IMG/VR virus record: IMGVR_UViG_3300045988_126062
Length of the DNA: 64,000 bases
Origin: a virus
Direction: 5' to 3' (one strand)
This document shows positions 1-64,000 of the stretch, piece after piece (within the stretch, counting starts at the first letter, position 1; the number at the start of each line of letters is the position of its first letter). The position numbers and the translations under genes were made by a program. The notes beneath the pieces were generated by a model. That model saw only the letters and a program-made list of their open reading frames with translations. It had not been told where the DNA came from and did no database searches.

Positions 1-205
1 CCAACAAAATTCAATAGATCAGCGTTTTAAAACAGCATTTTGTAGTTTCTACCAACAAAATTCAATAGATAAGCGTTTTAAAACAGTGTTCTGTAGATCA
101 TTTCCACAAAATTCAATATGATAAGGGTTTAAAACAGCATTATATAGGTTCCTTCCAACAGATTAAGAGTTAAGGACTGCATTATGTGAGTATTTTTTTC
201 AATCG
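1..205. repeat. About 3.5 tandem direct repeats of ~52 bp (units at ~1-51, 52-104, 105-156, degenerate 157-200), each containing the perfect palindrome GTTTTAAAAC; iteron/operator-like array that probably continues upstream of the window
   Basis: Read directly: the core CAAAATTCAATAGATNAGCGTTTTAAAACAG recurs three times with a decaying fourth copy. Confidence 0.8.
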
Positions 206-234
206 GAATGTATAACAATTAAAACATAAACAAC

Positions 235-495
235 ATGAACGTATATGACTTTGCGCCTGACTTAGATTTGAGTAAGGAGGTAGAAGGTTCTATTTTCGGG
301 GTAAAAGGAATAGAAGGCAGTGATGGAATAGTATATGCTAAGGTAGTTAGCTGTGTAGACGTTAAGGATTACAGTTGTGATAGGTGTATTTTTTATGATT
401 GTTATAAGGATAAATGTTTATTATCGCGTAGTGATAGTTGTATAGATGGAGATTGGATTTGTAGGTACGAACAGGCTGCCATAGAGGGGGAGTAG
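235..495 (+). CDS. Hypothetical small Cys-rich protein (86 aa)
   Basis: ORF track; 8 Cys in CxxC-like spacing; no recognisable family. Confidence 0.4.
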   Translation: MNVYDFAPDLDLSKEVEGSIFGVKGIEGSDGIVYAKVVSCVDVKDYSCDRCIFYDCYKDKCLLSRSDSCIDGDWICRYEQAAIEGE

Positions 496-688
496 GCGGC
501 GCCTTGGGTTAAGGCCTGCGGTTGTAGGTAGGGCGTAGGTCGGAGCAGAGCCGGAACAGTTTATTGTGGAACGTGAAAAGAACAGATAAAAAAGGAGGAG
601 ATATGAAAAAGATATTTAAGACATTCTCTATTATGCTTGTCAGGTGGTTATATACAACTTTACACCAAAAGCGTAAAATAGTACACAT

Positions 689-1864
689 TTATACGGAAAT
701 CCGTACCGGGTTCCACCAAAACCCTCTACCTTTTGGTAACATCGTTACATCAAAGGATTCTTTTTCTGATTTTCTAATGATGTTAAAAGCACCATTGATA
801 TCAGCATTGATGATCTTACCAAACGAGGTTTTAAACAATCCTCGTTTGATTCTTCTTCCTTTGTAAGATTCATGTTTGCAAATCCGTTCATTATCTAAAA
901 AGCTACATTTTGAAGTATAAGATTCTTCAACGATCTTAACATTGATTCCTTCTAATGTAGCTTTATAAGATATCATTGAGATAAACATATTAAAAGGAAT
1001 AGATACAAAGTTCTGATTATTACGTTTTCCGATATTGATCTCTTGTTTCCAGCATTTGTTATGACCGATTATGATCGTATTAATACCATTGGAAACTACA
1101 TGATTAACCAATATCCTACTTGCCTTATGAAGATAATCTTTGATCTTGTTATTCCTTTTGTTGGTTAATGACCTGATTTGTTTTGAAATTTGTTTGTTAT
1201 CTTTTAATTTAGATTTTAAGAATGCTAATCTTTTATTATAATATTGGTTGATAGACTTCAGTGGTCTACCATTGATGATAAAACAAGAGCCATTGTTTGA
1301 AACACAAGAAGCTAAATTATCTAATCCTATGTCGATACCAAGATAGTTTCCATTGTCAGACATAAGATTCTTTTCCTTCTTGTTGTAAACTATTTCAAGA
1401 ACAATATACCCATTCTTAGGAATGAATCTAAGTTGCTGAATATTTTGTTTATTGGTTCTTGTTGTAAAAGAAAACTGTTTTGGTAACTTAACAACACCTT
1501 GTTTTATCCATTTTTGAGAAAAAGATGCAGTCGTAAAAACAGCAGGAAACAAACCACCTTTGTTAAGATACTTAGGCATTCTTACTTCCTCGGAATACTC
1601 ACCTCTGTTCCTTTTATTTAGAAGATTGAAGAAAGATTTGAAGTTTCTATCAACCATCATCAACACTTGTTGAGCAACTGGTGCTGGTAAAGCACGATAG
1701 TCAACATCATTTTCTGCTCTTAGTTTCTTTTCAAGAGAATAGTAGTTAAGATATTTGTATTTTACAGTATTATCATTCTTGTATTGGAAATAGTGTTGTC
1801 TAACAACATACAATCCTTTGTTGTATAAGTTTTTTACACTTATGCAATAGGTCATAAAGTTCAT
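689..1864 (-). CDS. tnpB: TnpB (IS200/IS605-family OrfB RNA-guided nuclease), 391 aa, apparently intact RuvC triad
   Basis: RuvC-I LGIDIGLDNLA, RuvC-II ESYTSKCS, RuvC-III NADINGAFNI; partial zinc finger (SKCS...CKH, second Cys pair missing); typical TnpB length. Confidence 0.85.
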   Translation of the reverse strand: MNFMTYCISVKNLYNKGLYVVRQHYFQYKNDNTVKYKYLNYYSLEKKLRAENDVDYRALPAPVAQQVLMMVDRNFKSFFNLLNKRNRGEYSEEVRMPKYLNKGGLFPAVFTTASFSQKWIKQGVVKLPKQFSFTTRTNKQNIQQLRFIPKNGYIVLEIVYNKKEKNLMSDNGNYLGIDIGLDNLASCVSNNGSCFIINGRPLKSINQYYNKRLAFLKSKLKDNKQISKQIRSLTNKRNNKIKDYLHKASRILVNHVVSNGINTIIIGHNKCWKQEINIGKRNNQNFVSIPFNMFISMISYKATLEGINVKIVEESYTSKCSFLDNERICKHESYKGRRIKRGLFKTSFGKIINADINGAFNIIRKSEKESFDVTMLPKGRGFWWNPVRISV

Positions 1865-2177
1865 TATAATAAACAGAACTTGGCTTGATTGTATGTTGTT
1901 CGACTAATCTCATGACACAAATGTAGGAATTATTATTTATATATAAAAACAATTTGACATATTTGTGGTGTAAAGTAGTATATAATCACCAATTAGAATA
2001 GTATTTTTGTTAATCTATTTTATTCATCAAATTAAGTTTTGGGTTTTGGTATGTCGGTTCGTGAGGATAGGCATGCCTATTTCTGTATCATATAGGGGGA
2101 TGACGCGGCGTGCCGGCATGTATGTACCGGTCCTGGTTCGATTCTGGGCATCTCACAAACAATAAAACAAAAAAGTT

Positions 2178-2411
2178 ATGAGAATATATAAGAATGATAT
2201 TATAAAGGCGTCAGCAATAAGCACCGGAGCCGACAGAGGCGTGTTGCTGTGTTCAATAACAGATTCAGGCTTTACGTCTATAGCGGGCGTAATATCGGCT
2301 GTTAAGGATAGGTTACCAAACGAAGATCACAAGAAGATGGTTTTTGAAATCTTGAATGATACGAAAAAAGAGTACGGAAGATATAATAATTGCGGAACAA
2401 AAGTATTGTAA
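2178..2411 (+). CDS. Hypothetical protein (77 aa)
   Basis: ORF track only. Confidence 0.35.
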   Translation: MRIYKNDIIKASAISTGADRGVLLCSITDSGFTSIAGVISAVKDRLPNEDHKKMVFEILNDTKKEYGRYNNCGTKVL

Positions 2412-2465
2412 TAAAGAGTAGAAAACAATATGTTTATGTAATATTAGTTTTTTCATTTTTATTGA

Positions 2466-2510
2466 AAGGAGCGCCGGCCTGTGAAGGTATGCGCTCTTTG
2501 TATTTGTATA
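2466..2510 (+). terminator. Hairpin (AAGGAGCGC / GCGCTCTTT, 16-nt loop) followed by a T-rich stretch; putative terminator
   Basis: Inverted repeat read in sequence, downstream of ORF 2178..2411. Confidence 0.4.
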
Positions 2511-2530
2511 ATGCATAAAACAATAATAAT

Positions 2531-2785
2531 ATGACAGATAATAACATAGATGTGAATATCGTACCTGTAAAGAATGGTGCGAAACGTGTTGTGGTATCAT
2601 ATTACCATTATTCGCGCAAGGACAAAAATCACATGAGTTCCCAAACGGATTACGTGTGGGAAACAAAGAATGAAGAAATGTTTAAATACTTTGAGGCCAG
2701 GAGGACAAAAGTATTTTATAGTCAGATTCGTGCCATGTGTAGATTCTATGGCAAGAAAAATGTACGTAAATACAAAAAGTTATGA
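2531..2785 (+). CDS. Hypothetical protein (84 aa)
   Basis: ORF track. Confidence 0.4.
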   Translation: MTDNNIDVNIVPVKNGAKRVVVSYYHYSRKDKNHMSSQTDYVWETKNEEMFKYFEARRTKVFYSQIRAMCRFYGKKNVRKYKKL

Positions 2786-3591
2786 TATTAAAAACGACAA
2801 CCAACGAGTTTTGTTTCATTAACGTAAGTTTCTATGAAACAATAGCAGATCCTCGCTATTTCTTTGAACAAGATTATGAAGAGATGCCAGAATATGAGGA
2901 TGAATTAGATTTTGATTTTGATTCTTATTGCAATAAGTTTATTCCTTTTGTACAGGAATGGGCGAATAAGGTGGGCGAACGCCTTTATGAATATGGTGTG
3001 AATAACATAAAGGTAATATCGGTCGGACATCCAAAAGATCACAATTATGGTACTGATTGGATGGATGTAAGGGTAGAGTTTTGTGATGAATGGAGGCAAA
3101 AGATGTTATCTAACATTGGTAAGATTGCCAATGATGATAAATGCAAGAAGTATGCGGAGGCTAATTACCGGTCGGTATCAGGATACATCTTTTTAGGGCC
3201 TGAAGATTTAAAGGAATTTGAAAAGGAAATAATAGAAAGAAAGTCAGATTCGGAATATGATGTAACAATATTATTAAATATGTATCTAACTTTGGCTTTT
3301 GTAAAAGAATTTGGATTTAAAGCCGGAGAAGCATGGAGTGAAATAACAGAATATGCTTACGGATGTTTATCGTATTCCGATTTTGCAACAACAGAGATGC
3401 TTATACCGGAAGGTTCGGAGCATTTATTCAAAGACATTTACACGGCAAAGGCCGACGAATTATATCATCATGTCCTGGATAAATTCGGATGGGCGTGGCG
3501 TGATCCGAAATATAAGTCAGAAACAGAATTATGCGCGATGCTAAAGTGGGCAAAAGAAAAAGGCTTGACCATTGAAGAGTTAAGTATTTAA
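2782..3591 (+). CDS. Hypothetical protein (269 aa)
   Basis: ORF track; ATGA start/stop overlap with the upstream ORF. Confidence 0.5.
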   Translation: MILKTTTNEFCFINVSFYETIADPRYFFEQDYEEMPEYEDELDFDFDSYCNKFIPFVQEWANKVGERLYEYGVNNIKVISVGHPKDHNYGTDWMDVRVEFCDEWRQKMLSNIGKIANDDKCKKYAEANYRSVSGYIFLGPEDLKEFEKEIIERKSDSEYDVTILLNMYLTLAFVKEFGFKAGEAWSEITEYAYGCLSYSDFATTEMLIPEGSEHLFKDIYTAKADELYHHVLDKFGWAWRDPKYKSETELCAMLKWAKEKGLTIEELSI

Positions 3592-3618
3592 TTGTTAAAC
3601 ATAAGGCAGTAGTGGTGC

Positions 3619-3903
3619 GTGAGTATAGGTGCTGCCGTTAAAATATTTTATAAGATGAAAAAAGAAGAGATTCAAACTATTTTATACACAATCAAAGAAG
3701 GAGACAGTATTAAAATCAAAGTACAAGACAAAAGTGAAGAGATAAGACTGCGGGATCATGTAAGAAGAGTACAGAAATACGGATACAGGTTTTGTTTGTC
3801 TCATTTACATGATGGAATTTTCTATCTGGAGAAGTTGAAAGAAGGGGATAAGGATAAATACTATAGAGTAATAAACAGAGGAAATGGAAAGACCGGAGTA
3901 TAA
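3619..3903 (+). CDS. Hypothetical protein (94 aa)
   Basis: ORF track. Confidence 0.4.
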   Translation: MSIGAAVKIFYKMKKEEIQTILYTIKEGDSIKIKVQDKSEEIRLRDHVRRVQKYGYRFCLSHLHDGIFYLEKLKEGDKDKYYRVINRGNGKTGV

Positions 3904-4177
3904 TAAGCTACGCAAAATGGCTAAGACTACTCCAGGTCTGATAGTGGACGAGGTGCAAAACATGATGCGTGTATCGCTATACGATAATGGGGAACTTAAG
4001 AAGGTGGTAGTAGTAATGAAATGCGATTCTTTTTTACAGTCAAAAAGTAACATAGAAAAGATAATGTTATTATCATCTTCTATAGAAGATAGAAAAAACA
4101 AAGAAAAAAATAAAACAAAATCAGAAAATGAACAGAATAACAAAAATAAGAGAAGAAATAGGAGGAAAACAGGTTGA
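3884..4177 (+). CDS. Hypothetical protein with K/N/R-rich basic C-terminal tail (97 aa)
   Basis: ORF track; low-complexity basic tail. Confidence 0.3.
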   Translation: MERPEYNKLRKMAKTTPGLIVDEVQNMMRVSLYDNGELKKVVVVMKCDSFLQSKSNIEKIMLLSSSIEDRKNKEKNKTKSENEQNNKNKRRNRRKTG

Positions 4178-4511
4178 TTTGACCTTTTACGGGCGCTTTT
4201 GCAGCCTTATCGAAGGTGATAGGAAGATAATACTAAGGGCAATAAAAAACGGTCGTAAAAAAGGCGTAATCGGAGCCATTCAGCCTGGGAGACATGATAG
4301 AATTTGGACCACATGGTCTATTGCTTTTGATGATTTGAAGGTAGGGGATACGGTAGAGTTCAGTACATCTGGAAAATACAATCCCAGATTTCATGCTACG
4401 GAAAAGTATGTAGGGTGTGTAGAATGGATAAAAGGGTCGGAATGTGCGATAAAAACCGGTAAGGGAATAGCAGTAGTATTAATTAAACACGTGGAAAGGG
4501 TGATAAAATGA
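4128..4511 (+). CDS. Hypothetical protein (127 aa)
   Basis: ORF track. Confidence 0.45.
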   Translation: MNRITKIREEIGGKQVDLTFYGRFCSLIEGDRKIILRAIKNGRKKGVIGAIQPGRHDRIWTTWSIAFDDLKVGDTVEFSTSGKYNPRFHATEKYVGCVEWIKGSECAIKTGKGIAVVLIKHVERVIK

Positions 4512-4792
4512 TGGATTTAAGAATGTTTATAGACCTATTTCAGGAGATTGAGGTAGAGAACTTGTTTAAAGCGTTAGATTTATGTATGGAATATGCAAGA
4601 TTAGATTTACATGTGTTTAATATAGGAGCTCATGTAACATGTTCATACAGTAATGATCTTGAATCGCTTTCACAGGCAGAAGGTTGTAATGTGAATATGA
4701 TAATAGAGGTGCCTCGCTTATTCGAAGCGTTCATGGAATACGCTTCACCGGAAATGAAGTTGTATTATGAAAAACTAACAGAGACAGTATAA
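4508..4792 (+). CDS. Hypothetical protein (94 aa)
   Basis: ORF track; 4-nt overlap with the upstream gene. Confidence 0.45.
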   Translation: MMDLRMFIDLFQEIEVENLFKALDLCMEYARLDLHVFNIGAHVTCSYSNDLESLSQAEGCNVNMIIEVPRLFEAFMEYASPEMKLYYEKLTETV

Positions 4793-4793
4793 T

Positions 4794-5267
4794 ATGAAAG
4801 AGGAAGTAGAACGGATAAAGAGGTTGGTTGGCATAGATCATAATAGATGGGAGCAGCCTTGTACATGTGATAAATGCAAGAACATGTGTAAGGTTTCTTG
4901 TATTGGTACACCAAAGGACATGGAAGCTATCATAGATGCAGGATATGCTGACAGGCTAAAAGAGACAATGTGGATGGTGGGGTATCTTGCAGTGAAAGAA
5001 AAACCAATAGCGATGATCCAACCAACAGAGAAAGACGGGTGGTGCGTGTTCCGCCGGCCAGACGGTCTCTGCGAGCTGCATGACCGTGGACTAAAGCCGA
5101 CTGAAGGAGTTCTGGCTTCTTGTAAGGTGGTTGAAGAAGACAATGTCCCAACATATGAAACGTCTGTACTTAGAGCAGTAGCTCATGAGTGGGTTAAGGT
5201 AGAGAACTTCGCAACTATAATGAGGGTCGTTTTTAAATTTTTGCATGAAAATGAACGTAGAAAATAA
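4794..5267 (+). CDS. Hypothetical Cys-rich protein (157 aa)
   Basis: ORF track; CTCDKCKNMCKVSC cluster. Confidence 0.5.
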   Translation: MKEEVERIKRLVGIDHNRWEQPCTCDKCKNMCKVSCIGTPKDMEAIIDAGYADRLKETMWMVGYLAVKEKPIAMIQPTEKDGWCVFRRPDGLCELHDRGLKPTEGVLASCKVVEEDNVPTYETSVLRAVAHEWVKVENFATIMRVVFKFLHENERRK

Positions 5268-5655
5268 ATTAGATAAAGTGGTTAATATCCTAAAAGAAAA
5301 AGGATTTGTAGTATATAGAAAGGGCGGGAAGGAGCCAGGTGTGTTTTACGCTAAAGAAGGTGACAGCCGGATAGGATTCGTTTATCCCAACAACGGATAT
5401 ATATATGATAGAATAAAAATGTGGTCTTTTTCAAGGATATATAAACCACATAAGAAAACCGGGTCTTCGTGTTTAATGAGCGTCAGCGACGAATTTACGA
5501 TAGAGAATGCGATTAAGAACATAGAGGATAGACTGTGGGTGAATTATATAAAAGATGGTAACAGAAAACGACCAGAAGAATATAAAAATATAAGAGAATT
5601 TGTTGGTAGCTTCACTAAATTCTACAACTCTGTAGAATTAGTTGAGGTTAAGTAG
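5245..5655 (+). CDS. Hypothetical protein (136 aa)
   Basis: ORF track. Confidence 0.5.
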   Translation: MKMNVENKLDKVVNILKEKGFVVYRKGGKEPGVFYAKEGDSRIGFVYPNNGYIYDRIKMWSFSRIYKPHKKTGSSCLMSVSDEFTIENAIKNIEDRLWVNYIKDGNRKRPEEYKNIREFVGSFTKFYNSVELVEVK

Positions 5656-5676
5656 TTTTCCATGCGAGTTAGTTGC

Positions 5677-5712
5677 CGGCACTGGTCTGTGAAGATAGGT
5701 GCCGTTTTTTTT
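5677..5712 (+). terminator. Rho-independent terminator: stem CGGCAC/GTGCCG, 16-nt loop, then T8
   Basis: Read in sequence, right after the stop of ORF 5245..5655. Confidence 0.55.
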
Positions 5713-5733
5713 ATTCAAGAAAGGAGGACAAAG

Positions 5734-5985
5734 ATGGGAAAAAGAGACAAGGAGATACCTTATGAGGTAGTCATACAGGAAAGAAAAAGAGTGGATTTAT
5801 ACGGTAACGTAGTGTATTATATCTATTGGTTTGATAAATATGGGTACAATATCACAAACGAATGGAAATTTTGGAGCAAGGGTCCGAAAAAGAAATACGA
5901 TAGAGTCAATTGTTATCTAACAGATAGTTGGTTGAAGGAATACTGTAAGAATAACAATTTAAAGATAAGTAGAATAAAGGAATGA
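5734..5985 (+). CDS. Hypothetical protein; start trimmed to the ATG (MGKRDKE...) downstream of the terminator and an AAGGAGGA Shine-Dalgarno-like sequence
   Basis: The ORF-track call at 5662 runs through the terminator hairpin; an internal ATG with an SD-like sequence is more plausible. Confidence 0.45.
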   Translation: MGKRDKEIPYEVVIQERKRVDLYGNVVYYIYWFDKYGYNITNEWKFWSKGPKKKYDRVNCYLTDSWLKEYCKNNNLKISRIKE

Positions 5986-6497
5986 AAAAGATAAAAGTAG
6001 ACAAAGTGATATTATATTACATGGATCGGGTAGACCCTGACGGGAACCTATACCGGTTCTATGTATATAAAGACATGGCATCTGAAATAGAATACTTTTG
6101 CACGGAAGAGACAGGTAATATGACTATACCAATCGGAGAAGGAAAGTATATTGAAATCGTGCCAAGGGAAATAGTGAAAATACCGGTAAGGGGATATAGG
6201 AAGCTTACTGGAATATGGAATCGTGAAACATGTAACGGGAAGGGATGGTATAGGCTTTTTAATTATTTCAAATACAAGCCGACCCTATGTTATTTTAAAA
6301 AAGCTGGACATGATGAAAATGGGAACACAAGATACGAAATATCATTATTTAATAGCATTATAAATGTGACAAGATATTTTAATCTGTGGAGAATGAAGCC
6401 AGGAAAGTATGTTATGGTAACAAACGAGTGTGGAGCCTTGGATGTTATAAAAGAAAAATTTGACAACATAAATATAGTGGAATATGGATCTGAATGA
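5982..6497 (+). CDS. Hypothetical protein (171 aa)
   Basis: ORF track; overlap coupling. Confidence 0.5.
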   Translation: MKKIKVDKVILYYMDRVDPDGNLYRFYVYKDMASEIEYFCTEETGNMTIPIGEGKYIEIVPREIVKIPVRGYRKLTGIWNRETCNGKGWYRLFNYFKYKPTLCYFKKAGHDENGNTRYEISLFNSIINVTRYFNLWRMKPGKYVMVTNECGALDVIKEKFDNINIVEYGSE

Positions 6498-6843
6498 ATT
6501 GTACAAAGAAATAGAAAAAGCAGAGATTGATCTGAATGCAAAAAGATTAAAGTACATCAAAGAGGCATTAGTGGAGAACGGTGGAAGTATAAAGCTAAAA
6601 TTTAAAAAATGGGGAGAAGATAATAATGCGTTTGACTTTGATGATCAGTTTCCGGTGATAATAGAAATTGCTGGGATTCCTATGTTTTTAACGGAGGTGT
6701 ATGTCAAAAAAAACGGTTTTCGTATGGTTCTGCTGGATTATGATGATATGACTTTAGGTGATTTTGATAATACAGGGGAAAATGAACAGGTTGCTTATTT
6801 TATTAACTATTGTTTAAATCAAGACAAAGATGGGAAAGAGTAG
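6484..6843 (+). CDS. Hypothetical protein (119 aa)
   Basis: ORF track. Confidence 0.5.
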   Translation: MDLNELYKEIEKAEIDLNAKRLKYIKEALVENGGSIKLKFKKWGEDNNAFDFDDQFPVIIEIAGIPMFLTEVYVKKNGFRMVLLDYDDMTLGDFDNTGENEQVAYFINYCLNQDKDGKE

Positions 6844-7018
6844 AAAAGATTATGAGAAGTTTCTTAACTCAATATCTCCAGATAGAGACGATGAGGCATG
6901 GATCATTGGAGGAAAGAACAGGTATTGCGGTAGAGAGAATTATGGCACTATGATCAAAAGGTATGATCCTATTGGTTTTAATGTAGGGTACAGAGAGTGG
7001 GCAGAACAGCCAGAGTAA
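6830..7018 (+). CDS. Hypothetical protein (62 aa)
   Basis: ORF track. Confidence 0.35.
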   Translation: MGKSRKDYEKFLNSISPDRDDEAWIIGGKNRYCGRENYGTMIKRYDPIGFNVGYREWAEQPE

Positions 7019-7111
7019 GGTGGCGCCTGCCCTGCCATGAGGTCGGCCTGGCTGTCTGTGGTCAGGTCCGTACATTAGTCAGATAGTGAACGACGAAAAC
7101 AATACAAATGT

Positions 7112-7591
7112 TTGTTAATTATGAGAGTAGAAGATTTAACGAAGTTTGAAGGAGAATGTCCTAACATAGTCATATTTGGTACATATATGGATATTAGGGT
7201 TCCATTAACGAAGAAATGGAAGAAAATTATTAACGAGAGAGGAGATAAGCCAAACACGTATCATAACTGTTTGATTAGTTATATCTCAGAGCAGATAGCG
7301 TTGTCCGGATTCAACATGAAAAGCATTGGGAACTTGTTAATAAAGGGAATAGTTTTCAATCAAAACGATTACTATAAGTATAACGACGTAGGAGGATTCC
7401 CGGCGACTATCAACAATTTGGGATATTGGGATAAAAACAGGGTAGAGCTAAATGAAGATTTTCACACTGTTAGGCTATTTAATACAGTAAGTGTATATGG
7501 ATTGATGTTTGGACCCATAAAACAAAATAATTTCATTACGCTGGAAAACGATATAATGCAGATTAATGTTGGCAGCATAACTTACATCTAA
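7112..7591 (+). CDS. Hypothetical protein (159 aa)
   Basis: ORF track. Confidence 0.5.
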   Translation: MLIMRVEDLTKFEGECPNIVIFGTYMDIRVPLTKKWKKIINERGDKPNTYHNCLISYISEQIALSGFNMKSIGNLLIKGIVFNQNDYYKYNDVGGFPATINNLGYWDKNRVELNEDFHTVRLFNTVSVYGLMFGPIKQNNFITLENDIMQINVGSITYI

Positions 7592-7605
7592 AGAGATAAA
7601 TTAAC

Positions 7606-8211
7606 ATGAAAACGAAGATAGAAAACCTAAGTTTTATAGTCCTGATATCTTTCCAGTTTGGTATAGGAACAGATAAGACATATTCATCCGAAGCTATATC
7701 AGATTTGAAAAAGGGTAAATACTTCATAGATAAATGTTCAAGTAGAGACGTAATACCTTTAGAAGAAAGTGATAATGGGTGCGTAGAACATAATTATGTA
7801 GGGCGTATAAATTTAGAAGGACTAAATAAACTGTTATGGAATTGGATTTATCCAGACAGCATAACCAATACAGGTGGAAGTCTGACTCTTCAGTATGGAT
7901 TATGCGAAGCTATCATGTTTGAAGGAACAATAAAACAAAAACATGACGTAGATACGAGGCTTGCCATACATAAGATGAACAAAGCTATAACAGGGAAGAG
8001 TGATACGTATCCGTTGCCATACAGATGTCAGATAGCAGAAGGAATGGCGGGGTATTGCACATATAGAGTATGTGTGACTCCTGTAGAGAAAAAGGATGAA
8101 GAATATGAATTATGTGAAGAGGTTTTTGATTTCTTTGAATCAATACAAAAACACCCATGTTGTGATTGGGAACAAGATTTTGAAGAGTTCTTTTACAACG
8201 ATAATGATTAG
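7606..8211 (+). CDS. Hypothetical Cys-rich protein with hydrophobic N-terminus (201 aa)
   Basis: ORF track; N-terminal hydrophobic stretch LSFIVLISFQFGIG. Confidence 0.5.
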   Translation: MKTKIENLSFIVLISFQFGIGTDKTYSSEAISDLKKGKYFIDKCSSRDVIPLEESDNGCVEHNYVGRINLEGLNKLLWNWIYPDSITNTGGSLTLQYGLCEAIMFEGTIKQKHDVDTRLAIHKMNKAITGKSDTYPLPYRCQIAEGMAGYCTYRVCVTPVEKKDEEYELCEEVFDFFESIQKHPCCDWEQDFEEFFYNDND

Positions 8212-8214
8212 GAT

Positions 8215-8529
8215 ATGACATTCAAAGAATTTATGAAAGAAATAGGCTATGACCAGATGACTACCTTTTGGGATGATTTCAGCATAGCCGACAAGTATGG
8301 TATAGCAGGTGTCAAAGATACCTACAAACGTGCGTTCAGCGAATGGAAAGACGATTATAAGTTCTTTACAGAATTGACGCTGGTATTGAATCATAAAATC
8401 TGGCAGAATTATGAAAGCAATCGTGAACTGGCTGCATTGTATGACCGGTTATGGCGAGAAGCTGACGAGTATGCCATGAACAACTTTAAGGGAGAAGAGC
8501 TCGATTATTATTACAGAGTAACAGATTAG
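8215..8529 (+). CDS. Hypothetical protein (104 aa)
   Basis: ORF track. Confidence 0.5.
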   Translation: MTFKEFMKEIGYDQMTTFWDDFSIADKYGIAGVKDTYKRAFSEWKDDYKFFTELTLVLNHKIWQNYESNRELAALYDRLWREADEYAMNNFKGEELDYYYRVTD

Positions 8530-8603
8530 AAAGTGATTATGAAAAATACGAAAAGAGAATGTCATATGATAAAGGTAAGTTAAACAATTAAAAAGATATT
8601 TAT

Positions 8604-9665
8604 ATGAACAATTCAATGGTCGCTCACTTGTGGGCTCATGAACAAGAAGAATCAGCATCAGGGAGCAATTTCTTCTTTGAAGGTACAAGTATTTATTCTT
8701 ATGGGCATCACTTTGAAGTCGGGAGAATAGTAAAAAACAAACAAGGGAAGAAAGCATACCTGATAAATGAAGATTATTATTCTGCTACCACGGGCAAACA
8801 TCAACGCTATGTTCGTGATGCGATACCAATTTGGGCAATGGTTTTCAGTGTAGGGGATAATATATCGGATACTGGTAATATGAGGTTTGTTGCCAGCAAA
8901 CTGGAATCAATTAAGAAGTCTATTGAAAAATACAAAAGAGCTAAGACAGAATTATCTTATACAGATATTTGGGGCGCTTTTGGGAATATGATGGATTACA
9001 TTCAGTTCTTTAACATGGGAACTGCTAAGAGTATCCTTAAAAAGAGTGCTAATGATTGGCTTGGAACCAATCATGAATTATCCAAGAGCGAAGATAGTAT
9101 CAAGCGTAAGCACGTACATGAATTAAAACGCATCTTTCAAATTTTATTGGATCATCAAGGATTAAAAGTGTTAGGGACCGTAAATGTGATTGTTGATGAA
9201 GTTTGCGGGGAAGGTACATGGATTAAGTATTCAGAAAGATCTGAAAGATGGAGAAAGGGTGAGGAAGAAAGAGAAAGAATAAAATTAGAGAGATTAAGAA
9301 AGGAAGAAGAAGCCCGTTACAAGGATTTTGATGAAAAACTGGAAGAGTGGAAGTCAGGAGAAATCAATTTCTTGAATACACCTTTCTATATTCCTGGTGA
9401 AAAACCTAACGCCTGGATTCGTATAAAAGGAAATATTATTGAGACAAGTAAACAGATAAAGATTGGAATAGCAGAAGCCAGAAAACTGTGGCGGGCTGTG
9501 TCGGCAATGCACCGGGGCGCCGAGTTTCGGCACGGTCTGGTGGAGGACATCACCGGTCGCCAGTGGAGTCTAAATCGGTACGAAAACGATTTGCTAACCG
9601 CTGGATGTCATAGGATAGCATATAACGAAATGGAGAGAATAGCAAAACAACTGGGATGGGTTTAA
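8604..9665 (+). CDS. Hypothetical protein (353 aa) with charged ERxRK coiled-coil-like segment
   Basis: ORF track. Confidence 0.55.
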   Translation: MNNSMVAHLWAHEQEESASGSNFFFEGTSIYSYGHHFEVGRIVKNKQGKKAYLINEDYYSATTGKHQRYVRDAIPIWAMVFSVGDNISDTGNMRFVASKLESIKKSIEKYKRAKTELSYTDIWGAFGNMMDYIQFFNMGTAKSILKKSANDWLGTNHELSKSEDSIKRKHVHELKRIFQILLDHQGLKVLGTVNVIVDEVCGEGTWIKYSERSERWRKGEEERERIKLERLRKEEEARYKDFDEKLEEWKSGEINFLNTPFYIPGEKPNAWIRIKGNIIETSKQIKIGIAEARKLWRAVSAMHRGAEFRHGLVEDITGRQWSLNRYENDLLTAGCHRIAYNEMERIAKQLGWV

Positions 9666-10444
9666 GTAATCCATCTTATTTTATAACAACTAAAAACAAG
9701 AAAAATATGGAAAATCCAATTATTGTTCCGTTTGATTTAAATACGGTGAGAAAAATTAAAAGTGGAGAAATAGAAGGTTCGGTATTAATTAATAATATTG
9801 AAATAGAATTTGTATATGAGTCGAAAGACTGCGCCGGTCCTTATAATTTACTTTTTGTAAGAAAAGATGGATATGGAATAAGTACTATATATGCCAACAC
9901 GGAAGGTTGTACTATTGGCGGCACCACTCTGGAATTGAAAGTAGAGGCTGGAGCGTATTTTAAGAAAGGAGATGTATTAACAAGCACTAATGGATATCAA
10001 TTCATATATGATGGAATTATTACCAAAGGGGTAATGGGATGTATATGTGGAATGGCAACATTTGGAGATATTGGGTTTGATTACAAATTATGGACTGATG
10101 TGTATGACGGATATAAAAAACGGCATGTAAGAAAGGCTATAGAGGAAGAGAAGAAATTTTTAGCAGAAAAGATTATAAAAGCCAAAGACAGTAGAAAAAT
10201 AAATATAATAAAAAGATATTTAAGTGAATATGAGTATCTATTAGATGAGATGCCGAAACATGACTTCAAACCATTTGAACGAGTGCTGGTGAGAAGAAAT
10301 AACCAAGAGAGATGGAAATTGCATCTATTTTCCAGAGAATCAGTAGGAGATAATAAATATGAATGCTTAGGAGGGGTAGGATTTAGTCAATGTATCCCAT
10401 ACGAAGGGAACGAACATCTTTTAGGAACTAACAAAAATGGATAA
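9656..10444 (+). CDS. Hypothetical protein (262 aa; alternative in-frame ATG start at 9707, MENPIIV...)
   Basis: ORF track. Confidence 0.5.
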   Translation: MGLSNPSYFITTKNKKNMENPIIVPFDLNTVRKIKSGEIEGSVLINNIEIEFVYESKDCAGPYNLLFVRKDGYGISTIYANTEGCTIGGTTLELKVEAGAYFKKGDVLTSTNGYQFIYDGIITKGVMGCICGMATFGDIGFDYKLWTDVYDGYKKRHVRKAIEEEKKFLAEKIIKAKDSRKINIIKRYLSEYEYLLDEMPKHDFKPFERVLVRRNNQERWKLHLFSRESVGDNKYECLGGVGFSQCIPYEGNEHLLGTNKNG

Positions 10445-10449
10445 CAAAT

Positions 10450-10725
10450 ATGAAAACAATAACATACGAAGGGGTGCAGCATGGAGACTGGGTGAGATGT
10501 GTCTTATGTGGGGCGCAAATGCTTCTTCCATGTGGGGCAGATAAATGCCCGGAATGTGGAGAAAATGGCACTTTAAGGTGGGTCGACGAAGAGAGGCAGG
10601 AAATAGATGCTAAGGGTCTGGATTGCTTAGATTATGTAAGAGAGTTGAGGGTAGATGATTATTTATCTCCAACAACATTAGAAGAGATCGCGGAAGAAAT
10701 AAAGAAAAAAGTAAATAGAGGATAA
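10450..10725 (+). CDS. Hypothetical zinc-ribbon protein (CxxC...CxxC), 91 aa
   Basis: CVLCGAQ...CPECGENG motif pair. Confidence 0.5.
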   Translation: MKTITYEGVQHGDWVRCVLCGAQMLLPCGADKCPECGENGTLRWVDEERQEIDAKGLDCLDYVRELRVDDYLSPTTLEEIAEEIKKKVNRG

Positions 10726-10850
10726 CTCTAATGAGAAAATTATTAAAAGTAAAATTTATTCGAAAATGCGCATACGTGGCGATCACTATCAGATCTGATA
10801 ATGACCGCTGAATTAAGTAACATAGCTAAGAATTGTAAAATATAGAAAAT

Positions 10851-11105
10851 ATGTATGAGAATATTTTAAGCAACATGTTAGGATGTCAGACATATTGTAT
10901 ATCAGACAGTCCTTCGAATAGATACTGTCTTATTGGACCTATTGAGTGCAATGAGAAGTTAATAGAAGTGTTTAAGAAGGGGATAATGGTAAAACTCAAA
11001 TACGTGGAAAAACGAGTCCTGGATACATTTACGGACAACGGAGTCGACCTGAGCAATTACACTCACTGTATTATTGCGAAGCGGAATTTTTATCTCGCTT
11101 GGTAA
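10851..11105 (+). CDS. Hypothetical protein (84 aa)
   Basis: ORF track. Confidence 0.4.
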   Translation: MYENILSNMLGCQTYCISDSPSNRYCLIGPIECNEKLIEVFKKGIMVKLKYVEKRVLDTFTDNGVDLSNYTHCIIAKRNFYLAW

Positions 11106-11123
11106 CAGCAAAACATAAACGAT

Positions 11124-11786
11124 ATGAACAATTTTGTAATAGATACTCCAGATAATTTCTGGCAAATAAGACGGCTTGACAAGTATATGGAAGGTCACAA
11201 AGGGTTTATAGCTGGTGGATGTTTTAAGAATATTCTTTCCGGAGAAAGAGTAAAAGACATTGATATTTTCTTTGAAAGCGAAAGCGATTTTCAAGAGGCT
11301 GTCGATTTGTTCAATGATGAAAAACATCAGAAAGAAGGATGGAAATTTAAATATAAAAATGAGAAGGTATGTGCGTTCCAGAAAGAGGGAGAAAAGGTAT
11401 GGATAGAGTTCATAGAGTCAGAGTTTGGAAAGCCAGAAGAGATTCTTAGGAGCTTCGACTTTACTGTGGCAAAAATGGCTTACTATAAGGAGCCTAAATA
11501 CGAAGAAAGGGAAGATGATTATTCTCCATTCTCATATGCAAGTATAGTAGCATACGAGTACAAACTACTCTATCATGAGAAATTCTTCGAACATCTTCAT
11601 ATGAAGAGGCTGGTCATTGACGAAAATATTCCTTTTCCGGTAAGTACATGGGAGCGCTCATATCGGTATAAGGGATATGGTTATAATATGTGCCGGGAGA
11701 CAAAGAAAAAACTTCTACAGGCTCTTAAAGGTGTAAATGTAGAGGAGGAAGATGTATCTTTGTATGCTACTGGAGGATGGGACTAA
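11124..11786 (+). CDS. Hypothetical protein (220 aa)
   Basis: ORF track. Confidence 0.5.
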   Translation: MNNFVIDTPDNFWQIRRLDKYMEGHKGFIAGGCFKNILSGERVKDIDIFFESESDFQEAVDLFNDEKHQKEGWKFKYKNEKVCAFQKEGEKVWIEFIESEFGKPEEILRSFDFTVAKMAYYKEPKYEEREDDYSPFSYASIVAYEYKLLYHEKFFEHLHMKRLVIDENIPFPVSTWERSYRYKGYGYNMCRETKKKLLQALKGVNVEEEDVSLYATGGWD

Positions 11787-11808
11787 TTGAAAAAAATAAT
11801 AGAATATT

Positions 11809-12645
11809 ATGAGCACAAGTAAAGAATACAAGTCGGTAAGAAATTGCATACTAAATGAACTTCGCCTTACCAAAGAAGATATAATCAAAAACATAGAATC
11901 ATTATTGGAAAAACTCGTAAAACGGTATATGCATAATACATACGGAGGAAACAATCAGATAGAAAATTGGATCAGATGTATGGTAAATGATGAGCTTAAA
12001 CAAAGGGATTATGGTTTTGTAGAAAGAATAAGCAAGGAAGTCATAAGAGATCATGTGTTGAATGAGTTAAACATAATTGTAAGACCCAAAAATGAAAGAT
12101 GTGTATGTGAAAATAGAGTGCCATCAAGAGAAAATGGTTTGTATTTAATCTATAGAGACGAACACGCTGAGCTGTTCAACAGAGAGAATAGCAAAGAGAA
12201 TGTGCAGTACATCGGGTTAAGACACGAAGACGTATCGTTTGCTATCTCGCTAACGGAGTATGATAGCGTACAATTGCTTGACGATGATAGACGTGAAGAA
12301 CCCGAAAGTGGGACATATTACGAACGTAAATGTGATGCGCTGTTTGACATTGATGGACGCGGCAATACAGAACGCCTTGTAGCCAGAAATCCAAAGTTGA
12401 AAAATCTGCTGAAAGATGGCGAGTATATACCATCTCTTGGTCAATTAAATTTAATGGCCCATTATATGGACGAACTAAACAAAGCATTCGCTTATGTTTC
12501 GGCATCTCCCCTCTCCTCGACGTGGTATAGGTCCAGTACCGAGAGCAGCCCGAGCGTCGCGTGGTACGTGGACTTCTCCATTGGTAGCGCGTACTACAGT
12601 GACAAGTACAACAGTAGCAGGGTTCGGGCGGTAATTGATTTTTAA
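11809..12645 (+). CDS. Hypothetical protein (278 aa); C-terminus encoded by a GC-rich island
   Basis: ORF track. Confidence 0.55.
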   Translation: MSTSKEYKSVRNCILNELRLTKEDIIKNIESLLEKLVKRYMHNTYGGNNQIENWIRCMVNDELKQRDYGFVERISKEVIRDHVLNELNIIVRPKNERCVCENRVPSRENGLYLIYRDEHAELFNRENSKENVQYIGLRHEDVSFAISLTEYDSVQLLDDDRREEPESGTYYERKCDALFDIDGRGNTERLVARNPKLKNLLKDGEYIPSLGQLNLMAHYMDELNKAFAYVSASPLSSTWYRSSTESSPSVAWYVDFSIGSAYYSDKYNSSRVRAVIDF

Positions 12646-12656
12646 AAAGGATTACA

Positions 12657-13463
12657 ATGATAACATCAGTAAAAATAAAAGACAATACAAAAACTCCATT
12701 TGAATATGTTTCGGATATAGAAGCATTTGAAAATGGCAGAGAATTTATTTTCAAGCCAGGAGTGAATGTGATTATAGGGAAAAACGGTAGTGGAAAATCG
12801 ACCTTGCTTAACATAATATCAATGTATGCGTTATGCGAGAAATCCATGTGCTCTGAAATGCCGACCGAGGCACTGGATTTTCCACCTATATTTGATGACG
12901 ATGATAAGGTTTTTGATGGGATTGACATATCATCCGATTATGCAGGGAAAGTATTCCGTTTATTGCCGTCAACGGAGACAAATCGAGATAGTGTATCAAA
13001 AAACATCAGCAATTTCGATTTGTATGTGAATAGCATTCAAAAATCTTATGGAGAAAAAGTGGTGTTATCATTGGAATCACTTTTCAATTTAATGTTCGGT
13101 CAAAAGGATTATACATTTCCAATACAAGATCTTGTAGAATACAAGAAAAAATCAAATGCGTTTTGGATTAAAAGAATTGATAACCTGTTGAAGTATTATA
13201 AAAGAAACCGCATAACATTAACAGAAAGCAGTTTTGAATACACGGTTCTCATGGATGAGCCAGACAGGAATCTTGATATTGACAACATAATGCAGATTTA
13301 CAATGTATTGTCATTTCATAAACCACAAACACAAATTATAGCCATAATACACAATCCGGCATTGATTTACAAATTAAGCAAATTAGATTGTGTTAATTTC
13401 ATAGAGATGACAGAAGGGTATCTAAAGAATGTTGTTAATTTTATAAGCGAAACAAATGAATGA
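12657..13463 (+). CDS. ABC-type ATPase domain protein (SMC/RecF/OLD-like fold), 268 aa
   Basis: Walker A GKNGSGKST, signature-like SYGEKVVLSL, Walker B VLMDEPDRNLD, H-loop IIAIIHNP. Confidence 0.65.
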   Translation: MITSVKIKDNTKTPFEYVSDIEAFENGREFIFKPGVNVIIGKNGSGKSTLLNIISMYALCEKSMCSEMPTEALDFPPIFDDDDKVFDGIDISSDYAGKVFRLLPSTETNRDSVSKNISNFDLYVNSIQKSYGEKVVLSLESLFNLMFGQKDYTFPIQDLVEYKKKSNAFWIKRIDNLLKYYKRNRITLTESSFEYTVLMDEPDRNLDIDNIMQIYNVLSFHKPQTQIIAIIHNPALIYKLSKLDCVNFIEMTEGYLKNVVNFISETNE

Positions 13464-13469
13464 AAGAAC

Positions 13470-13823
13470 ATGAGAAAGGAATTGAAAATAATAGGCTCAA
13501 AAGAGCGGCACGTATTTACAGCGACATTCATTCGTTTTGGATTCAGGGATGGGTATAAAGGACCTGTAAAGACAATACTTTTACAAGACGTGTTACTCGA
13601 TGATAAAATAGTAACAGATCATTTGTGGTTTGATTTGACAAAAGGATTCGAAAGCGCCGATTTATTACCAGGCGATGTGATTGAGTTTTGTGCAAGGGTT
13701 AGTATTTACGAGAAAGGATATAAAGGATATAGGAATGACGTATTCGATAGGCCGATAGAAAAGGATTATCGATTGTCAAGACCAACAAAGATTAAAAAGA
13801 TTGGGAAGAAATCAATAGATTGA
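13470..13823 (+). CDS. Hypothetical protein (117 aa); gene flanked by a ~24-bp direct repeat
   Basis: ORF track. Confidence 0.45.
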   Translation: MRKELKIIGSKERHVFTATFIRFGFRDGYKGPVKTILLQDVLLDDKIVTDHLWFDLTKGFESADLLPGDVIEFCARVSIYEKGYKGYRNDVFDRPIEKDYRLSRPTKIKKIGKKSID

Positions 13824-13923
13824 CATACTACCGCGAACTTTAGGTGTGGGAGTATGTCAAAGAGATGACAGAAGGGCATCTTAGTAAAACTTGTATATTT
13901 GTGTCTAATTAATTAAAGGTGAG

Positions 13924-14238
13924 ATGAACTGGAAGAAATTCAAAGAGGAAAAACCTTCAGAGGGAGAAGAAGTGTTGGCTTATCACCCAAGTTGGATAGA
14001 TGAAGATTTCAACCCAAGAGGTATAAGAATAGGGTTTTGGAATGGAGGAGACGATTTTAAATCGGCTCATTGGTGGGATTATCAAGATTGTTATATCACA
14101 ATCTCTCATTGTGATTGTGATGATAATTCTCTTTTTAGTGATAGAATAAAAAACAGCATAGAGCCAGAGTTATGGATATCACTTGATGTTATTACAAATT
14201 ACTTACCTGATATAAAACAAAATCACTTATCACAATGA
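13924..14238 (+). CDS. Hypothetical protein (104 aa)
   Basis: ORF track. Confidence 0.45.
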   Translation: MNWKKFKEEKPSEGEEVLAYHPSWIDEDFNPRGIRIGFWNGGDDFKSAHWWDYQDCYITISHCDCDDNSLFSDRIKNSIEPELWISLDVITNYLPDIKQNHLSQ

Positions 14239-14618
14239 GCTATTTTATATTAATGGGAAGAAGAATCCCCAAGCAAGCCATAACAGGCTTCAAATTTCAA
14301 AATGAAACAGATAACATTCGTCCTTTTCTGTCAATCAGGATAAGGGGAAAGGACGAAATTATACCTTTCAAAGATAAAAAGGAGATACAGTCTGTAGAAG
14401 CGCATCTGTGTTCTATCTTCTCCGGATTTGTAAAAATAGGCGACTGGTATCTCAAGATGTCGGAAGTTAAGGAGTATAAGCCGGTGACTGCCGAAGATAT
14501 GAACCCTTACATCTTGTTTAAGACATCTAAGTTTGGAAATATAAAAGTTCGTTTCCCGAAAGATGAAGATATGAATGCGGAATTGTTGGTGTTAGATCAG
14601 CTTTTTGATGTAGAATAA
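14235..14618 (+). CDS. Hypothetical protein (127 aa)
   Basis: ORF track; 4-nt overlap. Confidence 0.45.
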   Translation: MSYFILMGRRIPKQAITGFKFQNETDNIRPFLSIRIRGKDEIIPFKDKKEIQSVEAHLCSIFSGFVKIGDWYLKMSEVKEYKPVTAEDMNPYILFKTSKFGNIKVRFPKDEDMNAELLVLDQLFDVE

Positions 14619-14642
14619 ACTATTAATCATCTTTTAAAAATC

Positions 14643-14894
14643 ATGACCTGGAAAGAATTGAAAGACAAAATATCCCTTATGACGGAAGAAGAGCAACGAC
14701 AAGAAGTTGCAGTATGGGGAGAAAATATGAATCTAATGAAAGATTGTTCCTTGGAAAAAACAAACGAGGATATGTACTACAACTCTGAATGGGATTATAC
14801 TCGTGAAGAGAGCGAATTGGAACCGGAAGACAAGAATGACCCTGATGTACATAAGGTGTATGAAGCAGGAATGTATTATATTTATTCGAATTGA
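14643..14894 (+). CDS. Hypothetical acidic protein (83 aa)
   Basis: ORF track. Confidence 0.45.
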   Translation: MTWKELKDKISLMTEEEQRQEVAVWGENMNLMKDCSLEKTNEDMYYNSEWDYTREESELEPEDKNDPDVHKVYEAGMYYIYSN

Positions 14895-14912
14895 TTTTAA
14901 AAAGATCTGATT

Positions 14913-15659
14913 ATGGCAGCATTAACAACACTAAATATAACGGAAAAGAACGCTAATAACAGTTTGTCTGTAACTGCTAAAGTGAATGTCACCAAAGAAG
15001 GAGTGTTTACCACTACCTTGTCAAAAGAAGATGTGGACAAGATTCATTCTTATGGGATCAAATTACCTACAAACAGATTAGGCAACGAAGGATATTTCAA
15101 TAGTATAGCACTTTCTGATTTGGAAAGTCAAATCAGGGAAGTTCTGAAGAGATGTTTGAGTTATAAAATAGTAGAAGAAGTGCCTGTTATTAAGTATCAA
15201 CTGGAAACGAATTGCGTGTTTTCCTATGACAAAAACGGAAATATTGTCCCTAACCCCTCTAAGGAATGGACAGGAGGCGATGAAAATGGAAAATGGAGAG
15301 ATGGAACTTCCCGTTTAGATGCCTTAAACACCCAACCTTTTGGTTTTAGTGTTTATGCAAAACCATTTCTAAAAAGAGTAATTGAATATGGAAATGGAGA
15401 GACAAAAGTAGAATACGGCAGGTTAAATACAGAAAAAGGAACTTATGCGCACTGGCTGAATTGTGTAACGAGCATATCATACAATAGACATAAACAGGTA
15501 ATGGAAGTGGAGTGTAACGAATGTACCTCGAAATTATTCGTTGATATGATCAAGTCCATTTGTAATATAAGCGAACAAGTTAAGAGTTTTGTCAATCCAG
15601 AACAAATAAAAGCAATTGCGGAGTCAAATGAACCGATTTTGCTTTTATCTAACAACTAA
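14913..15659 (+). CDS. Hypothetical protein (248 aa)
   Basis: ORF track. Confidence 0.5.
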   Translation: MAALTTLNITEKNANNSLSVTAKVNVTKEGVFTTTLSKEDVDKIHSYGIKLPTNRLGNEGYFNSIALSDLESQIREVLKRCLSYKIVEEVPVIKYQLETNCVFSYDKNGNIVPNPSKEWTGGDENGKWRDGTSRLDALNTQPFGFSVYAKPFLKRVIEYGNGETKVEYGRLNTEKGTYAHWLNCVTSISYNRHKQVMEVECNECTSKLFVDMIKSICNISEQVKSFVNPEQIKAIAESNEPILLLSNN

Positions 15660-15819
15660 AAAATCATGAGGTATGTATGTGTTTTTATCTGCTTTCTGTT
15701 ATGGCTTATTTTTACATTGTTATTATCATCAACTGTCATAGGATTGGTTATAAGCGTGAGTGATGAATGGCAGGAAATGGATGACAAAATAATAGATAAA
15801 CTTTAAAAAGAAATGAATC

Positions 15820-16116
15820 ATGGGCGAACAAAATAAGCAATGTCCTGAATTTCCATTTTTTGGTGCATCTTATCCAGATGCTCGTTGTATCAACGGATAT
15901 CTATGGGATTTGGATAAATGTGACGAAAACGGAAATTTATATGGAGAAGGAGATATTCCTTGCCCATTCTGCAATACCGAGAAATTTATTGAGTATGATC
16001 CGTTTTCAAAAGAAGATGAATTTTATGAAGGTATTGAGAATGAAGAAAAAGCTAAAGAGATGTCCAGAGAGTGGTATTTGAATTGGATTAACTATATGCG
16101 AGAACACCTTAAATAA
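15820..16116 (+). CDS. Hypothetical Cys-containing protein (98 aa)
   Basis: ORF track; preferred over the overlapping alternative-frame ORF 15860..16081. Confidence 0.45.
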   Translation: MGEQNKQCPEFPFFGASYPDARCINGYLWDLDKCDENGNLYGEGDIPCPFCNTEKFIEYDPFSKEDEFYEGIENEEKAKEMSREWYLNWINYMREHLK

Positions 16117-16133
16117 TTAAGTATAATTGAATT

Positions 16134-16385
16134 ATGACAGCCGAGAAGTTTAAATATATTTGCGAAGAGAAAGGAATAACTTGGAATGATCTTGTCCGCA
16201 TTAGGGTTATCAGACCAAAGAAATTTCTCGGATTCTTTAGGCAATTAACAGGTATAACAATCGAAGGTGCGTTCAATGGCTGTTCTGCTTGTGTTGAAAT
16301 AATGGCTGATGATGACAACGGTGTTTCAATGATGCACTATATTGATTACGAAGATATTATAGGAGTTGAATTAATTAAAAATTAA
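16134..16385 (+). CDS. Hypothetical protein (83 aa)
   Basis: ORF track. Confidence 0.45.
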   Translation: MTAEKFKYICEEKGITWNDLVRIRVIRPKKFLGFFRQLTGITIEGAFNGCSACVEIMADDDNGVSMMHYIDYEDIIGVELIKN

Positions 16386-16571
16386 AAATAATTGAGTGAA
16401 CAGTTTGCAAAAATCAGTACGAATGCGTTGTTAGGATTATCAACATCCGCCACATAAGAACCATATAATCCCGTAAATATCGTGATGCGTTGGTAGTACG
16501 TGTACAGATAACAAACAGGCGTTGGGATAAAGCATTTGGCAAACATTCACTCTAAATAAGAAATAGTAGAT

Positions 16572-16844
16572 ATGAATACAAAATTTGAAAACATGGCTTT
16601 GCTGAATATAGAAGACTACAATGAGCTTAAAGCTAAAGCCGAAGCAACAGATGAGCAAATAAAGAAACAAGCCGAAGAAATGGCTAAGCCTGAAGTTGTC
16701 ACATTAAAAGTGTGCTTTGATACATACGGATTATTATACAGGCCATATACTTGTGTTGATGTTGAAATACCATTCTATGATGATGAAAAAATCAGAGATA
16801 TGCTTAACAAAGCAAGTGCTGATATACAGATCATAATCTTATAA
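16572..16844 (+). CDS. Hypothetical protein (90 aa)
   Basis: ORF track. Confidence 0.4.
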   Translation: MNTKFENMALLNIEDYNELKAKAEATDEQIKKQAEEMAKPEVVTLKVCFDTYGLLYRPYTCVDVEIPFYDDEKIRDMLNKASADIQIIIL

Positions 16845-16882
16845 ACTCTTACAGAAAGACACATGATGGTGCATCTATAGGA

Positions 16883-17497
16883 TTGGATTTTGGCCTGAAA
16901 ACTTATCTAACTAAAAGCGATGGTAGCAAAATTGATTCTCCACTATTCTTCAAACAATATCAAAACAAGATTAGAAAACTAAACAAACGGATTTCTAATG
17001 CAAAGAAAGGATCCAACAATAGAAGAAGGAGACTGTTTGAACTCCAACAAACGTATCGTAAAATAAACGATCTTCGATCGGATTTTCAATGGGGATTAGC
17101 ACACCAGTTATGCAAACAATATGATTATATTTTTATTGAAGATCTAAACATTGAAGGAATGAAACGTTTGTGGGGAAAGAAGGTTTCCGATCTTAGTCAT
17201 TCTTCTTTTATTGACAAACTTACGTATGTTGCTTCAAAGTATGGAGTGATAGTACACAAGATTGACAAATGGTATCCTTCTTCCAAAACTTGCGAATGTG
17301 GCTGCATTAATAAAGGACTGTCGTTACGCGACCGCACGTGGGTATGCCCGTCGTGCGGAGCGGTAAACGACCGTGATGTTCTTGCAGCCCGTAATATACT
17401 TCGGAAGGGCATTTCCGAATTGGAGAGCAAGAGTAATTCCAGCGATAGCAATATCGGGGTTTCTTGCGTTTGTATCCAAGAATCCCATTTGCTTTAG
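16883..17497 (+). pseudogene. tnpB: 5'-truncated TnpB remnant (RuvC + zinc-finger C-terminal half only, 204 aa; the WED/REC N-terminal half is absent)
   Basis: GLDFGLK (RuvC-I) begins right after an in-frame stop; RuvC-II IEDLNIEGM; zinc finger CECGC...CPSCG; RuvC-III NDRDVLAARNI. Confidence 0.6.
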
Positions 17498-17563
17498 CGA
17501 TGGGAGTGTGTCAAGTTAAAAGATATCGGCATCGGTTTTAGAACCATAGAAGGTGCAACAGAG

Positions 17564-18007
17564 GTGGCTAATTTGCTTATTAAATATAATGCATTTAAAA
17601 TGGAATCAAAGTTTCTGATAGGATCGTATGAACAGTTTTGGATCATAAATGGAAGTGTTTGCCCAGCCATTACAGGAGAAGCAGGATATAGCAAGGAAGA
17701 GTTTGATAAGGTAAACAAGGAAAACAAAGATCCAGAATTGGAAAGTATAAATTCCTTCAATGATACTGTGAAAAAAGCCAATGAAATTAAAGACAGGGTG
17801 TTGAAATACGTGTACAACATAAAACAAGAGCGTTCATATAACAATGACCTGATTGGTATCTTTGAAAGGTATAAAGATATAGCAGACGGTGATATGGAGG
17901 TAGCTATGAGTTTTATTAAGGAGGCCTATCCATTCAATGAAGAAACAGAGTCGTTTATCAGAAAAAAGTTTGACATGCCTATACCGGACGAATCAAAAGA
18001 GCCGTAA
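17564..18007 (+). CDS. Hypothetical protein (147 aa)
   Basis: ORF track. Confidence 0.45.
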   Translation: MANLLIKYNAFKMESKFLIGSYEQFWIINGSVCPAITGEAGYSKEEFDKVNKENKDPELESINSFNDTVKKANEIKDRVLKYVYNIKQERSYNNDLIGIFERYKDIADGDMEVAMSFIKEAYPFNEETESFIRKKFDMPIPDESKEP

Positions 18008-18054
18008 TTAAGCTAAATTAAATCATTTTGAATCTTTTTTATTATCAAAAGACA

Positions 18055-18062
18055 TATCTTTG
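18055..18062 (+). promoter_or_regulatory. Candidate Bacteroidota-type -7 promoter box TATCTTTG (TAnnTTTG)
   Basis: Motif read upstream of a 33-aa ORF and omega-RNA copy A; the consensus is from established Bacteroides promoter studies. Confidence 0.3.
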
Positions 18063-18224
18063 TCCAAAAAACAAACAAAATGGAAGAAAAAGAGATAAAA
18101 GAAGCTATGATTGAAGCCCTGACGCACTTAGAGGGGTGTAAGTATTTCGTGGCCACGATAGTAAATAATCGAGAATAATACATAACTCATACAAATCATA
18201 ACCAATTTGTATTGTATTATGCAT

Positions 18225-18463
18225 AATAGCCAAAAGCTATTCCGATTATTAGCCTAAGTGTTGAAACAAACACTACGTTATTTAAGAATAGATAGTTACC
18301 TACGGATATTTACCCAAGTCTGTAGCTCTAAGGTAGGTGATTAAACAGTTCTGGTATTCAGGAACAGTGTTGCTTACGAAAAACCTTAAATAACATTGGC
18401 GATGGGTACTAACAGAGTTTTACTCTGACTTATGTTGAATAAACATTAAAAACGTTTGTAGAT
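18225..18463 (+). ncRNA. IscB omega-RNA, copy A: variable guide-like segment (~18225-18246) plus conserved scaffold starting TATTAGCCTAAG at 18247 and running to the iscB start
   Basis: Directly upstream of an IscB gene; same scaffold found at 30020 and on the minus strand at 49345, with compensatory base changes in two stems. Confidence 0.65.
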
Positions 18464-19690
18464 ATGGTGTACGTACAAGACATAAATGGTAAACCTCTGA
18501 TGCCAACAACGAGGCATGGTAAGGTTAGGAGACTGCTTAAAGATAAAAAGGCAGTCGTTGTGAACCTATGTCCGTTTACCATCCGATTAACGTACGTAAC
18601 ATCTGATTACAAACAGGAAATTGTGTTAGGCGTTGATGCTGGAACTAAGCATGTTGGTTTATCAGCAACGACGAAAAGCAAAGAACTTTACAGCAGTGAA
18701 GTAATTCTTAGAAATGATATCGTAGATCTTTTGTCTACCAGAAGAGAGCTACGAAAAACAAGACGGAATAGATTGAGACATAGAAAACATCGTTTTAACA
18801 ATAGAATAAAAAGTAGGCGTCCCGGATGGACAGCACCTTCGGTGAAATACAAAGTAGACGCCCATATTCGTGTTATTGACAATGTATGTTCTATATTACC
18901 AATATCTCGTATTGTTATCGAAGTAGCTCAATTCGATACTCAAAAGATTAACAATCCTAATATATCAGGTAAAGAATATCAGGAGGGTGATCAACTTGGA
19001 TTTTGGAACGTTAGGGAATATGTTTTAGCAAGAGATGGACATAAATGCCAGCATTGCAAGGGAAAGTCAAAAGACCCAGTATTGAATGTTCATCATATTG
19101 AATCACGAAAGACAGGTGGAGATTCCCCATCTAATCTTATTACCTTATGTGAAACTTGTCATAAAGAATACCATAAAGGTAATATAGATTTAAAAATCAG
19201 AAGAGGCAAGTCGCTTCGCGACGCAGCCGTAATGGGAATAATGAAATGGAGATTGTATGAAGAACTAAAATCTAAATACGACAACATTTCTATGACTTTC
19301 GGTTATGTTACAAAATACAATAGGATTAAACATGGTATTGAAAAATCTCATGTTTTCGATGCATTTGTTATTTCTAAAAACTTTGATGCTATAAGGTTAG
19401 GATATTATTATAAAGTAAGATTAGTAAGAAGACATAATCGTCAGATCCATAAACAAAAGATTCCAAAAGGAGGAATCAAGAGGTTAAATCAATCTCCATT
19501 TGAAGTTTTTGGTTTCCGTTTGTTTGATAGGGTTATGTTTGAAAACAGTTATTACTTTATATTTGCAAGGCGTAAAACCGGTAGTTTTAATATTCGAGAT
19601 ATTGATGGTAAAAACCAAAGAGATATTACATACAAGAAATTGAAATTATCAAGGTGTAAACGCTTTATGGTACAAAAGGAAATGGATTGA
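18464..19690 (+). CDS. iscB: IscB RNA-guided nuclease (PLMP, RuvC-I, Arg-rich bridge helix, RuvC-II, HNH, RuvC-III), 408 aa
   Basis: PLMP motif; RuvC-I LGVDAGTKHVG; bridge helix RRELRKTRRNRLRHRKHRFNNR; RuvC-II IVIEVAQFD; HNH HKCQHCKG...NVHHIESRKTGGDSPSNLITLCETCHKEYH; RuvC-III HVFDAFVIS. Confidence 0.85.
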   Translation: MVYVQDINGKPLMPTTRHGKVRRLLKDKKAVVVNLCPFTIRLTYVTSDYKQEIVLGVDAGTKHVGLSATTKSKELYSSEVILRNDIVDLLSTRRELRKTRRNRLRHRKHRFNNRIKSRRPGWTAPSVKYKVDAHIRVIDNVCSILPISRIVIEVAQFDTQKINNPNISGKEYQEGDQLGFWNVREYVLARDGHKCQHCKGKSKDPVLNVHHIESRKTGGDSPSNLITLCETCHKEYHKGNIDLKIRRGKSLRDAAVMGIMKWRLYEELKSKYDNISMTFGYVTKYNRIKHGIEKSHVFDAFVISKNFDAIRLGYYYKVRLVRRHNRQIHKQKIPKGGIKRLNQSPFEVFGFRLFDRVMFENSYYFIFARRKTGSFNIRDIDGKNQRDITYKKLKLSRCKRFMVQKEMD

Positions 19691-19713
19691 TTAATTTGAA
19701 TAAAAATATAGAC

Positions 19714-20184
19714 ATGAATCGTTGGTTTGAAATCACAGTAAAAGCCGAGATTGATAATATCGAGAACGGCAAAAAAAAGAAAGTAACTGAAAAGTATTTA
19801 GTGGATGCCTTGTCTTACACAGAGGCAGAATCAAGATCGTTGGAGATCTTCAAGGATTTGTACAATTCTTTCGAGGTTGTAAAAATTAATCCTATTAAAG
19901 TGTCGGAAATCTTCTTCAACGGAGAAGCTGAGTACTGGTATAAGTGTAAGGTGAATTACATTACACTGGATGAAAAGAAAGGTAAAGAAAAGAAAACTCC
20001 ATGCTATATGTATATCCAGGCCGGCAATCCTAAGGATGCCGAAGCTGTGTTGACTAAAGGTATGCAGGGTACGTTAGGAGACTGGAATTGCGAGTCTATT
20101 GTTGAAACGAAGATTATTGACGTATTCAAATACGATCTTCAGAAGGGAGCTGAAAAATTAGGCGAGAAGAAGAGTGAAGAGTAA
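19714..20184 (+). CDS. Hypothetical protein (start moved to the ATG at 19714; the ORF-track start at 19687 is a TTG overlapping the iscB stop)
   Basis: ORF track with manual start choice. Confidence 0.5.
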   Translation: MNRWFEITVKAEIDNIENGKKKKVTEKYLVDALSYTEAESRSLEIFKDLYNSFEVVKINPIKVSEIFFNGEAEYWYKCKVNYITLDEKKGKEKKTPCYMYIQAGNPKDAEAVLTKGMQGTLGDWNCESIVETKIIDVFKYDLQKGAEKLGEKKSEE

Positions 20185-20413
20185 GGCTGATGTAGTTTCC
20201 AACATAGCGCTTGTTGTGGCGATAATATCATTGCTTTCAGCAGGCGCTTTCCTTCTGATAGTGATTAAGACAGACGAGGTATCTAAATTATTAATGAACG
20301 TACCTTATCTACTGGCTTCAGCGGGATTGTTCTTTTCAATAATATCATTATTATTCGAATGGAAAGCAAGGAAAAGAAGCTATACGTCTGCGAACGATGC
20401 GGACGAAAAGTGA
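20174..20413 (+). CDS. Small membrane protein with two predicted TM helices (79 aa)
   Basis: Hydrophobic segments NIALVVAIISLLSAGAFLLIVI and LLASAGLFFSIISLLF. Confidence 0.4.
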   Translation: MKSKADVVSNIALVVAIISLLSAGAFLLIVIKTDEVSKLLMNVPYLLASAGLFFSIISLLFEWKARKRSYTSANDADEK

Positions 20414-20886
20414 TGATAAGAAGTCATGGCTTATGCCAGGCTTGCAGGAGCAAAGAGTTGACTCCGAAGAAAAAAAACAGAATTACATCCATTAAAAACA
20501 GCAGCAAGAAGAAAAAGTTAGAGAACCCGGATTTATCCGGGTTTTTTCGTCTTATGTTGGAGGAGTTAAATAGTATTCGGATGTCTATGACTGGTAGGGC
20601 TATTCATCTTCCTACAGTATGTAACGTATGTCACATACTTCCGAAAAGGATATATAAGTCGGTTGCTACTTGCAGGGATAATATAGTTTTCCTTCATGAA
20701 TCGGAGCATACGGTATTCGACATGTATCTTGACCGGATGGAATTTGATAAACTTGAAACAGAATTTCCTTTTGTATGGAAGTATGCGGTAAAGAAGGTAC
20801 TGGATATGGAAAGCAGGGGAATGATTAAAGAAAGAGGTAGGTTGATTATTGAAATAATTGACAGGTATGATAGAAGAAAAGATTAA
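20359..20886 (+). CDS. Hypothetical zinc-ribbon protein (175 aa)
   Basis: CERCGRK...CQAC motif pair; overlaps the previous ORF in another frame. Confidence 0.45.
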   Translation: MESKEKKLYVCERCGRKVMIRSHGLCQACRSKELTPKKKNRITSIKNSSKKKKLENPDLSGFFRLMLEELNSIRMSMTGRAIHLPTVCNVCHILPKRIYKSVATCRDNIVFLHESEHTVFDMYLDRMEFDKLETEFPFVWKYAVKKVLDMESRGMIKERGRLIIEIIDRYDRRKD

Positions 20887-22186
20887 AATATTAACAGATT
20901 TAGGGTTTGTCCCTATGGTGGAAGGAGTAGAAAATACGTTGTTTAGAATGAACGATGTTGTGATGTCGGTGTCAGATCCTAATCAAACACCGGAGCAATT
21001 GAGAAAGGAAGTTATGTCTTTAATAAAAAACAAAGACATAGCAGAAAGAGGCGGACAGGTTCCAGTAGTTAAAGAGCCGGCGCCTGAGCCAGAGCAGGCC
21101 CAGGGAGAAGAACCGGAAGCTCCGGCAGAGGAAGCAGATCCTAACCCTGGAGAGGAAGATTCGAATCCGTTTACAGAAAATCAAGAAACGTTAGAGCCGT
21201 TTTATATCTGCGATGAGTTGAAGAAGATTGAGACTCCCAAATTCGTAAGATTGACATTAGACGATAATCGTTTTTATGTAAGGAAGATGGATGATGGAAC
21301 GGCCAAGATATATGCTTCGGTAACAACTTTAATCAAAGATGGGTATGTAGATGATAAGACCGCACTTCAGGAATGGAAGCAAGAGATGAAGATGCTTGGT
21401 CGCAATCCGGAAGAGGTGGCACAGTATGAAGCCGACAGGGGAACGATCATGCACTACTTATACGGATTGTACCTAACAGGTAGAGATATGGTCTTAAATC
21501 GAAGCTTTGTAGTTAAGACAGTGCAAGAAGGCAAGCTGAAAATATCTAAGAAAAATCTTGATCGGTTTTTTAACAGTATTGATGATCTTGATGATATGAT
21601 TGTCAGAATTATGAAGTTTGCCAAATTTTGTTCAGAGTATAAGGTTAAGCCGATGATGATTGAAAGAATATTGTCATTAGAAGACTATTTAGTAGCTACG
21701 CCGATAGATGCGATGGTTAAAATGACATTCAAATACAAAGAAGAAGGTTATTTTGGAGCCGTGTATCAAAGGGCTACAGGGCAGTTTAAAAAAGGTGATC
21801 CGAAGAAGGAGGTAAGAGACGTGGAGAAGGAAGAAGTGGTTATTCTCGACTTTAAATCAGGGGGAATATGGGAATCATACGCATTTCAATTAGAAGCTGA
21901 AAGAAGAATGGTTAAAGCATGGTATGGGATTGATGCACGTATTATGAACTTTTCTCCAAAAAGCACGAGCAGCAAAGGATATACGTTGAAAGAATGGACA
22001 GAAGACAGTATAGCACTTGAAAAGGCGGACTGCGTGTTCCAACAAGGTATGTTGAATCACCTTAGAAAAGATAAGAAGTTTAAAGTGAGAAAAGGAGTGT
22101 TGAATATCAATAAGCCGTACAATGAAGAAGATCATACGGTTGTATATGATATTGCAGAGGAAATGTCTAAAAGATTCATGATATAA
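20858..22186 (+). CDS. Putative PD-(D/E)xK nuclease (RecB-like core) with acidic low-complexity N-terminal region, 442 aa
   Basis: GTIMHYLYG, ATPIDAMV (motif II Asp), VVILDFKSGG (D-x-K motif III), Q...Y downstream; weak. Confidence 0.45.
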   Translation: MTGMIEEKIKILTDLGFVPMVEGVENTLFRMNDVVMSVSDPNQTPEQLRKEVMSLIKNKDIAERGGQVPVVKEPAPEPEQAQGEEPEAPAEEADPNPGEEDSNPFTENQETLEPFYICDELKKIETPKFVRLTLDDNRFYVRKMDDGTAKIYASVTTLIKDGYVDDKTALQEWKQEMKMLGRNPEEVAQYEADRGTIMHYLYGLYLTGRDMVLNRSFVVKTVQEGKLKISKKNLDRFFNSIDDLDDMIVRIMKFAKFCSEYKVKPMMIERILSLEDYLVATPIDAMVKMTFKYKEEGYFGAVYQRATGQFKKGDPKKEVRDVEKEEVVILDFKSGGIWESYAFQLEAERRMVKAWYGIDARIMNFSPKSTSSKGYTLKEWTEDSIALEKADCVFQQGMLNHLRKDKKFKVRKGVLNINKPYNEEDHTVVYDIAEEMSKRFMI

Positions 22187-22208
22187 AAAGCAATGAGAGG
22201 AGCTAAGG

Positions 22209-23222
22209 ATGCTTGATTTTAGAAAATACGAAAACGTACCTCGGTTTCAACTTGACCGCAGGCCTGGCAGGAGCCGACTGAAGCTAACCTGCCCGGCTTG
22301 CGGGAAAAGCCGGTGCCTTACCCCTTATATTGATGTGGCGACCGGTCAGGTCGTTGGCAATGAGTTTGGAAGATGCGATCATGAACGAACTTGCGGTTAT
22401 GATAAACGACCTACCGGCAAGGATGTAGGTGACAAAGATCTTTGGATTTCGGGAAATAAGTGCATAAGAGCTTATCGTCCTCCTGTAAATCCTGACGTTG
22501 TAAATTACATACCTTTTAGCGAGTTTGAGAGGACTGTGGTTCCAGACGATAGAAACACCGTATTTAGATTTTTATCGTCTCTATGGGGAAAAGAAAGGGT
22601 ATCTGATGTGTTCAGAAGGTATCATGTCGGAACAATGGACTTATGGGGATGGAAAGGGTGTTGTATATTCTGGCAGATAGATAAGGACTTTGTATGCAGA
22701 ACCGGCAAGATCATGGACTTTTATATAAAGACCGACAGCCAGGGGAATGAGATTGATGTAAAAAGAGTGAAGGAAAAAGACGGTGACAATGAGCGGCCTC
22801 ATGTTATGTTTTATCATTCGTTGCATGCAAGGGACTTCTTGTTTAGACAATGCCTGTTCGGAGAGCATCTTCTAAGCCAGTATCCGGATAAGGTGGTTAA
22901 TCTGGTGGAATCAGAAAAGACGGCTATTATATGCGCCGTGAATAAACCGGATGAGTTATTTGTAGCTACCGGTGGGTTGCAGAATCTAAGGCCGGAAGTG
23001 ATAGATGTTTTAAAAGATAGAAAGACTGTAGCTTTTCCGGACAAAGGACAAGCATTTGAGATATGGAGTAAAAAGATAGATGGGATGATGATGAAGTCAA
23101 GGATAAAAGTATCGGACTATCTTCAAAATGTTGAAAATGTAGGAGACGGAGATGATGTGGCAGATTTGATAATTAGTAACAAGGTAAAGGAAAAATATCA
23201 TGAGCCTGGATGTTTATATTAA
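22209..23222 (+). CDS. Putative DNA primase (N-terminal Cys/His zinc-binding region + TOPRIM-like region), 337 aa
   Basis: CPACGKS...CDHERTC zinc motif; VESEKTAIICAV and VAFPDKGQAFE resemble TOPRIM Glu and Asp motifs; lies next to the helicase gene. Confidence 0.45.
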   Translation: MLDFRKYENVPRFQLDRRPGRSRLKLTCPACGKSRCLTPYIDVATGQVVGNEFGRCDHERTCGYDKRPTGKDVGDKDLWISGNKCIRAYRPPVNPDVVNYIPFSEFERTVVPDDRNTVFRFLSSLWGKERVSDVFRRYHVGTMDLWGWKGCCIFWQIDKDFVCRTGKIMDFYIKTDSQGNEIDVKRVKEKDGDNERPHVMFYHSLHARDFLFRQCLFGEHLLSQYPDKVVNLVESEKTAIICAVNKPDELFVATGGLQNLRPEVIDVLKDRKTVAFPDKGQAFEIWSKKIDGMMMKSRIKVSDYLQNVENVGDGDDVADLIISNKVKEKYHEPGCLY

Positions 23223-23553
23223 GAACAAGAAGAAGGAAGAGGATCGTGAATGGGTTGCAAACATCACCCATAACATGAACAAGATGGCACAAAAAATATT
23301 CGTATCAGAAAACAAAGAAACACTATACGATTATATTTGGAGACCGGAAGAATTGGGCAGGGAAATAGATACTAAGGAGATGGTGAAGATACTCACAAAA
23401 GGTATATATATTATGATCTCCAAGAGAAAGAGTCTTTTGAGATACGAACCAGAAAACGGATGGGGGTCTTATGATTCATTTCTTAAGTTTCTTATCGAAT
23501 ATAAAGAGGCGTGTGAAGATCATCCGGGTTATATAATTGAAGCAAGCAGATAA
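23200..23553 (+). CDS. Hypothetical protein (117 aa)
   Basis: ORF track. Confidence 0.45.
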   Translation: MSLDVYIKNKKKEEDREWVANITHNMNKMAQKIFVSENKETLYDYIWRPEELGREIDTKEMVKILTKGIYIMISKRKSLLRYEPENGWGSYDSFLKFLIEYKEACEDHPGYIIEASR

Positions 23554-23812
23554 TATGGAAAATTATAAAAATACTTTAAATGAGGTAGTGGTGATCGAAT
23601 CGTCACCAGAAACGTATTTTGTTTACGCTATTCGTAATGCTATTCGTATCTCTAAATGTGCGTATCCGACAGCCAAGAAAGTAATTTTCAAAAGAGAGGA
23701 CGTAGAGGTAGAGATCTCAGAAATGGAAACTGAAAGCAGTTTGTATGAAAAGTTTAAAGAAAAACAAAAGAATAGGGTATGGAACTTAATGAGCGCCAAC
23801 AACGGGTTTTAA
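23537..23812 (+). CDS. Hypothetical protein (91 aa)
   Basis: ORF track. Confidence 0.4.
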   Translation: MKQADNMENYKNTLNEVVVIESSPETYFVYAIRNAIRISKCAYPTAKKVIFKREDVEVEISEMETESSLYEKFKEKQKNRVWNLMSANNGF

Positions 23813-24345
23813 GAGGCGAAATTTGTCCTTATTGCGGAAGAGAAACTGAGCTGGTAAATGCCGATAAAATATATAGCAGAAAAGGCTTAGGGATGGTTAT
23901 GATGTGCAAACCATGCAACGCTTATGTCGGTGTTCATGAATCAGGGCCGAATAAGGGAAAAGCTAAAGGCCGGCTTGCGGGGCCATCACTGAGGTCTCTT
24001 AAGATAAGAGTCCATGCCGAACTTGACAGATTATGGTCTACGCCGGAGGAACGGGAAAGGATGTATAAAGATTTATCTGAATTTCTATCTATACCGGAAG
24101 AGTACACACATATAGGTATGTTTGGCGAGAAGACGATGGGAAAAGTCTTTCAGTTCTGTCATGTAAACAAAGAACGATCAGGTTCGAGAATAGAATGGCA
24201 TAAGCCTGGAGATAAGTGCCCTAATAAGAACAATCAAATAGTGTCAGGAAGTAGCGCATGTAGAGGATGTCCTGAGTATCTCCATGATGAGAAAGATGGG
24301 TATGTCTGGTGTGATCCTGATATGAGCTACGGCAGGTTGAAATAG
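23779..24345 (+). CDS. Hypothetical zinc-finger protein (188 aa)
   Basis: CPYCGRE...CKPCNAY motif; a second Cys cluster near the C-terminus. Confidence 0.5.
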   Translation: MELNERQQRVLRGEICPYCGRETELVNADKIYSRKGLGMVMMCKPCNAYVGVHESGPNKGKAKGRLAGPSLRSLKIRVHAELDRLWSTPEERERMYKDLSEFLSIPEEYTHIGMFGEKTMGKVFQFCHVNKERSGSRIEWHKPGDKCPNKNNQIVSGSSACRGCPEYLHDEKDGYVWCDPDMSYGRLK

Positions 24346-24347
24346 GG

Positions 24348-24355
24348 CGCGAATT
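24348..24355 (+). promoter_or_regulatory. Candidate -7 promoter box TATCTTTG (TAnnTTTG), 41 nt upstream of the ATG at 24397
   Basis: Motif read in an intergenic region. Confidence 0.3.
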
Positions 24356-24396
24356 GCCTATCTTTGTGCTATTATTAATCAAAAAAATATAAGCAC

Positions 24397-24675
24397 ATGG
24401 GCAGATCAACAGAGTACTACAGGACTCATCCCGAAGCCAGGAAGAAAAAGGCTAAAAAGGACAAGGAGATAAATGCCAGACCGGAACAGAAAGCCAAACG
24501 CCGAGAGCTTGGTCGTAAAAACTACGAAACGGACAAGAAGAAGGGTAAGGGCTGGAGAAAAGGAAAGGATTGTTCTCATACCAAGAACGGTCTTAGGTAT
24601 AAATCAGTAAAAGCTAATAGGGGATCCAAATCGGATACGAAAGGTGACAAAAATGCAAGAGGATCTGAAAAATAA
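24397..24675 (+). CDS. Highly basic K/R-rich small protein (92 aa), possibly DNA-binding
   Basis: About 35% Lys+Arg composition. Confidence 0.4.
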   Translation: MGRSTEYYRTHPEARKKKAKKDKEINARPEQKAKRRELGRKNYETDKKKGKGWRKGKDCSHTKNGLRYKSVKANRGSKSDTKGDKNARGSEK

Positions 24676-25777
24676 AATAGATATAAGAAGGATATTCAAA
24701 ACCTCTAAACAGGTTATGGAAGAGGCGTATGAGAATATCTTGAAATACAGGCGGGGAGAGCTTATCCCCGCTAAAACCGGATACGATTATATTGATGAGG
24801 CTTTGCTTGGAGGTATTTTTCCTCAGCACGCTATTGCCATAGGAGCCCGGCCATCTGTAGGTAAATCGTATGTGGCCCAAAAGATATTGGAAAATGTGAT
24901 GAATCCGATGATCAACCCGCAAGCAGAAGATTATTTTCTTGTTAATTGCGAGTTCGAAATGAATCCTCAAGATCTTCTTCTTCGCAGAATGAGCCAGGAT
25001 ATGAAAAAGCGGGCTCCTGAAATATTAAGAAGGCAAGATTCTAATACAGTAGAAGAGATGAGGATGTTTGAAATCCTTCAAGGTGAAATCAGAAATAATA
25101 TAATATACATCGATGCTCCGTGTACGGTAAAAGAGTTTGAGGCGGCTGTGTATCATATAGCTACCAAACATAAAGACAAACGTCTTATAATATTTAAAGT
25201 CGATCATATTGCTTTGATAAAAAGAATGGGATTAGATCCTAAGTCGGCTATAGATGATTTGGTGGCGGTTATGAACGAAGCTAAATTAGTATATAAAAAC
25301 ATATTTTTCCTCATCATATCCCAATTCAACAGAGAAATAGAAGGAAGGATAAAAAGCCCACAAGAGCAGCCTCCGCGTCTTTCTGATTTTTACCAGTCTG
25401 ATACGCTGGGTCAGTTATGTACGTTAATGATAGGCTTGCACAATCCTCGTAGGTACGGGCTGGATAAGTATATGATATTTGGGAAAGATTGGTATCAGAC
25501 TCTTGATAGGTTTAAAACTGAAAACAAAACATCATTCAGGACAGCCGGACTGGTGTTTCATCATATACTGAAGGTAAGGCAAGTTAGTATGGAAGAGCTT
25601 ACTAATACAATCCACCCAGAGATACTGCCGGGACATGGATGGATGTACGGGGAGGGCGGGACGAAGTTCGTGAACCCCAACCAGCCGCCGACGCCGCCCA
25701 AGCTCTATACTGTGGAAGACGTTACGAACAATCAAGATCAAGAACAAGAGACAAAGGAAGAACAGTCATTGTATTAA
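24644..25777 (+). CDS. DnaB-family replicative helicase (RecA-like C-terminal domain; only a short N-terminal region), 377 aa
   Basis: H1 Walker A GARPSVGKS, H1a CEFEMNPQDLLLRR, H2 LIIFKVDHIALIKRM, H3 ISQFNREIEGR, H4 PRLSDFYQSDTLGQ. Confidence 0.8.
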   Translation: MTKMQEDLKNKIDIRRIFKTSKQVMEEAYENILKYRRGELIPAKTGYDYIDEALLGGIFPQHAIAIGARPSVGKSYVAQKILENVMNPMINPQAEDYFLVNCEFEMNPQDLLLRRMSQDMKKRAPEILRRQDSNTVEEMRMFEILQGEIRNNIIYIDAPCTVKEFEAAVYHIATKHKDKRLIIFKVDHIALIKRMGLDPKSAIDDLVAVMNEAKLVYKNIFFLIISQFNREIEGRIKSPQEQPPRLSDFYQSDTLGQLCTLMIGLHNPRRYGLDKYMIFGKDWYQTLDRFKTENKTSFRTAGLVFHHILKVRQVSMEELTNTIHPEILPGHGWMYGEGGTKFVNPNQPPTPPKLYTVEDVTNNQDQEQETKEEQSLY

Positions 25778-25792
25778 AAAAAAATAAGAACC

Positions 25793-26395
25793 ATGAGACT
25801 AACAGTAGAAGAAAACGAATACCTGATAAGTAAGTTCCTTTTGGTTCTTACCGAATTTGCAGGGGATGAAAGAGAGATGTTTTTAATCAACTCCATACAC
25901 GACAAGGCGGTGGCGGATATGAATTATCGTCTTCCGTCTTTAATAAGCAGAGAACGTAAAAGACGAGTTATTGAACTCCTTAAAGAAGGAACCAGAATAA
26001 TCAAGGACTTTTCCGGCTATGCAGGTGATATGGGTATGATTAACGAATACGATCGCCTAAAGAAAGAAATAGGAACCGTCCAAGATCAGCTTGGCGACGT
26101 AGAAGGTCAACTTCGGGCAGCAGGAGAAGTCATAAAAAAAGAACTTGATATGATTGCTGACCGAATCAAAGAAGATCTTCTTGACCGAGAGCTGGCTAAG
26201 AGTAATGCCGAGGCCGAAAGAAAAGCCAAAGTAGATCCGAGATATGAAGTAGCTTTAGGTGATTACAAGGAGATGCTGGAAGTGATTTTTACAACCAGAA
26301 ACAAGTATTCTACGGTAGATTCTGTACATGACGATCTTCGACAGTCGGTATCTACCGGTAGAAATTCGATTATCAAAGAAGGGTACAACAGTTAA
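25793..26395 (+). CDS. Hypothetical protein (200 aa)
   Basis: ORF track. Confidence 0.5.
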   Translation: MRLTVEENEYLISKFLLVLTEFAGDEREMFLINSIHDKAVADMNYRLPSLISRERKRRVIELLKEGTRIIKDFSGYAGDMGMINEYDRLKKEIGTVQDQLGDVEGQLRAAGEVIKKELDMIADRIKEDLLDRELAKSNAEAERKAKVDPRYEVALGDYKEMLEVIFTTRNKYSTVDSVHDDLRQSVSTGRNSIIKEGYNS

Positions 26396-26410
26396 AAACA
26401 AGGAGGAAAT

Positions 26411-26620
26411 ATGGAAAAGAAGGAATTTAAAGTAGGAGAAGTGTTTGATGCCGGACTTGTGAGATTAAAATGTGTGGATGCTCCAGAGCCAGACTTAGGA
26501 TGTGAAGGATGTATATTTAATGACCACATTACATGCGGGTCGGTAGATGTAGTCGCAGGCCCGTGTAATCACGTAGAGAGGGAGGATGGTAAGGATGTTA
26601 TTTTTATTAAAGCTGATTAG
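26411..26620 (+). CDS. Hypothetical protein (69 aa)
   Basis: ORF track. Confidence 0.4.
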   Translation: MEKKEFKVGEVFDAGLVRLKCVDAPEPDLGCEGCIFNDHITCGSVDVVAGPCNHVEREDGKDVIFIKAD

Positions 26621-26622
26621 GC

Positions 26623-27336
26623 ATGTACATCAATTTCAGACAACTTGCAGCATCAGACATGACTCCTAATGATCTGGCTAATCTTCTTGCTATAAGACAG
26701 AAGGATACGGTTATGATCGAAGCCATGCCGGAAGAAGATGCTGGGAGGTATATAGAGCTTGGCCTGGCTGAGAAATTAAAATCAGGCGTGATGAGATTGA
26801 CCAACAAGGGAACGTCTTTTGTGAATTATATAGAGACACCGGAAATGACAGACGAGGTTCTGGAAACGTTGAAGATTATGATAGGAATGTACGAATCATA
26901 TTCAAAAGACATAGGTGTCAGCAGAAAAGAAGCAGAATCCAGATTGTGTTGGTTTATGGGTAACACCTCATTCAAGAAAGAGGTCATACTTCAGGTAACG
27001 GAATCTTATATAGCAGAGTCAGGAGATTATACAATGAGCTTATGTAACTTCATATGGAAACCGCCTTCTCAAGCTTTTTCAGTTCATATGAACCTTAAAA
27101 ATTCAAAGCTCTTTGACTTAATAGCTGAAAAATTTAAGATCGCTACCGAGCCTTATTTGGAGCCTAAGAAGAATAAGGAAATGGATTGGTTGTTTGCCGT
27201 ATCTAAATTGCCTACGCCGCCGGCTAAAGGCAATCCGGATTATTTATTTACCGGAAGTTCTGAAACAGACAAAGAGAGATTGAAAAACATAAAAACATAC
27301 TTATTTAACAAAATTAGAAAGCAATGGAAAAAGTAA
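26623..27336 (+). CDS. Hypothetical protein (237 aa)
   Basis: ORF track. Confidence 0.5.
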   Translation: MYINFRQLAASDMTPNDLANLLAIRQKDTVMIEAMPEEDAGRYIELGLAEKLKSGVMRLTNKGTSFVNYIETPEMTDEVLETLKIMIGMYESYSKDIGVSRKEAESRLCWFMGNTSFKKEVILQVTESYIAESGDYTMSLCNFIWKPPSQAFSVHMNLKNSKLFDLIAEKFKIATEPYLEPKKNKEMDWLFAVSKLPTPPAKGNPDYLFTGSSETDKERLKNIKTYLFNKIRKQWKK

Positions 27337-27575
27337 GAATCAGAAAGATAATAGAGGATATAATTATTACTCAGTTTCTTAATTCGGAAATAGATATAGT
27401 TCATGAAGAAGATGTGTCGTTTAAAGAACTTGGATTAGATTCTGTTGATCGAATTGAGCTTGATGTGATGGTGGAACAAAAATTCAATATTGTTATTATT
27501 GATTATGATATGGAGACCATCAAAGATATGACTGATCTTGTTTACAAAATAATAACAGAAGGGTATGGGAAGTGA
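27324..27575 (+). CDS. Hypothetical protein (83 aa)
   Basis: ORF track. Confidence 0.4.
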   Translation: MEKVRIRKIIEDIIITQFLNSEIDIVHEEDVSFKELGLDSVDRIELDVMVEQKFNIVIIDYDMETIKDMTDLVYKIITEGYGK

Positions 27576-28059
27576 TATAATTTTATGCATGGCTTTAATA
27601 GCATCATTTGCTTTTGTTATACAGTTTTTGTTGTCGATATTAGGATCTGATCTGGATACGGATATTGATATTGATGATGCTTCTGATTTAAGTATGTCTT
27701 TGTCGGACATCATATCATTCAAGGGCATAACACATTTTATTCTTGGATATAGCTGGACTACCTACTTTTCGGGTTCCCATTTAGTAGGGGTTGTGATAGG
27801 GTCGTTTTTCTTTATCGTTTTGTTTTACGTATATAAGTTACTTCTTAAGTTAAAGCAAGAAATGGTGTACGAATGTCCGGAAGATTTAAATGGCAGAGAG
27901 GTGGAGATAGTGTTTAGATCAGGGAAGAATCATTATATGGTAAATATTTCGAAAAATGGAAGACAGGAGCAAATGAGAGTAAGATGCTTGTCTGGAAAAA
28001 CTTACAAAAACGGTGACAAGGTGAATATAAAATACGAAGAAGGAGAATTAATTATCTAA
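27565..28059 (+). CDS. NfeD-like membrane protein (multi-TM N-terminus + beta-rich OB-like C-terminus), the usual partner of SPFH proteins
   Basis: Three hydrophobic segments then GREVEIVFRSGKNHYMVNIS...; sits directly upstream of the flotillin gene, as in the yuaF-floT arrangement. Confidence 0.5.
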   Translation: MGSDIILCMALIASFAFVIQFLLSILGSDLDTDIDIDDASDLSMSLSDIISFKGITHFILGYSWTTYFSGSHLVGVVIGSFFFIVLFYVYKLLLKLKQEMVYECPEDLNGREVEIVFRSGKNHYMVNISKNGRQEQMRVRCLSGKTYKNGDKVNIKYEEGELII

Positions 28060-28090
28060 TTTTTTTATCAACAATTAGATTTTAAAAGTT

Positions 28091-29791
28091 ATGACAACAA
28101 TTATGTACGTGTCAGCCATCTTAGCTGTAGTGATTATTTTGACAATCATCGGAGTCTTATCAAGGTATCGTAGATGTAAGCCTAATCAGGTCTTGGTCGT
28201 TTATGGTAAGACAGGTGGAGAGAAGAAATCGGCGAAATTATATCATGGTGGAGCAGCATTCGTGTTGCCTATTATCCAAAGCTATGATATTTTATCTATG
28301 GAGCCTATGCAAATAGATTGTAGGCTTACCGGTGCTTTGTCATCTCAGAATATTAGAGTAGATGTGCCTACAACTATTACAGTAGCTATCAGTACAAATC
28401 CTGAAATCATGCAAAATGCAGCAGAAAGACTTTTGGGGATGGATACCGAATCTACTGAAAATCTTATTACAGACATCGTTTACGGTCAGATGCGTTTGAT
28501 TATTGCCGAAATGACAATCGAAAAACTTAATTCTGATAGGGATGAGTTTTTGGATAAGGCAAGAAAAAACATTGATAACGAACTTAATAAATTGGGTCTT
28601 TATCTTTTGAACATTAACATCAGTGACATCAGAGATGAAGCCGGCTACATCATGAATCTTGGTAAAGAGGCTGAAAGCAAGGCTCTGAACGAAGCACAGG
28701 CTAATATCGAAGAACAGGAAAAGCTGGGTGCTATTAAGATTGCTGTACAACAGAAGGAAAAAGAAACGGCTGTAGCTAATACCCAAAAAGAGCAAGAGAT
28801 TCAAATTGCCTATACTGAAAAAGAAAAAGAAACGGTAGTAGCTGAAACAAAGAAAGAAAAAGAAGTAGCTTTGGCTTTAACCGATAAAGAAAAACAGATC
28901 GGTGTAGCTCAAGCCGATAGAGATAGGGCTGCGGCTATAGCAAAGACTTTGGCTGACAAGGGATCAGCGATTGCAAGATCTAAGGCGGAACTTGAAGTAA
29001 ACAAAGCTGAAGCCGAAAGAATGGAAGAAGTTGGAAAGAATAAAGCTGAAGCTGACAAACAAGCAGCTATAGCAATACAAGACTCTGAAGCTCAGATTAA
29101 GAAAGCTGAGGCTGAGAAAAATGCTTCTGTAGGCTACAACAATGCCCAGAAAGAGGTTGCTGTATCAGAATCAGAATTGCAGGTTATCAAAGCTCAATCA
29201 GAAAAGAAAGCCGGAGAAGAGAAAGTTAAATCGGAAGCGGCTGTGAAAACGGCAAAAGAGCTTGCTGATAAAGAAGTGGAAGAAGCTAAAGCTAAGAAGG
29301 TTCAAGCTGCGCTTAAAGCTGAAAAGATTGTGCCGGCTGAAATTCAGAAGCAGGAGGCTATGTTGCAAGCTGATGCCGAGGCCGAGAAGATCAAACGCCG
29401 GGCCGATGCTGAAGCAGCAGCACATTTGGCAAAAGCAGAGGCGGAAGCAAAAGCTATTCAGATGAAGCTGGAAGCGGAAGCCGAAGGTAAGAAAAAGTCG
29501 TTGATGGCAGAAGCCGACGGATTTAAGGCTATGGTGGAAGCAGCAGAATCCAATCCTCAGATCGCCATCCAGTACAAGATGGTTAATCAGTGGAAAGAAA
29601 TTGCTGGAGAACAGGTTAAGGCGTTCGAGCACATCAATCTCGGAAATATCACGGTATTTGACGGCGGTCAGAACAGCACCGGTAATTTCCTTAACAATGT
29701 TGTTAAGGCCGTTGCTCCGGCATTGGGAGTCATTGATCAGCTTCCGATTGCAGATACTTTAAAGAAGTTAAAAGGAGATGACAAAAAATAA
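28091..29791 (+). CDS. SPFH/band-7 flotillin-like protein (N-terminal TM, SPFH domain, long EA/KE-repeat coiled coil), 566 aa
   Basis: YGQMRLIIAEMTIEKLNSDRDEF SPFH core; AEAEAKA-type repeats. Confidence 0.75.
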   Translation: MTTIMYVSAILAVVIILTIIGVLSRYRRCKPNQVLVVYGKTGGEKKSAKLYHGGAAFVLPIIQSYDILSMEPMQIDCRLTGALSSQNIRVDVPTTITVAISTNPEIMQNAAERLLGMDTESTENLITDIVYGQMRLIIAEMTIEKLNSDRDEFLDKARKNIDNELNKLGLYLLNINISDIRDEAGYIMNLGKEAESKALNEAQANIEEQEKLGAIKIAVQQKEKETAVANTQKEQEIQIAYTEKEKETVVAETKKEKEVALALTDKEKQIGVAQADRDRAAAIAKTLADKGSAIARSKAELEVNKAEAERMEEVGKNKAEADKQAAIAIQDSEAQIKKAEAEKNASVGYNNAQKEVAVSESELQVIKAQSEKKAGEEKVKSEAAVKTAKELADKEVEEAKAKKVQAALKAEKIVPAEIQKQEAMLQADAEAEKIKRRADAEAAAHLAKAEAEAKAIQMKLEAEAEGKKKSLMAEADGFKAMVEAAESNPQIAIQYKMVNQWKEIAGEQVKAFEHINLGNITVFDGGQNSTGNFLNNVVKAVAPALGVIDQLPIADTLKKLKGDDKK

Positions 29792-29798
29792 ATACAAT

Positions 29799-29830
29799 GG
29801 CCCAAGGTTACACTTGGGCCTAATTGAAGA
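29799..29830. terminator. Perfect 8-bp hairpin GGCCCAAG-gttaca-CTTGGGCC after the flotillin gene; the T-run is on the minus-strand side
   Basis: Inverted repeat read in sequence. Confidence 0.35.
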
Positions 29831-29999
29831 AGCAAAAGCAGCATTTATAGATTTCCTGCCGGCAGGGACAGTGCTTTACTAATTATAATATTTTTAACAT
29901 GGATTTTGGACAAGATTTAGAACCAGAAGAACTGACCGGGCATTATGATCGGTGTTATAACCCCAAATAGTATTAACCCAATATAATTCTATTATAAAA

Positions 30000-30268
30000 G
30001 TTTAATACATCTCTTTCAGAGATCGGGTTATTAGCCTAAGCCTTGAAACAGAGGCTACGTTATTTGAGAATAAATAGTTACCAAGGAATGTTTATCCAAG
30101 TTTCTTGCTCTAAGGATGGTGATTAAACAGGAGTAGTGTATTTGACGAAACAGTGTTGCCATTATATAAAACCTCTTATAACATTGGCGATGGGTACTTA
30201 CAGGAGAAATCATGACTTATCCCTAACGGGATTTACATCTACCAAGGAGACCGGAAGGTCTCCGAGGG
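30000..30268 (+). ncRNA. Orphan omega-RNA-like scaffold, copy B (no adjacent IscB): distinct 5' guide-like sequence, scaffold from 30020, 3' end replaced by GGAGACC-ggaa-GGTCTCC hairpin (30246-30263)
   Basis: Aligns with copies A and C over ~170 nt; stems retained through compensatory changes (GTGTT/AACAC vs GCCT/AGGC; CTAC/GTAG vs CAAG/CTTG). Confidence 0.6.
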
Positions 30269-30320
30269 GATGTATTAAAACATATGAATAGCTTTAAATA
30301 TATTTAATAGAATATGAGAT

Positions 30321-30668
30321 ATGGAATTGATTTTGAAACAGAAGAAGAGGAGGATGAAGAGTATGACTGATGAGGAATTTGCATTAGATAATAAGAAAAA
30401 GGTTGTTGTAAGAAAAAGAATATCCTATTTAAACAAAGGGGATAAAGTGTGGATCGTGTCTTCCGACGGGTATCTGCTACACACGGACGTGGTTAGAGCC
30501 GACCGAGGCCGATCTTATGTGGATATAGACGGGATACTGTATTGGAAACGTGGATTGGATGGCAAACATCGTAATCGTAACAACTACATGCAGTTCGCCA
30601 TGACACCAGAAGATGGTAAGAAGTATGTCGTATATTACCCGGAAGGATTTAAAGACGATAGCTTATGA
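30321..30668 (+). CDS. Hypothetical protein (115 aa)
   Basis: ORF track. Confidence 0.45.
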   Translation: MELILKQKKRRMKSMTDEEFALDNKKKVVVRKRISYLNKGDKVWIVSSDGYLLHTDVVRADRGRSYVDIDGILYWKRGLDGKHRNRNNYMQFAMTPEDGKKYVVYYPEGFKDDSL

Positions 30669-31684
30669 TGGTCCCGGAAACGCATTTGCTATATAAGGAG
30701 TTTAATGGTGTGAAACGTCTTGCCATATCTTATTCCCAGATAGATACGTTTCTTACTTGTCCAATGAAATGGTATAAGACTTATGTGGAAGGTAAAAGGT
30801 CTACAGAAAAACAAGAAGCTACGTCTTATGGTACGGTTATTCATAAGACACTGGAATACTTCTTCAAGAACGGAAGACAGCCTTCTGGCAAAGACCTGGG
30901 GGAAGCTATAAGTTACTATGCTTACCAAGAAGACATACCTTGGCAATCACCGGAAAATATGATGATAGCCATGAAACAATCTGGAGAACTTCTTGCTTGG
31001 ATTGTGGATCTGTTTAAAAAAGACGGGAATAGGTTTATGATAGCTGATAGTGATCTTAATCCCTGTGAAAAACTTATCAGACACGGCGCTATAGTTGGAG
31101 TCGAAGAAGATTTTGTGCTGCCGTATCGTCTTCCTAAGCCTGTTGATATAAATGGTGACGTTCATACACATGTGTACATAGTAGGATCGGTAGACCTTCA
31201 TCTGGCTATAAAAAGCAAGAACGTAGTTCACCATTATGTCATAGATTGGAAATCAGGAAATAAGGTTTTTGATTCTAAGAAATTGGAAACGAATTTACAG
31301 CATCCTATATATTCATTTTACATCTATAGAAAATATGGTGGAGTTCTACCAGATATGAACATCTATTTCTTTACCAGAACCAGACAATACCAAAAGGTTA
31401 AGGTGGATGAGGAACGTAAGACAAAATCTATAGAGATGCTAAATGACACTTTGTCTAAAATGTATGATTTTGAAGATAATAGTGTAAAATCATTTCAAGC
31501 GTACATCCAGGGAGCAGAAGGAGCCAGGTATAGCAAGCGGCGTGCCACCCTAAGCCAGCCTGTTCCGCAAAACAAGCTACCCTGCCCGTCAGCACTGTGT
31601 TACTATTGTGACTTTGGATTACATAACAAAAACGAATGCCCTTTCTCTTCGGATTGGGATCCGTCTAAAAAGATAAAACGATGA
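30665..31684 (+). CDS. Cas4/RecB-family PD-(D/E)xK exonuclease with Fe-S-type cysteines (one N-terminal, cluster at C-terminus), 339 aa
   Basis: ISYSQIDTFLTCPMKWY, GTVIHKTLE, GSVDLHL, VIDWKSG (D-x-K), QHPIYSFY (QxxxY), CPSALCYYC...C. Confidence 0.7.
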   Translation: MMVPETHLLYKEFNGVKRLAISYSQIDTFLTCPMKWYKTYVEGKRSTEKQEATSYGTVIHKTLEYFFKNGRQPSGKDLGEAISYYAYQEDIPWQSPENMMIAMKQSGELLAWIVDLFKKDGNRFMIADSDLNPCEKLIRHGAIVGVEEDFVLPYRLPKPVDINGDVHTHVYIVGSVDLHLAIKSKNVVHHYVIDWKSGNKVFDSKKLETNLQHPIYSFYIYRKYGGVLPDMNIYFFTRTRQYQKVKVDEERKTKSIEMLNDTLSKMYDFEDNSVKSFQAYIQGAEGARYSKRRATLSQPVPQNKLPCPSALCYYCDFGLHNKNECPFSSDWDPSKKIKR

Positions 31685-31850
31685 AATACGAGGACGTTCA
31701 AAAGTTAAGAACAAAATACCGGCAAGATCCGGAAGTTATAAACGTAGAATACATGAGAGACGTTGCTGTAAGATGTGGGAATTTCAAGAAAGCATTTGAA
31801 CTTCAGGAGAAGCTGGAGGATATATGGTTTAACTACTTAAAGGGAGTCCA

Positions 31851-32180
31851 ATGAAAGAAGATCTAATATGTGGAGTAGCGATCCTTTTGTATTTAGTTTT
31901 ATTATACTTGCTCACGACAGCTTTCATAAAAACAGGTAGAGCAGTAGATCGTTATAAGATGAAGAAGAAAACTGACAAAATCAAAGTAGGTCAAAGATAC
32001 GAACATAAGAACTACTTTGAGGATCCATTTGAAAGAGGCAAGCATGTGATTAAGATATTAGACATAAAAGAAGGGTACGTTCTATATGAGTACGAAGAAA
32101 AACCATATATACGTTCTTCTGTGAGTCTTGAAGATATTGTTAAAAAATACATTTTAATTACTGATGTTAAACACAAGTAA
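31851..32180 (+). CDS. Hypothetical protein with N-terminal TM segment (109 aa)
   Basis: ORF track. Confidence 0.4.
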   Translation: MKEDLICGVAILLYLVLLYLLTTAFIKTGRAVDRYKMKKKTDKIKVGQRYEHKNYFEDPFERGKHVIKILDIKEGYVLYEYEEKPYIRSSVSLEDIVKKYILITDVKHK

Positions 32181-32183
32181 GTC

Positions 32184-32561
32184 ATGAAAAAAGAAGTCAC
32201 AATCAAGGAAGATATGGCTGTGTTTTATAAAAATACAGGAAAAGAACTATGGATTTATAACGGACTTTTCAGAAACAAGGTGTTGTCTATAAAAAAAGAT
32301 AAAGCCATTATCATGTGTGAAACTGATGCTGAATATGCTGTACTGATAGAAGATAATCAGTTTATTGCCGTAGCAAAAAACATGGATTATGATTACTGCT
32401 GCGCATTCACATTAGGTAATGCCGAGGCTTATGGGGATCGTATGGGCATATCGTGCAGTGTATGCTTGCTTGAAGATAACGAAGATAAAGCAAGGGAGAT
32501 GTTGAAAGAGGCGATAATAGAACTTTCAAAAAACAGTAAAATAGATTGCGATGGGCTTTGA
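32184..32561 (+). CDS. Hypothetical protein (125 aa)
   Basis: ORF track. Confidence 0.45.
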   Translation: MKKEVTIKEDMAVFYKNTGKELWIYNGLFRNKVLSIKKDKAIIMCETDAEYAVLIEDNQFIAVAKNMDYDYCCAFTLGNAEAYGDRMGISCSVCLLEDNEDKAREMLKEAIIELSKNSKIDCDGL

Positions 32562-33972
32562 ACTTAGACCTTACCAAAAAGAGGCAGTAGATGCCGGGCT
32601 TAAGTTCCTTACAGGAAGATCTAAGAAGCCTGGCATAGAAGTCTTGCCGTGTGCAGCGGGGAAGTCTTTGATAATTAGCAAGATAGCTCATGAATTAAAA
32701 AGACCTATCCTTGTATTACAGCCATCTAAAGAGATTCTGGAGCAGAATTATGCGAAGGCTGTATCATTCGGTTCTAAACCTACCATATATTCTGCTTCAT
32801 GTAAAAAAAAAGAGTTATCGGCTATGACTTATGCTACACTTAAAAGCATAAAGAAAGACGTAGCAAGGTTGAAAGATATAGGGATAGACACATTATTGAT
32901 AGATGAGGTGCATAGCGGGTATTCTCCTGAAGAAGGTTCTGAATTTATGGAGTTTATGAACAGGTTCCCAGAGGCGAAGGTGCTGGGCTTCACCGCCACG
33001 CCCTGCCGCCTCCGGACCTACAGCTCCATGCTGGAAGGAAACTACAGCAAACTTAATATGCTGACGAAAGACGAGCATAATTTCTTTAAGAAGATAGTTC
33101 ATGTGACTCAAATACAAGAGCTAACTTCTCAGGGATTTTGGTGCCCTCTTAAGTACGAACGATGGTCGTTTGATGAATCGGCTCTGATATTAAACAGTAC
33201 CGGAGCCGAATATACCAACGAATCTATTAAAGAAAGCATCGTACGAAACGGCTTAAACAACTCTATCTACAAGCGCCTTCTTCAACTTATGAACGAGCGT
33301 AAAGCTATTTTGGTTTGCATGGATTCTATCGAATCATGTAATAGAATATCAGAGTTCATGAATGCCAGGATGGGAGCCATAACCGGTGTCGTAACATCGC
33401 TAACAACCAAAAAGAAAAGAGAGCAAATCATATCCGATTTCAAAGAAGGTAAGTTGAAGGTGGTTTTTAATTATTCAACGCTTGCTACCGGATTTGATTT
33501 TCCCGAACTTGATTGTGTGATGTTTGGACGACCAACATTCTCATATTCAACATATTACCAGGTGCTCGGCAGGTGCGTCCGCATCCATCCTGACAAGAAA
33601 GAGGCGCTGATAGTTGACTGCTGCGACAACATGAGGCGCTTTGGTCGGATAGAAGACCTGACAATCGAGCAATTCCCTTCTAAGGGCTGGTGTATGTTTG
33701 CCGGCGATCAACTTCTGTCTAATATAAGGATGGGTGATATTATTACCAAAGACGAGATCCTTCGTCGGGCAGCCTCGATTAAATCTGTGAATGGAGATGG
33801 TAGGAGAGAAGACGATCTTGACAGTATAATAATGTGGTTTGGAAAATATGAAGGAATTAGATTCAAGGACATACCGGTGTCGTATTTTAGGTTCTTGGCT
33901 GAGAATATGGCGGTAAAACCGGGAGATAGGAAAGAAAAGATTATCGAATATTATAATAGGATAAAAGCATGA
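32551..33972 (+). CDS. Superfamily-2 DEAH-box helicase (473 aa)
   Basis: Motif I PCAAGKSL, II LLIDEVHSG, III GFTATPCR, VI QVLGRCVRI. Confidence 0.8.
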   Translation: MGFELRPYQKEAVDAGLKFLTGRSKKPGIEVLPCAAGKSLIISKIAHELKRPILVLQPSKEILEQNYAKAVSFGSKPTIYSASCKKKELSAMTYATLKSIKKDVARLKDIGIDTLLIDEVHSGYSPEEGSEFMEFMNRFPEAKVLGFTATPCRLRTYSSMLEGNYSKLNMLTKDEHNFFKKIVHVTQIQELTSQGFWCPLKYERWSFDESALILNSTGAEYTNESIKESIVRNGLNNSIYKRLLQLMNERKAILVCMDSIESCNRISEFMNARMGAITGVVTSLTTKKKREQIISDFKEGKLKVVFNYSTLATGFDFPELDCVMFGRPTFSYSTYYQVLGRCVRIHPDKKEALIVDCCDNMRRFGRIEDLTIEQFPSKGWCMFAGDQLLSNIRMGDIITKDEILRRAASIKSVNGDGRREDDLDSIIMWFGKYEGIRFKDIPVSYFRFLAENMAVKPGDRKEKIIEYYNRIKA

Positions 33973-34331
33973 ACAGCAAAAGACGTAAGAAAATAGAGGA
34001 TATTATTTCCAATTTGGAAAAGCATAAAACAGATCTTGAGTTTATCAAATCAAAGCTGTTAGAGGTCAGGCATAATTTGGATTCAGCCAAGGATGATGTT
34101 GATATGATTTTAGACGAGGAGACAGAAGCAAGAGACAATATGCCGGAGTCATTACAAGATACAGAAAGATATTATCAATCAGATGAGGCTGTAGCTAATA
34201 TGGAGGCGGTTGTTGATGATATGGAAAGTATTGTAGGGGATTTAGAGAATGCGGTTTCAACCATTGATGATAAAATCGATGACATAGAAACTGGTATTAT
34301 AGGGAATTTAGAGGCAGCGATAGGCGCATAG
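33969..34331 (+). CDS. Hypothetical acidic coiled-coil protein (120 aa)
   Basis: ORF track. Confidence 0.45.
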   Translation: MNSKRRKKIEDIISNLEKHKTDLEFIKSKLLEVRHNLDSAKDDVDMILDEETEARDNMPESLQDTERYYQSDEAVANMEAVVDDMESIVGDLENAVSTIDDKIDDIETGIIGNLEAAIGA

Positions 34332-34378
34332 TATAAAAAATACAATAATAAAATTTAACACAGTATATTTGTATAAGT

Positions 34379-34415
34379 ATAATACGATACATATTTTTGT
34401 ATCGTATTATTTTTT
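34379..34415 (+). terminator. Rho-independent terminator: 12-bp stem ATAATACGATAC/GTATCGTATTAT, 8-nt loop, T6
   Basis: Read in sequence. Confidence 0.55.
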
Positions 34416-34429
34416 ATGTGTTATATTTT

Positions 34430-35164
34430 ATGAAAACAAATGTTACAATGGTATCAAAAGACCGAGAATTATTTGGCGTAATAATTAAGCAGGACACTAA
34501 AACTTCGTTTATGTCCTTAACAGACCTTCAGGAAGCCTATACGAAGAAGAGGGTTGAGATGGGGTGGAATGAAAAGAGAATAGAGAATATCCTATCTAAT
34601 AAGGAGAGTGCGGAACGTGTTTACTATATCCTTGAAAAACAAGGATATAAGATAGAATCAGGATTTCCTGGTTTTATACAATCTGTTGAAAAAGAGTCAC
34701 TTATAAAAGTGATGAAAAAAATGGGAGCTTATAAGACAATGGGTAGAGGAGAGAATAGGAGAACTATGTGTAATCCATATATATGGGTGCTTGTAGCTAT
34801 GGAACTAAACCCTATGTTGTATGCTGAGGTTGTTACGTGGTTAACAGATAAGCTTATCTTAAACCGAATAGAGGCAGGTGATAAATACAATGTCCTATCA
34901 AGAGCTATATCAAGATTTCCGGATGCCGATTACTCCAAGATGGCTAAAGGCTTAAATTGGATTGTATTTAATGAGCATGAAAGCATGATAAGAAATAGGG
35001 CTACACAGGAGCAGTTGAAAGAACTTGAAACCCTACAGTCTAATCTTGCATTCTGCATAGAGATGGGAACCATCTCTTCTTTCTCTAATTTAATGAACAT
35101 GATGAGATCTATATATGTAAAGAAATGGGGAGAAGAGGCTGTAACTTCTAAAAACGTAAAATAA
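34430..35164 (+). CDS. Hypothetical protein (start trimmed to the ATG at 34430, MKTNVTMVSKDRE...); possible N-terminal DNA-binding domain, not confirmed
   Basis: The ORF-track start at 34397 is a TTG inside the terminator hairpin. Confidence 0.5.
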   Translation: MKTNVTMVSKDRELFGVIIKQDTKTSFMSLTDLQEAYTKKRVEMGWNEKRIENILSNKESAERVYYILEKQGYKIESGFPGFIQSVEKESLIKVMKKMGAYKTMGRGENRRTMCNPYIWVLVAMELNPMLYAEVVTWLTDKLILNRIEAGDKYNVLSRAISRFPDADYSKMAKGLNWIVFNEHESMIRNRATQEQLKELETLQSNLAFCIEMGTISSFSNLMNMMRSIYVKKWGEEAVTSKNVK

Positions 35165-35165
35165 T

Positions 35166-35453
35166 ATGGGAGTAAAAGAAATAAGAGAACTACTTAGACT
35201 CTACAATCTCGAACATAGTGTCGTCCAGAACAAAAACTCTGGGCGGTATTCTATTATTCTCCATAACAACATCATAGGAACGAACGTAGATGGAGAGAAG
35301 GTAGTTGTGTTCAGAACCATTCCGGATGGAAGCAATACGTTCTCTATGGAGCGAAATAGATTCTATGAGGGGTTTGTAGAGGCTTTTGATGACGATAAGG
35401 CGATTGAAGCCGTAAAACAGTATTTTGAGAAAAACAGAAATGATAGGGTATAA
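35166..35453 (+). CDS. Hypothetical protein (95 aa)
   Basis: ORF track. Confidence 0.45.
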   Translation: MGVKEIRELLRLYNLEHSVVQNKNSGRYSIILHNNIIGTNVDGEKVVVFRTIPDGSNTFSMERNRFYEGFVEAFDDDKAIEAVKQYFEKNRNDRV

Positions 35454-35505
35454 GACGAAGATGGATTATATTGCTATCGAAATGAGGTAAAACAACGATA
35501 AAGCA

Positions 35506-36063
35506 ATGGAAAAGATGGATGATAATACTAAAAATATCCTTTATCCAAAAGGATCTATTTTTCGCATATTAAAAGATGATATAATCAGTGCCGAATTTAA
35601 AATCGTCAAAGGAGCTATAGCGGAGGCAGTATCAGACATAGAAGTAAATGATAAATATGCTGAGGTTTGTTGCAATGGGGAGACGTTCGTCATAGAAACG
35701 GATATTATGGATATTATTCTTACCAAAGACCCCATAGAAAACAAATCGGTGAAAAATGACATCATTGATGATAAACTACGATGGGATTTGCTTCCAATGG
35801 AAGAGATTGAGGATATTGTAAGAGTCTATCATGCTGGTGCAAAGAAGTACGGACCCAATAAATGGCAGAACCTTGACAACGGGTTTGAACGGTATCGTGC
35901 TGCGGCTGCCAGACACCTAATGGAATACATGAAAGGGGAAAGAGTGGATTCCGATACAGGATGTTTTCATCTTGCACAATGTGCATGGAACTGTATAGCT
36001 ATGCTGTGGTATGATAAGCATGGAAAAGGGTTGATACCATTAAACAAGGAGGAAAAGAAATGA
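35506..36063 (+). CDS. Hypothetical protein (185 aa); C-terminal all-alpha region with an EExxE-like motif, faintly MazG-like
   Basis: MEEIEDIVRVYHAGAKKYG...ERYRAAAARHLMEY; weak. Confidence 0.45.
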   Translation: MEKMDDNTKNILYPKGSIFRILKDDIISAEFKIVKGAIAEAVSDIEVNDKYAEVCCNGETFVIETDIMDIILTKDPIENKSVKNDIIDDKLRWDLLPMEEIEDIVRVYHAGAKKYGPNKWQNLDNGFERYRAAAARHLMEYMKGERVDSDTGCFHLAQCAWNCIAMLWYDKHGKGLIPLNKEEKK

Positions 36064-36371
36064 CAATAGAACAACTAAATTATTTATTAAGAAAAGAGCT
36101 TTATGCTATAAAAAACCATAAAGACAATATTGATAGAATCAAAAAAGAATACTTTGATTCCAATTATGGGTTAAAAGAAGGAGATAAGATCCGTATTTTA
36201 CACGAAACAGGAGATGAAATGATAGGCTTCTTGAAAAAAGTTGAAGTATGTGAAGACGGAGATCTGTACTTGACAATCCAAAAACAAAACGAAAAAGGTG
36301 ACAGAGGCAGAGGAAAATGGAATATGTATCTATCATCAAAATTAATTAAAATAGAAAAATTATTAGATTAG
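36060..36371 (+). CDS. Hypothetical protein (103 aa)
   Basis: ORF track. Confidence 0.45.
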   Translation: MTIEQLNYLLRKELYAIKNHKDNIDRIKKEYFDSNYGLKEGDKIRILHETGDEMIGFLKKVEVCEDGDLYLTIQKQNEKGDRGRGKWNMYLSSKLIKIEKLLD

Positions 36372-36378
36372 CAACGAT

Positions 36379-36909
36379 ATGATTAGAGCAAGATTTTACA
36401 TTAAAAAATCCGACTGCGACAACGACTACCGTCCAGTCAAATGGCCTATAAAATATCCATATTGGTGTAGTGCAGAATCCGATAATTCATTTGTATTGGT
36501 AGCGTATGCTGAAGATGAAGACAGCATAAAAGAACTGTGGCCGGAGGCGTATGATATTAATGTCTTAGAGAAAGATACCGAAATTAGATTCACATTAAGA
36601 TTCCCTAAGCCGGAATGGTATGAATTGTACGAAAGGGAATTAGAAGAATGTGATAGATTTATATGGGTTACGGATGCGTGCCTGAGAAACGGTATAATAA
36701 GAAAAGTAAAAGCTAAAATAGAAGAGTATGGTGGTCTTTTGTTAGCCGACATCCCTGATAGGTTCACTCCTTATGAAATAGGAATGGATGCTTTTGAGAG
36801 CAAAGAAGAAGCTTTAAAACATGCAGAGGAACGGAGAGCGCACCTGATCGAATTTATTAAGAAAAAATTGAATGAACTTGAAAATCTAAAATTTGAATGC
36901 GATGATTAA
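36379..36909 (+). CDS. Hypothetical protein (176 aa)
   Basis: ORF track. Confidence 0.5.
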   Translation: MIRARFYIKKSDCDNDYRPVKWPIKYPYWCSAESDNSFVLVAYAEDEDSIKELWPEAYDINVLEKDTEIRFTLRFPKPEWYELYERELEECDRFIWVTDACLRNGIIRKVKAKIEEYGGLLLADIPDRFTPYEIGMDAFESKEEALKHAEERRAHLIEFIKKKLNELENLKFECDD

Positions 36910-37615
36910 CTATGCAGCAAAAGCCAGAAAAGCTTATTTGATAAACAATTTCGATAAGATTCTTAACAGTCTTAACACGCTTCATTCAACGGTTGAGACC
37001 ATGACGTTATTCGTAAACGACCAGGCTTATAATTACATTCTTAAACTAAAGGAAATAATTAAAACCAGTCCTATGTATAAGCACAATATCAAGCGTCTTT
37101 TAAATGATATGGACAAAGAGATAAAGAGGTACAATGCTTCTATCTACTACATAAATAAAGAGCGTAGTGAGGTTATAGCTGATATAACACAAGCGATGGA
37201 GGATTGCCTCATGCCATACATAGACGACCTGGCCGGCGCTATAAGGGCAGCCGTGTGGTCGAGGGGTGTGTCCGAGGAGCGGACGGAAGCGGCGGTACTG
37301 TCCCTAATCGTATCCTCCTTGGCCACGACATCAGGCAGACTTATCTCAGGTGGATATCAGATCATGAAAGAAATGGGTGGTGGCTGGGGTGGTAATCCAT
37401 TTACGTTTATGAGCATTGATAAGATAAGACACTTATCTACATCATTATCTGATGCTATTACCGGTAGGGAAATAGCTCTTGAAGAAAAAGAAGCCAATGA
37501 TATAACTAAGGCAATGGATGTTTTTATTGAGAAAATGTCTGATTCGGATATTGTTGATAAGGTGATCAGCATACTCGAAGAGGCAGAATCTAAAAATAAG
37601 GAGGAGCGATCGTGA
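36893..37615 (+). CDS. Hypothetical protein (240 aa)
   Basis: ORF track. Confidence 0.5.
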   Translation: MNAMINYAAKARKAYLINNFDKILNSLNTLHSTVETMTLFVNDQAYNYILKLKEIIKTSPMYKHNIKRLLNDMDKEIKRYNASIYYINKERSEVIADITQAMEDCLMPYIDDLAGAIRAAVWSRGVSEERTEAAVLSLIVSSLATTSGRLISGGYQIMKEMGGGWGGNPFTFMSIDKIRHLSTSLSDAITGREIALEEKEANDITKAMDVFIEKMSDSDIVDKVISILEEAESKNKEERS

Positions 37616-37803
37616 ATTATTTGGATGGGTATGTAGAAGAGATTCTTTCTGAGCCGTACTATGATGATTATGGCTCTGGAATTTTTAGGTGGTGGGTGGA
37701 AGTATCTTACATTTGTGAAGGTACAGAATCAACTACTATCTTAATGTTTGATACGAGAGAAGAAGCGGAAGCTGTAAAAACAGGTTATAAATTTTTATGT
37801 TGA
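37612..37803 (+). CDS. Hypothetical protein (63 aa)
   Basis: ORF track. Confidence 0.35.
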   Translation: MNYLDGYVEEILSEPYYDDYGSGIFRWWVEVSYICEGTESTTILMFDTREEAEAVKTGYKFLC

Positions 37804-37810
37804 AAATAAT

Positions 37811-38047
37811 ATGAGGTATTTTATTTTATTGATGGCACTTGTGTTATCATCATGTTCGCATGATGATAGTCAGGTTAATAACGGATGGGTTATATATGAT
37901 TTACGTCCTTTAGAAGATGGATGTATAATGTATTATGGTAAAGACGAAAGAATTTCAATATTTTATAATAATAGGCTTATAAAATTCGTTGGATACCAAG
38001 GGGAATACAATATCGGAGATTCTATTAAGATCGTAAAAGTTAAATAA
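37811..38047 (+). CDS. Putative small lipoprotein (signal peptide ending LSSCSHDD), 78 aa
   Basis: N-terminal hydrophobic segment followed by a Cys lipobox-like motif. Confidence 0.45.
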   Translation: MRYFILLMALVLSSCSHDDSQVNNGWVIYDLRPLEDGCIMYYGKDERISIFYNNRLIKFVGYQGEYNIGDSIKIVKVK

Positions 38048-38048
38048 T

Positions 38049-38537
38049 ATGGAAAAGAATTTAAAACTCATATGTCCAAAATGTGGCACTCCTCACCAGC
38101 CTCATTCTCCGCACACGATGGATGCAGATGGATTTGAAAGGTGTGAGATAAGAACTGTCATGGAAGACAGGGGGTGGTGCTACGAATGCTCTTTTTGGCA
38201 AAACTTGTACGACAAGCACAAAGACGATCCAGGATGGGTTAGGATAGACGGTGAAAGCTGGGTGCTTAAGCCTATGGTGGAAAACGTACCGAGCGGATGG
38301 AACAGCCTTGGATGTGGTGGAAGAAAAATGTATATCAATATCGAAGGGAAAGGCATTGTTACATCAAATAACTGCTGGTGTCAAGGTGATGTTTCGGACG
38401 CATTCAAGGATCTTATGCCTGATAATGCTACTTGGGCTACGAAGGAGGAATTTGACAAAGCTCCTGTAGTAGGACATATCATAGAAGGTATTGGTTTAGT
38501 TTTCACAGATAGGGGAGGTCATGAAGTTAATGCTTAG
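38049..38537 (+). CDS. Hypothetical Cys/His-rich protein (162 aa)
   Basis: CPKCGTPHQPHSPH... Confidence 0.5.
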   Translation: MEKNLKLICPKCGTPHQPHSPHTMDADGFERCEIRTVMEDRGWCYECSFWQNLYDKHKDDPGWVRIDGESWVLKPMVENVPSGWNSLGCGGRKMYINIEGKGIVTSNNCWCQGDVSDAFKDLMPDNATWATKEEFDKAPVVGHIIEGIGLVFTDRGGHEVNA

Positions 38538-38580
38538 AAACTTATTTCATGTTCTGCTTATACAAGAAAAGATGGTAACT

Positions 38581-38627
38581 ACAACAATCCCCAACCATAC
38601 AATAGGCGTACGGTTGGGGATTGTTGT
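38581..38627. terminator. Strong bidirectional terminator between convergent modules: perfect 16-bp stem ACAACAATCCCCAACC/GGTTGGGGATTGTTGT with a 15-nt loop
   Basis: Read in sequence; lies between the last + gene and the first - gene. Confidence 0.6.
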
Positions 38628-39364
38628 CATATCGTAAAATTAAGTGTTTCTTCTAATATCAGATATTCAGTATGAACTTTACTTCCGCCATCATTTATCA
38701 AGTCCAAATTAATATAAGCTGTATATGATACATGATGATCACCAGGAGCAAGACGTTTCATATCTGATAAGAACACAGAATTTAAACCTTGGCCAGACCA
38801 TGATTCTGGATATGGCAAAGGTTTAAAGTCGGCGTCTGTACATCTTACAACCCAAGTAAGATTAGGATCTGCCCTAACTATTCTATCATGAGGTCCATCA
38901 ATTACAAGATCTGGCATCTCATATTGGTCACTACCATAATTAAGGACAATAGGATCACCAAAGTTTACACCGTATATAGCAGCAGGTGGAGTGAAGCTTG
39001 TTATTAAAAAGGTTCTATAAATCCTATTGGTTGTTCTTAGTGTAAACTCATCAGGTGCTATCACACTTACTCTAAATCCATAATAAGGAGAGGTTGTTAA
39101 AGCAATAGCAAGAACCACCGAATCCTGTTCAAGCAATTCCTCTGTCGTATCAACCTGACTATCGATCTCTTGCCTATCTTCCATTGGAACACCGCCTTGG
39201 ACACTTATGGAATCCAGCCGTTCTTTTTTAGACAGAAAGATAAATTGCCCGCCCTGTGGAATGGTGCCTACTTTCTTTCCTTCTACGATTACCCCCCCCC
39301 CTATGCAGTTGCTAACTATTTTATACTCATATAGTTTAGCATTATTTTGATATCTTCTTCTCAT
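38627..39364 (-). CDS. Hypothetical protein (245 aa) containing a G10 homopolymer at codons 22-24
   Basis: ORF track. Confidence 0.5.
   Translation of the reverse strand: MRRRYQNNAKLYEYKIVSNCIGGGVIVEGKKVGTIPQGGQFIFLSKKERLDSISVQGGVPMEDRQEIDSQVDTTEELLEQDSVVLAIALTTSPYYGFRVSVIAPDEFTLRTTNRIYRTFLITSFTPPAAIYGVNFGDPIVLNYGSDQYEMPDLVIDGPHDRIVRADPNLTWVVRCTDADFKPLPYPESWSGQGLNSVFLSDMKRLAPGDHHVSYTAYINLDLINDGGSKVHTEYLILEETLNFTI
39292..39301. repeat. Homopolymeric C10 tract (G10 on the coding strand) inside the 5' end of ORF 38627..39364; slipped-strand phase-variation candidate
   Basis: Counted directly: ...gattaCCCCCCCCCCtatgc... Confidence 0.9.
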
Positions 39365-39552
39365 AATTTCATAAAATTAATTCGGTAAAGGGGCGGACAT
39401 AATGTGAACTACCCCTTGAACCTGTATCCAAATGATCTCCTTGGATGTTTATATCATAATACCACGAATAGGTAAATTTTGTATTTCGAGTGGATGTCCA
39501 CATTCTATTACTCATTATCGTACCTCCTACCATTAAAAGGCATTCGTTTATT

Positions 39553-39987
39553 TCATTCGCATACAATGATATCAAAAAAAAACTCTCCGGCGCCACCTAC
39601 ATATCCATTTTGACCATTTTTAAATAAATAGCTATTAGCTTTATTAAAAGCGTAATTTTCATTACTGGTATCATATTCAAGATACGCATTCTGATTTTCA
39701 CGCCCCCAATAATCCTTTTTAATAGTTCCCATATTAGAACTATCTTGTGCAAATATATTGTCTATTTTTCCATCCTTACCCCAACGAAATGTGCCAATAT
39801 ATTCGGTGGCTATAACAAAACACACTTTATCTACAAGAGCTATTCCATTGCATAGATTATTGGAATATCCTTTATTAGACCAATTTTCTTTCGTATATAA
39901 TCCTCCGTCTACATGTTGGATATATATGCCTTTATTGATTATAAGCGAGGGATTTACCCCCATCCCTATTTGAAATCTTCGTCTCAT
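39553..39987 (-). CDS. Hypothetical protein (start at the ATG at 39987, MRRRFQIGMG...), 144 aa
   Basis: ORF track trimmed to the first ATG, which is preceded by an A9 leader. Confidence 0.45.
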   Translation of the reverse strand: MRRRFQIGMGVNPSLIINKGIYIQHVDGGLYTKENWSNKGYSNNLCNGIALVDKVCFVIATEYIGTFRWGKDGKIDNIFAQDSSNMGTIKKDYWGRENQNAYLEYDTSNENYAFNKANSYLFKNGQNGYVGGAGEFFFDIIVCE

Positions 39988-40014
39988 GATTTTTTTTTGC
40001 AAGATAGCAATAAT

Positions 40015-40064
40015 TGACAACATAAAAGAAACCGGTTCCCTATCATCTCTGACTGAGAACCGGT
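40015..40064 (-). terminator. Minus-strand terminator after the 2140-aa gene: stem ACCGGTTC/GAACCGGT followed by a T-rich run
   Basis: Read in sequence. Confidence 0.5.
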
Positions 40065-40200
40065 AAGAAAACAATTTCAGAAAAAATTTAACCTACATAA
40101 TCTTTCAAGTAAGAACAAAAAACATACAATCTACTCTTTGACGATGCTAATATAACATATTGGAATCATACAAAAACAATGCAAGTCCGATATTCTTCGT

Positions 40201-43200
40201 CTACTTGTAGCTCACATCATCGTCTCCTTCTGAATCAGGAGTAGCGCCGATGAAGAACATCATTGACTTGTTGTTTGTCTGCTGCCACCAATTATAGGCG
40301 CGCGCTACGTCTTCCGGCGTCTTGATATTATACCATTGTTTGATAAACGTCTGTTTGGCGAGTTGCCTAAATAACTTAGACTCTCCCTTGTATGTACCGG
40401 ATGTTACTTTATCAAGTGAATAATTCCTAAGATCGGTAAGATCCTTCAGTTTTCGCCCCATAACAAACGGATCGTTAATGATATCTACCACGTTAAGCTC
40501 CATAATAAACGGCATCTGTGAAGCTATTTCGTTTATGGTTCTGAATCCGACATAGGATCCAAATTGAGTAAGCCAACTTTCTTCGTTTTCATCATCATCA
40601 CGCCATCCGGCAAGAAGCATAGATACGGCCTGCATGATAAGGAACGTGCCGGCATAGACACTGAGACGTTTGAGATTGGTTTTTTCTACCTCATTCATAT
40701 TGTCTTTATTTTCGTTCCAGGCATCTATGATGTTTTTCATACCAGACTCGGAAGCCAGGCTAAATGTTTTGGCTATCATATTCTTTAACGTAATTGACAA
40801 CCCTTCCTCTTCTTGCATTGTCTGGAAATTGAAGCCACGTCTTTTCCACAGACGTTGAGCCGCCAGCACCAACCATCCTCGGTGGGCGGTCATGAACCTG
40901 GCTATCCAGTTGCGCGATGCGGCAGTTCGGTTTTCTTCATTCAAAGATCCGTTACATATCTGCGACAAGCTACGGACTTGATTCCTGGTTATAGCCATCT
41001 GGGTTTCAACTTCCTCAACAGTAACACCCGATCCCGGCTTTACAACCACCTTTCCATCCACGACGTCTACCATACTCCATAAAGTACGATCTTTTAATGC
41101 GTTCCATTCTCTTTTTATGGTACTCTGTTCTTTATTGCGTTCTTTTTCCATCTTGAAATCTTGGAACGTGTAGAACCGGCCTTTGTAATAACGAACATTG
41201 TCCATAGTAGCAATCATAACCTGCGGATCAAGAGGGTAGTTCAGGATTTCCATAAAAGCATACATAGGCGAACGCATTAAGGTCCTGGCCGCTCTATTGT
41301 ATCCGGCACCATACATACGATTTCGGATATTGAATATCCCCATTCTCTCACCTATGACATATAATTTGCTTTTCCTATCTATGTCTCCGGTTTCTGCTAT
41401 ACAAGATGGCGCAAGACGGGAAAACTCAGCCGATGCGTATTTAAGGGAATCTTTGCTTATATACTGTCCTACGGCTGATTCCATGATGAGGTTGATATGG
41501 CCTGTCAGGGCGCCGGTAGCTGCCACAAACGGAGACAGTGCCAAGTTCATAACCGACATAAATCTTTCAACAGCCATCATAATTCTTGTAAGGTCTACCG
41601 TATATCCTCCGATGTTCACCGTAAGTTTTTTGGTGTTCATCCTAATGCCATAATAATGATCGTTGAAGAAGTCCCTGAACATCTGATATGCTTGGGTTGC
41701 TTCAGCCTTTTTACCACCTTCAAATTGTTTATTTAGTAACATCTGCTCCAGTCCTTGGGCAAGCTCTATAGACTTCTGCTTTTCGTTGTATAACGATGAT
41801 TGCATCATAAGCATCGAATAAGAGTAGCCAAAATCGTGAGATACATCATCTTGGTTCTCCAATTCATATATGTAGTATTTAGGTATAGACCTAAGCCTGT
41901 CTTCTGGATCATACACTTCTCCTTGCCTGGTCTTACCATATAGAGAATCGTCTACTCTGTCCAGGCACAGATCTGATACAAAATTACGAACCGTATTTTT
42001 GAAGTTAATACCCAATCCTTCTACACGTTCTATATCTTGTTTGGATATCTGTGGAATAGCATACAGGTTCGGGCTCTGCTCTTTGTATAGATCAAGGGAT
42101 TGTCTTTTTATTTCCTTGAGTTTTTGAATCATATTCCACTGCTCTACGTTTTTAGTAGCAACCTCATTACCGTCAGCATCATACTTGATACCAAAGTCAT
42201 TGAAATACGATTCGTCACGATACAGGCTTTTCTTAGGCATTCGATGACCATACCCATGATCTTTTACATAATCAGGATTACGACCGCTATTTTCGGCTTC
42301 AGATTCAGCCACCCATGCCCTTGCAGGGTCGAAAGACAAGTACGATATGTCCATGCCATAATCTTGGGTGGATGTACCGTTTTGTACGTCCTTAACCATT
42401 TGCGCCACATCTATCTCACCTCGACCGATTTTGTCGATCATAGCTGCATATCCGGTAGGCGCCATGCGTTTATAGTACGAAAAAACCTGGCTTCTGGCAA
42501 ATTCATTAACAATAGCATTAGCTTCTTCTACGCCCTCTTCTCTTGTATTATTTAAAAATAAGCTGGCCATCTTAGCATTAACAGCATTCCTGAAATCTCT
42601 ACCGTCTAATTCTTTGCTTATACCAAGCTTTTCTGACAGGTAGTTGGTTTCAGATACGGTAAACAGATATCGGTTATCAGCAGCCTTAAACAGCTTATCC
42701 CTTAAAGCCTGAATCCTTTTTGCTTTCTTCGCCGTAGTATGACGTTGTACGAACTTCCATTCCACTTCCTTGGAGTCAGCAAGAGCATTTAAATAAGACT
42801 GATTTACTTCGTTTTCAGCCTTACTGCTTTTAGTAAGGTACTTATCAATATCTTCAAGACCCACCATCTTAGCATAATCTATCAAAATAGCGTAATCGGC
42901 TTCAATAGCTTCAGATGCGGCCCTAAAAGCATCTCTTTCGGATGAGGTAAATGTCGCTTCGTTAATTTCTCCGATATCAGCCACATCGCGATTGTTTCCG
43001 ATTATTTCCTTGATAATAGCCTTATTTTTTTCTATATCTTTCACAATAGAATCCACGTCAGTCGCATCTCTATCACTTGTCGTAGAACTAATGATATCAT
43101 GCGCCATTTTAAGATACGAAGCCTTGTTATTTGATTCGGTACGTGCCGACTGTTCTGATTCTACATCATTCCAAAACCGATCGTTGAATGACAGGTGACC

Positions 43201-46200
43201 TCCCAACATAAGTGTCTTCAGCGCAGCTTCTCCTCCAGACTCGCTCTGAATCGTTCTTAATTTTTGCAAAAACGATTCTGATACGGCATTAGTGGCATTA
43301 TTTGATTCCTTTCTCCAAACTTCATTTATAGCTTGTATTTCTTTGGCCATCTTAAGTTGGTCGCCGGTTTTTTCCACTCTCCTGGTTCCTACATATATGT
43401 ATTCTGAAGCTGCTTCCTTACGTTGTTTACGAAGCAGTCCTTCTTCTTCGTAATTGCTGCTTTTAAAATAGGCAACCTCATCAAAATTACCACCGCTATC
43501 AATAAAAGGCTGCCTCAATATCCGTTTTTGCCGGGATAGGGCATTAAGATATTCTTTGGTTGTTTGAGAAACCGGATACCCTAATTCTTCTTCAGCCTTT
43601 TTGTATATGGATTCCATTCTTGTGGCATAACTTTCGCTAAATTCCAGTTCCGAATTTTCAGCATCCCACTTTTCCATCTGCTCTGCATAGATCTTTTCCT
43701 GCTCGATGGTAAAAATATCGGTATTAACCCTATCAGACGATGGTTTGAATTTAGCGTTTTCAGTAACCGTATTTCCATCCTTGTCAACTACTTCTCTTTT
43801 AAATACGTAATTACGGTTATTGTCAACCACATCACCAATTTCTTCTTCTGATATCTCTATGTTCATGGCAGTCGCAAACGCTCGCATCTGCGCCAGCTTC
43901 TTATTACGATCGTATTTAGCCATATCAAGAGCACTACGAAGGTAATTAGAAGTTTTGCCGTCTACTTTCTGAAGCAGTTTTTCAAATTCAGATTTGTTAA
44001 AACCATGCTTTTTCGCATATGCCAGGAAATCGGATATGGCGGGCTGGGCATTCACCATCGCATTGTAATTGTCTTTGGCAATCATAGCTCCAAGAGCGTT
44101 ATTGAACGGACTGGAAGAATGCTCTAATATACCGAACCACCTACTTATCCAAGAAACATCGTGTTGAACCTTGTCGAAAAATTCTTTTACTCTCTTTACC
44201 TTATCTGCCGGCACATGAAGTTCGTTCATTAACTTATCAAGCAACGTACTTTCATCAAGGTCTTGTACTGATTTAATATCAGACTGAATACCATTGATGT
44301 CGGCAATGACGGTATTGATCCTATTTGTATAATCCTGCTTTTCACGTTCATCAAATTCGGTACTTCTGTTACGGATATATCCTCGAAGATCGTTCATGAT
44401 CGGAAGAACCTGATTGTTGATAATATCTACGTTCTTTCGATCATTGGTACTGAAGTGAAGCTTACCGTCTTTGGTATCACCATGAAGGATGGTGTTCACC
44501 ACATTGCTTAAGTATCTGACCTGAGCTTCGGCTGTAGAGATCATGCTGTTCATGGCAGCCGCCATCTCATTCTTGTCTATTTCGGTCTCTACCTTATTTA
44601 TCTTATCTTCTATGGTCTTAAGCTGAGCAAGGGTCATAGACGTAGTTACAGCCCTATCAGAGCTTATCTGACGTAAGTCTCTTAATGTTTTCCTTAATGC
44701 CAGGATCTTAGACTCAAGAAACTTGTTCTTGTTCATAGAAGAAAGGGAGTATAATGTAAAGTCATTATCCTTTAACAGAGAGGTGTCAAATCCTTTATCT
44801 ATGTCAGTAATGGCAAGATCACGAATGTTTTTAATAACGTTATTCAAATCTTGTCTTTGGGTTGATAAAGCTGATTTAAGCCAGCTTACGATTCCAGAGA
44901 AAAGCTGCCGGACGCGCCCCAGGAAGGAGGTGGGCTCTACCGGCGCCTGTGCTGTGCCGGTCTGCATCTCCCTGGCGAGGATCTTTCCAAGAATTTCTCT
45001 CCTAACAGCATTATCAAGTTCAGAGCCTTCATATACCTTACCGTATGTATTATAATACTGACCTGCATACTGATTCCATTCTTCAGTGCCTTCTACATCT
45101 TGCAAAACAGATTCAACAGCATTCTGATCTCTGTACGCCTCTACGAGAAAGTGTGCTGTTTCTTCTACTAAGTCAGACAAAGTAGCATCTTCACCGACTG
45201 CTATTACGTTATTGGCAATATCCGCCAATGCCTTAGCAGAAGGTTCGTGTCCGTATTTAGTTTGGTACTTCTCTATATAATCGGTCATGCCAACGACACT
45301 AACGCCCAGCGTTTTCAGTATCTCAACAATAGAATTTCGTTGATTACGTTCCTCTTGGCTATAATCCGATACTATCTTAGCTTTAGCATCAGCATAAAGA
45401 TCGTTGTCTTCTAATATGAATGAAACTACAAGCGCATCAAAATGATCGTACTTAGCATCCAATTCATTGTATCTTCCTGACTTGAGATCGTTCTTTATCT
45501 GCTCCTTGCTAATCCTCTCCGTTCCTCCGGTGGCGAGCCTCATAGTTACCTTACTATTATCCAATGAATTTATGGTTATCATACCCTGGTCGTTCATGGA
45601 AACATCGGAACCAAAATGATTACGGAGCTCAGTGTAGGATAAGGCTGAATTGAAAAGTCTAATTTGTCCTGTATGTCCTTCTCCTGTAAGATAATAGCTC
45701 CTTGTTTCAGGATCGAATATCTTGGATCCGGACAAAAGACCTTTCTTTATAAGGTAGTTAATTATCCCGCCTTTCGTTGATAAAGAAGTAGAAGCAGAAG
45801 CGGTCATGACCGGTATAAAAGATTTGGGATTATTAAGAACATACTTCCCAGCCTTGTAAGTAATGTCTGCCACGCCATCCACGGTAGATTCTTGAACGGT
45901 GCCGGATAAGAATCCTATTCTAATATCATTCCCGCCAGAGCGAAGAGCTTCTCCGTAATCTTCAAATAATTGACTACGATCGTTCATGAAAAACAAACGA
46001 GGCTCTCCGGTCTGATACGTTACACCCACAGGATTAGAATCTGTTTCTGGTAGCTCTTCTGGGCTAAATATCTTAAGACCGTCTTTTATAACCATATAAT
46101 CAACACCCTTATCCTGCACCATAGATACGGGAGTGAAGTCCGAAGATATAGCATCTTGTAGATACTGACCGGCGTCTATTCCAGGTCCTTCCGGCACGGA

Positions 46201-46623
46201 AATACTTGACGGAACCATAGCATCCACCAACATAATATTATCACCCAGATCTTGGCTGTAGAATCCAAAGCCCGATTCTCGGATTCCATAAGGTGCATCT
46301 GATTTTGACACAAGGATAGGGTTACTCATCTTAGAAGCCTTATCCAGCACCCTTTCCCTGTAGGTTTCAGGAATAAGATCAATATTGGATTTTACCTTAT
46401 TATAAGCCTGTTTATTAACAGGTACATTCCTTCTCCAGTCACCAAAAGCCTTTAAGAACTTATTAGAAAATACGGTTTTAAAAACAGTAGTAGACCGTTC
46501 CCTGTTCTCCATAAGAGGAATAGATGCTATTTTATCAAACAACATAGACCTGTCCCCTGATCTGGTAGAGACAGAAACAACTTTCTTTTTATTATCTCTT
46601 TTAATAATACACGTTGATACCAT
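40201..46623 (-). CDS. Giant protein (2140 aa), probably a crAss-like virion/ejected protein; could be the virion RNA polymerase, but no catalytic motif was confirmed
   Basis: Uninterrupted 6.4-kb ORF; a gene of this size next to a second giant gene matches crAss-like architecture. Confidence 0.8.
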   Translation of the reverse strand: MVSTCIIKRDNKKKVVSVSTRSGDRSMLFDKIASIPLMENRERSTTVFKTVFSNKFLKAFGDWRRNVPVNKQAYNKVKSNIDLIPETYRERVLDKASKMSNPILVSKSDAPYGIRESGFGFYSQDLGDNIMLVDAMVPSSISVPEGPGIDAGQYLQDAISSDFTPVSMVQDKGVDYMVIKDGLKIFSPEELPETDSNPVGVTYQTGEPRLFFMNDRSQLFEDYGEALRSGGNDIRIGFLSGTVQESTVDGVADITYKAGKYVLNNPKSFIPVMTASASTSLSTKGGIINYLIKKGLLSGSKIFDPETRSYYLTGEGHTGQIRLFNSALSYTELRNHFGSDVSMNDQGMITINSLDNSKVTMRLATGGTERISKEQIKNDLKSGRYNELDAKYDHFDALVVSFILEDNDLYADAKAKIVSDYSQEERNQRNSIVEILKTLGVSVVGMTDYIEKYQTKYGHEPSAKALADIANNVIAVGEDATLSDLVEETAHFLVEAYRDQNAVESVLQDVEGTEEWNQYAGQYYNTYGKVYEGSELDNAVRREILGKILAREMQTGTAQAPVEPTSFLGRVRQLFSGIVSWLKSALSTQRQDLNNVIKNIRDLAITDIDKGFDTSLLKDNDFTLYSLSSMNKNKFLESKILALRKTLRDLRQISSDRAVTTSMTLAQLKTIEDKINKVETEIDKNEMAAAMNSMISTAEAQVRYLSNVVNTILHGDTKDGKLHFSTNDRKNVDIINNQVLPIMNDLRGYIRNRSTEFDEREKQDYTNRINTVIADINGIQSDIKSVQDLDESTLLDKLMNELHVPADKVKRVKEFFDKVQHDVSWISRWFGILEHSSSPFNNALGAMIAKDNYNAMVNAQPAISDFLAYAKKHGFNKSEFEKLLQKVDGKTSNYLRSALDMAKYDRNKKLAQMRAFATAMNIEISEEEIGDVVDNNRNYVFKREVVDKDGNTVTENAKFKPSSDRVNTDIFTIEQEKIYAEQMEKWDAENSELEFSESYATRMESIYKKAEEELGYPVSQTTKEYLNALSRQKRILRQPFIDSGGNFDEVAYFKSSNYEEEGLLRKQRKEAASEYIYVGTRRVEKTGDQLKMAKEIQAINEVWRKESNNATNAVSESFLQKLRTIQSESGGEAALKTLMLGGHLSFNDRFWNDVESEQSARTESNNKASYLKMAHDIISSTTSDRDATDVDSIVKDIEKNKAIIKEIIGNNRDVADIGEINEATFTSSERDAFRAASEAIEADYAILIDYAKMVGLEDIDKYLTKSSKAENEVNQSYLNALADSKEVEWKFVQRHTTAKKAKRIQALRDKLFKAADNRYLFTVSETNYLSEKLGISKELDGRDFRNAVNAKMASLFLNNTREEGVEEANAIVNEFARSQVFSYYKRMAPTGYAAMIDKIGRGEIDVAQMVKDVQNGTSTQDYGMDISYLSFDPARAWVAESEAENSGRNPDYVKDHGYGHRMPKKSLYRDESYFNDFGIKYDADGNEVATKNVEQWNMIQKLKEIKRQSLDLYKEQSPNLYAIPQISKQDIERVEGLGINFKNTVRNFVSDLCLDRVDDSLYGKTRQGEVYDPEDRLRSIPKYYIYELENQDDVSHDFGYSYSMLMMQSSLYNEKQKSIELAQGLEQMLLNKQFEGGKKAEATQAYQMFRDFFNDHYYGIRMNTKKLTVNIGGYTVDLTRIMMAVERFMSVMNLALSPFVAATGALTGHINLIMESAVGQYISKDSLKYASAEFSRLAPSCIAETGDIDRKSKLYVIGERMGIFNIRNRMYGAGYNRAARTLMRSPMYAFMEILNYPLDPQVMIATMDNVRYYKGRFYTFQDFKMEKERNKEQSTIKREWNALKDRTLWSMVDVVDGKVVVKPGSGVTVEEVETQMAITRNQVRSLSQICNGSLNEENRTAASRNWIARFMTAHRGWLVLAAQRLWKRRGFNFQTMQEEEGLSITLKNMIAKTFSLASESGMKNIIDAWNENKDNMNEVEKTNLKRLSVYAGTFLIMQAVSMLLAGWRDDDENEESWLTQFGSYVGFRTINEIASQMPFIMELNVVDIINDPFVMGRKLKDLTDLRNYSLDKVTSGTYKGESKLFRQLAKQTFIKQWYNIKTPEDVARAYNWWQQTNNKSMMFFIGATPDSEGDDDVSYK

Positions 46624-46646
46624 GATAAAACATTTTTGTTATGAGA

Positions 46647-46654
46647 CAAAGGTA
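46647..46654 (-). promoter_or_regulatory. Candidate -7 box TACCTTTG (TAnnTTTG) 23 nt upstream of the 2140-aa gene start
   Basis: Motif read on the minus strand. Confidence 0.3.
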
Positions 46655-46766
46655 GTTAAAAATAAAGCATATCATAAAAAATAAAGCCACCTAACTTCTC
46701 AGTCTGATGGCTTAAAAATAATATGAAAAAAAAATTATAATCTGACGAAAAATCGTCAAGTTCAGC

Positions 46767-47090
46767 TTATATGTAATGCATGTACCCATCTCGGTGTATA
46801 AACCTTCCCGATTCAAAGCGCTCAATATCTTCAGGGCAAATAGGGCCCGAATCCTCTCTCCTGGCTTCAAACCAAAGCCCCGGCTTACGAAGTCGGCAAG
46901 TTATGATATAGTTAAAGCAATTGTGCGTAAAATGGAAAACAGATCCTACAGGGAAATACCTATCAGCTTGAAATACGATTCTTTTTCGTTTAGTATCAAA
47001 CGTGATATCTCCTACTATCTTAGCCACGTAATAGCTTCTGCCATTTAACGTTTCATCTGTTTGTGGTATCCAATAATAACCTCTTGCCAT
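46767..47090 (-). CDS. Hypothetical protein (107 aa)
   Basis: ORF track. Confidence 0.4.
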   Translation of the reverse strand: MARGYYWIPQTDETLNGRSYYVAKIVGDITFDTKRKRIVFQADRYFPVGSVFHFTHNCFNYIITCRLRKPGLWFEARREDSGPICPEDIERFESGRFIHRDGYMHYI

Positions 47091-47193
47091 GCCACAAATA
47101 TAAAAAAAAGTCGGATAACTTACGTACCCGACTTTATTATTTGTTTAAATAGTTCAATTCCGCCATTTTTTTATGATATGTCCTGCTTGGTAA

Positions 47194-47544
47194 TCATATG
47201 ATAAACATTTCTTTCAAGATACTATTTTTTATACTATATATCAATTTCATCTCATCTCTATCATATACGTCAAAAAAGGATTCACTGGGGTCCTTTGGAT
47301 TTACGTTCAATTGAATTATGCAATTACCAGTATAAACCTTAAGCCTATAATTATCGGAGTATATATCCTGCATGGTTTCAAATGTCTCAATTAAATTTTC
47401 AACAAGTGCTCTGTTAAATGAAAAAGATTCTTTACCATCACCTTTAAATGTGATATGATCTAAATCCCTGTTGTCAAATTCATACTTTAATTGATTGCCG
47501 TCCATCATATCATAAAATATTGACTTTCTGATTATAAATCCCAT
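47194..47544 (-). CDS. Hypothetical protein (116 aa)
   Basis: ORF track. Confidence 0.4.
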   Translation of the reverse strand: MGFIIRKSIFYDMMDGNQLKYEFDNRDLDHITFKGDGKESFSFNRALVENLIETFETMQDIYSDNYRLKVYTGNCIIQLNVNPKDPSESFFDVYDRDEMKLIYSIKNSILKEMFII

Positions 47545-47561
47545 ATTGTTTTATTTTTTAG

Positions 47562-47867
47562 TTAATACAAATCTTCTGAATACAACTGTTCTCTAATGGC
47601 ACTCCTATCTACTACCATTTCTTGATTATTATTTCTAACAAGTTCAGACGCTACCTCTCTTGTTGAAAATCGGTTCTTGGTCGTCAAAAATCCTTGAACA
47701 CTGCGGTTTTTATGGGCAATACCATAAGCTGCAAACTGAGAAATGATAGAACAATGTCTCAATCCACAGAACACGGCGCCGGATGGTATATTGGTGGGCT
47801 GATGGGGACGCTTCTTGCCGTCCTGCACCCAGATGGCGGCGCATATTACTATTTCTTTATTATACAT
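47562..47867 (-). CDS. Hypothetical protein (101 aa)
   Basis: ORF track. Confidence 0.4.
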   Translation of the reverse strand: MYNKEIVICAAIWVQDGKKRPHQPTNIPSGAVFCGLRHCSIISQFAAYGIAHKNRSVQGFLTTKNRFSTREVASELVRNNNQEMVVDRSAIREQLYSEDLY

Positions 47868-47904
47868 GATACGTTTTTCTATTAAATTTATTAAATCTAT
47901 TCAT

Positions 47905-49143
47905 TTACTTTAATATAATCGGATGCCTCTTCCCTCTAATGAGTTTAAACTTTTTGCGTGAAACATCTTTTGAATTTTCTCCGTTGAAATCCCTGATATT
48001 GAAACTCCCTGATTTTCTCCTTCCATAAACAAAACATATTTTATTATTATACAACACTTTATCAAACAACCTAAAACCAAAAACCTCAAAAGGAGCTTGA
48101 TTGTTTTTCTTCTTTCCTCCTTTTAAAATTTTCATTTTATGTATTTGCCTATTATGCCTACGAATTAAACGTTTTAAATATTGACATCCGATTCGTTTCG
48201 CATTAATGTTCTTAGAAATGACAAACGCGTCGGATGTATGGGATTTTTCAATCCCGTATTTAATCCGATTATGTTTCGTAATGTAACCAAACGTCATAGA
48301 AACTCTGTCGTATCTGGATCTCAGTTCTTCATACAACTTCCATTTCATGATCCCCATTACGGCCGCGTCGCGGAGCGACGATCCCCGTTTGATCTTCAAA
48401 TCTATATTACCTTTATGGTATTCTTTGTGACAAGTTTCACATAAGGTAATAAGATTAGAAGGGGAATCACCTCCCGTTTTTCGGGATTCAAGATGATGGA
48501 CATTAAGGATCTTATCTTTTGACTTCCCTTTACAATACTGACATTTATGCCCATCCCTTGCTAAAACATACTCCCTTGTGTTCCAAAACTCAAGTTGATC
48601 ACCTTCCTGGTATTCTTTACCTAATATTTCAGGATTCTTAATCTTTTGAGTATCAAATTGAGCTACTTCAATAACAATACGAGATATTGGTAGTATAGAG
48701 CAAATATTTTCAATAACACGAATATGAGCGTCTACTTTGTATTTCACCGAAGGTGCTACCCATCCTGGACGCTTGCTTTTTATTCTATTATTGAAACGAG
48801 GTTTTCTATACCTCAACCTATTCCGTCTTGTTCTTCGTAGCTCCCTTCTGGTAGACAAAAGATCTACGATATCATTTCTAAGGATCACTTCACTACTGTA
48901 AAGTTCTTTGCTTTTCGTTGTAGCTGATAAACCAACATGTTTAGTACCAGCATCAACGCCTAACACGATTTCTTGTTTGTAATCAGATGTAACGTACATT
49001 AATTTGATGGTAAACGGACATAGGTTTACAACGATTGCCTTTTTGTCTTTAAGCAGTCTCCTTACCTTACCATGCCTCGTTGTAGGCATCATAGGTTTAC
49101 CATTTATATCCTGTACGTACACCATACTTACAAACGTTTTCAA
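47905..49143 (-). CDS. iscB: IscB RNA-guided nuclease, second copy (412 aa; about 90% identical to the copy at 18464; alternative start MVYVQ at 49122)
   Basis: Same PLMP, RuvC-I/II/III, bridge-helix and HNH motifs as copy 1; C-terminal ~25 aa diverge. Confidence 0.85.
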   Translation of the reverse strand: MKTFVSMVYVQDINGKPMMPTTRHGKVRRLLKDKKAIVVNLCPFTIKLMYVTSDYKQEIVLGVDAGTKHVGLSATTKSKELYSSEVILRNDIVDLLSTRRELRRTRRNRLRYRKPRFNNRIKSKRPGWVAPSVKYKVDAHIRVIENICSILPISRIVIEVAQFDTQKIKNPEILGKEYQEGDQLEFWNTREYVLARDGHKCQYCKGKSKDKILNVHHLESRKTGGDSPSNLITLCETCHKEYHKGNIDLKIKRGSSLRDAAVMGIMKWKLYEELRSRYDRVSMTFGYITKHNRIKYGIEKSHTSDAFVISKNINAKRIGCQYLKRLIRRHNRQIHKMKILKGGKKKNNQAPFEVFGFRLFDKVLYNNKICFVYGRRKSGSFNIRDFNGENSKDVSRKKFKLIRGKRHPIILK

Positions 49144-49368
49144 TGTTTATTCAACATAAGTCAGAGTAAAACTCTGTTAGTACCCATCGCCAATGTTATT
49201 TAAGGTTTTTCGTAAGCAACACTGTTTCGCAAATACACTACTCCTGTTTAATCACCCACCTTAGAGCTACAGACTTGGGCAAACATCCGTAGATAACTAT
49301 CTATTCTCAAATAACGTAGCCTTCGTTTCAAGGCTTAGGCTAATATCCGGACCATTTATGGTACATTA
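49144..49368 (-). ncRNA. IscB omega-RNA copy C (minus strand): scaffold 49345 down to 49144, guide-like segment ~49346-49368
   Basis: Reverse complement aligns with copies A and B; directly upstream of the iscB start. Confidence 0.65.
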
Positions 49369-49460
49369 AAACCTTATAATGAAATTATATTGTTTTAATG
49401 TTATTTCGGATATGAAAACAAATTCGCCACCGTATCTTTTATTAGCCAATTCTTCTACAG

Positions 49461-49688
49461 TCATAACCTATCTCCTCCTAATCCTGAATTGATGCTAACA
49501 TACTTAACACGGACATCACTTCCACGTCCAAGCTGACCCCAGCCGGGCGATGGCGTTCCCTTAGCCGGAGCAGGGACAGCCCTAAGCCGAGACCAGTCCT
49601 GCTTTTGCCTCATGGCTTCGGCCTCTTTGTAATACCGGTTACACAGTTCTTGATCTTCGTAACCAACGTAATCTTCCTTATTTTCCAT
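49461..49688 (-). CDS. Hypothetical protein (75 aa)
   Basis: ORF track; part GC-rich. Confidence 0.35.
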   Translation of the reverse strand: MENKEDYVGYEDQELCNRYYKEAEAMRQKQDWSRLRAVPAPAKGTPSPGWGQLGRGSDVRVKYVSINSGLGGDRL

Positions 49689-49705
49689 AAAAAATACTTT
49701 TTCAA

Positions 49706-49713
49706 CAAAAGTA
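49706..49713 (-). promoter_or_regulatory. Candidate -7 box TACTTTTG (TAnnTTTG) upstream of the ORF ending at 49688
   Basis: Motif read on the minus strand. Confidence 0.3.
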
Positions 49714-49754
49714 CGACATTCATGAATTAATTAGATTTAAAATAAAACAATATG

Positions 49755-49793
49755 AATTAAAATAAAAACCCGATACGTTAAAATCGCATCGGG
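49755..49793 (-). terminator. Minus-strand terminator: stem CCCGATGCG/CGTATCGGG then TTTTTATTTT
   Basis: Read in sequence. Confidence 0.45.
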
Positions 49794-50155
49794 CCTGGTA
49801 TTGGGAAAAATAGGTTCAGATCTTGGGTAAAGATTCGAGCCAATTTTTAACATCTTTATACTTAGGGTCTTTGTCTATTCTATCTTTCAGTTCATGCAAT
49901 GCTGAGTCCATAACCGTATTCGGTACGCCAATCAACTCTCCTATTAAATACAATGGGGTTTTATTCGATTTAGATTCGTGTGCTATATTCATGTCAAAAA
50001 AAAGTTATGTGAAACAAACCGGCCACGGGTATTCTATTGCCCGCCGACCGGTATAATATTTTTATTCCTTTTTTTCCAAACGGGAAAAACGGGAATGCGG
50101 GAATCATATTTTTTACTATGGCTCCCGCACCACCGGAAGGACCTGGATCTGGATC

Positions 50156-50449
50156 TCAGGTCAGATCCTTCCAGTTTATTTTTTCGCCGAGGTAATCTTG
50201 CACGGCAAGCCATCTTATAAAGGCTACTCCTTCGGGAGCATCCGGATCATCCAAATACATTAACGTAGCTTTCACCAACTCGTTCTCACATTTGAAGACC
50301 TTCGGAAAACCATCCGAATAGTACATTGCAAAGACATATTGGACATCGCCCCATGTCGCTTTATCCGGCTTCTTCGCTCCGCACTTTTCAAAAATATCTT
50401 TTATTTCCGGCTGCTTCCAGATCCTCTTGGATCCATCGACGTTGACCAT
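50156..50449 (-). CDS. Hypothetical protein (97 aa)
   Basis: ORF track. Confidence 0.45.
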   Translation of the reverse strand: MVNVDGSKRIWKQPEIKDIFEKCGAKKPDKATWGDVQYVFAMYYSDGFPKVFKCENELVKATLMYLDDPDAPEGVAFIRWLAVQDYLGEKINWKDLT

Positions 50450-50542
50450 CTTCTTTACCGCCTCATCAGCGAGAGCATTAGAAAAATGGTAGCCGTAAGT
50501 ATCTACATATTTCTGATAAGCTGGATCCTCTGCGTCTGCTCC

Positions 50543-50911
50543 TCAATAAGAACGACCTCTGCCACGTCCGCGACCTCTACGCATCTGAGGTCCGTCACCG
50601 TAGTATCTGTCGTCTCCATAGTAATCGGTCGGGTAGGATTCGTAACCCATCCTCCGGTATTCCCGGTCCTCCATTTCATGACGACGTTCGCGCTCTTCAA
50701 GCCTTCTTTCCCTTTCTTCCAGCTCGTTTTCGCGTTCTTCCATTTCCTTCATCTTCTCATGCATACCGTAATGGTCGTAAATACCACCACCGTACCCCAT
50801 GTACGTCCCATCAGAACGCCGGCTTCTGCCTCTGCCTCCACCTCGTCTGTCTTCTATCTCGTCATATCCAGGATATTCTCTGTGTCCTGAATTTAAATCA
50901 TATACTATCAT
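50543..50911 (-). CDS. Low-complexity RGG/RG-, Tyr-Gly- and Glu/Arg-rich protein (122 aa), disordered RNA-binding-like
   Basis: RGRGRGRGRSY, YGGG, ERERRLEERERR segments. Confidence 0.45.
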   Translation of the reverse strand: MIVYDLNSGHREYPGYDEIEDRRGGGRGRSRRSDGTYMGYGGGIYDHYGMHEKMKEMEERENELEERERRLEERERRHEMEDREYRRMGYESYPTDYYGDDRYYGDGPQMRRGRGRGRGRSY

Positions 50912-51248
50912 ATTACACTTATTTCAAACGTTTGCAGGGTGGAATATGGGTGTGTTTATTTCCTATAGAAGAGAAGTATTTTCAGAAAAATAAGAAGAGA
51001 TGAGTAAATATCACCATAGACTCATCTCTTAATCACTTTTTATTGTAATAAAATTCAAGCCATGTCACACAACTTGAATTTATATTTATCAATTATATCA
51101 TTCAAATCGCAATCTGATAAGTTGAACCATTCTCTGTATATCCCTTTGATATCAAATCTTGCATGAAGCTCGCTCTCTATATCTTTATTCACATAAGCTA
51201 TTAATGTTAAGTTATCTTCTACAATAGACAACCCAGATAGCCTTCTTT

Positions 51249-51728
51249 TTACATCAGAGCTTTACCTATTTTATAAAAACCATTATTATTATTTCTTATT
51301 ATATATGTAAAATATTTTATACATTTTTTATTATACCTATCGATAGATCTATGTATTATATCTAATACCCGATCGTCATTTTTAATATTACAACAATCAA
51401 ATATATCATAAATAAAATCTTTAAATAAAGATCTATCACACTTCATATAGATGATACACAGAATCGATTTGGGGAATAAATAATAGTCATGCCTAAATAC
51501 ATGACTATTATTATCTATTATTTGTTCTCCATTATTATCATATCTATATGATATATAATCTATTCCATCCTTAAAATTAAAAGATGATATTACATCCTTA
51601 ATCCAATGTTTAAAATCATACTTACATTCTAACAATTTATGAACATGTTTTGCGTCAATCATTTTTCTGTCGTTTATTAACACAAAAGGAATACAAGTAT
51701 TATCCATAATAAAAAAAAATAGGCCCAA
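51249..51728 (-). CDS. Hypothetical protein (159 aa) in an extremely AT-rich segment
   Basis: ORF track. Confidence 0.4.
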   Translation of the reverse strand: MGLFFFIMDNTCIPFVLINDRKMIDAKHVHKLLECKYDFKHWIKDVISSFNFKDGIDYISYRYDNNGEQIIDNNSHVFRHDYYLFPKSILCIIYMKCDRSLFKDFIYDIFDCCNIKNDDRVLDIIHRSIDRYNKKCIKYFTYIIRNNNNGFYKIGKALM

Positions 51729-52410
51729 AAGAGAATGTCAGATCCCACTATGACAAACCCTAATGAGCCAAAAATATCTTTCAACATCAAACAACCAGAG
51801 GTGGGATCTCGTTGTTCATTGTTTCTGGAGCAAAGATAGGAACAGGATTTTAAATAGCAAATATTTTAATACCTTTTAAATCAAACCAGGGCCCGCATCA
51901 CTGCGAGCCCTGATCTCTAAACTAATACCATGAAAAACTTAAACCCAAAAACTAAAGAACAAACAAATGTATGAAAATGTATGCTTTTCACAAAGAATCT
52001 GTATCCTGTTCTTTTGTGTGATTCAAGACATGGGATATAGTTCTGATACTTAATCCGGTTTGATTTTGTATCAGATTATAAATATAGGATTTTGAAACTA
52101 CAGTTCTTAATTGACCTAAATCATTCATAATGTTTTTATACATAAGATGAATGCTGTTGTTACGTTTGATGGTACTGATTCTCATTTCCTACTGTTATTA
52201 GTTACGTTCGGTTCTTACTTTTTCCTTATTCCCATAATCCCTTCCTGAAACTAATATCGCAAACTTAACAAAAATAATCCATAAACAATGAAAATATAAC
52301 TTTTCTTGTATGTTATTGATATACGTACATATATGAGAAAAGTGAGACTTTCACAAGCCTCACTTTCCAAATCGTAATTATGAAAAAACTATATTATATG
52401 TATACAAAAA

Positions 52411-54669
52411 TTACCTGCATTCCAATTTATTAAGATCATCCAATTCAGACTTGCTTACGGTCATATCTTGCGTCAAGCCAGATCTGTTTTGGTATGGAGC
52501 GTAATCGGTTTCTACCGTCTTAGCCTTCTGAGTAGAATCGTATTTCACCTCCGATTCGGTTCCTGTTAGATTTTGGTAGATAGAGCCGGAACTACTCTCG
52601 CTTACTTTAGACCATATCTTATTACCTACTCTTATAAAATTATCATAAATACCTTCTGCTGTTATAACACCATCTTGCTCTACGATATTAGAACCCGATT
52701 TTTCTTTTAACAAATACGGGTGCCTGGTGTAAAAATAGTGTTCAAAATCATTCCCAGCATACGAAGGGTCATACCTCTCCAAATAAAACAATTCTGATAA
52801 AGAAGGGTCGGTACTGGTCATGCTATAATCAAACAACATCAACCTGTCTTTTCCAGATAAAGATAATTCTATTGATTTCAAAATATCAGGATCATCAGAA
52901 ATAAGACCCAAAGATGGACCAGGTTTGAAGTCAAGATACTTATAGGCATTATCATATAATTTTGTTTTATGGAGTTTGTTGTCAAGGTAAGATTGGTATA
53001 AATCGAATAAGGATAATGGGTTTTCGCTATCTTGTTTTTTGTTCATGTATCGACTATACTCCCGATCCACATCCACGTAAGGAACGTCAAGTACCGCAGG
53101 GTGCCCAAACGCCATCCTGGTCATTATCATGTCCTCTGTGTTCTGAGAATCCATGAACGATCTGACGTATTTTTTAATGGAAGCCATGAGCGTATTATTA
53201 TCTACGTTCCGTACTTTCTCTTTATCCAAAACGCCGTTCTTAAAACAAGATTCAGGATATATTTTAGTAGAAAAATGAGTTAGGTTGTGCTTGGCTAATA
53301 CTGTTGATATTTGATACATCTCGTTAAGATCATCTTTGCTGATCCTTTGATATAGATTATCTCCTACCTTGAGCAATGAATGTTTCTCAAATGCCTCTAC
53401 TGGGTCTATATCGGATTCAGAATAAACGATATTCAAATTATCCATATACTCCGGCAATAATCCAAAATAATAGTCTGTACTATCACCAAGAACATCATCT
53501 ATAGAAGATGCCAGCGTTGGAGCATAATTTACATCATTATGCCTGGCCACATAAATATCAAGATCCAGCATCAAATTATCTATCTTATTCAAAGATTCTT
53601 CTGTGCCATCATAAGTTTCCGATGTCCCTATTATATCTATGCCAAACCACGTACAAGCCTCTTCTATATCCCATATCATGCTTCTTAAATCGGATTCGGT
53701 GTCGGCATTAGCCCTATGTAAATAAGCTGATATACGAGCTCTTAGGAACTCTATTTTGCCGGAATTGTAATAAGAAAGATCTTGTAGCTTAGACAAAGAT
53801 CTTCTCTTGCCTTCCACCACATCATCCCCTTCTATGTTTATTACCGGAATCTTATTCGTAGATGAGAACTCATCAAACATAGATTCGGCAAATTCTTTAT
53901 CAGAAACGAATTTCTCAACCAGTTCAGGATATGAATTTCTCAACGATTCAAAAGCAGATGAAAATTCAGAAAAGTTTTTTATGCCGGCTACTGTTTTACG
54001 CATAGCATAATAAAGCTCAGAAGGATTATATGGTACTTTTTTACCAAATTGGTTAAACACTCCCTCCTTGTAAACAATAGGACCATACTGATAGTCAATA
54101 GACATAAAATAATTATCTTTTTCCCTATCATGTTCGTTAATAGAAGAATCTATTAACTTTCTCATGGAAGTCGAAACCTCGTTTAAAACAGAAGGATCGG
54201 ATAAAATACGACTTATTTCTGTTTCATCATACAAACCGGATCTCCTTAATTTCTGCTCATTCAGTATCAAACTGCCATCTACATAAAAATCGAAGAGAAT
54301 AGCATTAGACAATGAAGACGCATTGAAAAAATAATGAGTAGACAAAAGGAAATCCCTTACATCCTTAACATCCTGAGCCGTTAAAGGATCAGCAAAATAA
54401 GTCTGACGCTTCATATACGACAGCACGTCTTCTAAAAGAGGTTCACCATTGGGATCGGTATTAAACATCTCTCCTGGAGCCGGGTTATTCCAATGACCGT
54501 AATACGACAAAAAACCAGGAGTGTAAGCCTTAGCCCATACCTGAAGAGCCCGCTCGCTGTTTCCTAATACTTTTAAAGCACTTTCGTAAAGAACGGAAGG
54601 CTCCCCGTTAGGAGCCTTAACCCGTTTTATTTTATTTTCCTTCTTTTCTATCTGACATTTGACACCCAT
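52411..54669 (-). CDS. Large hypothetical protein (752 aa), probably a virion component
   Basis: Long ORF in the minus-strand module. Confidence 0.65.
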   Translation of the reverse strand: MGVKCQIEKKENKIKRVKAPNGEPSVLYESALKVLGNSERALQVWAKAYTPGFLSYYGHWNNPAPGEMFNTDPNGEPLLEDVLSYMKRQTYFADPLTAQDVKDVRDFLLSTHYFFNASSLSNAILFDFYVDGSLILNEQKLRRSGLYDETEISRILSDPSVLNEVSTSMRKLIDSSINEHDREKDNYFMSIDYQYGPIVYKEGVFNQFGKKVPYNPSELYYAMRKTVAGIKNFSEFSSAFESLRNSYPELVEKFVSDKEFAESMFDEFSSTNKIPVINIEGDDVVEGKRRSLSKLQDLSYYNSGKIEFLRARISAYLHRANADTESDLRSMIWDIEEACTWFGIDIIGTSETYDGTEESLNKIDNLMLDLDIYVARHNDVNYAPTLASSIDDVLGDSTDYYFGLLPEYMDNLNIVYSESDIDPVEAFEKHSLLKVGDNLYQRISKDDLNEMYQISTVLAKHNLTHFSTKIYPESCFKNGVLDKEKVRNVDNNTLMASIKKYVRSFMDSQNTEDMIMTRMAFGHPAVLDVPYVDVDREYSRYMNKKQDSENPLSLFDLYQSYLDNKLHKTKLYDNAYKYLDFKPGPSLGLISDDPDILKSIELSLSGKDRLMLFDYSMTSTDPSLSELFYLERYDPSYAGNDFEHYFYTRHPYLLKEKSGSNIVEQDGVITAEGIYDNFIRVGNKIWSKVSESSSGSIYQNLTGTESEVKYDSTQKAKTVETDYAPYQNRSGLTQDMTVSKSELDDLNKLECR

Positions 54670-54686
54670 AATAATTAACTTTTTTG

Positions 54687-54694
54687 CAAAGTTA
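54687..54694 (-). promoter_or_regulatory. Candidate -7 box TAACTTTG (TAnnTTTG) 17 nt upstream of the 752-aa gene start
   Basis: Motif read on the minus strand. Confidence 0.3.
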
Positions 54695-54757
54695 ATTATA
54701 AAACTGATTTATACAATGACGGATCCCAAACTCCTTCTATATAAATCTCCGGAAAAC

Positions 54758-55234
54758 TCAAACTGCCATCACGAAGAGTGGTGACTTCCAAGCTGGGATG
54801 TTGAAAACAGTACTGGTACTACCAAACTCACCATTCAACTTGATAGCATTTCCGCTGTTATTAGCCTCATAATAAAAATAACAATAATTTTCATTAATGC
54901 TTGGATCATATTCGTACCAATATGTTAGATCTTGTATATGGTCTTCTATATTACCAATTTTGTTTTCACCTAATATAAAAATACCATTATTGCTATGATG
55001 ATAAACCATAGATTCATAACCACCATAATTCCAATTACTATTAAACATTATGTAACTAACATCGGAATCATGATCTTTTAATACAGGCCCTATATGTATA
55101 TGAATTTTATTAAACTGACATACATAAGGTCTTTTTCCTCCAAGCCTTTTTATATCTTCATTGGATAACTTATTATAACATCCTCCCACGAAATTATCCG
55201 CAGCATTAAAAAATCTCCTTCTCATACTCAACAC
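54758..55234 (-). CDS. Hypothetical protein (158 aa)
   Basis: ORF track; 7-nt overlap with the upstream giant gene (translational coupling). Confidence 0.5.
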   Translation of the reverse strand: MLSMRRRFFNAADNFVGGCYNKLSNEDIKRLGGKRPYVCQFNKIHIHIGPVLKDHDSDVSYIMFNSNWNYGGYESMVYHHSNNGIFILGENKIGNIEDHIQDLTYWYEYDPSINENYCYFYYEANNSGNAIKLNGEFGSTSTVFNIPAWKSPLFVMAV

Positions 55235-58200
55235 TCCTTATTTAACTCATTTATCGAATCCGAATTATCAGAACCTTCTACGAGATTCTTATTCCTATCT
55301 ATCTCTTCCTGGCTCATATTACTCATCATATTTTGTATTTTTCTACCAGATTGAGATAAAGAACGGATGAATGCGCTGGAACTTATCTTAACTCCAAGAT
55401 CCGGTTTTGCCCTAAACGCTTCACCGGTACTGATATTATACAAATCATACACACCTGAGTTCATATAGAATTTATATATCCAGTTTCCACCAGCTTTTTT
55501 GTACCCTAATTTGGTTAACTCGACTACACTCATACCAAATTTAATGCCATTACGACCCATTATCTTCTCCGGTATAGGTTCTACCTTAGCCGGAACAGAT
55601 GTATATGCTTCATCGCCGCCGTACAGGAAATAAGGGGTTGTCACCCTTGATATGTGAGTAAGCGACTCTTCGGATATACGAGGTTCGTCTTTCGCAGCCT
55701 TAGATCCTTTCCTTAGATTGGATATTCTAATAAAAGGATCGTATGTCAAAAAGGTTAAGCCGTATTCTACTTTATAACCTGATACGCCGTTAAGGTCCCT
55801 TATAGCCTTAGTCGTATGCGAGTGATTGATGGTGTCTATACCATACCTTGATTCCATATCGGTCATAATACTATTAACCTCATCTCCCTCTACATAAACC
55901 TCTTCTCCTTCCGGGATAGAGGTTATGCCGGCAGCCCTTCTAAGTAGCCATAAAGTAACTTCAGCAATGTCAGAGAACTTATCTCCGTTCTTCCTATAGT
56001 TATCTACTCTTCCTTCTTCAGATCCAGGTAATTCGACATTTCTTTCAACTTCGACATTTGTTCTGGATTGTCCTTTGCCTTCTCCATCTCCCTTTTTATC
56101 GCCATCTTCCTCAGTGCGTACTGCACCGCCTTCTGCACTTCCTTCTTTTCCATCATTTAAAATATTATCTGATTCTGACTCTATAGACTCCACGACAGCA
56201 TCATACTCTGGTATGCCGCTAAGGAAATCTGCTACGTTATTCAAAAACTCTATTTTTTCCTCGTTTGTCATATCAAGGCTTTCCACGGGCCCCCATATGG
56301 CGGGCAAGTTGTTTGATTTTATTACAGTAGAAACATCTTCTATAGTTTGGTTGTCCACCGTAGGCAAAACTTTAGAAACCAAACTATTGATATCAGATTC
56401 CATTTTTTCTACTTCCTCTTTTGTGCCATATTCTTTTAGGGTATCCATGCCATTGACTCTAAGAGAATAATTCAAAGCCTTGCTTGGAACAAAATTAATA
56501 TATTTCAAAAAGTTTTTCAACTCTGATATAATTTGTTCGTCAGATCTTGGCCCAACATAATCCTCGACTACCTGATCTGTTTGAGAACGAAGCCAAGAAA
56601 CGTATTCTTCTAAAGTCTTACCACCTTTACCGGAAGGAGTGGATATTTTATCACCTACTGTTCCTTTAGGTTCTAATCCCATTTCCTCCTTAAGGCTTTT
56701 AGGATTACCTCTCTCACGAAGAAACCTCAAATCACCTCCTACAATCTTCCTTGCTATAAAATCAAAAATATTAGCATAAGGCGGCAATCCCTCTTTTTCT
56801 ATATGAGATTCTATTTCGTTTAACATAAGAGAGAAGTTTTTCCTGGAGGTACGCTTCTTGCCAGGTAAAGACTGCGCATCTTGTGCCGCAGGAGCCGGCT
56901 GAGCTAATGGCGCCGGCTGAGTCTCCCGGGCAGCCCCTTCCTCTGGCATTTCCTCTTCATAAACTTCCACATCTTCTACCTTAGAAGTAACGGTCTTACC
57001 CTCATCAGAGAAAGGAAGATCATCCTCTATAAGCGATTTAGGTCTGGAAGATGATTTGCCAAACTGAATCCTGATCTTAGGAGCGACAAACATCTCACCT
57101 TCGAAATCTATTCCAGATTCTACTTCAGACGTCACAATGTCTTTCACATTCCTGCTTTCATCTTCTACCCACTTAACAACATCAGGAACCGTAGATAATT
57201 TTTCTATAGCCTCACGAGCTTTTCTAAGCCCTGAAATAGGATTCAAATACGATACTTGATACGAAGCCGGATCAAGACCTAACTTGGTTAGATACGCATT
57301 AAGATCTTGTATGTCATCTTGACCCATCTGTAGCAATTCAGAATCACCAGATTCAAGCAGCATATCTATAAAAGACATCCATTTCTGCCCTTCCTCTGAT
57401 TCTACAGAACGTAGGCTAACTGGGAAAAGATAATTAAGACCGTTTTTACCTTTGATGACGACTACCGGAACTCTTACATTTTTGTAATTATTCCCCTTGT
57501 CATTTAATATAGAATAAGCAAATGGGAAGCCTGTGTATTTAGATCCGTTCTTAAGCACGACTTTGCCATTTAATACATATCCAACATCAGATACTTTTTC
57601 AGCACCTTTTTCGGTAATGGGGAGATTTTCTACCTGGCCATATCCTTGACCGTTCACCTTCATGTTAAACACCGGTCTTCCGGGAAGGGTCTGGGCAACA
57701 ACATGCGTGCCGACGCCGATGGTAGCCGACCGGCCGGCGTCCTTCTTCCACTTGTTAAAAGCCGTTCTTCTTATTTTACTTATACCATCTATGCCCCCTG
57801 TGTCAGCTTTTACAACAGAAACGAATCGGTTCCCACTCATGACCTTGATAACCATATTGGACACCAGTTTATTCTCAGCAGATTCTATTCTTTTTTTATC
57901 GCCGGACTGAACAGCATCATTGTATTCGGTAAAAAGAGACTGATTGTAGGTATCATTTACATCTATTTCGAGATTAACCTTATCTCCTTTTTTCAAAAAA
58001 GATAATGCTTCCTGATCTATTTTATCTACTTCATTCTCTCCGAATCCGACACCTGTTCTGTACGGAACCAACTCATCTGAATCAAGACGCTTATAAACCA
58101 AAGAATATGAATTACCCACGTCCTGAATAGACACGTCTGTGTAACGGTTAAGAACACGAGCCGATTCTTTGTCTATAGACCATCTCGCATGATAAGGCAG

Positions 58201-61200
58201 TTCTATCACGGTAGCCGTTTCTCCACCTATGTTAAGAGAATACCTTTTAGTGCCATTAGCGTTCGTTTCAGAGCTTATTTGAATAGGAACCAATGATTTT
58301 ATAGAAGATATAAATTTATCGGCTCTAAGACCTGCAATTTCATACCTTTCGTTGCCATCGTTGGATATTCTTCTAACCATCAACGTCTCTGGATTCTGGG
58401 CGCTATCTATGTTAGCTCCAGGCGTATTATCGGATTCATCTAACTCATTTACAAGAGAATCTATATTGGTATCATCCTCCCCAAAATTACTTAACGTAGA
58501 TTCGGAAATACGACCTTTATCAATAATCCTGTTTTGTTCGATATAAGGAAGGAGATCTGTGATGTTTCCAACCTGGCCAAGATCTTCTATGGTAAATACC
58601 GAATCGGCAAGCTTATCTTCGTCAACCTTCTCCCCTTTATCCCGTCTGTTCATTATGTCAACATACGAAGAAATAGCATCATCAAGCTCCTTCCTTTGAT
58701 CTGGTTCTAAATTGGATTTAGCCATATCAATAATAGCTTTATTATCCTCATACACAGATCTCGGACTTGTAAGCCTATCAGCCTTCTCAGATAATGATTT
58801 TATGAGATTAACAGGACTGTCACCCAAAGACGATACATAATCATCAAAATCTTGTTTATATTTATCATACACATCTTTTTCTCTCGCAGTAAGAAGATCG
58901 GTATTACCTGTATATAGTTTATCAATTATAGACTGCCTTACGGCCGGAACCATAATAGGATTATCCATAGCAGCCTCATAATCTTCATCTGATACAGACT
59001 CCGTAAGCGGTGACTCTTTTATATCATCTTCTGCTTCCTTCATCCTATCTTCCCTTACTTTATCAAGAGCATGCATAAAAGCCTTGATAGTCCAAGCTTC
59101 GTCTTCCGAAATCTTACCTTCTGACACAGCTTGATCTACTACCTCATCAGTATCATATTCACCGACTTTATTAGGCTCTGCAAAATCAGGAACCTTGTCA
59201 TCCCCCTTATAAGGAGTAGACCATAGAGAAGACAGCGCTTTTGAAAATCCCCTGTTTTCCTCAGCTAAGAATCTTTTATCAAGCATCTTAGACAAGAAGT
59301 TATTCATATTCCTATAGTCCATCAAACTCCTTCGGTATTCATTTACCAAGGATCTCATGGCTTTGTCTTTGGCTGTAAACTTCTTTTCCTGTCTTGATTT
59401 TACATTAAAATAATCATCAAAAGCCACAAGTGTATCATAGGCTTCTATTACATCTTGTGAACTTATGGGAGAAAGAGGAGATGATAAAACAGATTCGGTT
59501 TTACTTACCAGCTCTTCTATCGAAAACTCTTTTCCTATTAACGTTGATAACTCAGACAACGAATTGTTGTAATTGGTTCTAAGGCTTTCCAATTCTTTGG
59601 TTTTTCGTTGTATGGATTCAGCTTGTGGATCTTTCCCTTCTACGTTGCGAGGGCGGGTAGCAAGATCTTCTATTTCGGATTCAAGTTCTTCTATTCTTGA
59701 CCGTATGCCACGGATAGCCATCGCCCGCTCCCTTGCCCTGTCCGACAGCCGGGAGAACGTACTTAGAGCATCCGCCACGCGAGGCTGCCCCGAAAGCGTT
59801 TCTATGACAGAAGCTATGTCTTTCATTCTTGATTCCGATTGAAGACCAAGAAAAGCATTACGAGCCACGTATTTCCTAAACTCAATCTTAGAATCATCAC
59901 CTATAAGATCTTCGGCAAAACTCTGGGCAGATCTGAAATCCGAAAGACGATTATTATAATTATCAATAATAGAGTCCTTGTATTTCTTTGCCTCTTCCAA
60001 AGACATTCCATTAGCTTCGGCTATTTCCGAAATAGGCATCATATCAATCATCTGCCGGAAATTTTCAGCCGAATCCTCTAAGGTTCCCATTTGGTTGTCA
60101 ATAGACATCTTTTCAAACATAGCATCATCAAGCTCCTTACCAGTCATAGACTGGGCATCGGAACGAACTTGAGGCCCTAAACTCATTGATTTTTTCAACG
60201 TATTCAAAGCCGCCGTGTTAAGATTAGAAGATGCTTTGTTATATTCATTCACTTGCCTTTCCAGCAAGATCTGACTATTACTATACTCTTTCACCCCAAA
60301 GAAGCCTTCTCTCATACCAAACAAAAAACCGATAATAGCACCGATTCCTATTTCAGTCCATCCTTCTTTAGACGTATATTGCTTTTTAAATCCTTCAGAA
60401 ATAGCATCAAGAACATCAACGGCTCCGTTCATGGCGACATTATCATATCTTGACTTAACATATTCCTCAGCCGTATTCTGAACAGCACCTTGAGATCCTT
60501 CTTCCCATAAGCCTTCAGATACCGGTCTTTTCATGATATTGAAAACATTGCCTGCTATCTTCTGTCCTATATTGGGATTGGTTATTTTAATAGCCATCTC
60601 TCCCGGCTTCGCAACTTCCGTACCTAATCCAAATAAATGCTTGTTGAGCTTCTTTTCCAACCCAGGTATAGCCTTGCCTCCTAACCCTATATACTTACCA
60701 AAAAGAAGCCAGTTAGATAATCCTACGATACCCATATTGGCGGCAAATATAGCACTACCTACATCAGCATTAGAATTACGAAAAACAGCCATTTCCTCTG
60801 CATTGGGATCACGACCATAAATCTTACGATAATAATCCTTGAAATCAGACTCAGATTGCTTCATAAAAGAATTTGCTTCAACCGATGACTCGAATCCGGC
60901 ACTGGTAGCCAACAACGTCATGGTCTTAGCCGCCTCCCCTACATTTCTTCCGGTAGCAACTCCTTTTCTTACATAGTCGTTAAACACGCTTTTAAGGCTT
61001 CCTATGCCCCTATTGGCAGCTTGCCTTGCTGCTAACTTAGCTCCGATTCTTCCACCTAATTTAGCGCCTATATTACCCAATGATCCAACTCCAAGTCCTC
61101 CGGTCATGTACGCTGATATCATGGCTCCTACGGTAAAAGACATACCATTACCAAGGACGTCATTCCACAAGAAATTACCGGTATCCTTAAAAAGCTTCTG

Positions 61201-61872
61201 ACCAAAATTATAATCTTCTACCTCTTTCTTGTAATAATGGGGAAGAAGCATGTCTATTTGCTGGTCAAGATCACCTACAAACTTATCCATGTTAGTGTTT
61301 AACGCGGCTTTGTAACTTCCCTCAGATGCCATATTGATAAGTTTGTCAGGCAGTGACACAACTCCTTGCGCACCGTACAATGCGGATTTTAAAGCGAATT
61401 TGCCTACACCATTCCAAAACTTACTCCATCCGCTCTGTCTCCTGGCATAATAATCCTCATTGTTTATACCCGGAATATAGTTGGGATATTTTGTACGCCA
61501 TACCCCATCATTACCCATCTGATGACTTTCACGGATACTTACCTTCGGTCCATAGGGATTAAGAGGCGGCGGGGCAGGTGTAGCCCCCCTGTAGCTGTTA
61601 CGAGCCAGTGCCTCTGAGTAGCTGTTGCTTATCTCCTTGGCTATATACGGTTCTTCGTATTCGGCAGCAGCTATCCTTGATGCGTAATCCGGAAATTTAG
61701 GTTGGGCATACACACCTTCACCAGGCATATAATTAGGAACCAGAGGCGTTGTCGTCTCTGGTAATGTAGCCGGAGTGTAATTCTCTTCTTCGGCTAATTT
61801 CCTTTGCCTTGCCACATCTTCGTAAGTGGTTTTAGCAGCAGGATTATATCTATCTATATTATTGTCAGCCAT
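55228..61872 (-). CDS. Giant protein (2214 aa) with a central acidic/Ala-Pro low-complexity region; crAss-like virion/ejected protein candidate
   Basis: Uninterrupted 6.6-kb ORF; overlap-coupled to both neighbours. Confidence 0.8.
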   Translation of the reverse strand: MADNNIDRYNPAAKTTYEDVARQRKLAEEENYTPATLPETTTPLVPNYMPGEGVYAQPKFPDYASRIAAAEYEEPYIAKEISNSYSEALARNSYRGATPAPPPLNPYGPKVSIRESHQMGNDGVWRTKYPNYIPGINNEDYYARRQSGWSKFWNGVGKFALKSALYGAQGVVSLPDKLINMASEGSYKAALNTNMDKFVGDLDQQIDMLLPHYYKKEVEDYNFGQKLFKDTGNFLWNDVLGNGMSFTVGAMISAYMTGGLGVGSLGNIGAKLGGRIGAKLAARQAANRGIGSLKSVFNDYVRKGVATGRNVGEAAKTMTLLATSAGFESSVEANSFMKQSESDFKDYYRKIYGRDPNAEEMAVFRNSNADVGSAIFAANMGIVGLSNWLLFGKYIGLGGKAIPGLEKKLNKHLFGLGTEVAKPGEMAIKITNPNIGQKIAGNVFNIMKRPVSEGLWEEGSQGAVQNTAEEYVKSRYDNVAMNGAVDVLDAISEGFKKQYTSKEGWTEIGIGAIIGFLFGMREGFFGVKEYSNSQILLERQVNEYNKASSNLNTAALNTLKKSMSLGPQVRSDAQSMTGKELDDAMFEKMSIDNQMGTLEDSAENFRQMIDMMPISEIAEANGMSLEEAKKYKDSIIDNYNNRLSDFRSAQSFAEDLIGDDSKIEFRKYVARNAFLGLQSESRMKDIASVIETLSGQPRVADALSTFSRLSDRARERAMAIRGIRSRIEELESEIEDLATRPRNVEGKDPQAESIQRKTKELESLRTNYNNSLSELSTLIGKEFSIEELVSKTESVLSSPLSPISSQDVIEAYDTLVAFDDYFNVKSRQEKKFTAKDKAMRSLVNEYRRSLMDYRNMNNFLSKMLDKRFLAEENRGFSKALSSLWSTPYKGDDKVPDFAEPNKVGEYDTDEVVDQAVSEGKISEDEAWTIKAFMHALDKVREDRMKEAEDDIKESPLTESVSDEDYEAAMDNPIMVPAVRQSIIDKLYTGNTDLLTAREKDVYDKYKQDFDDYVSSLGDSPVNLIKSLSEKADRLTSPRSVYEDNKAIIDMAKSNLEPDQRKELDDAISSYVDIMNRRDKGEKVDEDKLADSVFTIEDLGQVGNITDLLPYIEQNRIIDKGRISESTLSNFGEDDTNIDSLVNELDESDNTPGANIDSAQNPETLMVRRISNDGNERYEIAGLRADKFISSIKSLVPIQISSETNANGTKRYSLNIGGETATVIELPYHARWSIDKESARVLNRYTDVSIQDVGNSYSLVYKRLDSDELVPYRTGVGFGENEVDKIDQEALSFLKKGDKVNLEIDVNDTYNQSLFTEYNDAVQSGDKKRIESAENKLVSNMVIKVMSGNRFVSVVKADTGGIDGISKIRRTAFNKWKKDAGRSATIGVGTHVVAQTLPGRPVFNMKVNGQGYGQVENLPITEKGAEKVSDVGYVLNGKVVLKNGSKYTGFPFAYSILNDKGNNYKNVRVPVVVIKGKNGLNYLFPVSLRSVESEEGQKWMSFIDMLLESGDSELLQMGQDDIQDLNAYLTKLGLDPASYQVSYLNPISGLRKAREAIEKLSTVPDVVKWVEDESRNVKDIVTSEVESGIDFEGEMFVAPKIRIQFGKSSSRPKSLIEDDLPFSDEGKTVTSKVEDVEVYEEEMPEEGAARETQPAPLAQPAPAAQDAQSLPGKKRTSRKNFSLMLNEIESHIEKEGLPPYANIFDFIARKIVGGDLRFLRERGNPKSLKEEMGLEPKGTVGDKISTPSGKGGKTLEEYVSWLRSQTDQVVEDYVGPRSDEQIISELKNFLKYINFVPSKALNYSLRVNGMDTLKEYGTKEEVEKMESDINSLVSKVLPTVDNQTIEDVSTVIKSNNLPAIWGPVESLDMTNEEKIEFLNNVADFLSGIPEYDAVVESIESESDNILNDGKEGSAEGGAVRTEEDGDKKGDGEGKGQSRTNVEVERNVELPGSEEGRVDNYRKNGDKFSDIAEVTLWLLRRAAGITSIPEGEEVYVEGDEVNSIMTDMESRYGIDTINHSHTTKAIRDLNGVSGYKVEYGLTFLTYDPFIRISNLRKGSKAAKDEPRISEESLTHISRVTTPYFLYGGDEAYTSVPAKVEPIPEKIMGRNGIKFGMSVVELTKLGYKKAGGNWIYKFYMNSGVYDLYNISTGEAFRAKPDLGVKISSSAFIRSLSQSGRKIQNMMSNMSQEEIDRNKNLVEGSDNSDSINELNKEC

Positions 61873-63940
61873 AAATTTTCTGCAAAAAATCGTTCAACTT
61901 ACTAAACTTGTCATTCATATTGGGCGTGATATTTATTCCTCTCATATACGGATCCCTCATCTGATCAAGACGTTCTTGAACAGCCTCCTTCACGTATTTT
62001 ACAAAGAAGTACTGAGGACACTTCTGGTGAATGCTATTCCAGTAATCCGCATACTCATCATTACCTGGATCCAAAGGAACAAAATCCGAGAACAACAATG
62101 CAGGATTTTTAGAATTTTTAGTCCTTTTGTCATAGAAATTGACCGCTACCTCTCTTGAACCCCTGTCATCCATTCCCTCCAACTGAACTGATATGTTATC
62201 AGACATGTCAATAAAATTATCAACAAGGGTTTTAACAACATTCATTTCTTCTGGCTTAAGGTAAGAACCATGAACCTTTACTATATCATAAAGATCATTC
62301 TTAACATCAGCCTTAGAAGCCAAACGGGGAAGACCATTACGTATAAGATACTTATCATAAGAATAACCTTCCTTCTTTCCGGTATCTACAAAATCACAGG
62401 TTCCAAAACTTGATTTGTAACCATCCACCGGATAATTACGCTCCTCGACCGAAGGATCTATACCCGCCTTAAGAAGCTCGTCATTCGTAATCTCAACCCT
62501 TTCTGTAACATAAGAATTTTTACCGGAACCTACTTGAGCAGTCAAGAATCTTCTAACAGTGCCATTATCTATCTCGGCATCCATATTAATGGCATTAATA
62601 GCAGTAGGATCCAGATTATTTACCTTTCCTGCCATGTAACCAGACAATCTTCTAAACTGAGCCTTCTGCAAAGACTTTTCCGGTGAATCGGCATTCCAAT
62701 TGTATCTTTTGTAAGAATCAAGGTAATGATACTGAGATAACTTATCAGAAATCTGATCAGGAGATACAGACATTTTTATCTCATCCTGCATCTGACCTGC
62801 TATCATATCAGACACTCTACTGTTTTTCTCAGCATATCTTAGCTGGGTAATAGTTAATGGTTCACCTTCCTGATAATCTTTTAAATCTATATCACCATCC
62901 TTATCTATGGTCATATAATCTGATATATTAAAATCAGGATCGCCGTTGAGTTTCTTCATTCCATTAATAAGAGCCAATGTACCAGTAGAAGAACCATTAT
63001 TCTCGCTTGTAATAGCATCAGATATGTTTTTCCCCAACTTGCCGGCACTCGCCTTAGCTCCTAATGACGGAGATATAGCACTAAGAATATCTATTCCTCT
63101 TGAAGGGTCCATCATGTATTCTCTGAACCCTACGGCATCAGATACACCAGTTGTTATGGCTGTGGCGAGCAGGAAGGCTCCAGCCTTATCATCTGTATCG
63201 GTAAGATTTATAAAAGAATTTCCTTTCATAAACTTAGCATTACGAACTTTACTGATAATATCCTTATTTTTTTTAGTAACTATATTATCTATTTGATAAT
63301 CAGTTATGTTATTTATAGCCTTTGTAGCTCCATTTGCCTTAGAATCAGAAAGAAGTAAAGCATCATAAGCTTCAGACAATCTGTTATTTCCTTGTCCAAA
63401 ATATCCGTTTTTCTGACCTCCATTATTTTTTAAATAAGAATATATCCGTTCTTCAGGAGTCATATTAGCATACAATCCTGGGTCAGTTTTTTCTTCTTCG
63501 TATGATGCTGCAACGATATTACTTCTGTCTGTAGGAGATAATGAATTATATAATTTCAATAAATTTGCTCTACGCTCTGTGGAAGAAGATGTGAGTTGTT
63601 CATAAGGGATATTAGCCAAATTAACAGATCCTATCTTACCCGTTCCAGAATTGATAGCCGTAGGCCCGTCCATAGGAGCCATCGGCACTCCTACACCGCC
63701 TGCTCCTCTTGTGCCTCCGGATGAGCTTTCAGTGCCCATCTTGGAACCGTAAGTACGCATGTATTCGGTTTCAATCTTAGCCTGTGCAAGTTGCTCTTTT
63801 GCCAACGATATTTCAACCATAGACTTAGCATTATCAGTCAAAAACTTTTGCTGAGCCCTATCCTCTGCCAACCTTGCAAAATAAAGATCATCTTTCTTCC
63901 TTTCAAAACTTGTATTGTCGTATCTCCATGCATCAGTCAT
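61865..63940 (-). CDS. Large hypothetical protein (691 aa), probably a virion component
   Basis: ORF track; 8-nt overlap with the downstream 2214-aa gene. Confidence 0.65.
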   Translation of the reverse strand: MTDAWRYDNTSFERKKDDLYFARLAEDRAQQKFLTDNAKSMVEISLAKEQLAQAKIETEYMRTYGSKMGTESSSGGTRGAGGVGVPMAPMDGPTAINSGTGKIGSVNLANIPYEQLTSSSTERRANLLKLYNSLSPTDRSNIVAASYEEEKTDPGLYANMTPEERIYSYLKNNGGQKNGYFGQGNNRLSEAYDALLLSDSKANGATKAINNITDYQIDNIVTKKNKDIISKVRNAKFMKGNSFINLTDTDDKAGAFLLATAITTGVSDAVGFREYMMDPSRGIDILSAISPSLGAKASAGKLGKNISDAITSENNGSSTGTLALINGMKKLNGDPDFNISDYMTIDKDGDIDLKDYQEGEPLTITQLRYAEKNSRVSDMIAGQMQDEIKMSVSPDQISDKLSQYHYLDSYKRYNWNADSPEKSLQKAQFRRLSGYMAGKVNNLDPTAINAINMDAEIDNGTVRRFLTAQVGSGKNSYVTERVEITNDELLKAGIDPSVEERNYPVDGYKSSFGTCDFVDTGKKEGYSYDKYLIRNGLPRLASKADVKNDLYDIVKVHGSYLKPEEMNVVKTLVDNFIDMSDNISVQLEGMDDRGSREVAVNFYDKRTKNSKNPALLFSDFVPLDPGNDEYADYWNSIHQKCPQYFFVKYVKEAVQERLDQMRDPYMRGINITPNMNDKFSKLNDFLQKIYG

Positions 63941-64000
63941 CTTATCGAAAAGATTATTGGTAACAACAAAATTAGCAGCCGCTACCGGATCTGATGAAGC

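Follow-up and report, generated by a model that had tools for sequence, protein, structure and literature searches.

The window (the whole stretch of 64,000 nucleotides analysed here) begins with a directional tandem array of 51-bp units that recurs in all 129 distinct loci examined, always in the same orientation and directly upstream of a homologue of the same first gene (gene 1), 60-110 bp away from it. The array as such is a real and robust observation. Judged by the pattern of sequence conservation, two short asymmetric cores are under selection, and the element is best described as an array of putative binding sites for a repressor or initiator. The reading we favour, put forward as a possibility, is that it constitutes the reiterated promoter/operator region of the leftmost rightward early operon.

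Within its first 6 kb the window has a sole match in INPHARED, crAssE-Sib ('csAssE-Sib', OR575929, 151,256 bp; 93% identity), which is the only epsilon genome in that collection. crAssE-Sib has been placed in the epsilon crAss-like group, whose members have no DNA polymerase and possess a virion RNA polymerase homologue, a repressor and antirepressors (PMC11054128). By sequence match, the window is thus that of an epsilon crAss-like gut phage. These phages are abundant, uncultured gut viruses. As the only strong, strictly conserved, single-copy cis-element by the predicted genome start, the array is the obvious first target for mapping of transcription starts and of the origin and for pull-down of a binding protein.

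The crAssE-Sib record has the array at about 150.5 kb, again in front of gene 1, with repeats diverged to about 77%; it represents the strongest noncoding repeat of the genome and is confined to a single locus. Gene 1 heads a co-directional block of ~40 kb in that phage, in which small hypothetical genes are followed by genes for a primase, a DnaB-like helicase and other replication proteins; the counterpart in the window is the rightward block of ~38 kb. The block upstream of the array carries nucleotide-metabolism and replication genes in the same orientation.

Anatomy of the array

Tandem Repeats Finder (TRF) detects a single tandem array at positions 1-160 of the window (period 51, 3.1 copies, 80% matches), and its score of 204 compares with 70 for the runner-up tandem repeat in the 64 kb. 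The initial annotation had placed about 3.5 tandem repeats of ~52 bp at the window edge upstream of the first gene. The repeats and their location are confirmed, the array covering positions 1-205 and the first ORF starting at 235, but the period is 51 bp and the array consists of three units and a fourth element that is far more divergent than the others (Table 1). Within it, A/T tracts follow one another at distances of 20 to 31 bp. Of the four copies of the core TTTAAAACAG in the window, three belong to the array; 0.40 copies are expected, and 0/100 shuffles reach four. Nothing in the repeats passes the gathering score of any Rfam family. A CRISPR array was considered and rejected, as the units are contiguous and lack unique spacers (CRISPR repeats measure 28-37 bp).

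Table 1. Features at the left end of the window (positions within the 64,000-nucleotide stretch)
Feature	Position	Strand	Remarks
Repeat unit 1, 51 bp	1..51	+	Left edge is the window edge; probably cut by contig break
Unit 1, block A	2-14	+	
Unit 1, palindrome	24-33	+	
Unit 1, block B	26-35	+	TTTAAAACAG
Unit 1, block C	38-45	+	TTTTGTAG
Repeat unit 2	52..102	+	84% identity to unit 1
Unit 2, block A	53-65	+	
Unit 2, palindrome	75-84	+	
Unit 2, block B	77-86	+	
Repeat unit 3	103..153	+	73% identity to unit 1
Unit 3, block A variant	104-116	+	CCACAAAATTCAA
Unit 3, block B	128-137	+	
Unit 3, broken palindrome	within 103..153	+	GGTTTAAAAC, 9/10 positions
Conserved element, putatively promoter-proximal, type I	154..205	+	Degenerate block A (CCAACAGATT), GGACTGCATTATGTGAGTA, then T-tract 193-199
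Leader, array to start codon	206..234	+	AATCGGAATGTATAACAATTAAAACATAAACAAC; conserved in relatives
Gene 1, 86 aa	235..495	+	First gene of the rightward block; always directly downstream of the array

Each repeat had furthermore been credited with a perfect 10-bp palindrome. This sequence, GTTTTAAAAC, is in fact limited to units 1 and 2, the only two sites in the window (0.10 expected; two sites reached in 2/100 shuffles); unit 3 reads GGTTTAAAAC and the fourth element has none. The units of many relatives likewise read GCTTTAAAAC or GGTTTAAAAC, and in the logo the G that completes the palindrome is often C or missing. Folding energies of single units range from -0.1 to -4.5 kcal/mol with z-scores from -1.8 to +1.4, that is no stable hairpins are formed. 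The palindrome was consequently rejected as functional core, being conserved neither across units nor across lineages, and on the available alignments it is incidental.

What is conserved instead are asymmetric positions. Aligned on block B, 67 distinct 58-bp segments yield a logo with CCAACAAAATT(C/A)A for block A, (C/G)nTTTAAAACAG(C/T)A for block B and a short TnTAG for block C, so that the conserved positions form two directional cores, block A (CAACAAAATTCAA) and block B with its extension (TTTAAAACAG..TnTAG). Blocks A and B are nearly invariant over units and lineages and the spacers vary. The motif search elsewhere in the genome that had been proposed as a check points to this locus only: PWM scans of the window and the crAssE-Sib genome (~151 kb) with the full unit, block A or block B/C found no second copy.

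Occurrence and variation among relatives

The 129 distinct loci were collected from 80 IMG/VR loci found via gene 1, five from diverged homologues and ~80 found via the unit pattern. Absence of the repeats from close relatives, which would have spoken against the initial annotation, was thus encountered in none of them. The number of 51-bp units per locus ranges from one to eight (1-8 B blocks) and that of A blocks from 2 to 11, and all 57 arrays with an intact left boundary keep at least two A blocks and at least one B block, as befits an element that is tunable in dosage but required. On the 5' side of their 51-bp units many relatives have extra repeats made up of block A alone, mostly with a period of 21-22 bp; these lack a counterpart in many others, and their junction sequences differ between lineages. 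The spacing of successive A blocks peaks at 21-22 bp (53 cases) and at 50-51 bp (83 cases), the window having 51-bp units only. A-only copies may be perfect (7 x 21 bp in the relative L003), and some arrays show irregular periods of 12-34 bp. In the relatives L205, L207 and L209, on the other hand, the 14-bp core is kept among 21-bp copies whose 7-bp spacers have diverged, which argues for selection on block A.

Wide variation in copy number and composition, recent perfect expansions as in L003, the irregular periods and the tendency of assemblies to break within the array bear the possibility of a largely neutral hypervariable minisatellite that slippage maintains in a tolerant noncoding gap, free of any sequence-specific function. 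We consider this quite unlikely in view of the near invariance of blocks A and B amid variable spacers, the minimal set of blocks that is always kept, the retention of the core in diverged 21-bp copies and the dominance of the two preferred periods. Rapid change of copy number by slippage or unequal recombination is nevertheless what we propose for the array.

An artefact of assembly at a contig end, the other objection foreseen initially, can be dismissed, because the array lies in the interior of dozens of independent contigs from several samples. Many contigs do end at varied positions inside the array or inside a second array ~3 kb upstream, and one contig of 142,955 bp has array units at both of its ends. 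The genome assembles as a circle that is repeatedly broken within the array, and the start of the window is very probably such a break. The copy number seen in the window is then a lower bound, and the earlier surmise that the functional core may lie further upstream is borne out in so far as relatives do have more array beyond the window edge. Since assemblies tend to break here and the VNTR differs between strains, 'ends' and repeat numbers given for metagenome-assembled genomes (MAGs) of this group should not be relied on unless long reads back them.

Rather than degenerating progressively toward the 3' side, as had been described, the array ends in a distinct proximal element. Its type I is almost unchanged in 82 of the 129 distinct loci; another 45 have one of two other types. 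The T-tract comprises seven T in the window and T7-T11 in relatives; either real phase-type variation or homopolymer sequencing error could explain the differences in length. Overlapping the tract, TATTTTTT at 191-198 is similar to the -7 box of Bacteroidetes (TAnnTTTG) and has its 3' end 36 nt before the start codon. Where the proximal element is of type II or III, conservation ahead of the leader ends with a B/C-like block, unaccompanied by any other promoter-like box; the same place is taken in type I by a C-like block and the -7-like TATTTTTT.

The N-terminal half of the gene 1 product is conserved and the Cys-rich C-terminal half varies; the protein belongs to no family in Pfam or PHROGs. 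A structural argument for an autoregulator was abandoned, as the AlphaFold model is of low confidence (pLDDT 54.6), and the search for a binding protein of the array yielded no candidate. Elements rich in GC (55-68% GC compared with ~36% for the genome) follow small genes, for example at 495-560 in the window (with GGTAGGGCGTAGG at 527-539) and at 5475-5684 in L003. A GC-rich region of 210 bp just left of the array in relatives contains the motif GGTAGGGCGTRGG twice; it displays essentially no covariation and thus provides no support for a structured RNA.

A proposed role in transcriptional control of the early operon

We propose that each 51-bp unit combines two directional elements. Block A (CAACAAAATTCAA) would be the recognition site for a sequence-specific DNA-binding protein, its AAAATT tract recurring in helical phase, and blocks B/C (TTTAAAACAG-N5-TnTAG) would act as a phage-specific core-promoter-like element directed toward gene 1. 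Reiteration of the units, together with the A-only 21-bp repeats of relatives, would yield tandem promoters, a phased platform for an activator or repressor, or both. The array would thereby set strength and timing of expression of the first ~14 kb of small early genes after DNA entry, and changes in copy number would tune the output. Protein binding and promoter activity are what we infer from the arrangement of the sequence elements, in particular from the recurrence in relatives of a 13-14-bp block A core mostly at 21-22 bp, i.e. about two helical turns, with variable spacers in between.

Several findings are consistent with transcriptional control. The asymmetric cores are directional, and the phage family encodes a virion RNA polymerase (PMC11054128). 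A terminator-like hairpin with a T-run, read from the sequence ~1 kb upstream of the array in relatives, implies that a new promoter is needed downstream of it. Boxes of the type TAnnTTTG lie 17-95 nt upstream of about a dozen later genes in the window, whereas before 13.9 kb the only one on the + strand of the block that falls into a gap between called ORFs is at 2002, just past a TnpB insertion. Given the upstream hairpin and the scarcity of such boxes, the array region is where transcription of roughly the first 14 kb would most obviously originate.

The position by the predicted genome start recalls the early promoter clusters at the leading ends of other phage genomes. Like promoters A1-A3 of T7, situated before gene 0.3, and the virion RNA polymerase (vRNAP) promoters P1-P3 of N4, the array comprises reiterated directional elements a few hundred bp from the genome end, directly upstream of a first, small and fast-evolving early gene, and the phage has a virion RNA polymerase. 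It differs from these clusters by lacking a host promoter consensus and by consisting of true tandem repeats in variable number, and its promoter role is putative. In fact, no unit contains a + strand match to the sigma-70 consensus or to the Bacteroidetes -33/-7 consensus (TTTG/TAnnTTTG). The promoters of N4 vRNAP moreover form stable hairpins with stems of 5-7 bp, whereas the folding of the array units is not significant. A promoter class usually recurs, so that the confinement of the motif to one locus in ~151 kb, with no copies upstream of other genes, counts against one, as does the 13-bp site at 21-bp period, which is more typical of iterons or centromeres.

The AAAATT tracts also resemble phased A-tracts and UP-element-like curved DNA, for in relatives they are exactly 21 bp apart over up to 210 bp, and the A/T tracts of the window likewise precede a promoter-like element. 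Since conservation extends well past the A-tract (CAACAAAATTCAA), sequence-specific recognition rather than curvature alone is implied.

A more specific version of the promoter reading would make the B/C module the promoter of the epsilon virion RNA polymerase, presented one to eight times at the leading end of the entering DNA, and block A the site of an auxiliary factor. We regard this as unlikely, although it would provide the first sequence-defined early promoter for a crAss-like vRNAP if true. Early transcripts have been mapped in a single crAss-like phage, phi14:2; those made by its vRNAP share no upstream motif, and no comparable array is present at the left end of that genome. Block A on the minus strand was also tried as a -7 box (TAATTTTG) and rejected: its first T is not conserved (C and A alternate), a -33 element is lacking and sites 21 bp apart cannot all be promoters.

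Possible roles in replication, at genome ends or in partition, and neighbouring elements

The main rival, that the array is the replication origin, appears doubtful to us, though worth serious attention. Block A would supply iterons bound by a phage initiator, the AT-rich B block and the T-tract would melt, and the DnaB-like helicase and primase would load there and recruit a host polymerase. A phage with helicase, primase, clamp and SSB but no DNA polymerase depends on an initiator to recognise its origin, and the array is a single locus and the strongest noncoding repeat. In relatives, up to 10 copies of the 14-bp core at 21-bp period with variable spacers are followed by an AT-rich segment, the classic iteron-plus-DUE anatomy. 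Asymmetric direct repeats with a 13-14-bp core at one locus with an AT-rich neighbour are indeed shared with lambda ori, P1 oriR, R6K gamma and pSC101, and so is the spacing of mostly about 21-22 bp between variable spacers. In the window lineage, on the other hand, the period of 51 bp is not iteron-like and each unit has a second conserved block. In addition, A blocks number from 2 to 11 among near-identical strains and A-only arrays are missing in many of them.

Analysis of GC skew, suggested earlier as a means to recognise an origin, did not single out the array. Skew in co-oriented genes is about 0.3 to its right versus 0.14-0.26 to its left, which is compatible with an origin and also with a gene-class effect. 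The extrema of cumulative skew in the crAssE-Sib record, a minimum at ~17.4 kb and a maximum at ~110 kb, coincide with switches of the gene strand and lie far from the array at ~150.5 kb; cumulative skew follows gene strand in this genome and is confounded as an origin test. Furthermore, there is no cluster of DnaA boxes near the array, the replication module is about 20 kb away, and Pfam and PHROGs reveal no Rep or initiator family in gene 1, in three small proteins upstream or in five proteins further into the block, three of which are from the replication module. Of the two functions originally considered typical of this architecture, origin iterons or repressor/initiator sites, the binding-site anatomy has thus been upheld, whereas skew, DnaA boxes and Rep genes are unfavourable for an origin. 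The only local DnaA-box-like cluster of crAssE-Sib, at ~72.3-72.8 kb (~22300-22800 in the relative L084), has four sites with at most one mismatch in 500 bp and adjoins genes for tRNA-Tyr and tRNA-Lys; it may be due to chance, as 72 such sites exist genome-wide compared with ~47 in shuffles.

Tandem repeats occur near the ends of T7 and large linear dsDNA viruses. The array could correspondingly be one of two variable arrays flanking the packaging start, with a role in packaging, concatemer processing or organisation of DNA ends or as a recombination-prone end marker, which we consider highly unlikely. The start of the crAssE-Sib record was chosen by PhageTerm (p = 1.5e-22; PMC11054128) and lies ~650 bp upstream of the array in window orientation. 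The genome has only two strong noncoding tandem arrays, that of 51 bp and one of 31 bp located about 2.1 kb beyond the predicted start on the opposite side; both vary in copy number, and two 19-bp direct repeats are situated directly at the predicted start. The predicted terminus is, however, outside the 51-bp array and does not coincide with it as a pac or cos site should, the published analysis of crAssE-Sib does not say whether the terminus is of the pac, cos or DTR type (PMC11054128), and the second array is absent altogether from two loci, the 51-bp array from none. That the asymmetric cores are strictly conserved and the array keeps a constant place with respect to gene 1 points to a function connected with this gene.

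The 19-bp direct repeats (ATTGGTCTAAAACGAAACT; 24-45 and 97-117 of the crAssE-Sib locus L001) are 73 bp apart and are candidate terminase recognition boxes. The second array (2864-3260 in L003, ~3 kb upstream of gene 1) consists of 27-33-bp units containing TTTATGTGATGAG, in 0-9 copies among relatives, and is followed by four palindromes of the type TGATWATCA and a TAnnTTTG box; it looks like an operator/promoter and is a frequent contig break point. A motif seemingly common to both arrays, TTATGTGA, was discarded, as it is not generally enriched.

Tandem units of ~50 bp, some with a short inverted repeat, also call to mind sopC of plasmid F, and a centromere-like partition site in the style of sopC or parC could serve an extrachromosomal carrier or prophage state. 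The array shares with F sopC (12 x 43 bp), R1 parC and the omega heptads of pSM19035 the tandem arrangement, the tolerance of copy variation and the location upstream of a possibly regulated operon. A temperate or persistent lifestyle has been proposed as possible, on account of the repressor and antirepressors and with no known integration (PMC11054128). A centromere is nonetheless extremely improbable: no protein of the ParA, ParB, ParM or ParR families was found and none is annotated in crAssE-Sib, the only P-loop protein nearby, encoded at 12657-13460, matches AAA domains of the SMC/ABC type and not ParA, and conservation does not extend to the inverted repeat within the units. When bacterial genomes were scanned with the unit pattern, which is unspecific, the matches listed were chance singletons only and included no plasmid or prophage form.

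A motif resembling a tRNA T-arm, GGTTCGATTCTGG, lies at 2135-2147 of the window and a close variant, CGGTTCGATTCTGG, at ~4515-4530 of L003, both in noncoding stretches of a few hundred bp. Neither ARAGORN nor Rfam reports a match, and folding of the copy in the window gives a z-score no better than -0.26. As a Ro60/TROVE protein is encoded by the phage family, a Y-RNA-like transcript is conceivable.

A mobile element is present in the window as well. The TnpB-type IS element at 641-1990 (ORF 689-1864, minus strand), with OrfB_IS605 and Cas12f1-like TNB domains, is bounded by 28-bp imperfect terminal inverted repeats (643-670 and 1963-1990) and splits a small ORF beginning at 603; the site is empty in crAssE-Sib. 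Three HEARO (IscB omega-RNA) matches score above the Rfam gathering threshold. That at 29957-30201 (+) apparently has no adjacent IscB ORF, the one at 18198-18413 (+) is followed by an ORF for an IscB-like protein of 408 aa with RRXRR and HNH domains (18464-19690), and the third, at 49176-49413 (-), abuts its inverted copy of 1283 nt (47944-49226), which is 83% complementary.

Follow-up and report, generated by a model that had tools for sequence, protein, structure and literature searches.

RNA-guided TnpB nucleases were functionally worked out in the IS200/605 and IS607 elements, which excise scarlessly, and their role in DDE transposons is an open question (PMC13565253). TnpB branches that accompany DDE transposases, including "solo TnpB within the same ends", have been described (Altae-Tran et al. 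2023, PMC10691335), and a review names ISL2, IS630 and IS1031 as DDE-associated TnpB (PMC13565253); the main text of PMC10691335 does not contain the term IS1595. The benefit of TnpB to a DDE element is debated, as cut-and-paste excision already leaves a break (PMC13565253). In eukaryotes and their viruses, Fanzor nucleases are found in non-autonomous elements with terminal inverted repeats and target-site duplications, for example Spodoptera frugiperda ascovirus Fanzor1 (PMC10711439). The IS1595 family is characterised by an 8-bp duplication and GG termini (PMC8101967).

We analysed a window of 64,000 nucleotides, which is the whole stretch of viral DNA under IMG/VR record IMGVR_UViG_3300045988_126062, and consider it probable that positions 643-1990 form a non-autonomous member of a group of IS1595-family DDE-type transposons of epsilon crAss-like gut phages, with tnpB and an omega-RNA as cargo. 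The initial annotation had the element span 480-2040, but an empty-site comparison puts its ends at 643 and 1990: homology with crAssE-Sib, a relative without TnpB at this place, ends at 642 and restarts at 1991, and in 80 other copies homology starts and stops at exactly 643 and 1990. The element and its surroundings comprise the following features.

1991..2001, minus strand: left flank; TTCTAATT at 1991-1998 stems from the original 8-bp duplication as its left copy, and CTA lies at 1999-2001
643..1990, minus strand: non-autonomous transposon with tnpB as sole gene; complete, 1348 bp, delimited by homology breakpoints
1967..1990: left-end terminal inverted repeat, GGTGATTATATACTACTTTACACC on the minus strand; 22 of 24 bases match the right-end repeat
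643..666: right-end terminal inverted repeat; in the predicted omega-RNA it doubles as the 3' arm of the last hairpin
603..642, plus strand: start of a small phage ORF, MKKIFKTFSIMLV..., truncated by the element and marking a deletion endpoint
481..560: GC-rich island, not in the element; conserved phage intergenic DNA

The terminal repeat starts with GGTGATTAT, and its 24 bp have just two matches in the whole window with 0 expected by chance; the pattern for it is GGTRAYTATATAYNANTTTRCA. TAG or TGA recoding was considered as a cause of the GC-rich island and is unsupported by ORF statistics, and ARAGORN found no tRNA in the window.

The flanks of the window copy show how it was altered after insertion. 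A copy with an identical left flank (L002) also has TTCTAATT beyond its right end and represents a simple insertion into a Sib-like empty site. In the window, a deletion of about 1250 bp adjoins the right end of the element, and because of this deletion the copy has no right-hand duplication. The junction at the right end leads to Sib position 1274 in the window and to Sib 1214 in L003, while L002 has no deletion; the truncated small ORF is annotated in crAssE-Sib (L001 1196-1315). Such nested deletions anchored at the right end, that of the window included, could be by-products of DDE transposition chemistry.

Sister elements that have the same repeats (2.8-4.9 kb, with 8-bp duplications) encode a DDE_Tnp_IS1595 transposase of about 305 aa (E 1e-42 to 1e-48), together with Zn_ribbon_IS1595 and passenger genes, and 237 relatives of the transposase are found in viral contigs; TnpB copies number roughly 870. 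One of them, L224, shares the same 23 nt with the left-end repeat of the window and has flanks 93-94% identical to it; its repeats and those of L238 and L292 match TnpB family A, to which the window copy belongs, over 23 nt, while the repeat of L216 matches family B. Some of the transposase relatives share a contig with TnpB copies: contig 3300045988_104829, for instance, harbours both a TnpB copy and a transposase element (L065, L327). The ISNwi1 group of the IS1595 family reportedly has ends ggnnatTAT and 8-bp repeats (Siguier et al.). As described in the initial annotation, no tnpA accompanies tnpB: no Y1, serine or DDE transposase was detected among 40 ORFs scanned in the 64-kb window (all those of at least 150 aa except two giant ones), no Y1 (HUH) TnpA lies next to any of 160 copies, and the copies, at 1.32-1.35 kb, have no room for a TnpA inside. 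The DDE_Tnp_IS1595 gene is thus absent from the element and present only in its sisters, which makes the element a non-autonomous member of the group. The proposal that a transposase has to be supplied in trans stands, but it would apply to an IS1595-family DDE enzyme rather than a Y1 TnpA; judging from the shared repeats, the enzyme of the sister elements is the likely mobiliser. Beyond this group, TnpB homologues of Phage G and a Staphylococcus phage (43-46% identity) have no clear inverted repeats, and a plasmid collection gave distant TnpB matches only. In bacterial genome contigs, 21 matches to the repeat were obtained, some of them MITE-like pairs in Rikenellaceae and with no transposase nearby; the pattern used there had one N too many, so that these are variant repeats only and uninformative on the presence of the element in bacteria.

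Target-site duplications are a regular feature of the TnpB elements. Families A and B together have 8-bp duplications at more than 25 sites, with 13 perfect and 3 one-mismatch cases in family A, where 47 distinct flank pairs were compared, and 9-10 cases in family B, and sister copies occupy dozens of different sites. Two other origins of the 8-bp repeats were rejected: TnpB cleavage, as the repeat abuts the target motif described below instead of lying 15-21 bp away, and a serine recombinase, as such enzymes produce no duplications.

The nuclease gene itself consists of two pieces in the window.

689..1864, minus strand: main reading frame of tnpB, a 391-aa ORF whose residues 11-391 correspond to family consensus 27-407
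1800..1913, minus strand: N-terminal part of tnpB, cut off from the main frame; reads MRLVEQHTIKPSSVYYNELYDLLHKCK... and, out of frame from there on, runs into a stop

The presence of a tnpB gene with its catalytic residues was confirmed. The 391-aa ORF matches the Pfam domains OrfB_IS605 (E 3e-22) and Cas12f1-like_TNB (E 1.5e-12), and the RuvC residues D178, E314 and D355 lie in the motifs IDxG, EESYTSK and NADxNG, which are invariant in four homologues (43-45% identical); the C4 zinc finger is not conserved. A PDB search with the single TnpB sequence gave no match, while a profile of homologues matches TnpB/Cas12f structures. The gene is, however, not intact as had been assumed. Copies elsewhere are 94-98% identical and the family consensus is a 407-aa ORF that begins with an ATG at window position 1913 (MRLVEQH...) and is found uninterrupted in L002 (2923-4146), but not in the window copy. 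There, an A-run at 1830-1835 has six A where the consensus has five, which shifts the first 26 codons out of the frame of the rest; the ATG with which the 391-aa ORF opens is itself out of frame. In the alignment, A6 occurs in 2 of 52 distinct 5' ends (the window and L067) and A5 in the other 50. The extra A may be a homopolymer sequencing error; as it stands, the frameshifted copy may yield no active nuclease. The frameshift and the lost right-hand duplication mark the window copy as degraded.

At the right end of the tnpB element there is a conserved covarying structure, which ends exactly at the transposon end and is probably the omega-RNA scaffold, with the following elements on the minus strand.

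643..792, minus strand: predicted omega-RNA scaffold; four hairpins within 643-756, overlapping the last ~100 nt of the ORF
756-752/733-729 enclosing 748-744/740-736, minus strand: scaffold hairpin 1 (RNAalifold, pair counts)
724-719/713-708, minus strand: scaffold hairpin 2 (RNAalifold, pair counts)
706-702/695-691, minus strand: scaffold hairpin 3, spanning the tnpB stop codon
687-672/664-649, minus strand: scaffold hairpin 4, with the right inverted repeat as 3' arm
648-643, minus strand: scaffold tail
GGUG 717-714 with CACC 646-643, minus strand: candidate pseudoknot or closing helix, with one covarying position
642 to ~623, minus strand: predicted guide, 5'-UGACAAGCAUAAUAGAGAAU-3', antisense to the start of the small phage ORF

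Within family A, 97.9% of cells are paired and 8 pairs are changed on both sides, compared to 1.7 +/- 1.0 in shuffles, none of 500 of which reach 8. Between families A and B, whose proteins are 42% identical, 93.4% are paired, a value inflated by the fitting of the cross-family alignment to the model structure, and 28 of 37 pairs are changed on both sides, compared to 16.9 in shuffles and 8-10 in slid controls. The single covarying position of the candidate pseudoknot amounts to essentially one evolutionary event. The scaffold folds with a z-score of -3.24 against shuffles, G-U pairs are numerous on the tnpB strand, and third-codon-position entropy drops from 0.5-0.67 to 0.24-0.28 over 784-689, that is, synonymous variation is suppressed. 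A covariance model of the structure matches the right end of family B and TnpB-less derivatives of ~330 bp and 947 bp (87-104 bits); it has no match in transposase-carrying elements or 183-bp MITEs and, as model R1, none in the IS607-type relative. In a sigma-70 promoter and terminator scan, matches were no commoner than chance. The guide, for which a length of 16-20 nt is assumed, was placed at 642 to ~623 from its location directly past the right end, where similarity between copies abruptly stops.

These observations bear on other explanations of the locus. The initial annotation viewed it as a classical IS200/IS605 (IS1341-type) TnpB element with its omega-RNA in 496-560, its guide at 476-495 and, in the form considered here, a Y1 TnpA acting in trans. 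TnpB domains are present, as is the GC-rich stretch downstream of the tnpB stop codon (GC 0.57-0.62 over 451-570 compared to ~0.3 around it). However, since homology breaks at 642/643 and 1990/1991, the island and the proposed guide both lie outside the element: the former is also present, ~97% conserved, in the TnpB-less crAssE-Sib, and the latter is ordinary phage DNA beyond the element end at 643. Structure in the island was not confirmed either, as the folds of 490-570 do not surpass those of shuffles (z -0.34 and -0.47 on the two strands), and Rfam gave no match at the TnpB locus (E<=1 over 1-4000; gathering threshold over the whole window). Instead of the end features of IS200/IS605, the element shows inverted repeats and 8-bp duplications, both missing in that family (PMC13565253), and it is therefore not IS200/IS605-like. 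The empty-site comparison has already refuted this reading, to which we accord practically no chance; such a result is also what the initial annotation had itself named as refuting. There is very little more to be said for an IS607-type element that is left without its former serine recombinase, depends for movement on an IS607 TnpA in trans, and shows 8-bp repeats by coincidence. Among relatives adjoined by a transposase gene, the nearest (P0099, 57% identity) does directly follow a Resolvase-domain gene, and its 1.88-kb element occurs in three different contexts; but the more than 25 independent, perfect duplications would each have a chance of ~1e-4 and are not made by serine recombinases (PMC6188088), the element ends are unlike those of the IS607-type relative, and the same inverted repeats flank IS1595 transposase genes. 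It is also improbable, if less so, that the 3' structure serves termination, mRNA stability or transposase binding and that TnpB is a decaying or exapted cargo without homing role. This would be consistent with the frameshift of the window tnpB, with the overlap between the last hairpin and the inverted repeat, and with one terminator-like match here, on the opposite strand. Yet transposase-carrying elements and 183-bp MITEs share the repeats but have no such structure, which is whole in the ~330-bp TnpB-less derivatives; it reaches ~100 nt into an ORF with suppressed synonymous change, and the full reading frame is kept in 50 of 52 distinct 5' ends. Its position and size are, moreover, those of known TnpB omega-RNAs (PMC10691335, PMC10711439).

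The last alternative concerns the target sites. Before the duplication, family A has a motif with T in 14, W in 16 and A in 15 of 16 cases, and the first duplicated base is T in 16/16; family B has TAA|A in 10/10. Altogether TWA|T or TAA|A adjoins the duplication in 24 of 26 TnpB-carrying copies and in 4/4 omega-RNA-only derivatives, compared to 3/22 or 6/22 autonomous elements in the two orientations (Fisher p 2.6e-8 and 3.6e-6), the latter sampled from several transposase subfamilies (52-100% identity) with the subfamily matching family A represented by two sites only. No mirror-image motif is seen at the other end of the duplication. We regard it as unlikely, though by no means negligible, that the transposase subfamilies behind the movement of families A and B prefer to insert at this motif, which would then not be a TAM enriched by homing. 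Autonomous elements too have a preference for AT-rich targets, in which position 1 tends to be T and position 8 A, and few sites come from the cognate transposase subfamily. Against a mere preference, the motif is one-sided and its orientation follows the direction of tnpB and omega-RNA, despite the two repeats being near-identical; it is rarer in autonomous elements and invariably present in omega-RNA-only derivatives, and the first duplicated base differs between family A (T) and family B (A). The one-sided motif fits the TAM signature of homing. In the window copy, the position of the TWA motif is occupied by the CTA at 1999-2001.

For the IS1595-type transposon with tnpB and omega-RNA cargo, the following course of events can be proposed. 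The IS1595 transposase would act on the element in trans, with DDE chemistry of either the cut-and-paste or the replicative kind. The omega-RNA would be read on the tnpB strand from ~790 to 643, with the right inverted repeat in its last hairpin, and the guide from the flank: in a normal insertion from the duplicated 8 bp and the DNA downstream of them, and in the window copy from 642 to ~623. In an empty allele, the TAM just before the sequence matching the guide would be TWA in family A and TAA in family B, so that cleavage by TnpB would be confined to unoccupied alleles of phage genomes replicating alongside, and the element would home by being copied into them during recombinational repair. 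More tentatively, and with somewhat less than an even chance in our view, IS1595-type DDE transposons of crAss-like phages captured a TnpB and omega-RNA of the IS607 lineage, rebuilt the scaffold on their inverted repeat and turned it into a homing drive. Under this capture, the guide would start with the 8-bp duplication and only insertions directly 3' of a TAM could therefore home; the footprint TWA|T or TAA|A would be one-sided and missing from transposase-only elements, and the ~330-bp omega-RNA-only mini-elements would free-ride on TnpB supplied in trans.

Compared to the described systems, the element resembles the DDE-associated TnpB branches in having TnpB within a transposon with inverted terminal repeats, the tnpB 3' end less than 250 bp from the transposon end, and solo copies presumed to be mobilised in trans. 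It differs from them in its partner, an IS1595-family transposase with 8-bp duplications, and in its spread through crAss-like phages alongside MITEs and omega-RNA-only derivatives. With IS1595 elements that carry passenger genes it has in common the repeat start GGTGATTAT, the 8-bp duplications and, in its passenger-carrying sisters, the transposase and zinc ribbon, but in the window member the transposase is lost, and the cargo is an RNA-guided nuclease with a predicted guide RNA. As in Fanzor elements, an RNA-guided nuclease of TnpB/IS607 ancestry would have been captured by a cut-and-paste transposon and the inverted repeat is predicted to be part of the guide-RNA scaffold; like the ascovirus element, it is non-autonomous, has the nuclease as sole cargo and resides in a viral genome. 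In contrast, the host here is a prokaryotic virus and the TnpB a compact 407-aa protein, and where the duplication is reported to lie in the scaffold of Fanzor1 (PMC10711439), the guide here apparently begins with the duplicated bases, and the TAM would lie upstream of them. The nearest TnpB relative with an adjoining transposase gene is of IS607 type (57% identity), but the element differs from IS607 in lacking a serine recombinase, in its inverted repeats and 8-bp duplications, and in its right end. Finally, it shares with IS200/IS605 (IS1341 group) a tnpB that stands alone and a predicted omega-RNA that overlaps the gene's 3' end as well as the right end, and departs from it by the inverted repeats and target duplications, by a motif located 8 bp from the left end and by what would be a DDE enzyme as mobiliser.

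A single phage lineage holds, with the same ends, hundreds of TnpB copies, omega-RNA-only derivatives, MITEs and transposase elements, a natural comparison that makes the role of TnpB in DDE transposons testable, with an oriented target motif that is tied to the presence of the omega-RNA and rare in autonomous elements (3-6/22). Its TnpB is compact (407 aa), the scaffold can be predicted, and the TAM would be AT-rich. For annotation, the locus is a warning that GC content is a poor guide to the omega-RNA and that IS605-type ends are not given for every TnpB. Insertions and nested deletions due to these elements are remodelling the genomes of crAss-like phages. If the capture by IS1595-type transposons is true, it would represent an RNA-guided gene drive between co-infecting phages and a prokaryotic-virus counterpart to the capture of Fanzor by eukaryotic transposons with terminal inverted repeats.

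The best database relative is the epsilon crAss-like phage crAssE-Sib (OR575929; PMC11054128), whose similarity ends at 642/643 and picks up again at 1991, with TnpB absent from the corresponding site. IMG/VR contigs contain 579 relatives of the window TnpB protein, mostly in phage contigs of 80-160 kb and at many positions. In the 80 copies fetched, similarity starts at window position 1990 and stops at 643. Together, these breaks define the element as 643-1990 (minus strand, 1348 bp, tnpB being its sole gene). The initial annotation had tentatively placed the omega-RNA in a structured GC-rich island (496-560) with the guide at 476-495, a proposal that was to fall if an empty-site comparison set the ends elsewhere. 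The GC-rich stretch is real (GC 0.57-0.62 over about 451-570), but by these alignments the island and the proposed guide lie outside the element, whose ends at 643 and 1990 refute the proposal. The island is nearly identical in crAssE-Sib, to which window 5-642 aligns at 90%, and its fold is no better than that of shuffled sequence (z -0.34 and -0.47).

Another GC-rich island (0.47-0.58; 2040-2160, plus strand) is kept in crAssE-Sib; its T-loop motif, GGTTCGATTC, is tRNA-like and an acceptor pairing is possible, with no ARAGORN or Rfam call and a fold not above shuffles. A 51-bp unit repeated in tandem (3.1 copies, 80% match, window 1-160) upstream of ORF 235-495 is likewise found in crAssE-Sib. 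The frame of this ORF is open through the first island (493-574, plus strand) except for two TAG codons, the second of which is TGG in crAssE-Sib. ORF statistics gave no sign of stop-codon recoding in the window, and the open frame probably arose by chance.

The transposon and its predicted RNA comprise:
689..1864, minus strand: tnpB ORF, 391 aa
about 790-643, minus strand: predicted omega-RNA scaffold, a conserved covarying structure
642 to about 623, minus strand: predicted guide, following the scaffold at the right end

The tnpB ORF was correctly recognised at the outset, its product matching OrfB_IS605 (E 3e-22) and the Cas12f1-like TNB (E 1.5e-12). So were the RuvC D/E/D residues: D178, E314 and D355 fall within IDxG, EESYTSK and NADxNG, motifs invariant across four homologues (43-45% identical), and a profile built from these four matched TnpB and Cas12f structures. 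The gene had also been called intact, which does not hold. An A5 run present in 50 of 52 distinct 5' ends is A6 in the window (1830-1835) and in one other copy, L067. The tnpB of L002, a copy sharing the window's left flank, reads uninterrupted into a 407-aa protein starting MRLVEQH, while this frame stops after 37 codons in the window; the A6 run thus shifts the frame and leaves the 391-aa ORF without the first 26 residues. The window copy is therefore either inactive or mis-sequenced.

In family A, the TnpB family of the window element, the final 96 nt of the ORF (784-689) have a third-codon-position entropy of 0.24-0.28, down from 0.5-0.67. From 31 distinct family-A 3' ends, RNAalifold predicted four hairpins followed by a 6-nt tail whose last base is 643. 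Pairing holds in 97.9% of cells, and two-sided changes are seen in eight pairs, against 1.7 +/- 1.0 for shuffles (0/500 reaching eight) and 0-4 for slid controls. The frequent G-U wobble pairing on the tnpB strand favours a sense-strand RNA structure over one also forming on the opposite strand. A covariance model built from this structure matched the right ends of family B, a second TnpB family (E 1e-13 to 1e-8), as well as homologues in a Lak phage (1e-7) and in phage G (4e-4). The joint A/B alignment, with the caveat of having been fitted to this model, shows pairing in 93.4% of cells and two-sided changes in 28 of 37 pairs (16.9 in shuffles, 8-10 in slid controls). The model also scored 87-104 bits on derivatives that lack TnpB (about 330 bp and 947 bp), while nothing significant was found in transposase-carrying elements or 183-bp MITEs (short non-autonomous elements) with the same repeats, so the predicted structure is specific to TnpB-linked elements. 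Hairpins, covariation and specificity place the scaffold probably at about 790-643, with the predicted guide following from 642 to about 623. The loop GGUG (717-714) is complementary to the terminal CACC (646-643), family B having GGUA and UACC in the same positions, and this helix is used in the window's minimum-energy fold (z -3.24); these features hint at a pseudoknot beside the guide, similar to known omega-RNAs (PMC10711439). In Prevotella phage Lak-A1 (L082, about 1040-2244, tnpB strand), the TnpB homologue (46% identity) has in-frame stops when read with the standard code, which fits an alternative genetic code, and the model still matches its tnpB 3' end (E 1e-7).

TnpB-less family-A derivatives:
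L207 3615-3937; L213 2499-2835; L270 9278-9615; L291 3043-3372: about 330 bp
L235 729-1675: 947 bp

These derivatives retain the left end together with the complete predicted scaffold, carry a TWA|T motif at their insertion sites, and are possibly guide-RNA-only free-riders; the one in L207 sits at exactly the window element's insertion site.

The element ends are 24-bp inverted repeats (22/24 bases matching) with no other match in the window, and perfect 8-bp direct repeats were found in 13 of 47 distinct flank pairs, plus three with one mismatch. L002 has TTCTAATT on both sides of the element and is otherwise colinear with crAssE-Sib, making it a simple insertion with an 8-bp duplication. 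The window and the copy in L003 also have this left flank; at its right end, the element is joined to crAssE-Sib position 1274 in the window and to 1214 in L003, the result of nested deletions anchored there. This explains both the missing duplication in the window copy and the truncation of a small ORF starting at 603. Family B (42% protein identity to family A, 291 viral copies, often on the same contigs) has homologous repeats and 8-bp duplications too. Inverted repeats and duplications together rule out an IS200/IS605 or IS607 type (PMC13565253, PMC6188088).

As previously noted, no tnpA accompanies tnpB, and no transposase gene was found among the 40 window ORFs scanned. The GGnnATTAT repeat start and 8-bp duplications suggest the IS1595 family. 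IS1595/Merlin elements make 8-bp duplications and have GG termini (PMC8101967). Scanning viral contigs with a repeat pattern built to skip TnpB-type inner sequence recovered many MITEs bounded by these repeats (about 330 bp; a 183-bp family of 31-34 copies; 64 bp and 246 bp, in L205-L323) and elements of 2.8-4.9 kb. Each large element encodes a DDE_Tnp_IS1595 protein of 301-309 aa (E 1e-42 to 1e-48), in most cases with the IS1595 zinc ribbon, and carries passenger genes with KilA-N or P63C domains; 8-bp duplications occur here as well. Viral contigs hold 237 such transposase genes, some of them on the same contig as a TnpB copy (L327 with L065, L340 with L063, L361 with L152). The repeat of one transposase element, L224, equals the family-A repeat over 23 nt, its flanks being 93-94% identical to the window, and that of another, L216, equals the family-B repeat. 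From shared ends, duplications and co-residence, we infer that an IS1595 enzyme would move the TnpB element.

Several further elements were seen. Transposase-carrying IS1595-type phage elements range from 2.8 to 5.9 kb, L273 470-4153 and L263 6144-11007 having KilA-N and P63C protein passengers. The L224/L324 element lies between matches to window 6474 and 11804 and shows no duplication, suggesting that about 5 kb was deleted or replaced, again in association with an element. Some MITEs directly abut the end of another element. The same kind of repeat bounds a 1507-bp element (L221 1553-3059) encoding a 301-aa OrfB_IS605 and HTH_OrfB_IS605 protein with no TNB match, and a 1741-bp element (L314 6872-8612) with a 403-aa TnpB. 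In genomes of Rikenella, Tidjanibacter and Alistipes, paired variant repeats with one extra base (L171 6114-6254, L172 5120-5179, L181 2819-3169) enclose short MITE-like elements, 60-220 bp long, a weak hint at the host clade.

Empty sites were reconstructed from insertions with duplications. Read in order towards the duplication, the three bases on its 5' side in family A are T (14/16), A or T (16/16) and A (15/16); the duplication itself opens with T in 16/16. Family B has TAA|A in 10/10. No mirror motif was found on the far side of the duplication in either family. TWA precedes only 3 (one orientation) or 6 (the other) of 22 transposase-carrying elements with duplications, versus 24/26 TnpB elements (Fisher, p 2.6e-8 and 3.6e-6), while omega-RNA-only derivatives have it in 4/4. 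The window copy is flanked by CTA in place of TWA, and crAssE-Sib also reads ...TTCTA before TGACAAGC in the alignment. A target preference particular to a transposase subfamily may instead produce this bias, which we consider the less likely reading. The geometry, a motif followed by guide-matching sequence, is what a TAM would require, and we read the one-sided motif as a TAM footprint of homing. TnpB would then cut empty alleles and spare both junctions of the occupied one, the left because the guide match is only 8 nt, the right because ACC stands where the motif would be.

The most similar TnpB that has a transposase gene beside it belongs to an IS607-type element of 1.88 kb (L187 3341-5224, also L188 and L190), which encodes a Resolvase-domain TnpA and a 395-aa TnpB (57% identical to the window family), looks active and is found in three different contexts at 99% identity. 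The repeat-type right end is already present with TnpB relatives from other phages (58-60% identity). ISL2, IS630 and IS1031 are not known to make 8-bp duplications. These are the DDE partners of TnpB named in a review (PMC13565253), and a survey described DDE-associated TnpBs with inverted terminal repeats, and solo copies presumably mobilised in trans (PMC10691335). The closest functional analogues are Fanzors carried by TIR/TSD transposons, one of them a nuclease-only ascovirus element (PMC10711439).

Other OMEGA features of the window are:
18464-19690, plus strand: IscB-like gene, 408 aa, RRXRR and HNH; unit 18198-19690 with a HEARO RNA (Rfam RF02033, 106 bits) ahead of the gene
47905-49125, minus strand: IscB-like gene, 406 aa, RRXRR and HNH; unit 47905-49413 with a HEARO RNA (RF02033, 89 bits) ahead of the gene
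29957-30201, plus strand: orphan HEARO RNA, 95 bits, no adjoining IscB gene

Counting tnpB, this phage DNA thus holds three OMEGA nuclease units and one solo omega-RNA.

Follow-up and report, generated by a model that had tools for sequence, protein, structure and literature searches.

What accounts for the GC-rich stretch near the C-terminus of ORF 8604-9665, and for similar stretches elsewhere in this AT-rich DNA? The window, i.e., the whole stretch of 64,000 nucleotides that we analysed, is part of the genome of an epsilon crAss-like phage, a gut phage about 94% identical to crAssE-Sib. Its GC content is 37.5%, and the genome is 93% coding. The patch in this ORF, at 9461-9579, has a GC of 0.60-0.70 (peak 0.70) and a GC3 of 0.73-0.85 (z 4.1-4.7). 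It is one of dozens of short, sharply bounded GC-rich stretches that, with a probability of about 0.8, are real, specific to the lineage, and kept GC-rich over time.

The standard deviation of GC in 60-bp windows is 0.081, against a binomial value of 0.0625, and the 895 such windows with a GC of at least 0.60 merge into 28 segments of 60-150 bp at 55-70% GC. An earlier note had listed 16 intervals of this kind. About 12 segments lie beyond that list, e.g., those at 21040, 29345, 30449, 40829, 50523, 50780, 53061, 61529, and 63639, as do the intergenic ones at 459, 2089, and 6982. The segments and related elements are the following (z is that of GC3 unless stated otherwise).

459..561, no strand: GC-rich element mostly outside confident genes; the full-length TnpB gene 689-1864 (minus strand) has its 3' end next to it
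2089..2157, no strand: GC-rich element containing a tRNA-like T-arm; the only ORF over it is a doubtful one of 52 aa
5008..5116, plus: patch over the Cys-rich motif GWCVFRRPDGLCELHDRGLKP in ORF 4794-5267; GC 0.65, GC3 0.71-0.75, z 3.5-3.8
6982..7084, no strand: GC-rich element, mostly intergenic; 37 bp at its start overlap the small ORF 6830-7018
9461..9579, plus: focal patch, near the C-terminus of ORF 8604-9665 (353 aa; phrog_7247)
12478..12640, plus: DGR-type variable region, C-terminus of the Lcl_C-like protein 11809-12645
17304..17394, plus: 3' end of the truncated TnpB ORF 16883-17497, zinc-finger/TNB region; z only 1.8
21040..21158, plus: Pro/Glu/Ala-rich low-complexity linker in ORF 20858-22186, peptide EPAPEPEQAQGEEPEAPAEEADPNPGEE; holds CCGGCGCC
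22234..22353, plus: patch in the primase-like ORF 22209-23222, over its zinc ribbon (Pfam Zn_ribbon_16 and DUF6371); z 3.1-3.7, fold z -3.7
25607..25729, plus: patch in the C-terminal tail of the DnaB-like helicase ORF 24644-25777; GC3 1.00 over 20 codons, z 6.1
29345..29431, plus: patch in ORF 28091-29791 (flotillin-like; Ala/Glu-rich coiled coil)
30449..30522, plus: patch in ORF 30321-30668; z 3.5; GC 0.51-0.65 in 77 relatives
31496..31600, plus: patch near the C-terminus of the PD-(D/E)XK nuclease ORF 30665-31684
32947..33054, plus: patch over helicase motif III (LGFTATP) in the SF2 helicase ORF 32551-33972
33568..33627, plus: second patch of the SF2 helicase, GRCVRIHPDKK region; GC3 0.75-0.80, z 3.8-4.2
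37193..37340, plus: patch in ORF 36893-37615; GC 0.61-0.70, z 4.4-5.1
40829..40936, minus: patch in the 2140-aa structural ORF 40201-46623
41498..41558, minus: patch in the same structural ORF
44876..44999, minus: patch in the same structural ORF; GC 0.70-0.73, z 3.9-4.5
47763..47852, minus: patch at the N-terminus of ORF 47562-47867, which adjoins an IscB insertion
49501..49629, minus: patch over most of the small ORF 49461-49688, upstream of a HEARO RNA; GC 0.59
50523..50618, minus: Arg/Gly-rich low-complexity patch, ORF 50543-50911
50780..50863, minus: Arg/Gly-rich low-complexity patch in the same ORF
53061..53120, minus: patch in ORF 52411-54669
56840..56970, minus: Pro/Ala-rich linker in the 2214-aa ORF 55228-61872
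57663..57770, minus: patch in the same 2214-aa ORF; z 4.4-4.6
59690..59808, minus: patch in the same 2214-aa ORF; z 3.7-4.3
61529..61630, minus: patch in the same 2214-aa ORF
63639..63749, minus: Gly/Pro/Ala-rich patch near the N-terminus of ORF 61865-63940

The simplest explanation would be that nothing special occurs, and that Gly/Ala/Pro/Arg-rich peptides plus chance produce the peaks. The 16 listed intervals have a GC of 0.53-0.70, a Gly/Ala/Arg/Pro fraction of 0.22-0.58 (background 0.20), and an amino-acid-expected GC of 0.40-0.63 (background 0.384). This expectation averages 0.52 in patches vs 0.38 in the background, and a few patches are essentially linkers. At 56840..56970 the Gly/Ala/Arg/Pro fraction reaches 0.58 and the amino-acid-expected GC 0.63, with a GC3 z of 1.7, and the patch is largely driven by its amino acids. 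The same mostly holds for 49501..49629, since its GC3 z is only 1.3. However, GC3 is 0.49-0.82 in the listed intervals, and 0.5-1.0 in patches overall, against a background of 0.36, and its z-score given the amino acids is at least 3 in 12 of the 16 and rises to 6. When we resampled synonymous codons with the genome-wide usage and counted extreme 20-codon windows, 31.6 windows above threshold were expected (maximum 60) and 247 were observed, about 8-fold more; with a cut-off of 0.60, the numbers are 62 (maximum 103) and 344. The deviation is one-sided, with GC3 z above +3.3 in 1.2% of the windows and below -3.3 in none. Two windows, 25646-25705 and 32971-33030, have a GC3 of 1.00. The same analysis revealed nothing comparable in control phages, as the observed/null ratio is 1.4 in T4 (50 kb) and 0.7 in crAss001 (44 kb). 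Peptide composition plus chance is therefore refuted and retains a negligible probability.

These results bear out much of what the earlier note had read in the sequence. The patches exceed normal variance, all 16 intervals lie within single intact ORFs, one patch does cover helicase motif III, and peptide composition is not the whole cause: slightly over half of the GC excess comes from amino acids and the remainder from synonymous choice. The note treated the list as one class, but it is heterogeneous: besides GC-shifted ordinary segments, it contains the DGR variable region at 12478-12640, a TnpB remnant at its 3' end (17330-17395), and linkers rich in Pro/Ala/Gly/Arg (e.g., 56870-56950). 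Once the unrelated items are removed (the DGR variable region, the TnpB 3' end, and the GC-rich elements not in confident genes), the patches are ordinary collinear protein-coding segments, shifted to G/C at all three codon positions.

The first item set aside, 12478-12640, has about 40 alleles that vary only at codon positions 1-2, with the third position fixed as C, between flanks that are about 91% identical among alleles. Its mismatches with a template repeat in another viral contig, L390, fall at template adenines, with one C>T exception. L390 carries a VR, an accessory ORF, a TR, and an RVT_1 ORF, and its own VR/TR pair obeys the same adenine rule. The Lcl_C Pfam match at 11809-12645 (E=1.2e-4) is below the curated cut-off, which the L390 target passes. 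The NNC-type hypervariability and the template-adenine mismatches are those of DGR variable regions, and the location in an Lcl_C-like C-terminus would fit them as well. The patch at 12478-12640 is such a region, with its cognate template and reverse transcriptase in L390; the template repeat was found neither in the 64-kb window nor anywhere in crAssE-Sib, whose DGR template does not match it. The likeness is limited to this patch, and the other patches are not hypervariable. The long antisense ORF 12242-12928 pointed out earlier does exist, and it has no Pfam match. As for the TnpB end, the truncated ORF 16883-17497 matches Pfam OrfB_IS605 and a Cas12f1-like TNB, and 17304-17394 probably overlaps an omega-RNA; of all patches, it alone is strongly structured (fold z -5.1).

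The locations of the patches persist within the genus while their bases turn over. Nearly all patches are present in essentially all of about 240 relatives, and their GC holds at about 0.6 in alleles diverged by 10-30%, with a conservation no higher than that of the flanks. In 51 relatives with identities as low as 81%, for example, the patch at 5008..5116 has a GC of 0.58-0.64. The remainder of crAssE-Sib shows the effect too, as does a distant epsilon lineage, which has 6-8 patches per 10 kb, a similar density, mostly at other positions; the place of 22234..22353 is GC-rich (0.56-0.60) in the distant lineage D1 too. Unrelated phages sharing the focal gene lack the effect. We rejected an extra conservation of the focal patch: alleles of 84% identity carry an identical patch because they are mosaics, with a breakpoint near 9170.

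Could the patches be conversion or transfer tracts imported from GC-richer homologues? Their boundaries are sharp, their codon usage resembles that of a high-GC genome, and GC-rich and AT-rich alleles coexist at two of them, 9461 and 47763, where recombination replaces alleles. The focal patch has a GC of 0.65 in allele A, 0.55 in allele B, and 0.35-0.47 in allele C and distant phages, is codon-for-codon collinear with the AT-richer alleles with no length change, and contains recombinant haplotypes; its amino acids are also changed toward GC codons. At 47763..47852, equally collinear with AT-rich alleles and without length change, there are two haplotype families, with a GC of 0.56-0.63 and 0.42-0.46. 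In its segment CAAIWVQD, 7/7 synonymous differences are toward GC in the window, and the GC-rich haplotype occurs in 12/12 relatives carrying IscB vs 15/40 without (Fisher 1e-4), linking it to the insertion. However, as a general cause, which the earlier note had suggested, import is disfavoured and very improbable. It would require about 72 tracts per genome. Nearly all patches are fixed across relatives, and their GC is retained even where the sequence has diverged. No donor or other match was found in the phage collection, and the polymorphism lacks the decay spectrum of foreign DNA.

The GC shift is mirrored in present-day synonymous polymorphism. Among the roughly 240 relatives, S>W changes per S site amount to 0.33 in patches vs 0.43 outside, and W>S changes per W site to 0.29-0.33 vs 0.19 (P between 1e-4 and 5e-8 for these contrasts). 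This result is robust when the patches are defined on the consensus with the window excluded. The implied equilibrium GC3 is about 0.5 inside patches and 0.3 outside. There is no signature of neutral decay in the patches, as the per-site S>W is lower there, not equal or higher. Selected recoding, already mentioned by the earlier note, fits this GC-shifted polymorphism. The allele-frequency spectra are alike inside and outside patches, and only the densities differ, so that biased conversion, or a mutation spectrum that differs locally, fits equally well.

Under neutral context-dependent mutation, DNA made GC-rich by Gly/Ala/Arg/Pro codons would lose fewer G/C and gain more, in a self-reinforcing manner. 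The difference in polymorphism densities and not in frequencies agrees with it, as does the restriction of the GC3 excess to GC12 of at least 0.55. Yet the coupling of GC12 and GC3, seen only above 0.55, is step-like instead of graded, the amino acids of the focal patch are themselves shifted to GC codons, and the motif III patch (32947..33054) has a GC3 of 1.00 over 20 codons (z 5.8) at an amino-acid-expected GC of only 0.41-0.46. As the even spacing described below would also be left unexplained, we regard this alternative as improbable.

An unlikely alternative is GC-biased gene conversion at short hot spots of recombination, in which frequent heteroduplex repair at fixed places would favour G/C alleles and raise the GC of synonymous and non-synonymous sites alike. 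Such conversion gives GC peaks at recombination hot spots in eukaryotes and has been proposed for bacteria; to our knowledge, no such process has been established for phages. The phage segments resemble the eukaryotic case in the enrichment of G/C at synonymous and non-synonymous sites, amino-acid changes included, in the excess of W>S polymorphism (here without clear frequency skew), and in the turnover of positions between deep lineages. The population is also extremely mosaic, with 216 breakpoint clusters in 21 kb among 80 genomes, and recombinant haplotypes occur inside two patches. But the segments are only about 100 bp long and evenly spaced, which conversion does not predict, and no hot-spot determinant was found. 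The breakpoints, whose coincidence with patches the earlier note had proposed to check, are not enriched there: 4.6% of the 216 clusters fall at a local GC of at least 0.5 vs 3.8% of background positions, in a mapping by an identity HMM that resolves only sufficiently long tracts. Sites of indels or mobile elements are not enriched at patches either (5/29 vs 12% background).

Another family of explanations invokes embedded conserved RNA or ssDNA structures, or clusters of rare codons that pause translation. Rare-codon clusters are known in coding sequences, GC-ending codons are rare in the genome, and the patches are likewise 20-30-codon runs of synonymous codons rare in it. They differ in that their first and second positions are GC-shifted, which pausing does not need, and in that other AT-rich phages lack the effect. 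On the side of structure, patches 17304 and 22234 fold unusually well, and the focal patch has a weak consensus hairpin at 9477-9541, with none in the control region upstream. Of its 19 pairs, 93% paired, 5 have compensatory changes. These changes come from about three independent lineages, and the structure itself was predicted from the alignment in which they are counted. The single-sequence fold z of this hairpin is, however, between -1.3 and +0.7 (-0.8 in one test). Relative to composition-matched shuffles, the mean fold z of patches is -0.40 in sense and -0.26 in antisense vs -0.63 for controls, and only 17304 and 22234 stand out. Rfam and tRNA searches identified no known RNA families or tRNA genes in patches, and the three HEARO RNAs of the window are all outside them. 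RNA structure as a general cause, another proposal of the earlier note, is hence rejected, and we consider structure or pausing quite improbable.

Short, selfish GC-rich or palindromic inserts are known from other AT-rich genomes. The GC clusters of yeast mitochondria and the palindromic elements of Rickettsia are repeated and mobile, and they resemble the patches in being short GC-rich stretches within genes that preserve the frame. The phage patches differ in having no shared sequence and no length change relative to AT-rich alleles, and they are not palindromic beyond what is due to composition. An all-against-all BLAST of the patches revealed no repeat family (best E 0.015 over 22 nt). No shared motif was convincing; the 8-mer CCGGCGCC is enriched (5 observed vs 0.17 expected), to which Pro-Ala and Gly-Ala peptides, encoded in three different frames, contribute. 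Other candidates were rejected in turn. Intrinsic terminators do not coincide with patches except at the TnpB 3' end, which contains one weak site, and a C-rich composition resembling Rho-utilisation sites does not hold, as the sign of the skew differs between patches. There is no preference for gene 3' ends or any other position in genes (KS p=0.89). The intein that might have made the helicase patch a homing site lies at residue ~35, about 300 bp upstream of the patch.

The shift acts at the nucleotide level. We count the one-sided tails of GC and GC3, the control phages, the directional synonymous differences without length change, the GC kept in diverged alleles, the polymorphism, the spacing, the absence of a preferred position in genes and of a shared motif, repeat, or fold, and the patch density of the distant lineage in favour of a local fixation bias for G/C, a force on the DNA itself that would hold segments at 55-70% GC. 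Concerning the spacing, the window has about one patch per 2 kb, more evenly placed than at random (CV 0.51 vs 0.88, P=0.0008); its largest gap measures 4.8 kb, whereas random placement gives a median largest gap of 7.9 kb. In an independent 83 kb of crAssE-Sib the evenness is marginal (CV 0.69, P=0.04), and it is absent in 20-kb pieces of the distant epsilon lineage. The likeliest source of the bias may be a selective advantage of thermodynamic stability in GC-rich DNA or transcript segments spaced along the genome ('GC clamps'), a mechanism that we hold tentatively, at less than even odds, and favour over biased gene conversion. Such clamps would be written into genes by recoding, with composition and not a particular motif or fold being what counts: synonymous sites would become nearly all G/C-ending, and amino acids would drift to Gly/Ala/Arg/Pro-type codons where the protein tolerates it. 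They might limit duplex opening, or act in replication, packaging, or transcript stability.

A bolder and doubtful extension is that epsilon crAss-like phages need evenly spaced clamps, about 100 bp per 2 kb, defined by composition, with drifting positions and conserved density. An AT-rich genome would need them for its replication, packaging, topology, or protection, and because the genome is 93% coding, the clamps would be placed inside genes by recoding synonymous sites and tolerant amino acids. If an element made of composition alone is selected inside genes, the proteins of an abundant gut lineage would be partly shaped by a requirement of the DNA, and the system would offer a concrete, testable viral case of selection or biased conversion on local GC. 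The genome papers on the epsilon crAss-like group that we examined make no mention of GC content or codon heterogeneity. In practice, the patches create spurious antisense ORFs and local anomalies of codon usage that can mislead gene callers, detectors of horizontal transfer, and codon-based host prediction.

Of the GC-rich elements that are not in confident genes, the one at 6982-7084 is missing from the corresponding place in crAssE-Sib. The one at 459-561 has no unusual structure in the fold test and no Rfam match, and 2089-2157 has neither an ARAGORN call nor an Rfam match. The former lies 128 bp past the TnpB stop and is not enclosed by the 28-nt inverted pair 643-670/1963-1990. The two elements have a motif in common.

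The window has a GC content of 37.5%, and its genes lie on the plus strand up to ~38.5 kb and on the minus strand thereafter. Its close relative crAssE-Sib (OR575929.1), a 151-kb phage of the human gut with 92-97% identity across 67-88% of the window length, is an epsilon crAss-like phage of the proposed genus Epsilonunovirus (PMC11054128). IMG/VR contains hundreds of other relatives.

The earlier note had listed 16 short GC-rich patches that interrupt AT-rich genes while keeping the reading frames. Indeed, all 16 intervals are inside intact ORFs. They also exceed the normal variance of the genome: the GC of 60-bp windows has a standard deviation of 0.081 vs a binomial 0.0625, with a heavy upper tail, and the 895 windows with a GC of at least 0.60 merge into 28 segments. 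In 20-codon windows with a GC of at least 0.6, amino-acid composition alone predicts a GC of 0.52 (background 0.384), whereas the GC at third codon positions (GC3) is 0.67 (background 0.36). Hence, peptide composition and synonymous choice both contribute. We observed 344 such windows vs 62 (maximum 103) upon resampling of synonymous codons, and 247 vs 31.6 expected with a z-based threshold. The GC3 z-scores, computed conditional on amino acids, are one-sided: 1.2% of the windows are above +3.3 and none is below -3.3. They form 25 separate peaks, and GC3 is 1.00 across 20 codons at two of them, the DnaB-like tail and helicase motif III. The observed/null ratio is 1.4 in T4 (50 kb) and 0.7 in crAss001 (44 kb), two AT-rich control phages, so the patches are not a general property of such genomes.

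The patches are heterogeneous and fall into these classes:

12478-12640: variable region of a DGR
17304-17394: 3' end of a truncated TnpB, the sole strongly structured patch (z = -5.1)
459-561, 2089-2157, 6982-7084: GC-rich elements not within confident genes; at most, a small doubtful ORF overlaps each
21040, 50523, 50780, 56840, 63639: Pro/Ala/Glu- or Arg/Gly-rich linkers, GC mostly explained by amino acids
Remaining patches, including the focal one (9461-9579): ordinary protein segments strongly shifted at synonymous sites; some contain catalytic motifs

The view that patches are not mere Gly/Ala/Pro/Arg-rich linkers thus holds for the last class but fails for the linkers, which are mostly driven by amino acids. 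The three elements outside confident genes share the motif …ATAGAGGGGGAGTAGGCGGCGCC…, and a T-arm resembling that of a tRNA (GGTTCGATTCTGG) terminates one of them. They may be small RNAs, although neither ARAGORN nor Rfam made a call on them. Two of them, 459-561 and 2089-2157, are on either side of a full-length TnpB (689-1864, minus strand).

We piled up ~240 relatives on the window and scored synonymous third positions. Outside patches, changes from G/C to A/T (0.43 per G/C site) and the reverse (0.19 per A/T site) imply an equilibrium GC3 of 0.30-0.31, which we equate with the observed 0.33. In core patches the rates are 0.33 and 0.29-0.33, and the implied equilibrium is 0.47-0.50. The difference is robust to leaving out the two polymorphic patches, to using only rows locally at least 93% identical, and to defining patches on a population consensus that omits the window (Fisher P 4e-5 to 5e-8). 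Bootstrapping over patches gives ranges that do not include the background values. The patches are therefore under a persistent local bias favouring G/C. This bias could come from selection, from biased conversion, or from a local mutation spectrum; minor-allele frequencies scarcely differ inside and outside patches and do not distinguish between the three. The same polymorphism speaks against both a pure amino-acid effect and imported high-GC DNA that decays neutrally, and hence against the conversion tracts from a GC-richer relative proposed earlier.

The focal patch encodes LWRAVSAMHRGAEFRHGLVEDITGRQW, close to the C-terminus of a 353-aa protein without known function. The crAssE-Sib allele is collinear and AT-richer (GC 0.445); the two are 55% identical within the patch vs 79% on either side of it. 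Their differences, whether synonymous or amino-acid-changing, run towards G/C in the window (e.g., CTT>CTG, AGA>CGG, CAT>CAC, GAT>GAC, AAT>CGG, AAG>TCG). Across 170 loci, the alleles form a series from type C (GC 0.35-0.47), also the type of more distant phages, to B (0.54-0.58) and A (0.64-0.66, the window), and recombinants have junctions within the patch. Types A and B differ at ~30% of sites although both are GC-rich. In alleles of 84% identity the patch seemed perfectly conserved, but this is an effect of mosaicism, with a breakpoint near 9170. A candidate consensus hairpin at 9477-9541 is weak: it has a few compensatory pairs, vs none in a control region upstream, but only ~3 lineages are independent and the single-sequence z is -1.3 to +0.7. 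Patch 47763-47852 behaves similarly, with GC-rich and AT-richer haplotype families: both encode the peptide CAAIWVQD, and at 7/7 synonymous differences the window has the codon that ends in G/C. Its GC-rich haplotype is found in 12/12 relatives with the adjacent IscB (47905-49143) and 15/40 without. The confinement of IscB to this haplotype of the neighbouring small gene could reflect linkage, or a flank co-converted with the element.

The patches are real and lineage-specific. Nearly all occur at the same positions in 13-85 relatives each (GC 0.5-0.65), with an identity similar to that of their flanks. The crAssE-Sib genome carries them beyond the part matching the window as well, ~72 across its 151 kb. 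A distant epsilon lineage, whose replication proteins are 38-45% identical to those of the window, has 6.4-8.5 patches per 10 kb, mostly elsewhere in homologous genes. The GC profiles correlate at ~0.2, and the only patches common to both are those over the zinc ribbon of the primase and in the P-loop region of DnaB. Patch density is 0-0.6 per 10 kb in unrelated phages that have just this one gene, the focal one, in common with the window. In three epsilon datasets, the GC3 excess is flat below a GC of 0.55 at positions 1-2 and then jumps by +0.06 to +0.21; no such jump occurs in T4, crAss001, or unrelated phages. We found no mention of these patches in the genome papers on this phage group that we consulted.

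The patches share no sequence, have no preferred position within genes, are not terminators, and fold no better than shuffles. With only 17304-17394 strongly structured, embedded structural elements are not their general cause. Nor are they enriched among 29 insertion sites or, against the suggestion that they mark recombination breakpoints, among 216 mosaic breakpoint clusters. The coding strand is poor in both A and T, and the skew changes sign from patch to patch. Their spacing is more even than random (CV 0.51 vs 0.88±0.15, P=0.0008), with a largest gap of 4.8 kb vs a random median of 7.9 kb (P=0.004). An independent 83-kb portion of crAssE-Sib replicated this weakly (P=0.04 and 0.02); the distant epsilon loci, which are short, did not. 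The patches are best described as a discrete class of segments that a local force, acting on the DNA sequence itself, keeps GC-rich. Biased gene conversion could be this force and fits the polymorphism, but we consider it less likely than selection for composition-defined stable segments, which we tentatively infer with a probability of about 0.38: the patches are evenly spaced, they are not associated with breakpoints, and their density is conserved while their positions shift.

The patch at 12478-12640 differs in nature. Among ~40 alleles from genomes otherwise ~91% identical, only codon positions 1-2 change and the third base is a fixed C. A search with its invariant positions matched two viral contigs, each with two copies 731 bp apart. 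In one of them (L390), the variable repeat ends an Lcl_C-domain gene, the template repeat overlaps the 5' end of an RVT_1 reverse-transcriptase ORF, and every difference between them is at template adenines. All but one of the differences between the window and this template are at adenines. Neither the window nor the whole crAssE-Sib genome contains such a template, and that of the annotated crAssE-Sib DGR is unrelated. The variable region within 11809-12645 thus matches a template that belongs to a complete DGR of another viral contig (L390 1-3494), which may reflect diversification in trans between replicons or a module imported more than once.

Other features were observed. Two complete IscB elements, 18198-19690 (plus strand) and 47905-49413 (minus strand), have a HEARO/omega-RNA followed by an RRXRR+HNH protein (408 or 412 aa). 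A solo HEARO RNA without nuclease gene (29957-30201, plus strand) lies in a 362-bp stretch (29958-30320) missing from 42 relatives. The full-length TnpB (391 aa) is between a 28-nt inverted pair (643-670/1963-1990, 89% complementary) and is missing at the corresponding place in crAssE-Sib; the truncated one is at 16883-17497 (plus strand). Most database homologues of the helicase (32551-33972) have 817 aa, of which 344 belong to a Hint/homing-endonuclease intein that interrupts the P-loop at residue ~35 (window ~32655). The window and crAssE-Sib alleles lack the intein, and their junction differs slightly (PCAAGKS vs PC|intein|SGKS).

Mosaicism is extreme: positions 1-21000 compared with 80 genomes (loci L086-L165) give 216 distinct identity-breakpoint clusters in 21 kb, and single-gene alleles at 55-80% identity circulate among genomes otherwise ~93% identical. 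Positions 1-153 hold three tandem copies of a 51-bp unit, with 73-84% identity to the first. CTGCAG is absent from the window (~8 expected by a rough estimate), CGCG and CCGCGG are under-represented, and CCGG (191 vs ~100) and GCCGGC (22 vs ~5) are over-represented. A cytosine-5 methyltransferase gene is present in crAssE-Sib and other relatives, not in the window; relatives have 1.1-1.3-kb insertions at ~36369 and 36906. The lineage encodes a dATP/dGTP diphosphohydrolase-like protein (35506-36063; dGTP_diPhyd_N in relatives) and, by the crAssE-Sib annotation, a Ro60-like protein, a poly(A)/CCA-adding enzyme, and a polynucleotide kinase, genes that hint at base modification and RNA-repair functions.

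Follow-up and report, generated by a model that had tools for sequence, protein, structure and literature searches.

A gene resembling those for RNA-guided nucleases poses, in a phage genome, the question of whether the phage has taken the enzyme into its own service or merely carries a selfish element that encodes it, and in the latter case how such an element travels. The original prediction for this locus had offered both readings. We examined them in the window, by which we mean the whole 64-kb stretch of viral DNA that was analysed, and in related sequences from public collections. The features discussed below are collected in Table 1.

The product of the gene scores 354.7 bits against NCBIfam NF040563 (guided_IscB, 'RNA-guided endonuclease IscB', an equivalog model with a cut-off of 175), matches Pfam RRXRR over the full length of the model (1–174 of 174, E=1.8e-58) and contains a Pfam HNH match (E=3.6e-9). 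In a phmmer search of the PDB it retrieved IscB chains with E values from 6e-47 to 3e-45, OgeuIscB (7UTN and 7XHT) being found at 3e-45. The PLMP motif lies at residues 11–14 and the arginine-rich helix at residues 93–114. Alignment with the motifs of OgeuIscB identifies the RuvC residues as D58 (RuvC-I), E153 (RuvC-II) and H296/D299 (RuvC-III), and the HNH residues as H210/H211, N224 and H237, with CxxC pairs at 195 and 229. The full IscB domain set that had been read from this 408-residue protein was borne out in every listed motif, from PLMP to RuvC-III, and the open reading frame is a bona fide IscB with a complete catalytic set and a predicted DNA-cleaving activity. Public annotation calls these IscB proteins 'hypothetical protein', a label that the present analysis corrects.

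Upstream of the gene, the covariance model of the Rfam family HEARO (RF02033, the IscB omega-RNA) matches 18198–18413 on the plus strand with 106.3 bits (gathering score 83, E=5e-22). There are three omega-RNAs in the window, belonging to element 1, to the IscB 2 element and to a mini-element, and at all three loci the whole model scores above the gathering score, with the pseudoknot partners (TAGCC...GGCGA) and the core helices kept. RNAalifold analysis of 13 distinct variants shows compensatory changes in 21 of the 49 predicted pairs. Our structure differs from that of Rfam in its first helix, which the Rfam alignment starts 33 nt too far 3' (at 18198) and with non-canonical pairs flagged. 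We rejected this placement in favour of 18165–18171 on the grounds of covariation and of the point at which similarity between the flanks stops: the P1 helix so placed is 87% paired, has changes on both sides in three pairs and gives a covariation score above those of all 500 shuffles. The structured scaffold of about 220 nt originally placed directly upstream of the gene is therefore upheld by the HEARO match and the covariation, but its start is at 18165, not 18225.

As the scaffold starts at 18165, the guide-encoding flank falls immediately before that position, in what remains of a small phage ORF beginning at 18080. A unique guide of about 20 nt had been proposed directly upstream of 18225. 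We rejected it because the sequence there (18165–18225) is internal to the element and is repeated dozens of times at other insertion sites; the proposed coordinates were some 60–80 nt off. Guides are about 16 nt long in characterised IscBs. A Bacteroidetes -7 promoter box was seen just 5' of the scaffold in merely seven of 38 left alleles, at three loci, and is no general rule.

Comparison of about 20 insertion sites sets the limits of element 1 at 18165 and 19713, the latter 23 nt beyond the iscB stop codon. The elements are inserted without target-site duplication and in the same orientation as the flanking phage genes. An ATG stands directly 3' of every copy, usually as part of ATGR and usually as a phage start codon. 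Across the distinct sites it is invariant (20/20), while the fourth position is a purine at 17 of 20 (G at 11, A at 6, T at the other 3) and the sixth is A at 11 of 20. We infer a TAM of ATGRNA from these positions, which would mirror equally the target of a transposase and the preference of the nuclease. The first bases of the element itself are ATA, ATT, ATC, GTA or GTT across the variants, and never ATG. The module at 19691–19713 corresponds, on the opposite strand, to the canonical left end of IS200/IS605. Inspection by eye gave no convincing subterminal hairpins of the kind bound by TnpA; the ATG-side end is AT-rich and has weak palindromes only, and the guide-side end, being omega-RNA, has a high degree of structure.

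This organization is that of the ISC2 transposons (Kapitonov, Makarova and Koonin 2016, PMC4810608), ISC transposons having previously been reported to use an N^ATGA target (the caret marks the boundary). Shared with ISC2 are the length of about 1.5 kb, an IscB with HNH inside RuvC as the sole product, the lack of terminal inverted repeats and of target-site duplication, insertion exactly 5' of ATG(A/G), non-autonomy, and the presence of TnpB-only IS605B elements in the same genome. Unlike ISC2, the present element is carried by a phage and not by a bacterial or archaeal chromosome, its fourth target position is relaxed, no termini common to it and the window's TnpB elements were found, and the stretch of genome analysed yielded no Y1 transposase. 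At 650 bp upstream of element 1 there is a truncated TnpB, which means that decay of insertion sequences does happen in this genome. The sequence comparisons support the assignment of 18165–19713 to a non-autonomous ISC2-type insertion sequence of the IS200/IS605 superfamily that carries only IscB and its omega-RNA.

The window shares with crAssE-Sib (OR575929), which has been classed as an epsilon crAss-like phage (PMC11054128), segments that are 88–97% identical and cover most of 12,000–64,000; the identity of the shared regions was also put at 91–96%. The TerL of crAssE-Sib is in turn 22–24% identical to those of cultured crAss-like phages. On this similarity and distant kinship the host genome of the element is an epsilon crAss-like gut phage, in line with the crAss-like assignment first made. 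A search of crAssE-Sib itself found no IscB. Relatives of the protein are encoded on 306 IMG/VR stretches, several contigs having two copies; 80 loci, each at least 82% identical to the query, were retained for analysis. Protein clusters at 90% identity have 3063 and 1150 members, and related phages have closely related copies at about 20 distinct N^ATG sites. Close relatives were found in phage DNA only: in a set of 185,579 species-representative bacterial genomes the best relative reaches 78% identity, and the best bacterial-genome matches, being themselves phage-like contigs, gave no clue to the host. Our search of the literature found no report of IscB in crAss-like phages, and a published analysis of epsilon crAss-like phages mentions TnpB only (PMC11054128).

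Table 1. Positions of the IscB elements, their RNAs and adjoining features in the window.
Feature	Position	Strand	Remarks
iscB 1 gene	18464..19690	+	408 aa; RuvC and HNH intact
Omega-RNA 1 scaffold (HEARO family)	18165..18463	+	Rfam and covariation
P1 helix of omega-RNA 1	18165-18171 pairs with 18243-18249	+	Compensatory changes
Variable 5' module, omega-RNA 1	18172-18242	+	
Conserved core, omega-RNA 1	18250-18412	+	
Two 3' hairpins, omega-RNA 1	18413-18427, 18432-18446	+	
Guide-encoding flank of omega-RNA 1, TTTCGTGGCCACGATAGTAA	~18145..18164	+	Last bases before copies at different sites diverge
3' terminal module TTAATTTGAATAAAAATATAGAC, TAM-proximal	19691..19713	+	Conserved to last base before ATG, ~20 sites
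Target/TAM motif ATGAAT	19714..19719	+	Start codon of DUF4494 gene
DUF4494 gene	19714-20184	+	Pfam E=2.5e-41; downstream of element 1
Mini-element, omega-RNA only, 364 nt, PATE-like	29957..30320	+	Rfam HEARO 95.2 bits
Mini-element guide flank, GGGCATTATGATCGGTGTT	29937-29956	+	
Mini-element TAM ATGGAA	30321-30326	+	
Second complete IscB element, 1546 nt	47868..49413	-	HEARO and IscB matches
IscB 2 ORF	49125-47905	-	406 aa; 83% identical to IscB 1
Omega-RNA 2 HEARO match	49176-49413	-	
Guide flank 2	49433-49414	-	
TAM 2 ATGTAT	47867-47862	-	

Two further members of the lineage lie in the window. At the position of the second complete element, crAssE-Sib has instead 1246 bp comprising a DUF2829 gene and an ORF. 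The mini-element has no iscB but retains a 3' terminal module of the type seen in the complete elements. Set against crAssE-Sib, where the empty site is cggtgtTATGgaattg, it is inserted cleanly, with a 3-nt ambiguity, and at least four further sites carry it too. Like the PATE-like protein-less derivatives of IS200/IS605 and the stand-alone omega-RNAs, it keeps the omega-RNA and both termini without an ORF, an arrangement discussed elsewhere (bioRxiv 10.1101/2023.03.14.532601), and by analogy it would depend on IscB supplied in trans. It differs from the PATE-like derivatives in having itself spread over at least five sites in phage genomes, and in carrying an extra GC-rich hairpin (GGAGACC-GAAA-GGTCTCC) in the place of the ORF.

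These insertions might be viewed as inactive relics, recent arrivals of an ORF and an RNA that do nothing and are merely carried along. Such a view could appeal to the flanks, which are rearranged at two of the three loci when compared with an unoccupied genome, and to the truncated TnpB upstream, yet we give it hardly any credence, since the ORF is full length with all of its catalytic residues, compensatory changes keep the RNA structure, and thousands of near-identical intact sequences are present in public data. Furthermore, the dN/dS of iscB 1 against copies at other sites is 0.06–0.15, with dS of up to 1.35, and the protein is under strong purifying selection.

For each of the window's three guides, related phages without the element at that position contain a matching, unoccupied guide+ATG site. 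The 18–20 nt of guide 1 recur uninterrupted in intact alleles: in L107, L111 and L118 they are followed by ATGAAGAA (ATGAAG), and in 20 other contigs by ACGAAGAA, so that ACG and not ATG is found in 20 of the 23. The match of the upstream flank to an uninterrupted target in related genomes, which the original prediction had asked for, is provided by L107, L111 and L118. Guide 2 is followed in unoccupied genomes by ATGTTTGG (in crAssE-Sib and other contigs) or by ATGCTTGG, and the guide of the mini-element is followed by ATGGAA in crAssE-Sib. What now flanks IscB 1 and IscB 2 on the right is not what unoccupied genomes have after the guide. Searches of IMG/VR returned neither a joint of guide and ATGAAT for IscB 1 nor a joint of guide and ATGTRT for IscB 2, nor the element behind an intact small ORF, and the element tail followed by ATGAAGAAGA gave chance matches only. 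As no unoccupied joint of guide and right flank was found in IMG/VR, simple excision and restoration is without direct evidence.

That the guides match related phages without the element could also be expected of a domesticated weapon, that is, a fixed and beneficial IscB that destroys competitor phages or host DNA and is not a selfish mobile element. Purifying selection on the protein and the confinement of close relatives to phage DNA, including the phage-like best match among the bacterial genomes, fit such a role as well. We nevertheless regard it as improbable. The closely similar crAssE-Sib has no element, and presence and position are polymorphic among otherwise near-identical phage genomes. 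The lineage occupies about 20 positions, has ends like those of transposons, uses a specific target, is present in one to three copies per genome and has gene-less mini-derivatives. Each guide, moreover, is the local flank and not a conserved sequence directed at a fixed enemy. The two readings first proposed for the locus thus part here: domestication by the phage is not in keeping with an element that is polymorphic, multi-copy and variable in site, whereas a selfish IS200/IS605-type element agrees with the discrete ends, the roughly 20 sites, the presence or absence between close relatives, the multiple copies and the N^ATG target. The killing of competitors could be a side effect of homing.

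Given a selfish element, movement might follow the classical cycle only, in which TnpA acts by 'peel-and-paste' and IscB solely restores the copy left behind after excision, with no transfer between phages. The restoring role has been shown experimentally for IscB and TnpB of Geobacillus IS elements (bioRxiv 10.1101/2023.03.14.532601). The guide, being flank, always matches the element's own excision joint, and autonomous IS605 elements with TnpA occur in related phage contigs. However, searches with an IS608 TnpA and with that of L002 as queries detected no TnpA in the window or beside any fetched IscB copy, and about 1.47 Mb of fetched related DNA yielded none except an unrelated IS608-like element in L002. 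The single TnpA element detected nearby, IS608-like and present in more distant phage contigs, has the ends TTAC^...TCAA^ and not a (Y)CAT target. A Y1 (HUH) transposase TnpA is a defining trait of autonomous elements only, and non-autonomous ISC elements lack it by definition. Most IscB elements have no TnpA, an association present in about 1.5%, and share the orientation of upstream genes (bioRxiv 10.1101/2023.03.14.532601). The excision joints of IscB 1 and IscB 2 also count against this cycle, as they were not found in IMG/VR, and unoccupied guide+ATG targets in other phages make homing between genomes possible without excision. We consider the classical cycle on its own rather unlikely.

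The unoccupied guide+ATG alleles instead support RNA-guided homing, as far as can be judged from sequence, and an ISC2-type IscB element in an epsilon crAss-like phage that spreads by such homing is, in our opinion, a probable explanation of the locus as a whole. Transcription by read-through or from a promoter would produce an omega-RNA with the flank as its 5' guide and a scaffold that starts at the first base of the element. Together with IscB, this RNA would cut DNA in which the guide sequence is followed by ATG, which is the unoccupied allele; the phage's own copy would be spared because the guide there precedes the first bases of the element (ATA/ATT), never ATG. When a phage with the element and one without it infect the same cell, or once excision has taken place, the occupied genome would serve as template for repair of the break, and the repair would copy in the element plus any adjacent deletion. 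New ATG sites would be reached by means of a Y1 transposase (TnpA) supplied in trans, for which the L002-type TnpA, the TnpA beside the IscB homologue of L168 and TnpAs of candidate Bacteroidales hosts could be considered. Against this account count the ACG in most intact alleles of the IscB 1 target, the joints of guide and right flank not found in IMG/VR, and the negative searches for TnpA in the window and the fetched related DNA.

Unexpectedly, close relatives differ in their guide-side flank, in most cases through a jump to an ATG site further upstream, and the other (TAM-side) flank is constant. About 10 of some 16 rearranged guide-side junctions map where unoccupied genomes continue with an ATG, a triplet with a genome-wide frequency of about 2%, and many of the remaining unoccupied alleles have the TAM variants ACG, GTG or ATA. 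Random neutral decay of the small-ORF remnant was rejected as the main cause because the deleted segments begin with ATG much more frequently than either chance or 'AT' microhomology predicts; the alleles in L007, L008, L012, L078 and L030 resemble plain small deletions or slippage. Self-cleavage by IscB followed by end-joining was set aside as the cause of the deletions, as it would not pick upstream ATG sites. It is possible, and we advance the idea tentatively, that the lineage acts as an RNA-guided gene drive between co-infecting epsilon crAss-like phages and re-programs its own guide. The omega-RNA end (the canonical right end) would relocate repeatedly to the next upstream N^ATG with deletion of the intervening DNA, so that each new guide would adjoin a TAM in naive genomes, and the drive would spread along with the deletion of phage genes. 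One-ended TnpA strand transfer and recombination of two nearby copies are candidate mechanisms for the relocation.

Comparison with the OgeuIscB-omegaRNA complex (7UTN, 7XHT) indicates a common domain order and common catalytic residues. In the OMEGA systems of Altae-Tran et al. 2021, the omega-RNA reportedly lies upstream of the ORF and takes its 5' guide from the flank, and the same arrangement is found in the window. The inferred ATGRNA motif also fits the TAM of OgeuIscB, NWRRNA. In contrast, the alignment of the two proteins is limited to the core (E ~1e-45); IscB 1 has 408 residues compared with 496, its arginine-rich insert is shorter and its TAM-interacting region at the C terminus has about 76 residues compared with about 113, and the 5' RNA module enclosed by P1 is longer here, with at least three interchangeable types. 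The proposed behaviour resembles that of the free-standing homing endonucleases of phages (T4 SegF and MobE; intronless homing), with which the element shares the location of a nuclease gene between conserved phage genes, the predicted cutting of the allele that lacks it, the predicted copying-in through recombination on co-infection and co-conversion of flanking markers. Unlike SegF and MobE, the present system would have its target read by a flank-derived RNA guide and a 3–6 nt motif and not by a protein, and it has transposon ends and many insertion sites.

The IscB family, the omega-RNA type and the N^ATGA target were already known, and the lineage described here is a further member that is restricted to phages and has multiplied its copies. 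Cas9 is presumed to descend from IscB/omega-RNA elements, whose biology in nature has, to our knowledge, been investigated almost exclusively in bacterial chromosomes. The compact IscB proteins of this lineage (406–408 aa), with a TAM that is probably short and of the ATG type, add a candidate genome editor. In public gut data, near-identical copies of the lineage number in the thousands; a single genome holds several armed guides, gene-less, guide-only satellites exist, and natural occupied, unoccupied and TAM-variant alleles are available for study. The lineage thereby provides a natural data set in which to ask, and potentially a system in which to test by experiment, if RNA-guided nucleases work between viruses as homing endonucleases or as gene drives, and it could reveal how such elements change their guides.

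The ORF upstream of the DUF4494 gene encodes an IscB by four independent tests: Pfam, NCBIfam, solved structures and residue-level motifs. In this protein (IscB #1) the Pfam RRXRR match spans the full length of the domain (E = 1.8e-58) and the HNH match lies at residues 195–238. It scores 354.7 bits against the NCBIfam equivalog 'RNA-guided endonuclease IscB' (cut-off 175) and matches solved IscB structures, including OgeuIscB (7UTN/7XHT), with E values from 6e-47 to 3e-45. The original prediction described a 408-residue IscB with PLMP, RuvC-I, RuvC-II and RuvC-III, bridge-helix and HNH motifs, and all were found in the residue-level alignment: PLMP (residues 11–14), RuvC-I Asp58, the arginine-rich helix (93–114), RuvC-II Glu153, HNH residues His210/His211, Asn224 and His237 with two CxxC pairs, and RuvC-III His296/Asp299. 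The exact proteins of IscB #1 and of the second full element, IscB #2, are present in public collections labelled 'hypothetical protein', and the 90% clusters which hold them have 3063 and 1150 members. We note that in four related loci (L033, L034, L035 and L044) the iscB frame has lost its stop and continues into the downstream phage gene region; this is probably also the case in L026 and L042.

The structured RNA expected upstream of iscB was recovered by Rfam as HEARO, now known as IscB omega-RNA, at 18198–18413 on the plus strand (106.3 bits, above the gathering score of 83). A scan of IMG/VR gave 306 stretches encoding relatives of IscB #1, of which 80 were kept with their flanks, none with less than 82% identity to IscB #1. 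Copies in different genomic contexts lose their likeness at two shared points, which are the element ends. The first 7 nt of the element pair with 18243–18249, the 7 nt just 5' of a conserved TAGCC, and the variants of this helix are compensatory (ATAATCG/CGATTAT, ATATCCG/CGGATAT, ATAACCC/GGGTTAT and GTAACCG/TGGTTAT). The helix is 87% paired, with three pairs changed on both sides and a covariation score greater than that of all 500 shuffles; the scaffold therefore starts at the first base of the element. Rfam sets the first helix 33 nt further 3', with non-canonical pairs flagged there; this placing was rejected as wrong. For 13 distinct variants RNAalifold gave 49 pairs, 21 of which show compensatory changes. 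The identity and naming of the IscB and its omega-RNA were thus borne out, but not the position of the guide, which had been placed just before 18225; that segment belongs to the scaffold, within its variable 5' module, and recurs in many copies.

Between iscB copies at different sites dS is 0.33–1.35 and dN/dS only 0.06–0.15. Taken with the compensatory helix changes, the low ratio indicates that the protein and the omega-RNA are both kept under selection; it is evidence of selection, not directly of cleavage.

Coordinates of the IscB and TnpB features in the window
Feature	Position	Strand	Description
Element left end	18165	+	Starts ATAATCGAG...; end of likeness among copies
Element right end	19713	+	23 nt past iscB stop codon; end of likeness among copies
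Guide-encoding DNA	about 18145-18164	+	Flank before first base of scaffold
iscB ORF	18464..19690	+	408 aa
DUF4494 gene	19714-20184	+	Start codon is target ATG of IscB #1
IscB #2, second full element	47868-49413	-	IscB 406 aa, 83% identical to IscB #1; HEARO 89 bits
Mini-element, 364 nt	29957-30320	+	Omega-RNA (HEARO 95 bits) and same-type 3' terminal module, without ORF
Truncated TnpB	16855-17514 (ORF 16883-17497)	+	204 aa; OrfB_IS605 and Cas12f1-like TNB domain; ends ...GTGTCAA at 17514
Full-length TnpB	689-1864	-	391 aa; NCBIfam guided_TnpB 175.9 bits

Three or more types of 5' module (A, B and C), unrelated to one another, are found inside the first helix. One locus, L079, occupies the IscB #2 site yet has a type A module (compare window 49330–49413 and 18165–18245), which points to an exchange of modules among element types. 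At window 18055–18062, some 100 nt before the scaffold starts, is a −7 promoter box of the Bacteroidetes type (TAnnTTTG; TATCTTTG). In some relatives (among L004, L006, L011, L045 and L082) the box is only 15–22 nt upstream, a spacing that would give a short guide without processing. As a general feature the box was rejected, being within 40 nt in only seven of 38 left alleles.

Rfam places three omega-RNAs in the window above the gathering score, and all three elements are co-oriented with the surrounding genes, in keeping with the published orientation bias of IscB elements (bioRxiv 10.1101/2023.03.14.532601). The mini-element has an internal hairpin (GGAGACC-GAAA-GGTCTCC). Compared with phage crAssE-Sib, whose empty site is cggtgtTATGgaattg, it has been inserted cleanly 5' of an ATG, with its position ambiguous by 3 nt. 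It occurs at at least four other sites in related phages (L019:679, L043:9522/L037:9517, L046:1184 and L060:3773). At the position of IscB #2, crAssE-Sib has instead a DUF2829 gene and an ORF (1246 bp).

ATG directly follows the element end at all 20 distinct right-hand flanks. Position 4 of the target is G in 11, A in six and T in three, and position 6 is A in 11, counts that shift by one on a later re-reading of one group's boundary. Usually the next phage gene starts at this ATG, but at one mini-element site the ATG precedes a terminator-like hairpin. The coincidence with start codons is best read as target specificity combined with survival of harmless insertions only. Insertion of ISC transposons exactly 5' of ATGA without duplication has already been described (PMC4810608), so the target is a known feature; the family is likewise an established one. 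The novelty lies in the setting of the IscB #1 element in epsilon crAss-like phages, as a highly proliferated, apparently phage-restricted lineage with guide-only satellites, and in the guide-side relocation described below.

The proposal of a crAss-like host agrees with the 88–97% identity between the shared parts of the window and crAssE-Sib, a human-gut phage of 151 kb (OR575929) that has been described as an epsilon crAss-like phage (PMC11054128). It is annotated with crAss-type virion proteins, and its TerL is 22–24% identical to those of cultured crAss-like phages. The published analysis of these phages names TnpB only (PMC11054128). Neither IscB nor omega-RNA was found in the whole crAssE-Sib genome, which makes it usable as an unoccupied comparator. 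Within the crAssE-Sib TerL (L085 20406–23219, 937 aa) an internal region at about residues 116–372 has its best matches in other phages to proteins annotated as helicase, intein or endonuclease, which suggests an intein-like insert. A search of 185,579 species-representative genomes of bacteria and archaea gave best relatives of 78% and 69% identity. The former is on a 20-kb contig labelled Vibrio olivae (L087, NZ_JBHMEP010000019.1); its element is of the IscB #2 type (84% nucleotide identity) and its flanks are 65–78% identical to the phage group of the window, including the capsid-gene region of crAssE-Sib. Given these phage-like flanks, this match too probably represents phage sequence in an assembly labelled as bacterial.

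The guides of all three window elements have matching targets in related phages. In crAssE-Sib the mini-element flank is followed by ATGGAA and the IscB #2 flank (ACGGTGGCGAATTTGTTTTC) by ATGTTTGG; in six IMG/VR loci the latter flank is followed by ATGTTTGG or ATGCTTGG, with the element further downstream. After the IscB #1 flank crAssE-Sib has ACGAAG. We predicted before the scan that ATGAAG would arise from a synonymous AAC-to-AAT change in the small ORF starting at 18080. The intact small ORF was found in 23 contigs (L097–L119), 20 with ACG and three (L107, L111 and L118) with ATGAAG. The flank of these three agrees with the guide of another occupied locus, L020, over the last 20 nt and has two TAM-distal mismatches to the IscB #1 guide of the window; the expected match of the upstream flank to an uninterrupted site was therefore found with these two differences. 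In occupied genomes the guide is followed by the first bases of the element (ATA, ATT, ATC, GTA or GTT in the variants), never by ATG, which is plausible as a self/non-self rule. Many unoccupied alleles have ACG, GTG or ATA where ATG is expected, including GTGG in 13 of 13 at a tRNA-adjacent site and ATA in 11 of 17 at another. Such variants could mean that the site resists cutting or insertion, or could be no more than a matter of ancestry.

The best-supported description of the IscB #1 element is a non-autonomous ISC2 element. Neither the window nor 1.47 Mb of related DNA gave a TnpA, with the exception of L002 (MT839900.1). Here, 300–1983 is a complete IS608-like IS605 with a TnpA of 132 aa (NCBIfam IS200, 143.7 bits), and its end motifs (TTAC at the left and TCAA at the right) are not shared by the IscB element. 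At the nucleotide level, the L002 TnpB and the truncated TnpB of the window are 79% identical, and the L002 TnpA also occurs in 17 larger phage contigs (10–157 kb) that are 69–81% identical to parts of the window. In the viral contig L168 (IMGVR_UViG_3300038956_000066) a TnpA and an IscB homologue are 2.5 kb apart (2077–2472 and 4976–5470); the two are 49% identical to the L002 TnpA and 43% identical to IscB #1, respectively, and the pair may be an autonomous ISC2Y-like element.

In bacteria, IscB-type cutting restores the element after excision by TnpA (bioRxiv 10.1101/2023.03.14.532601; review PMC13565253). We infer that in phages the same chemistry would lead to homing between co-infecting genomes: IscB–omega-RNA would cut unoccupied alleles carrying the guide match and ATG, and recombination with an occupied genome would then copy the element into the cut allele. 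In needing no excision, the proposed homing resembles that of free-standing homing endonucleases.

Where many close relatives share a locus, they differ in the guide-side flank but not on the ATG side. The DUF4494 site (18 loci) has nine guide-side structural alleles, with 107 of 153 pairs below 60% identity on the guide side and 0 of 153 on the ATG side; the IscB #2 site (nine loci) has five, with 31 of 36 and 0 of 36, respectively. Guide-side flanks (window 18080–18164 and 49414–49433; loci L003–L082) were mapped back to unoccupied DNA, where ATG comes next for about ten of about 16 rearranged alleles. Since ATG occurs at about 2% of positions on one strand of the window, this pattern is not due to chance, and a 2-nt 'AT' microhomology was judged insufficient to explain it. 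Four upstream N/ATG positions have been used at the IscB #2 site (ATGTTTGG, ATGATTGG, ATGAGTTT and ATGTTCAA) and two at the DUF4494 site (ATGAAGAA and the start of the small ORF itself, ATGGAAGA); jumps of only 5–6 nt are seen in the L037 mini-element and in L072. The stretch from the upstream ATG to the element is absent: 180 bp at IscB #1 and 1246 bp, including the DUF2829 gene, at IscB #2. From these comparisons the omega-RNA end appears to have moved to target sites further upstream, with the DNA in between being lost. A one-ended TnpA reaction, in which the omega-RNA end is cut from its flank and joined to a nearby target, fits the data, as does recombination between two copies that lie close together; neither relocation intermediates nor unoccupied joints were found in IMG/VR. 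Under either mechanism, each event would install a new guide which lies next to ATG in naive genomes.
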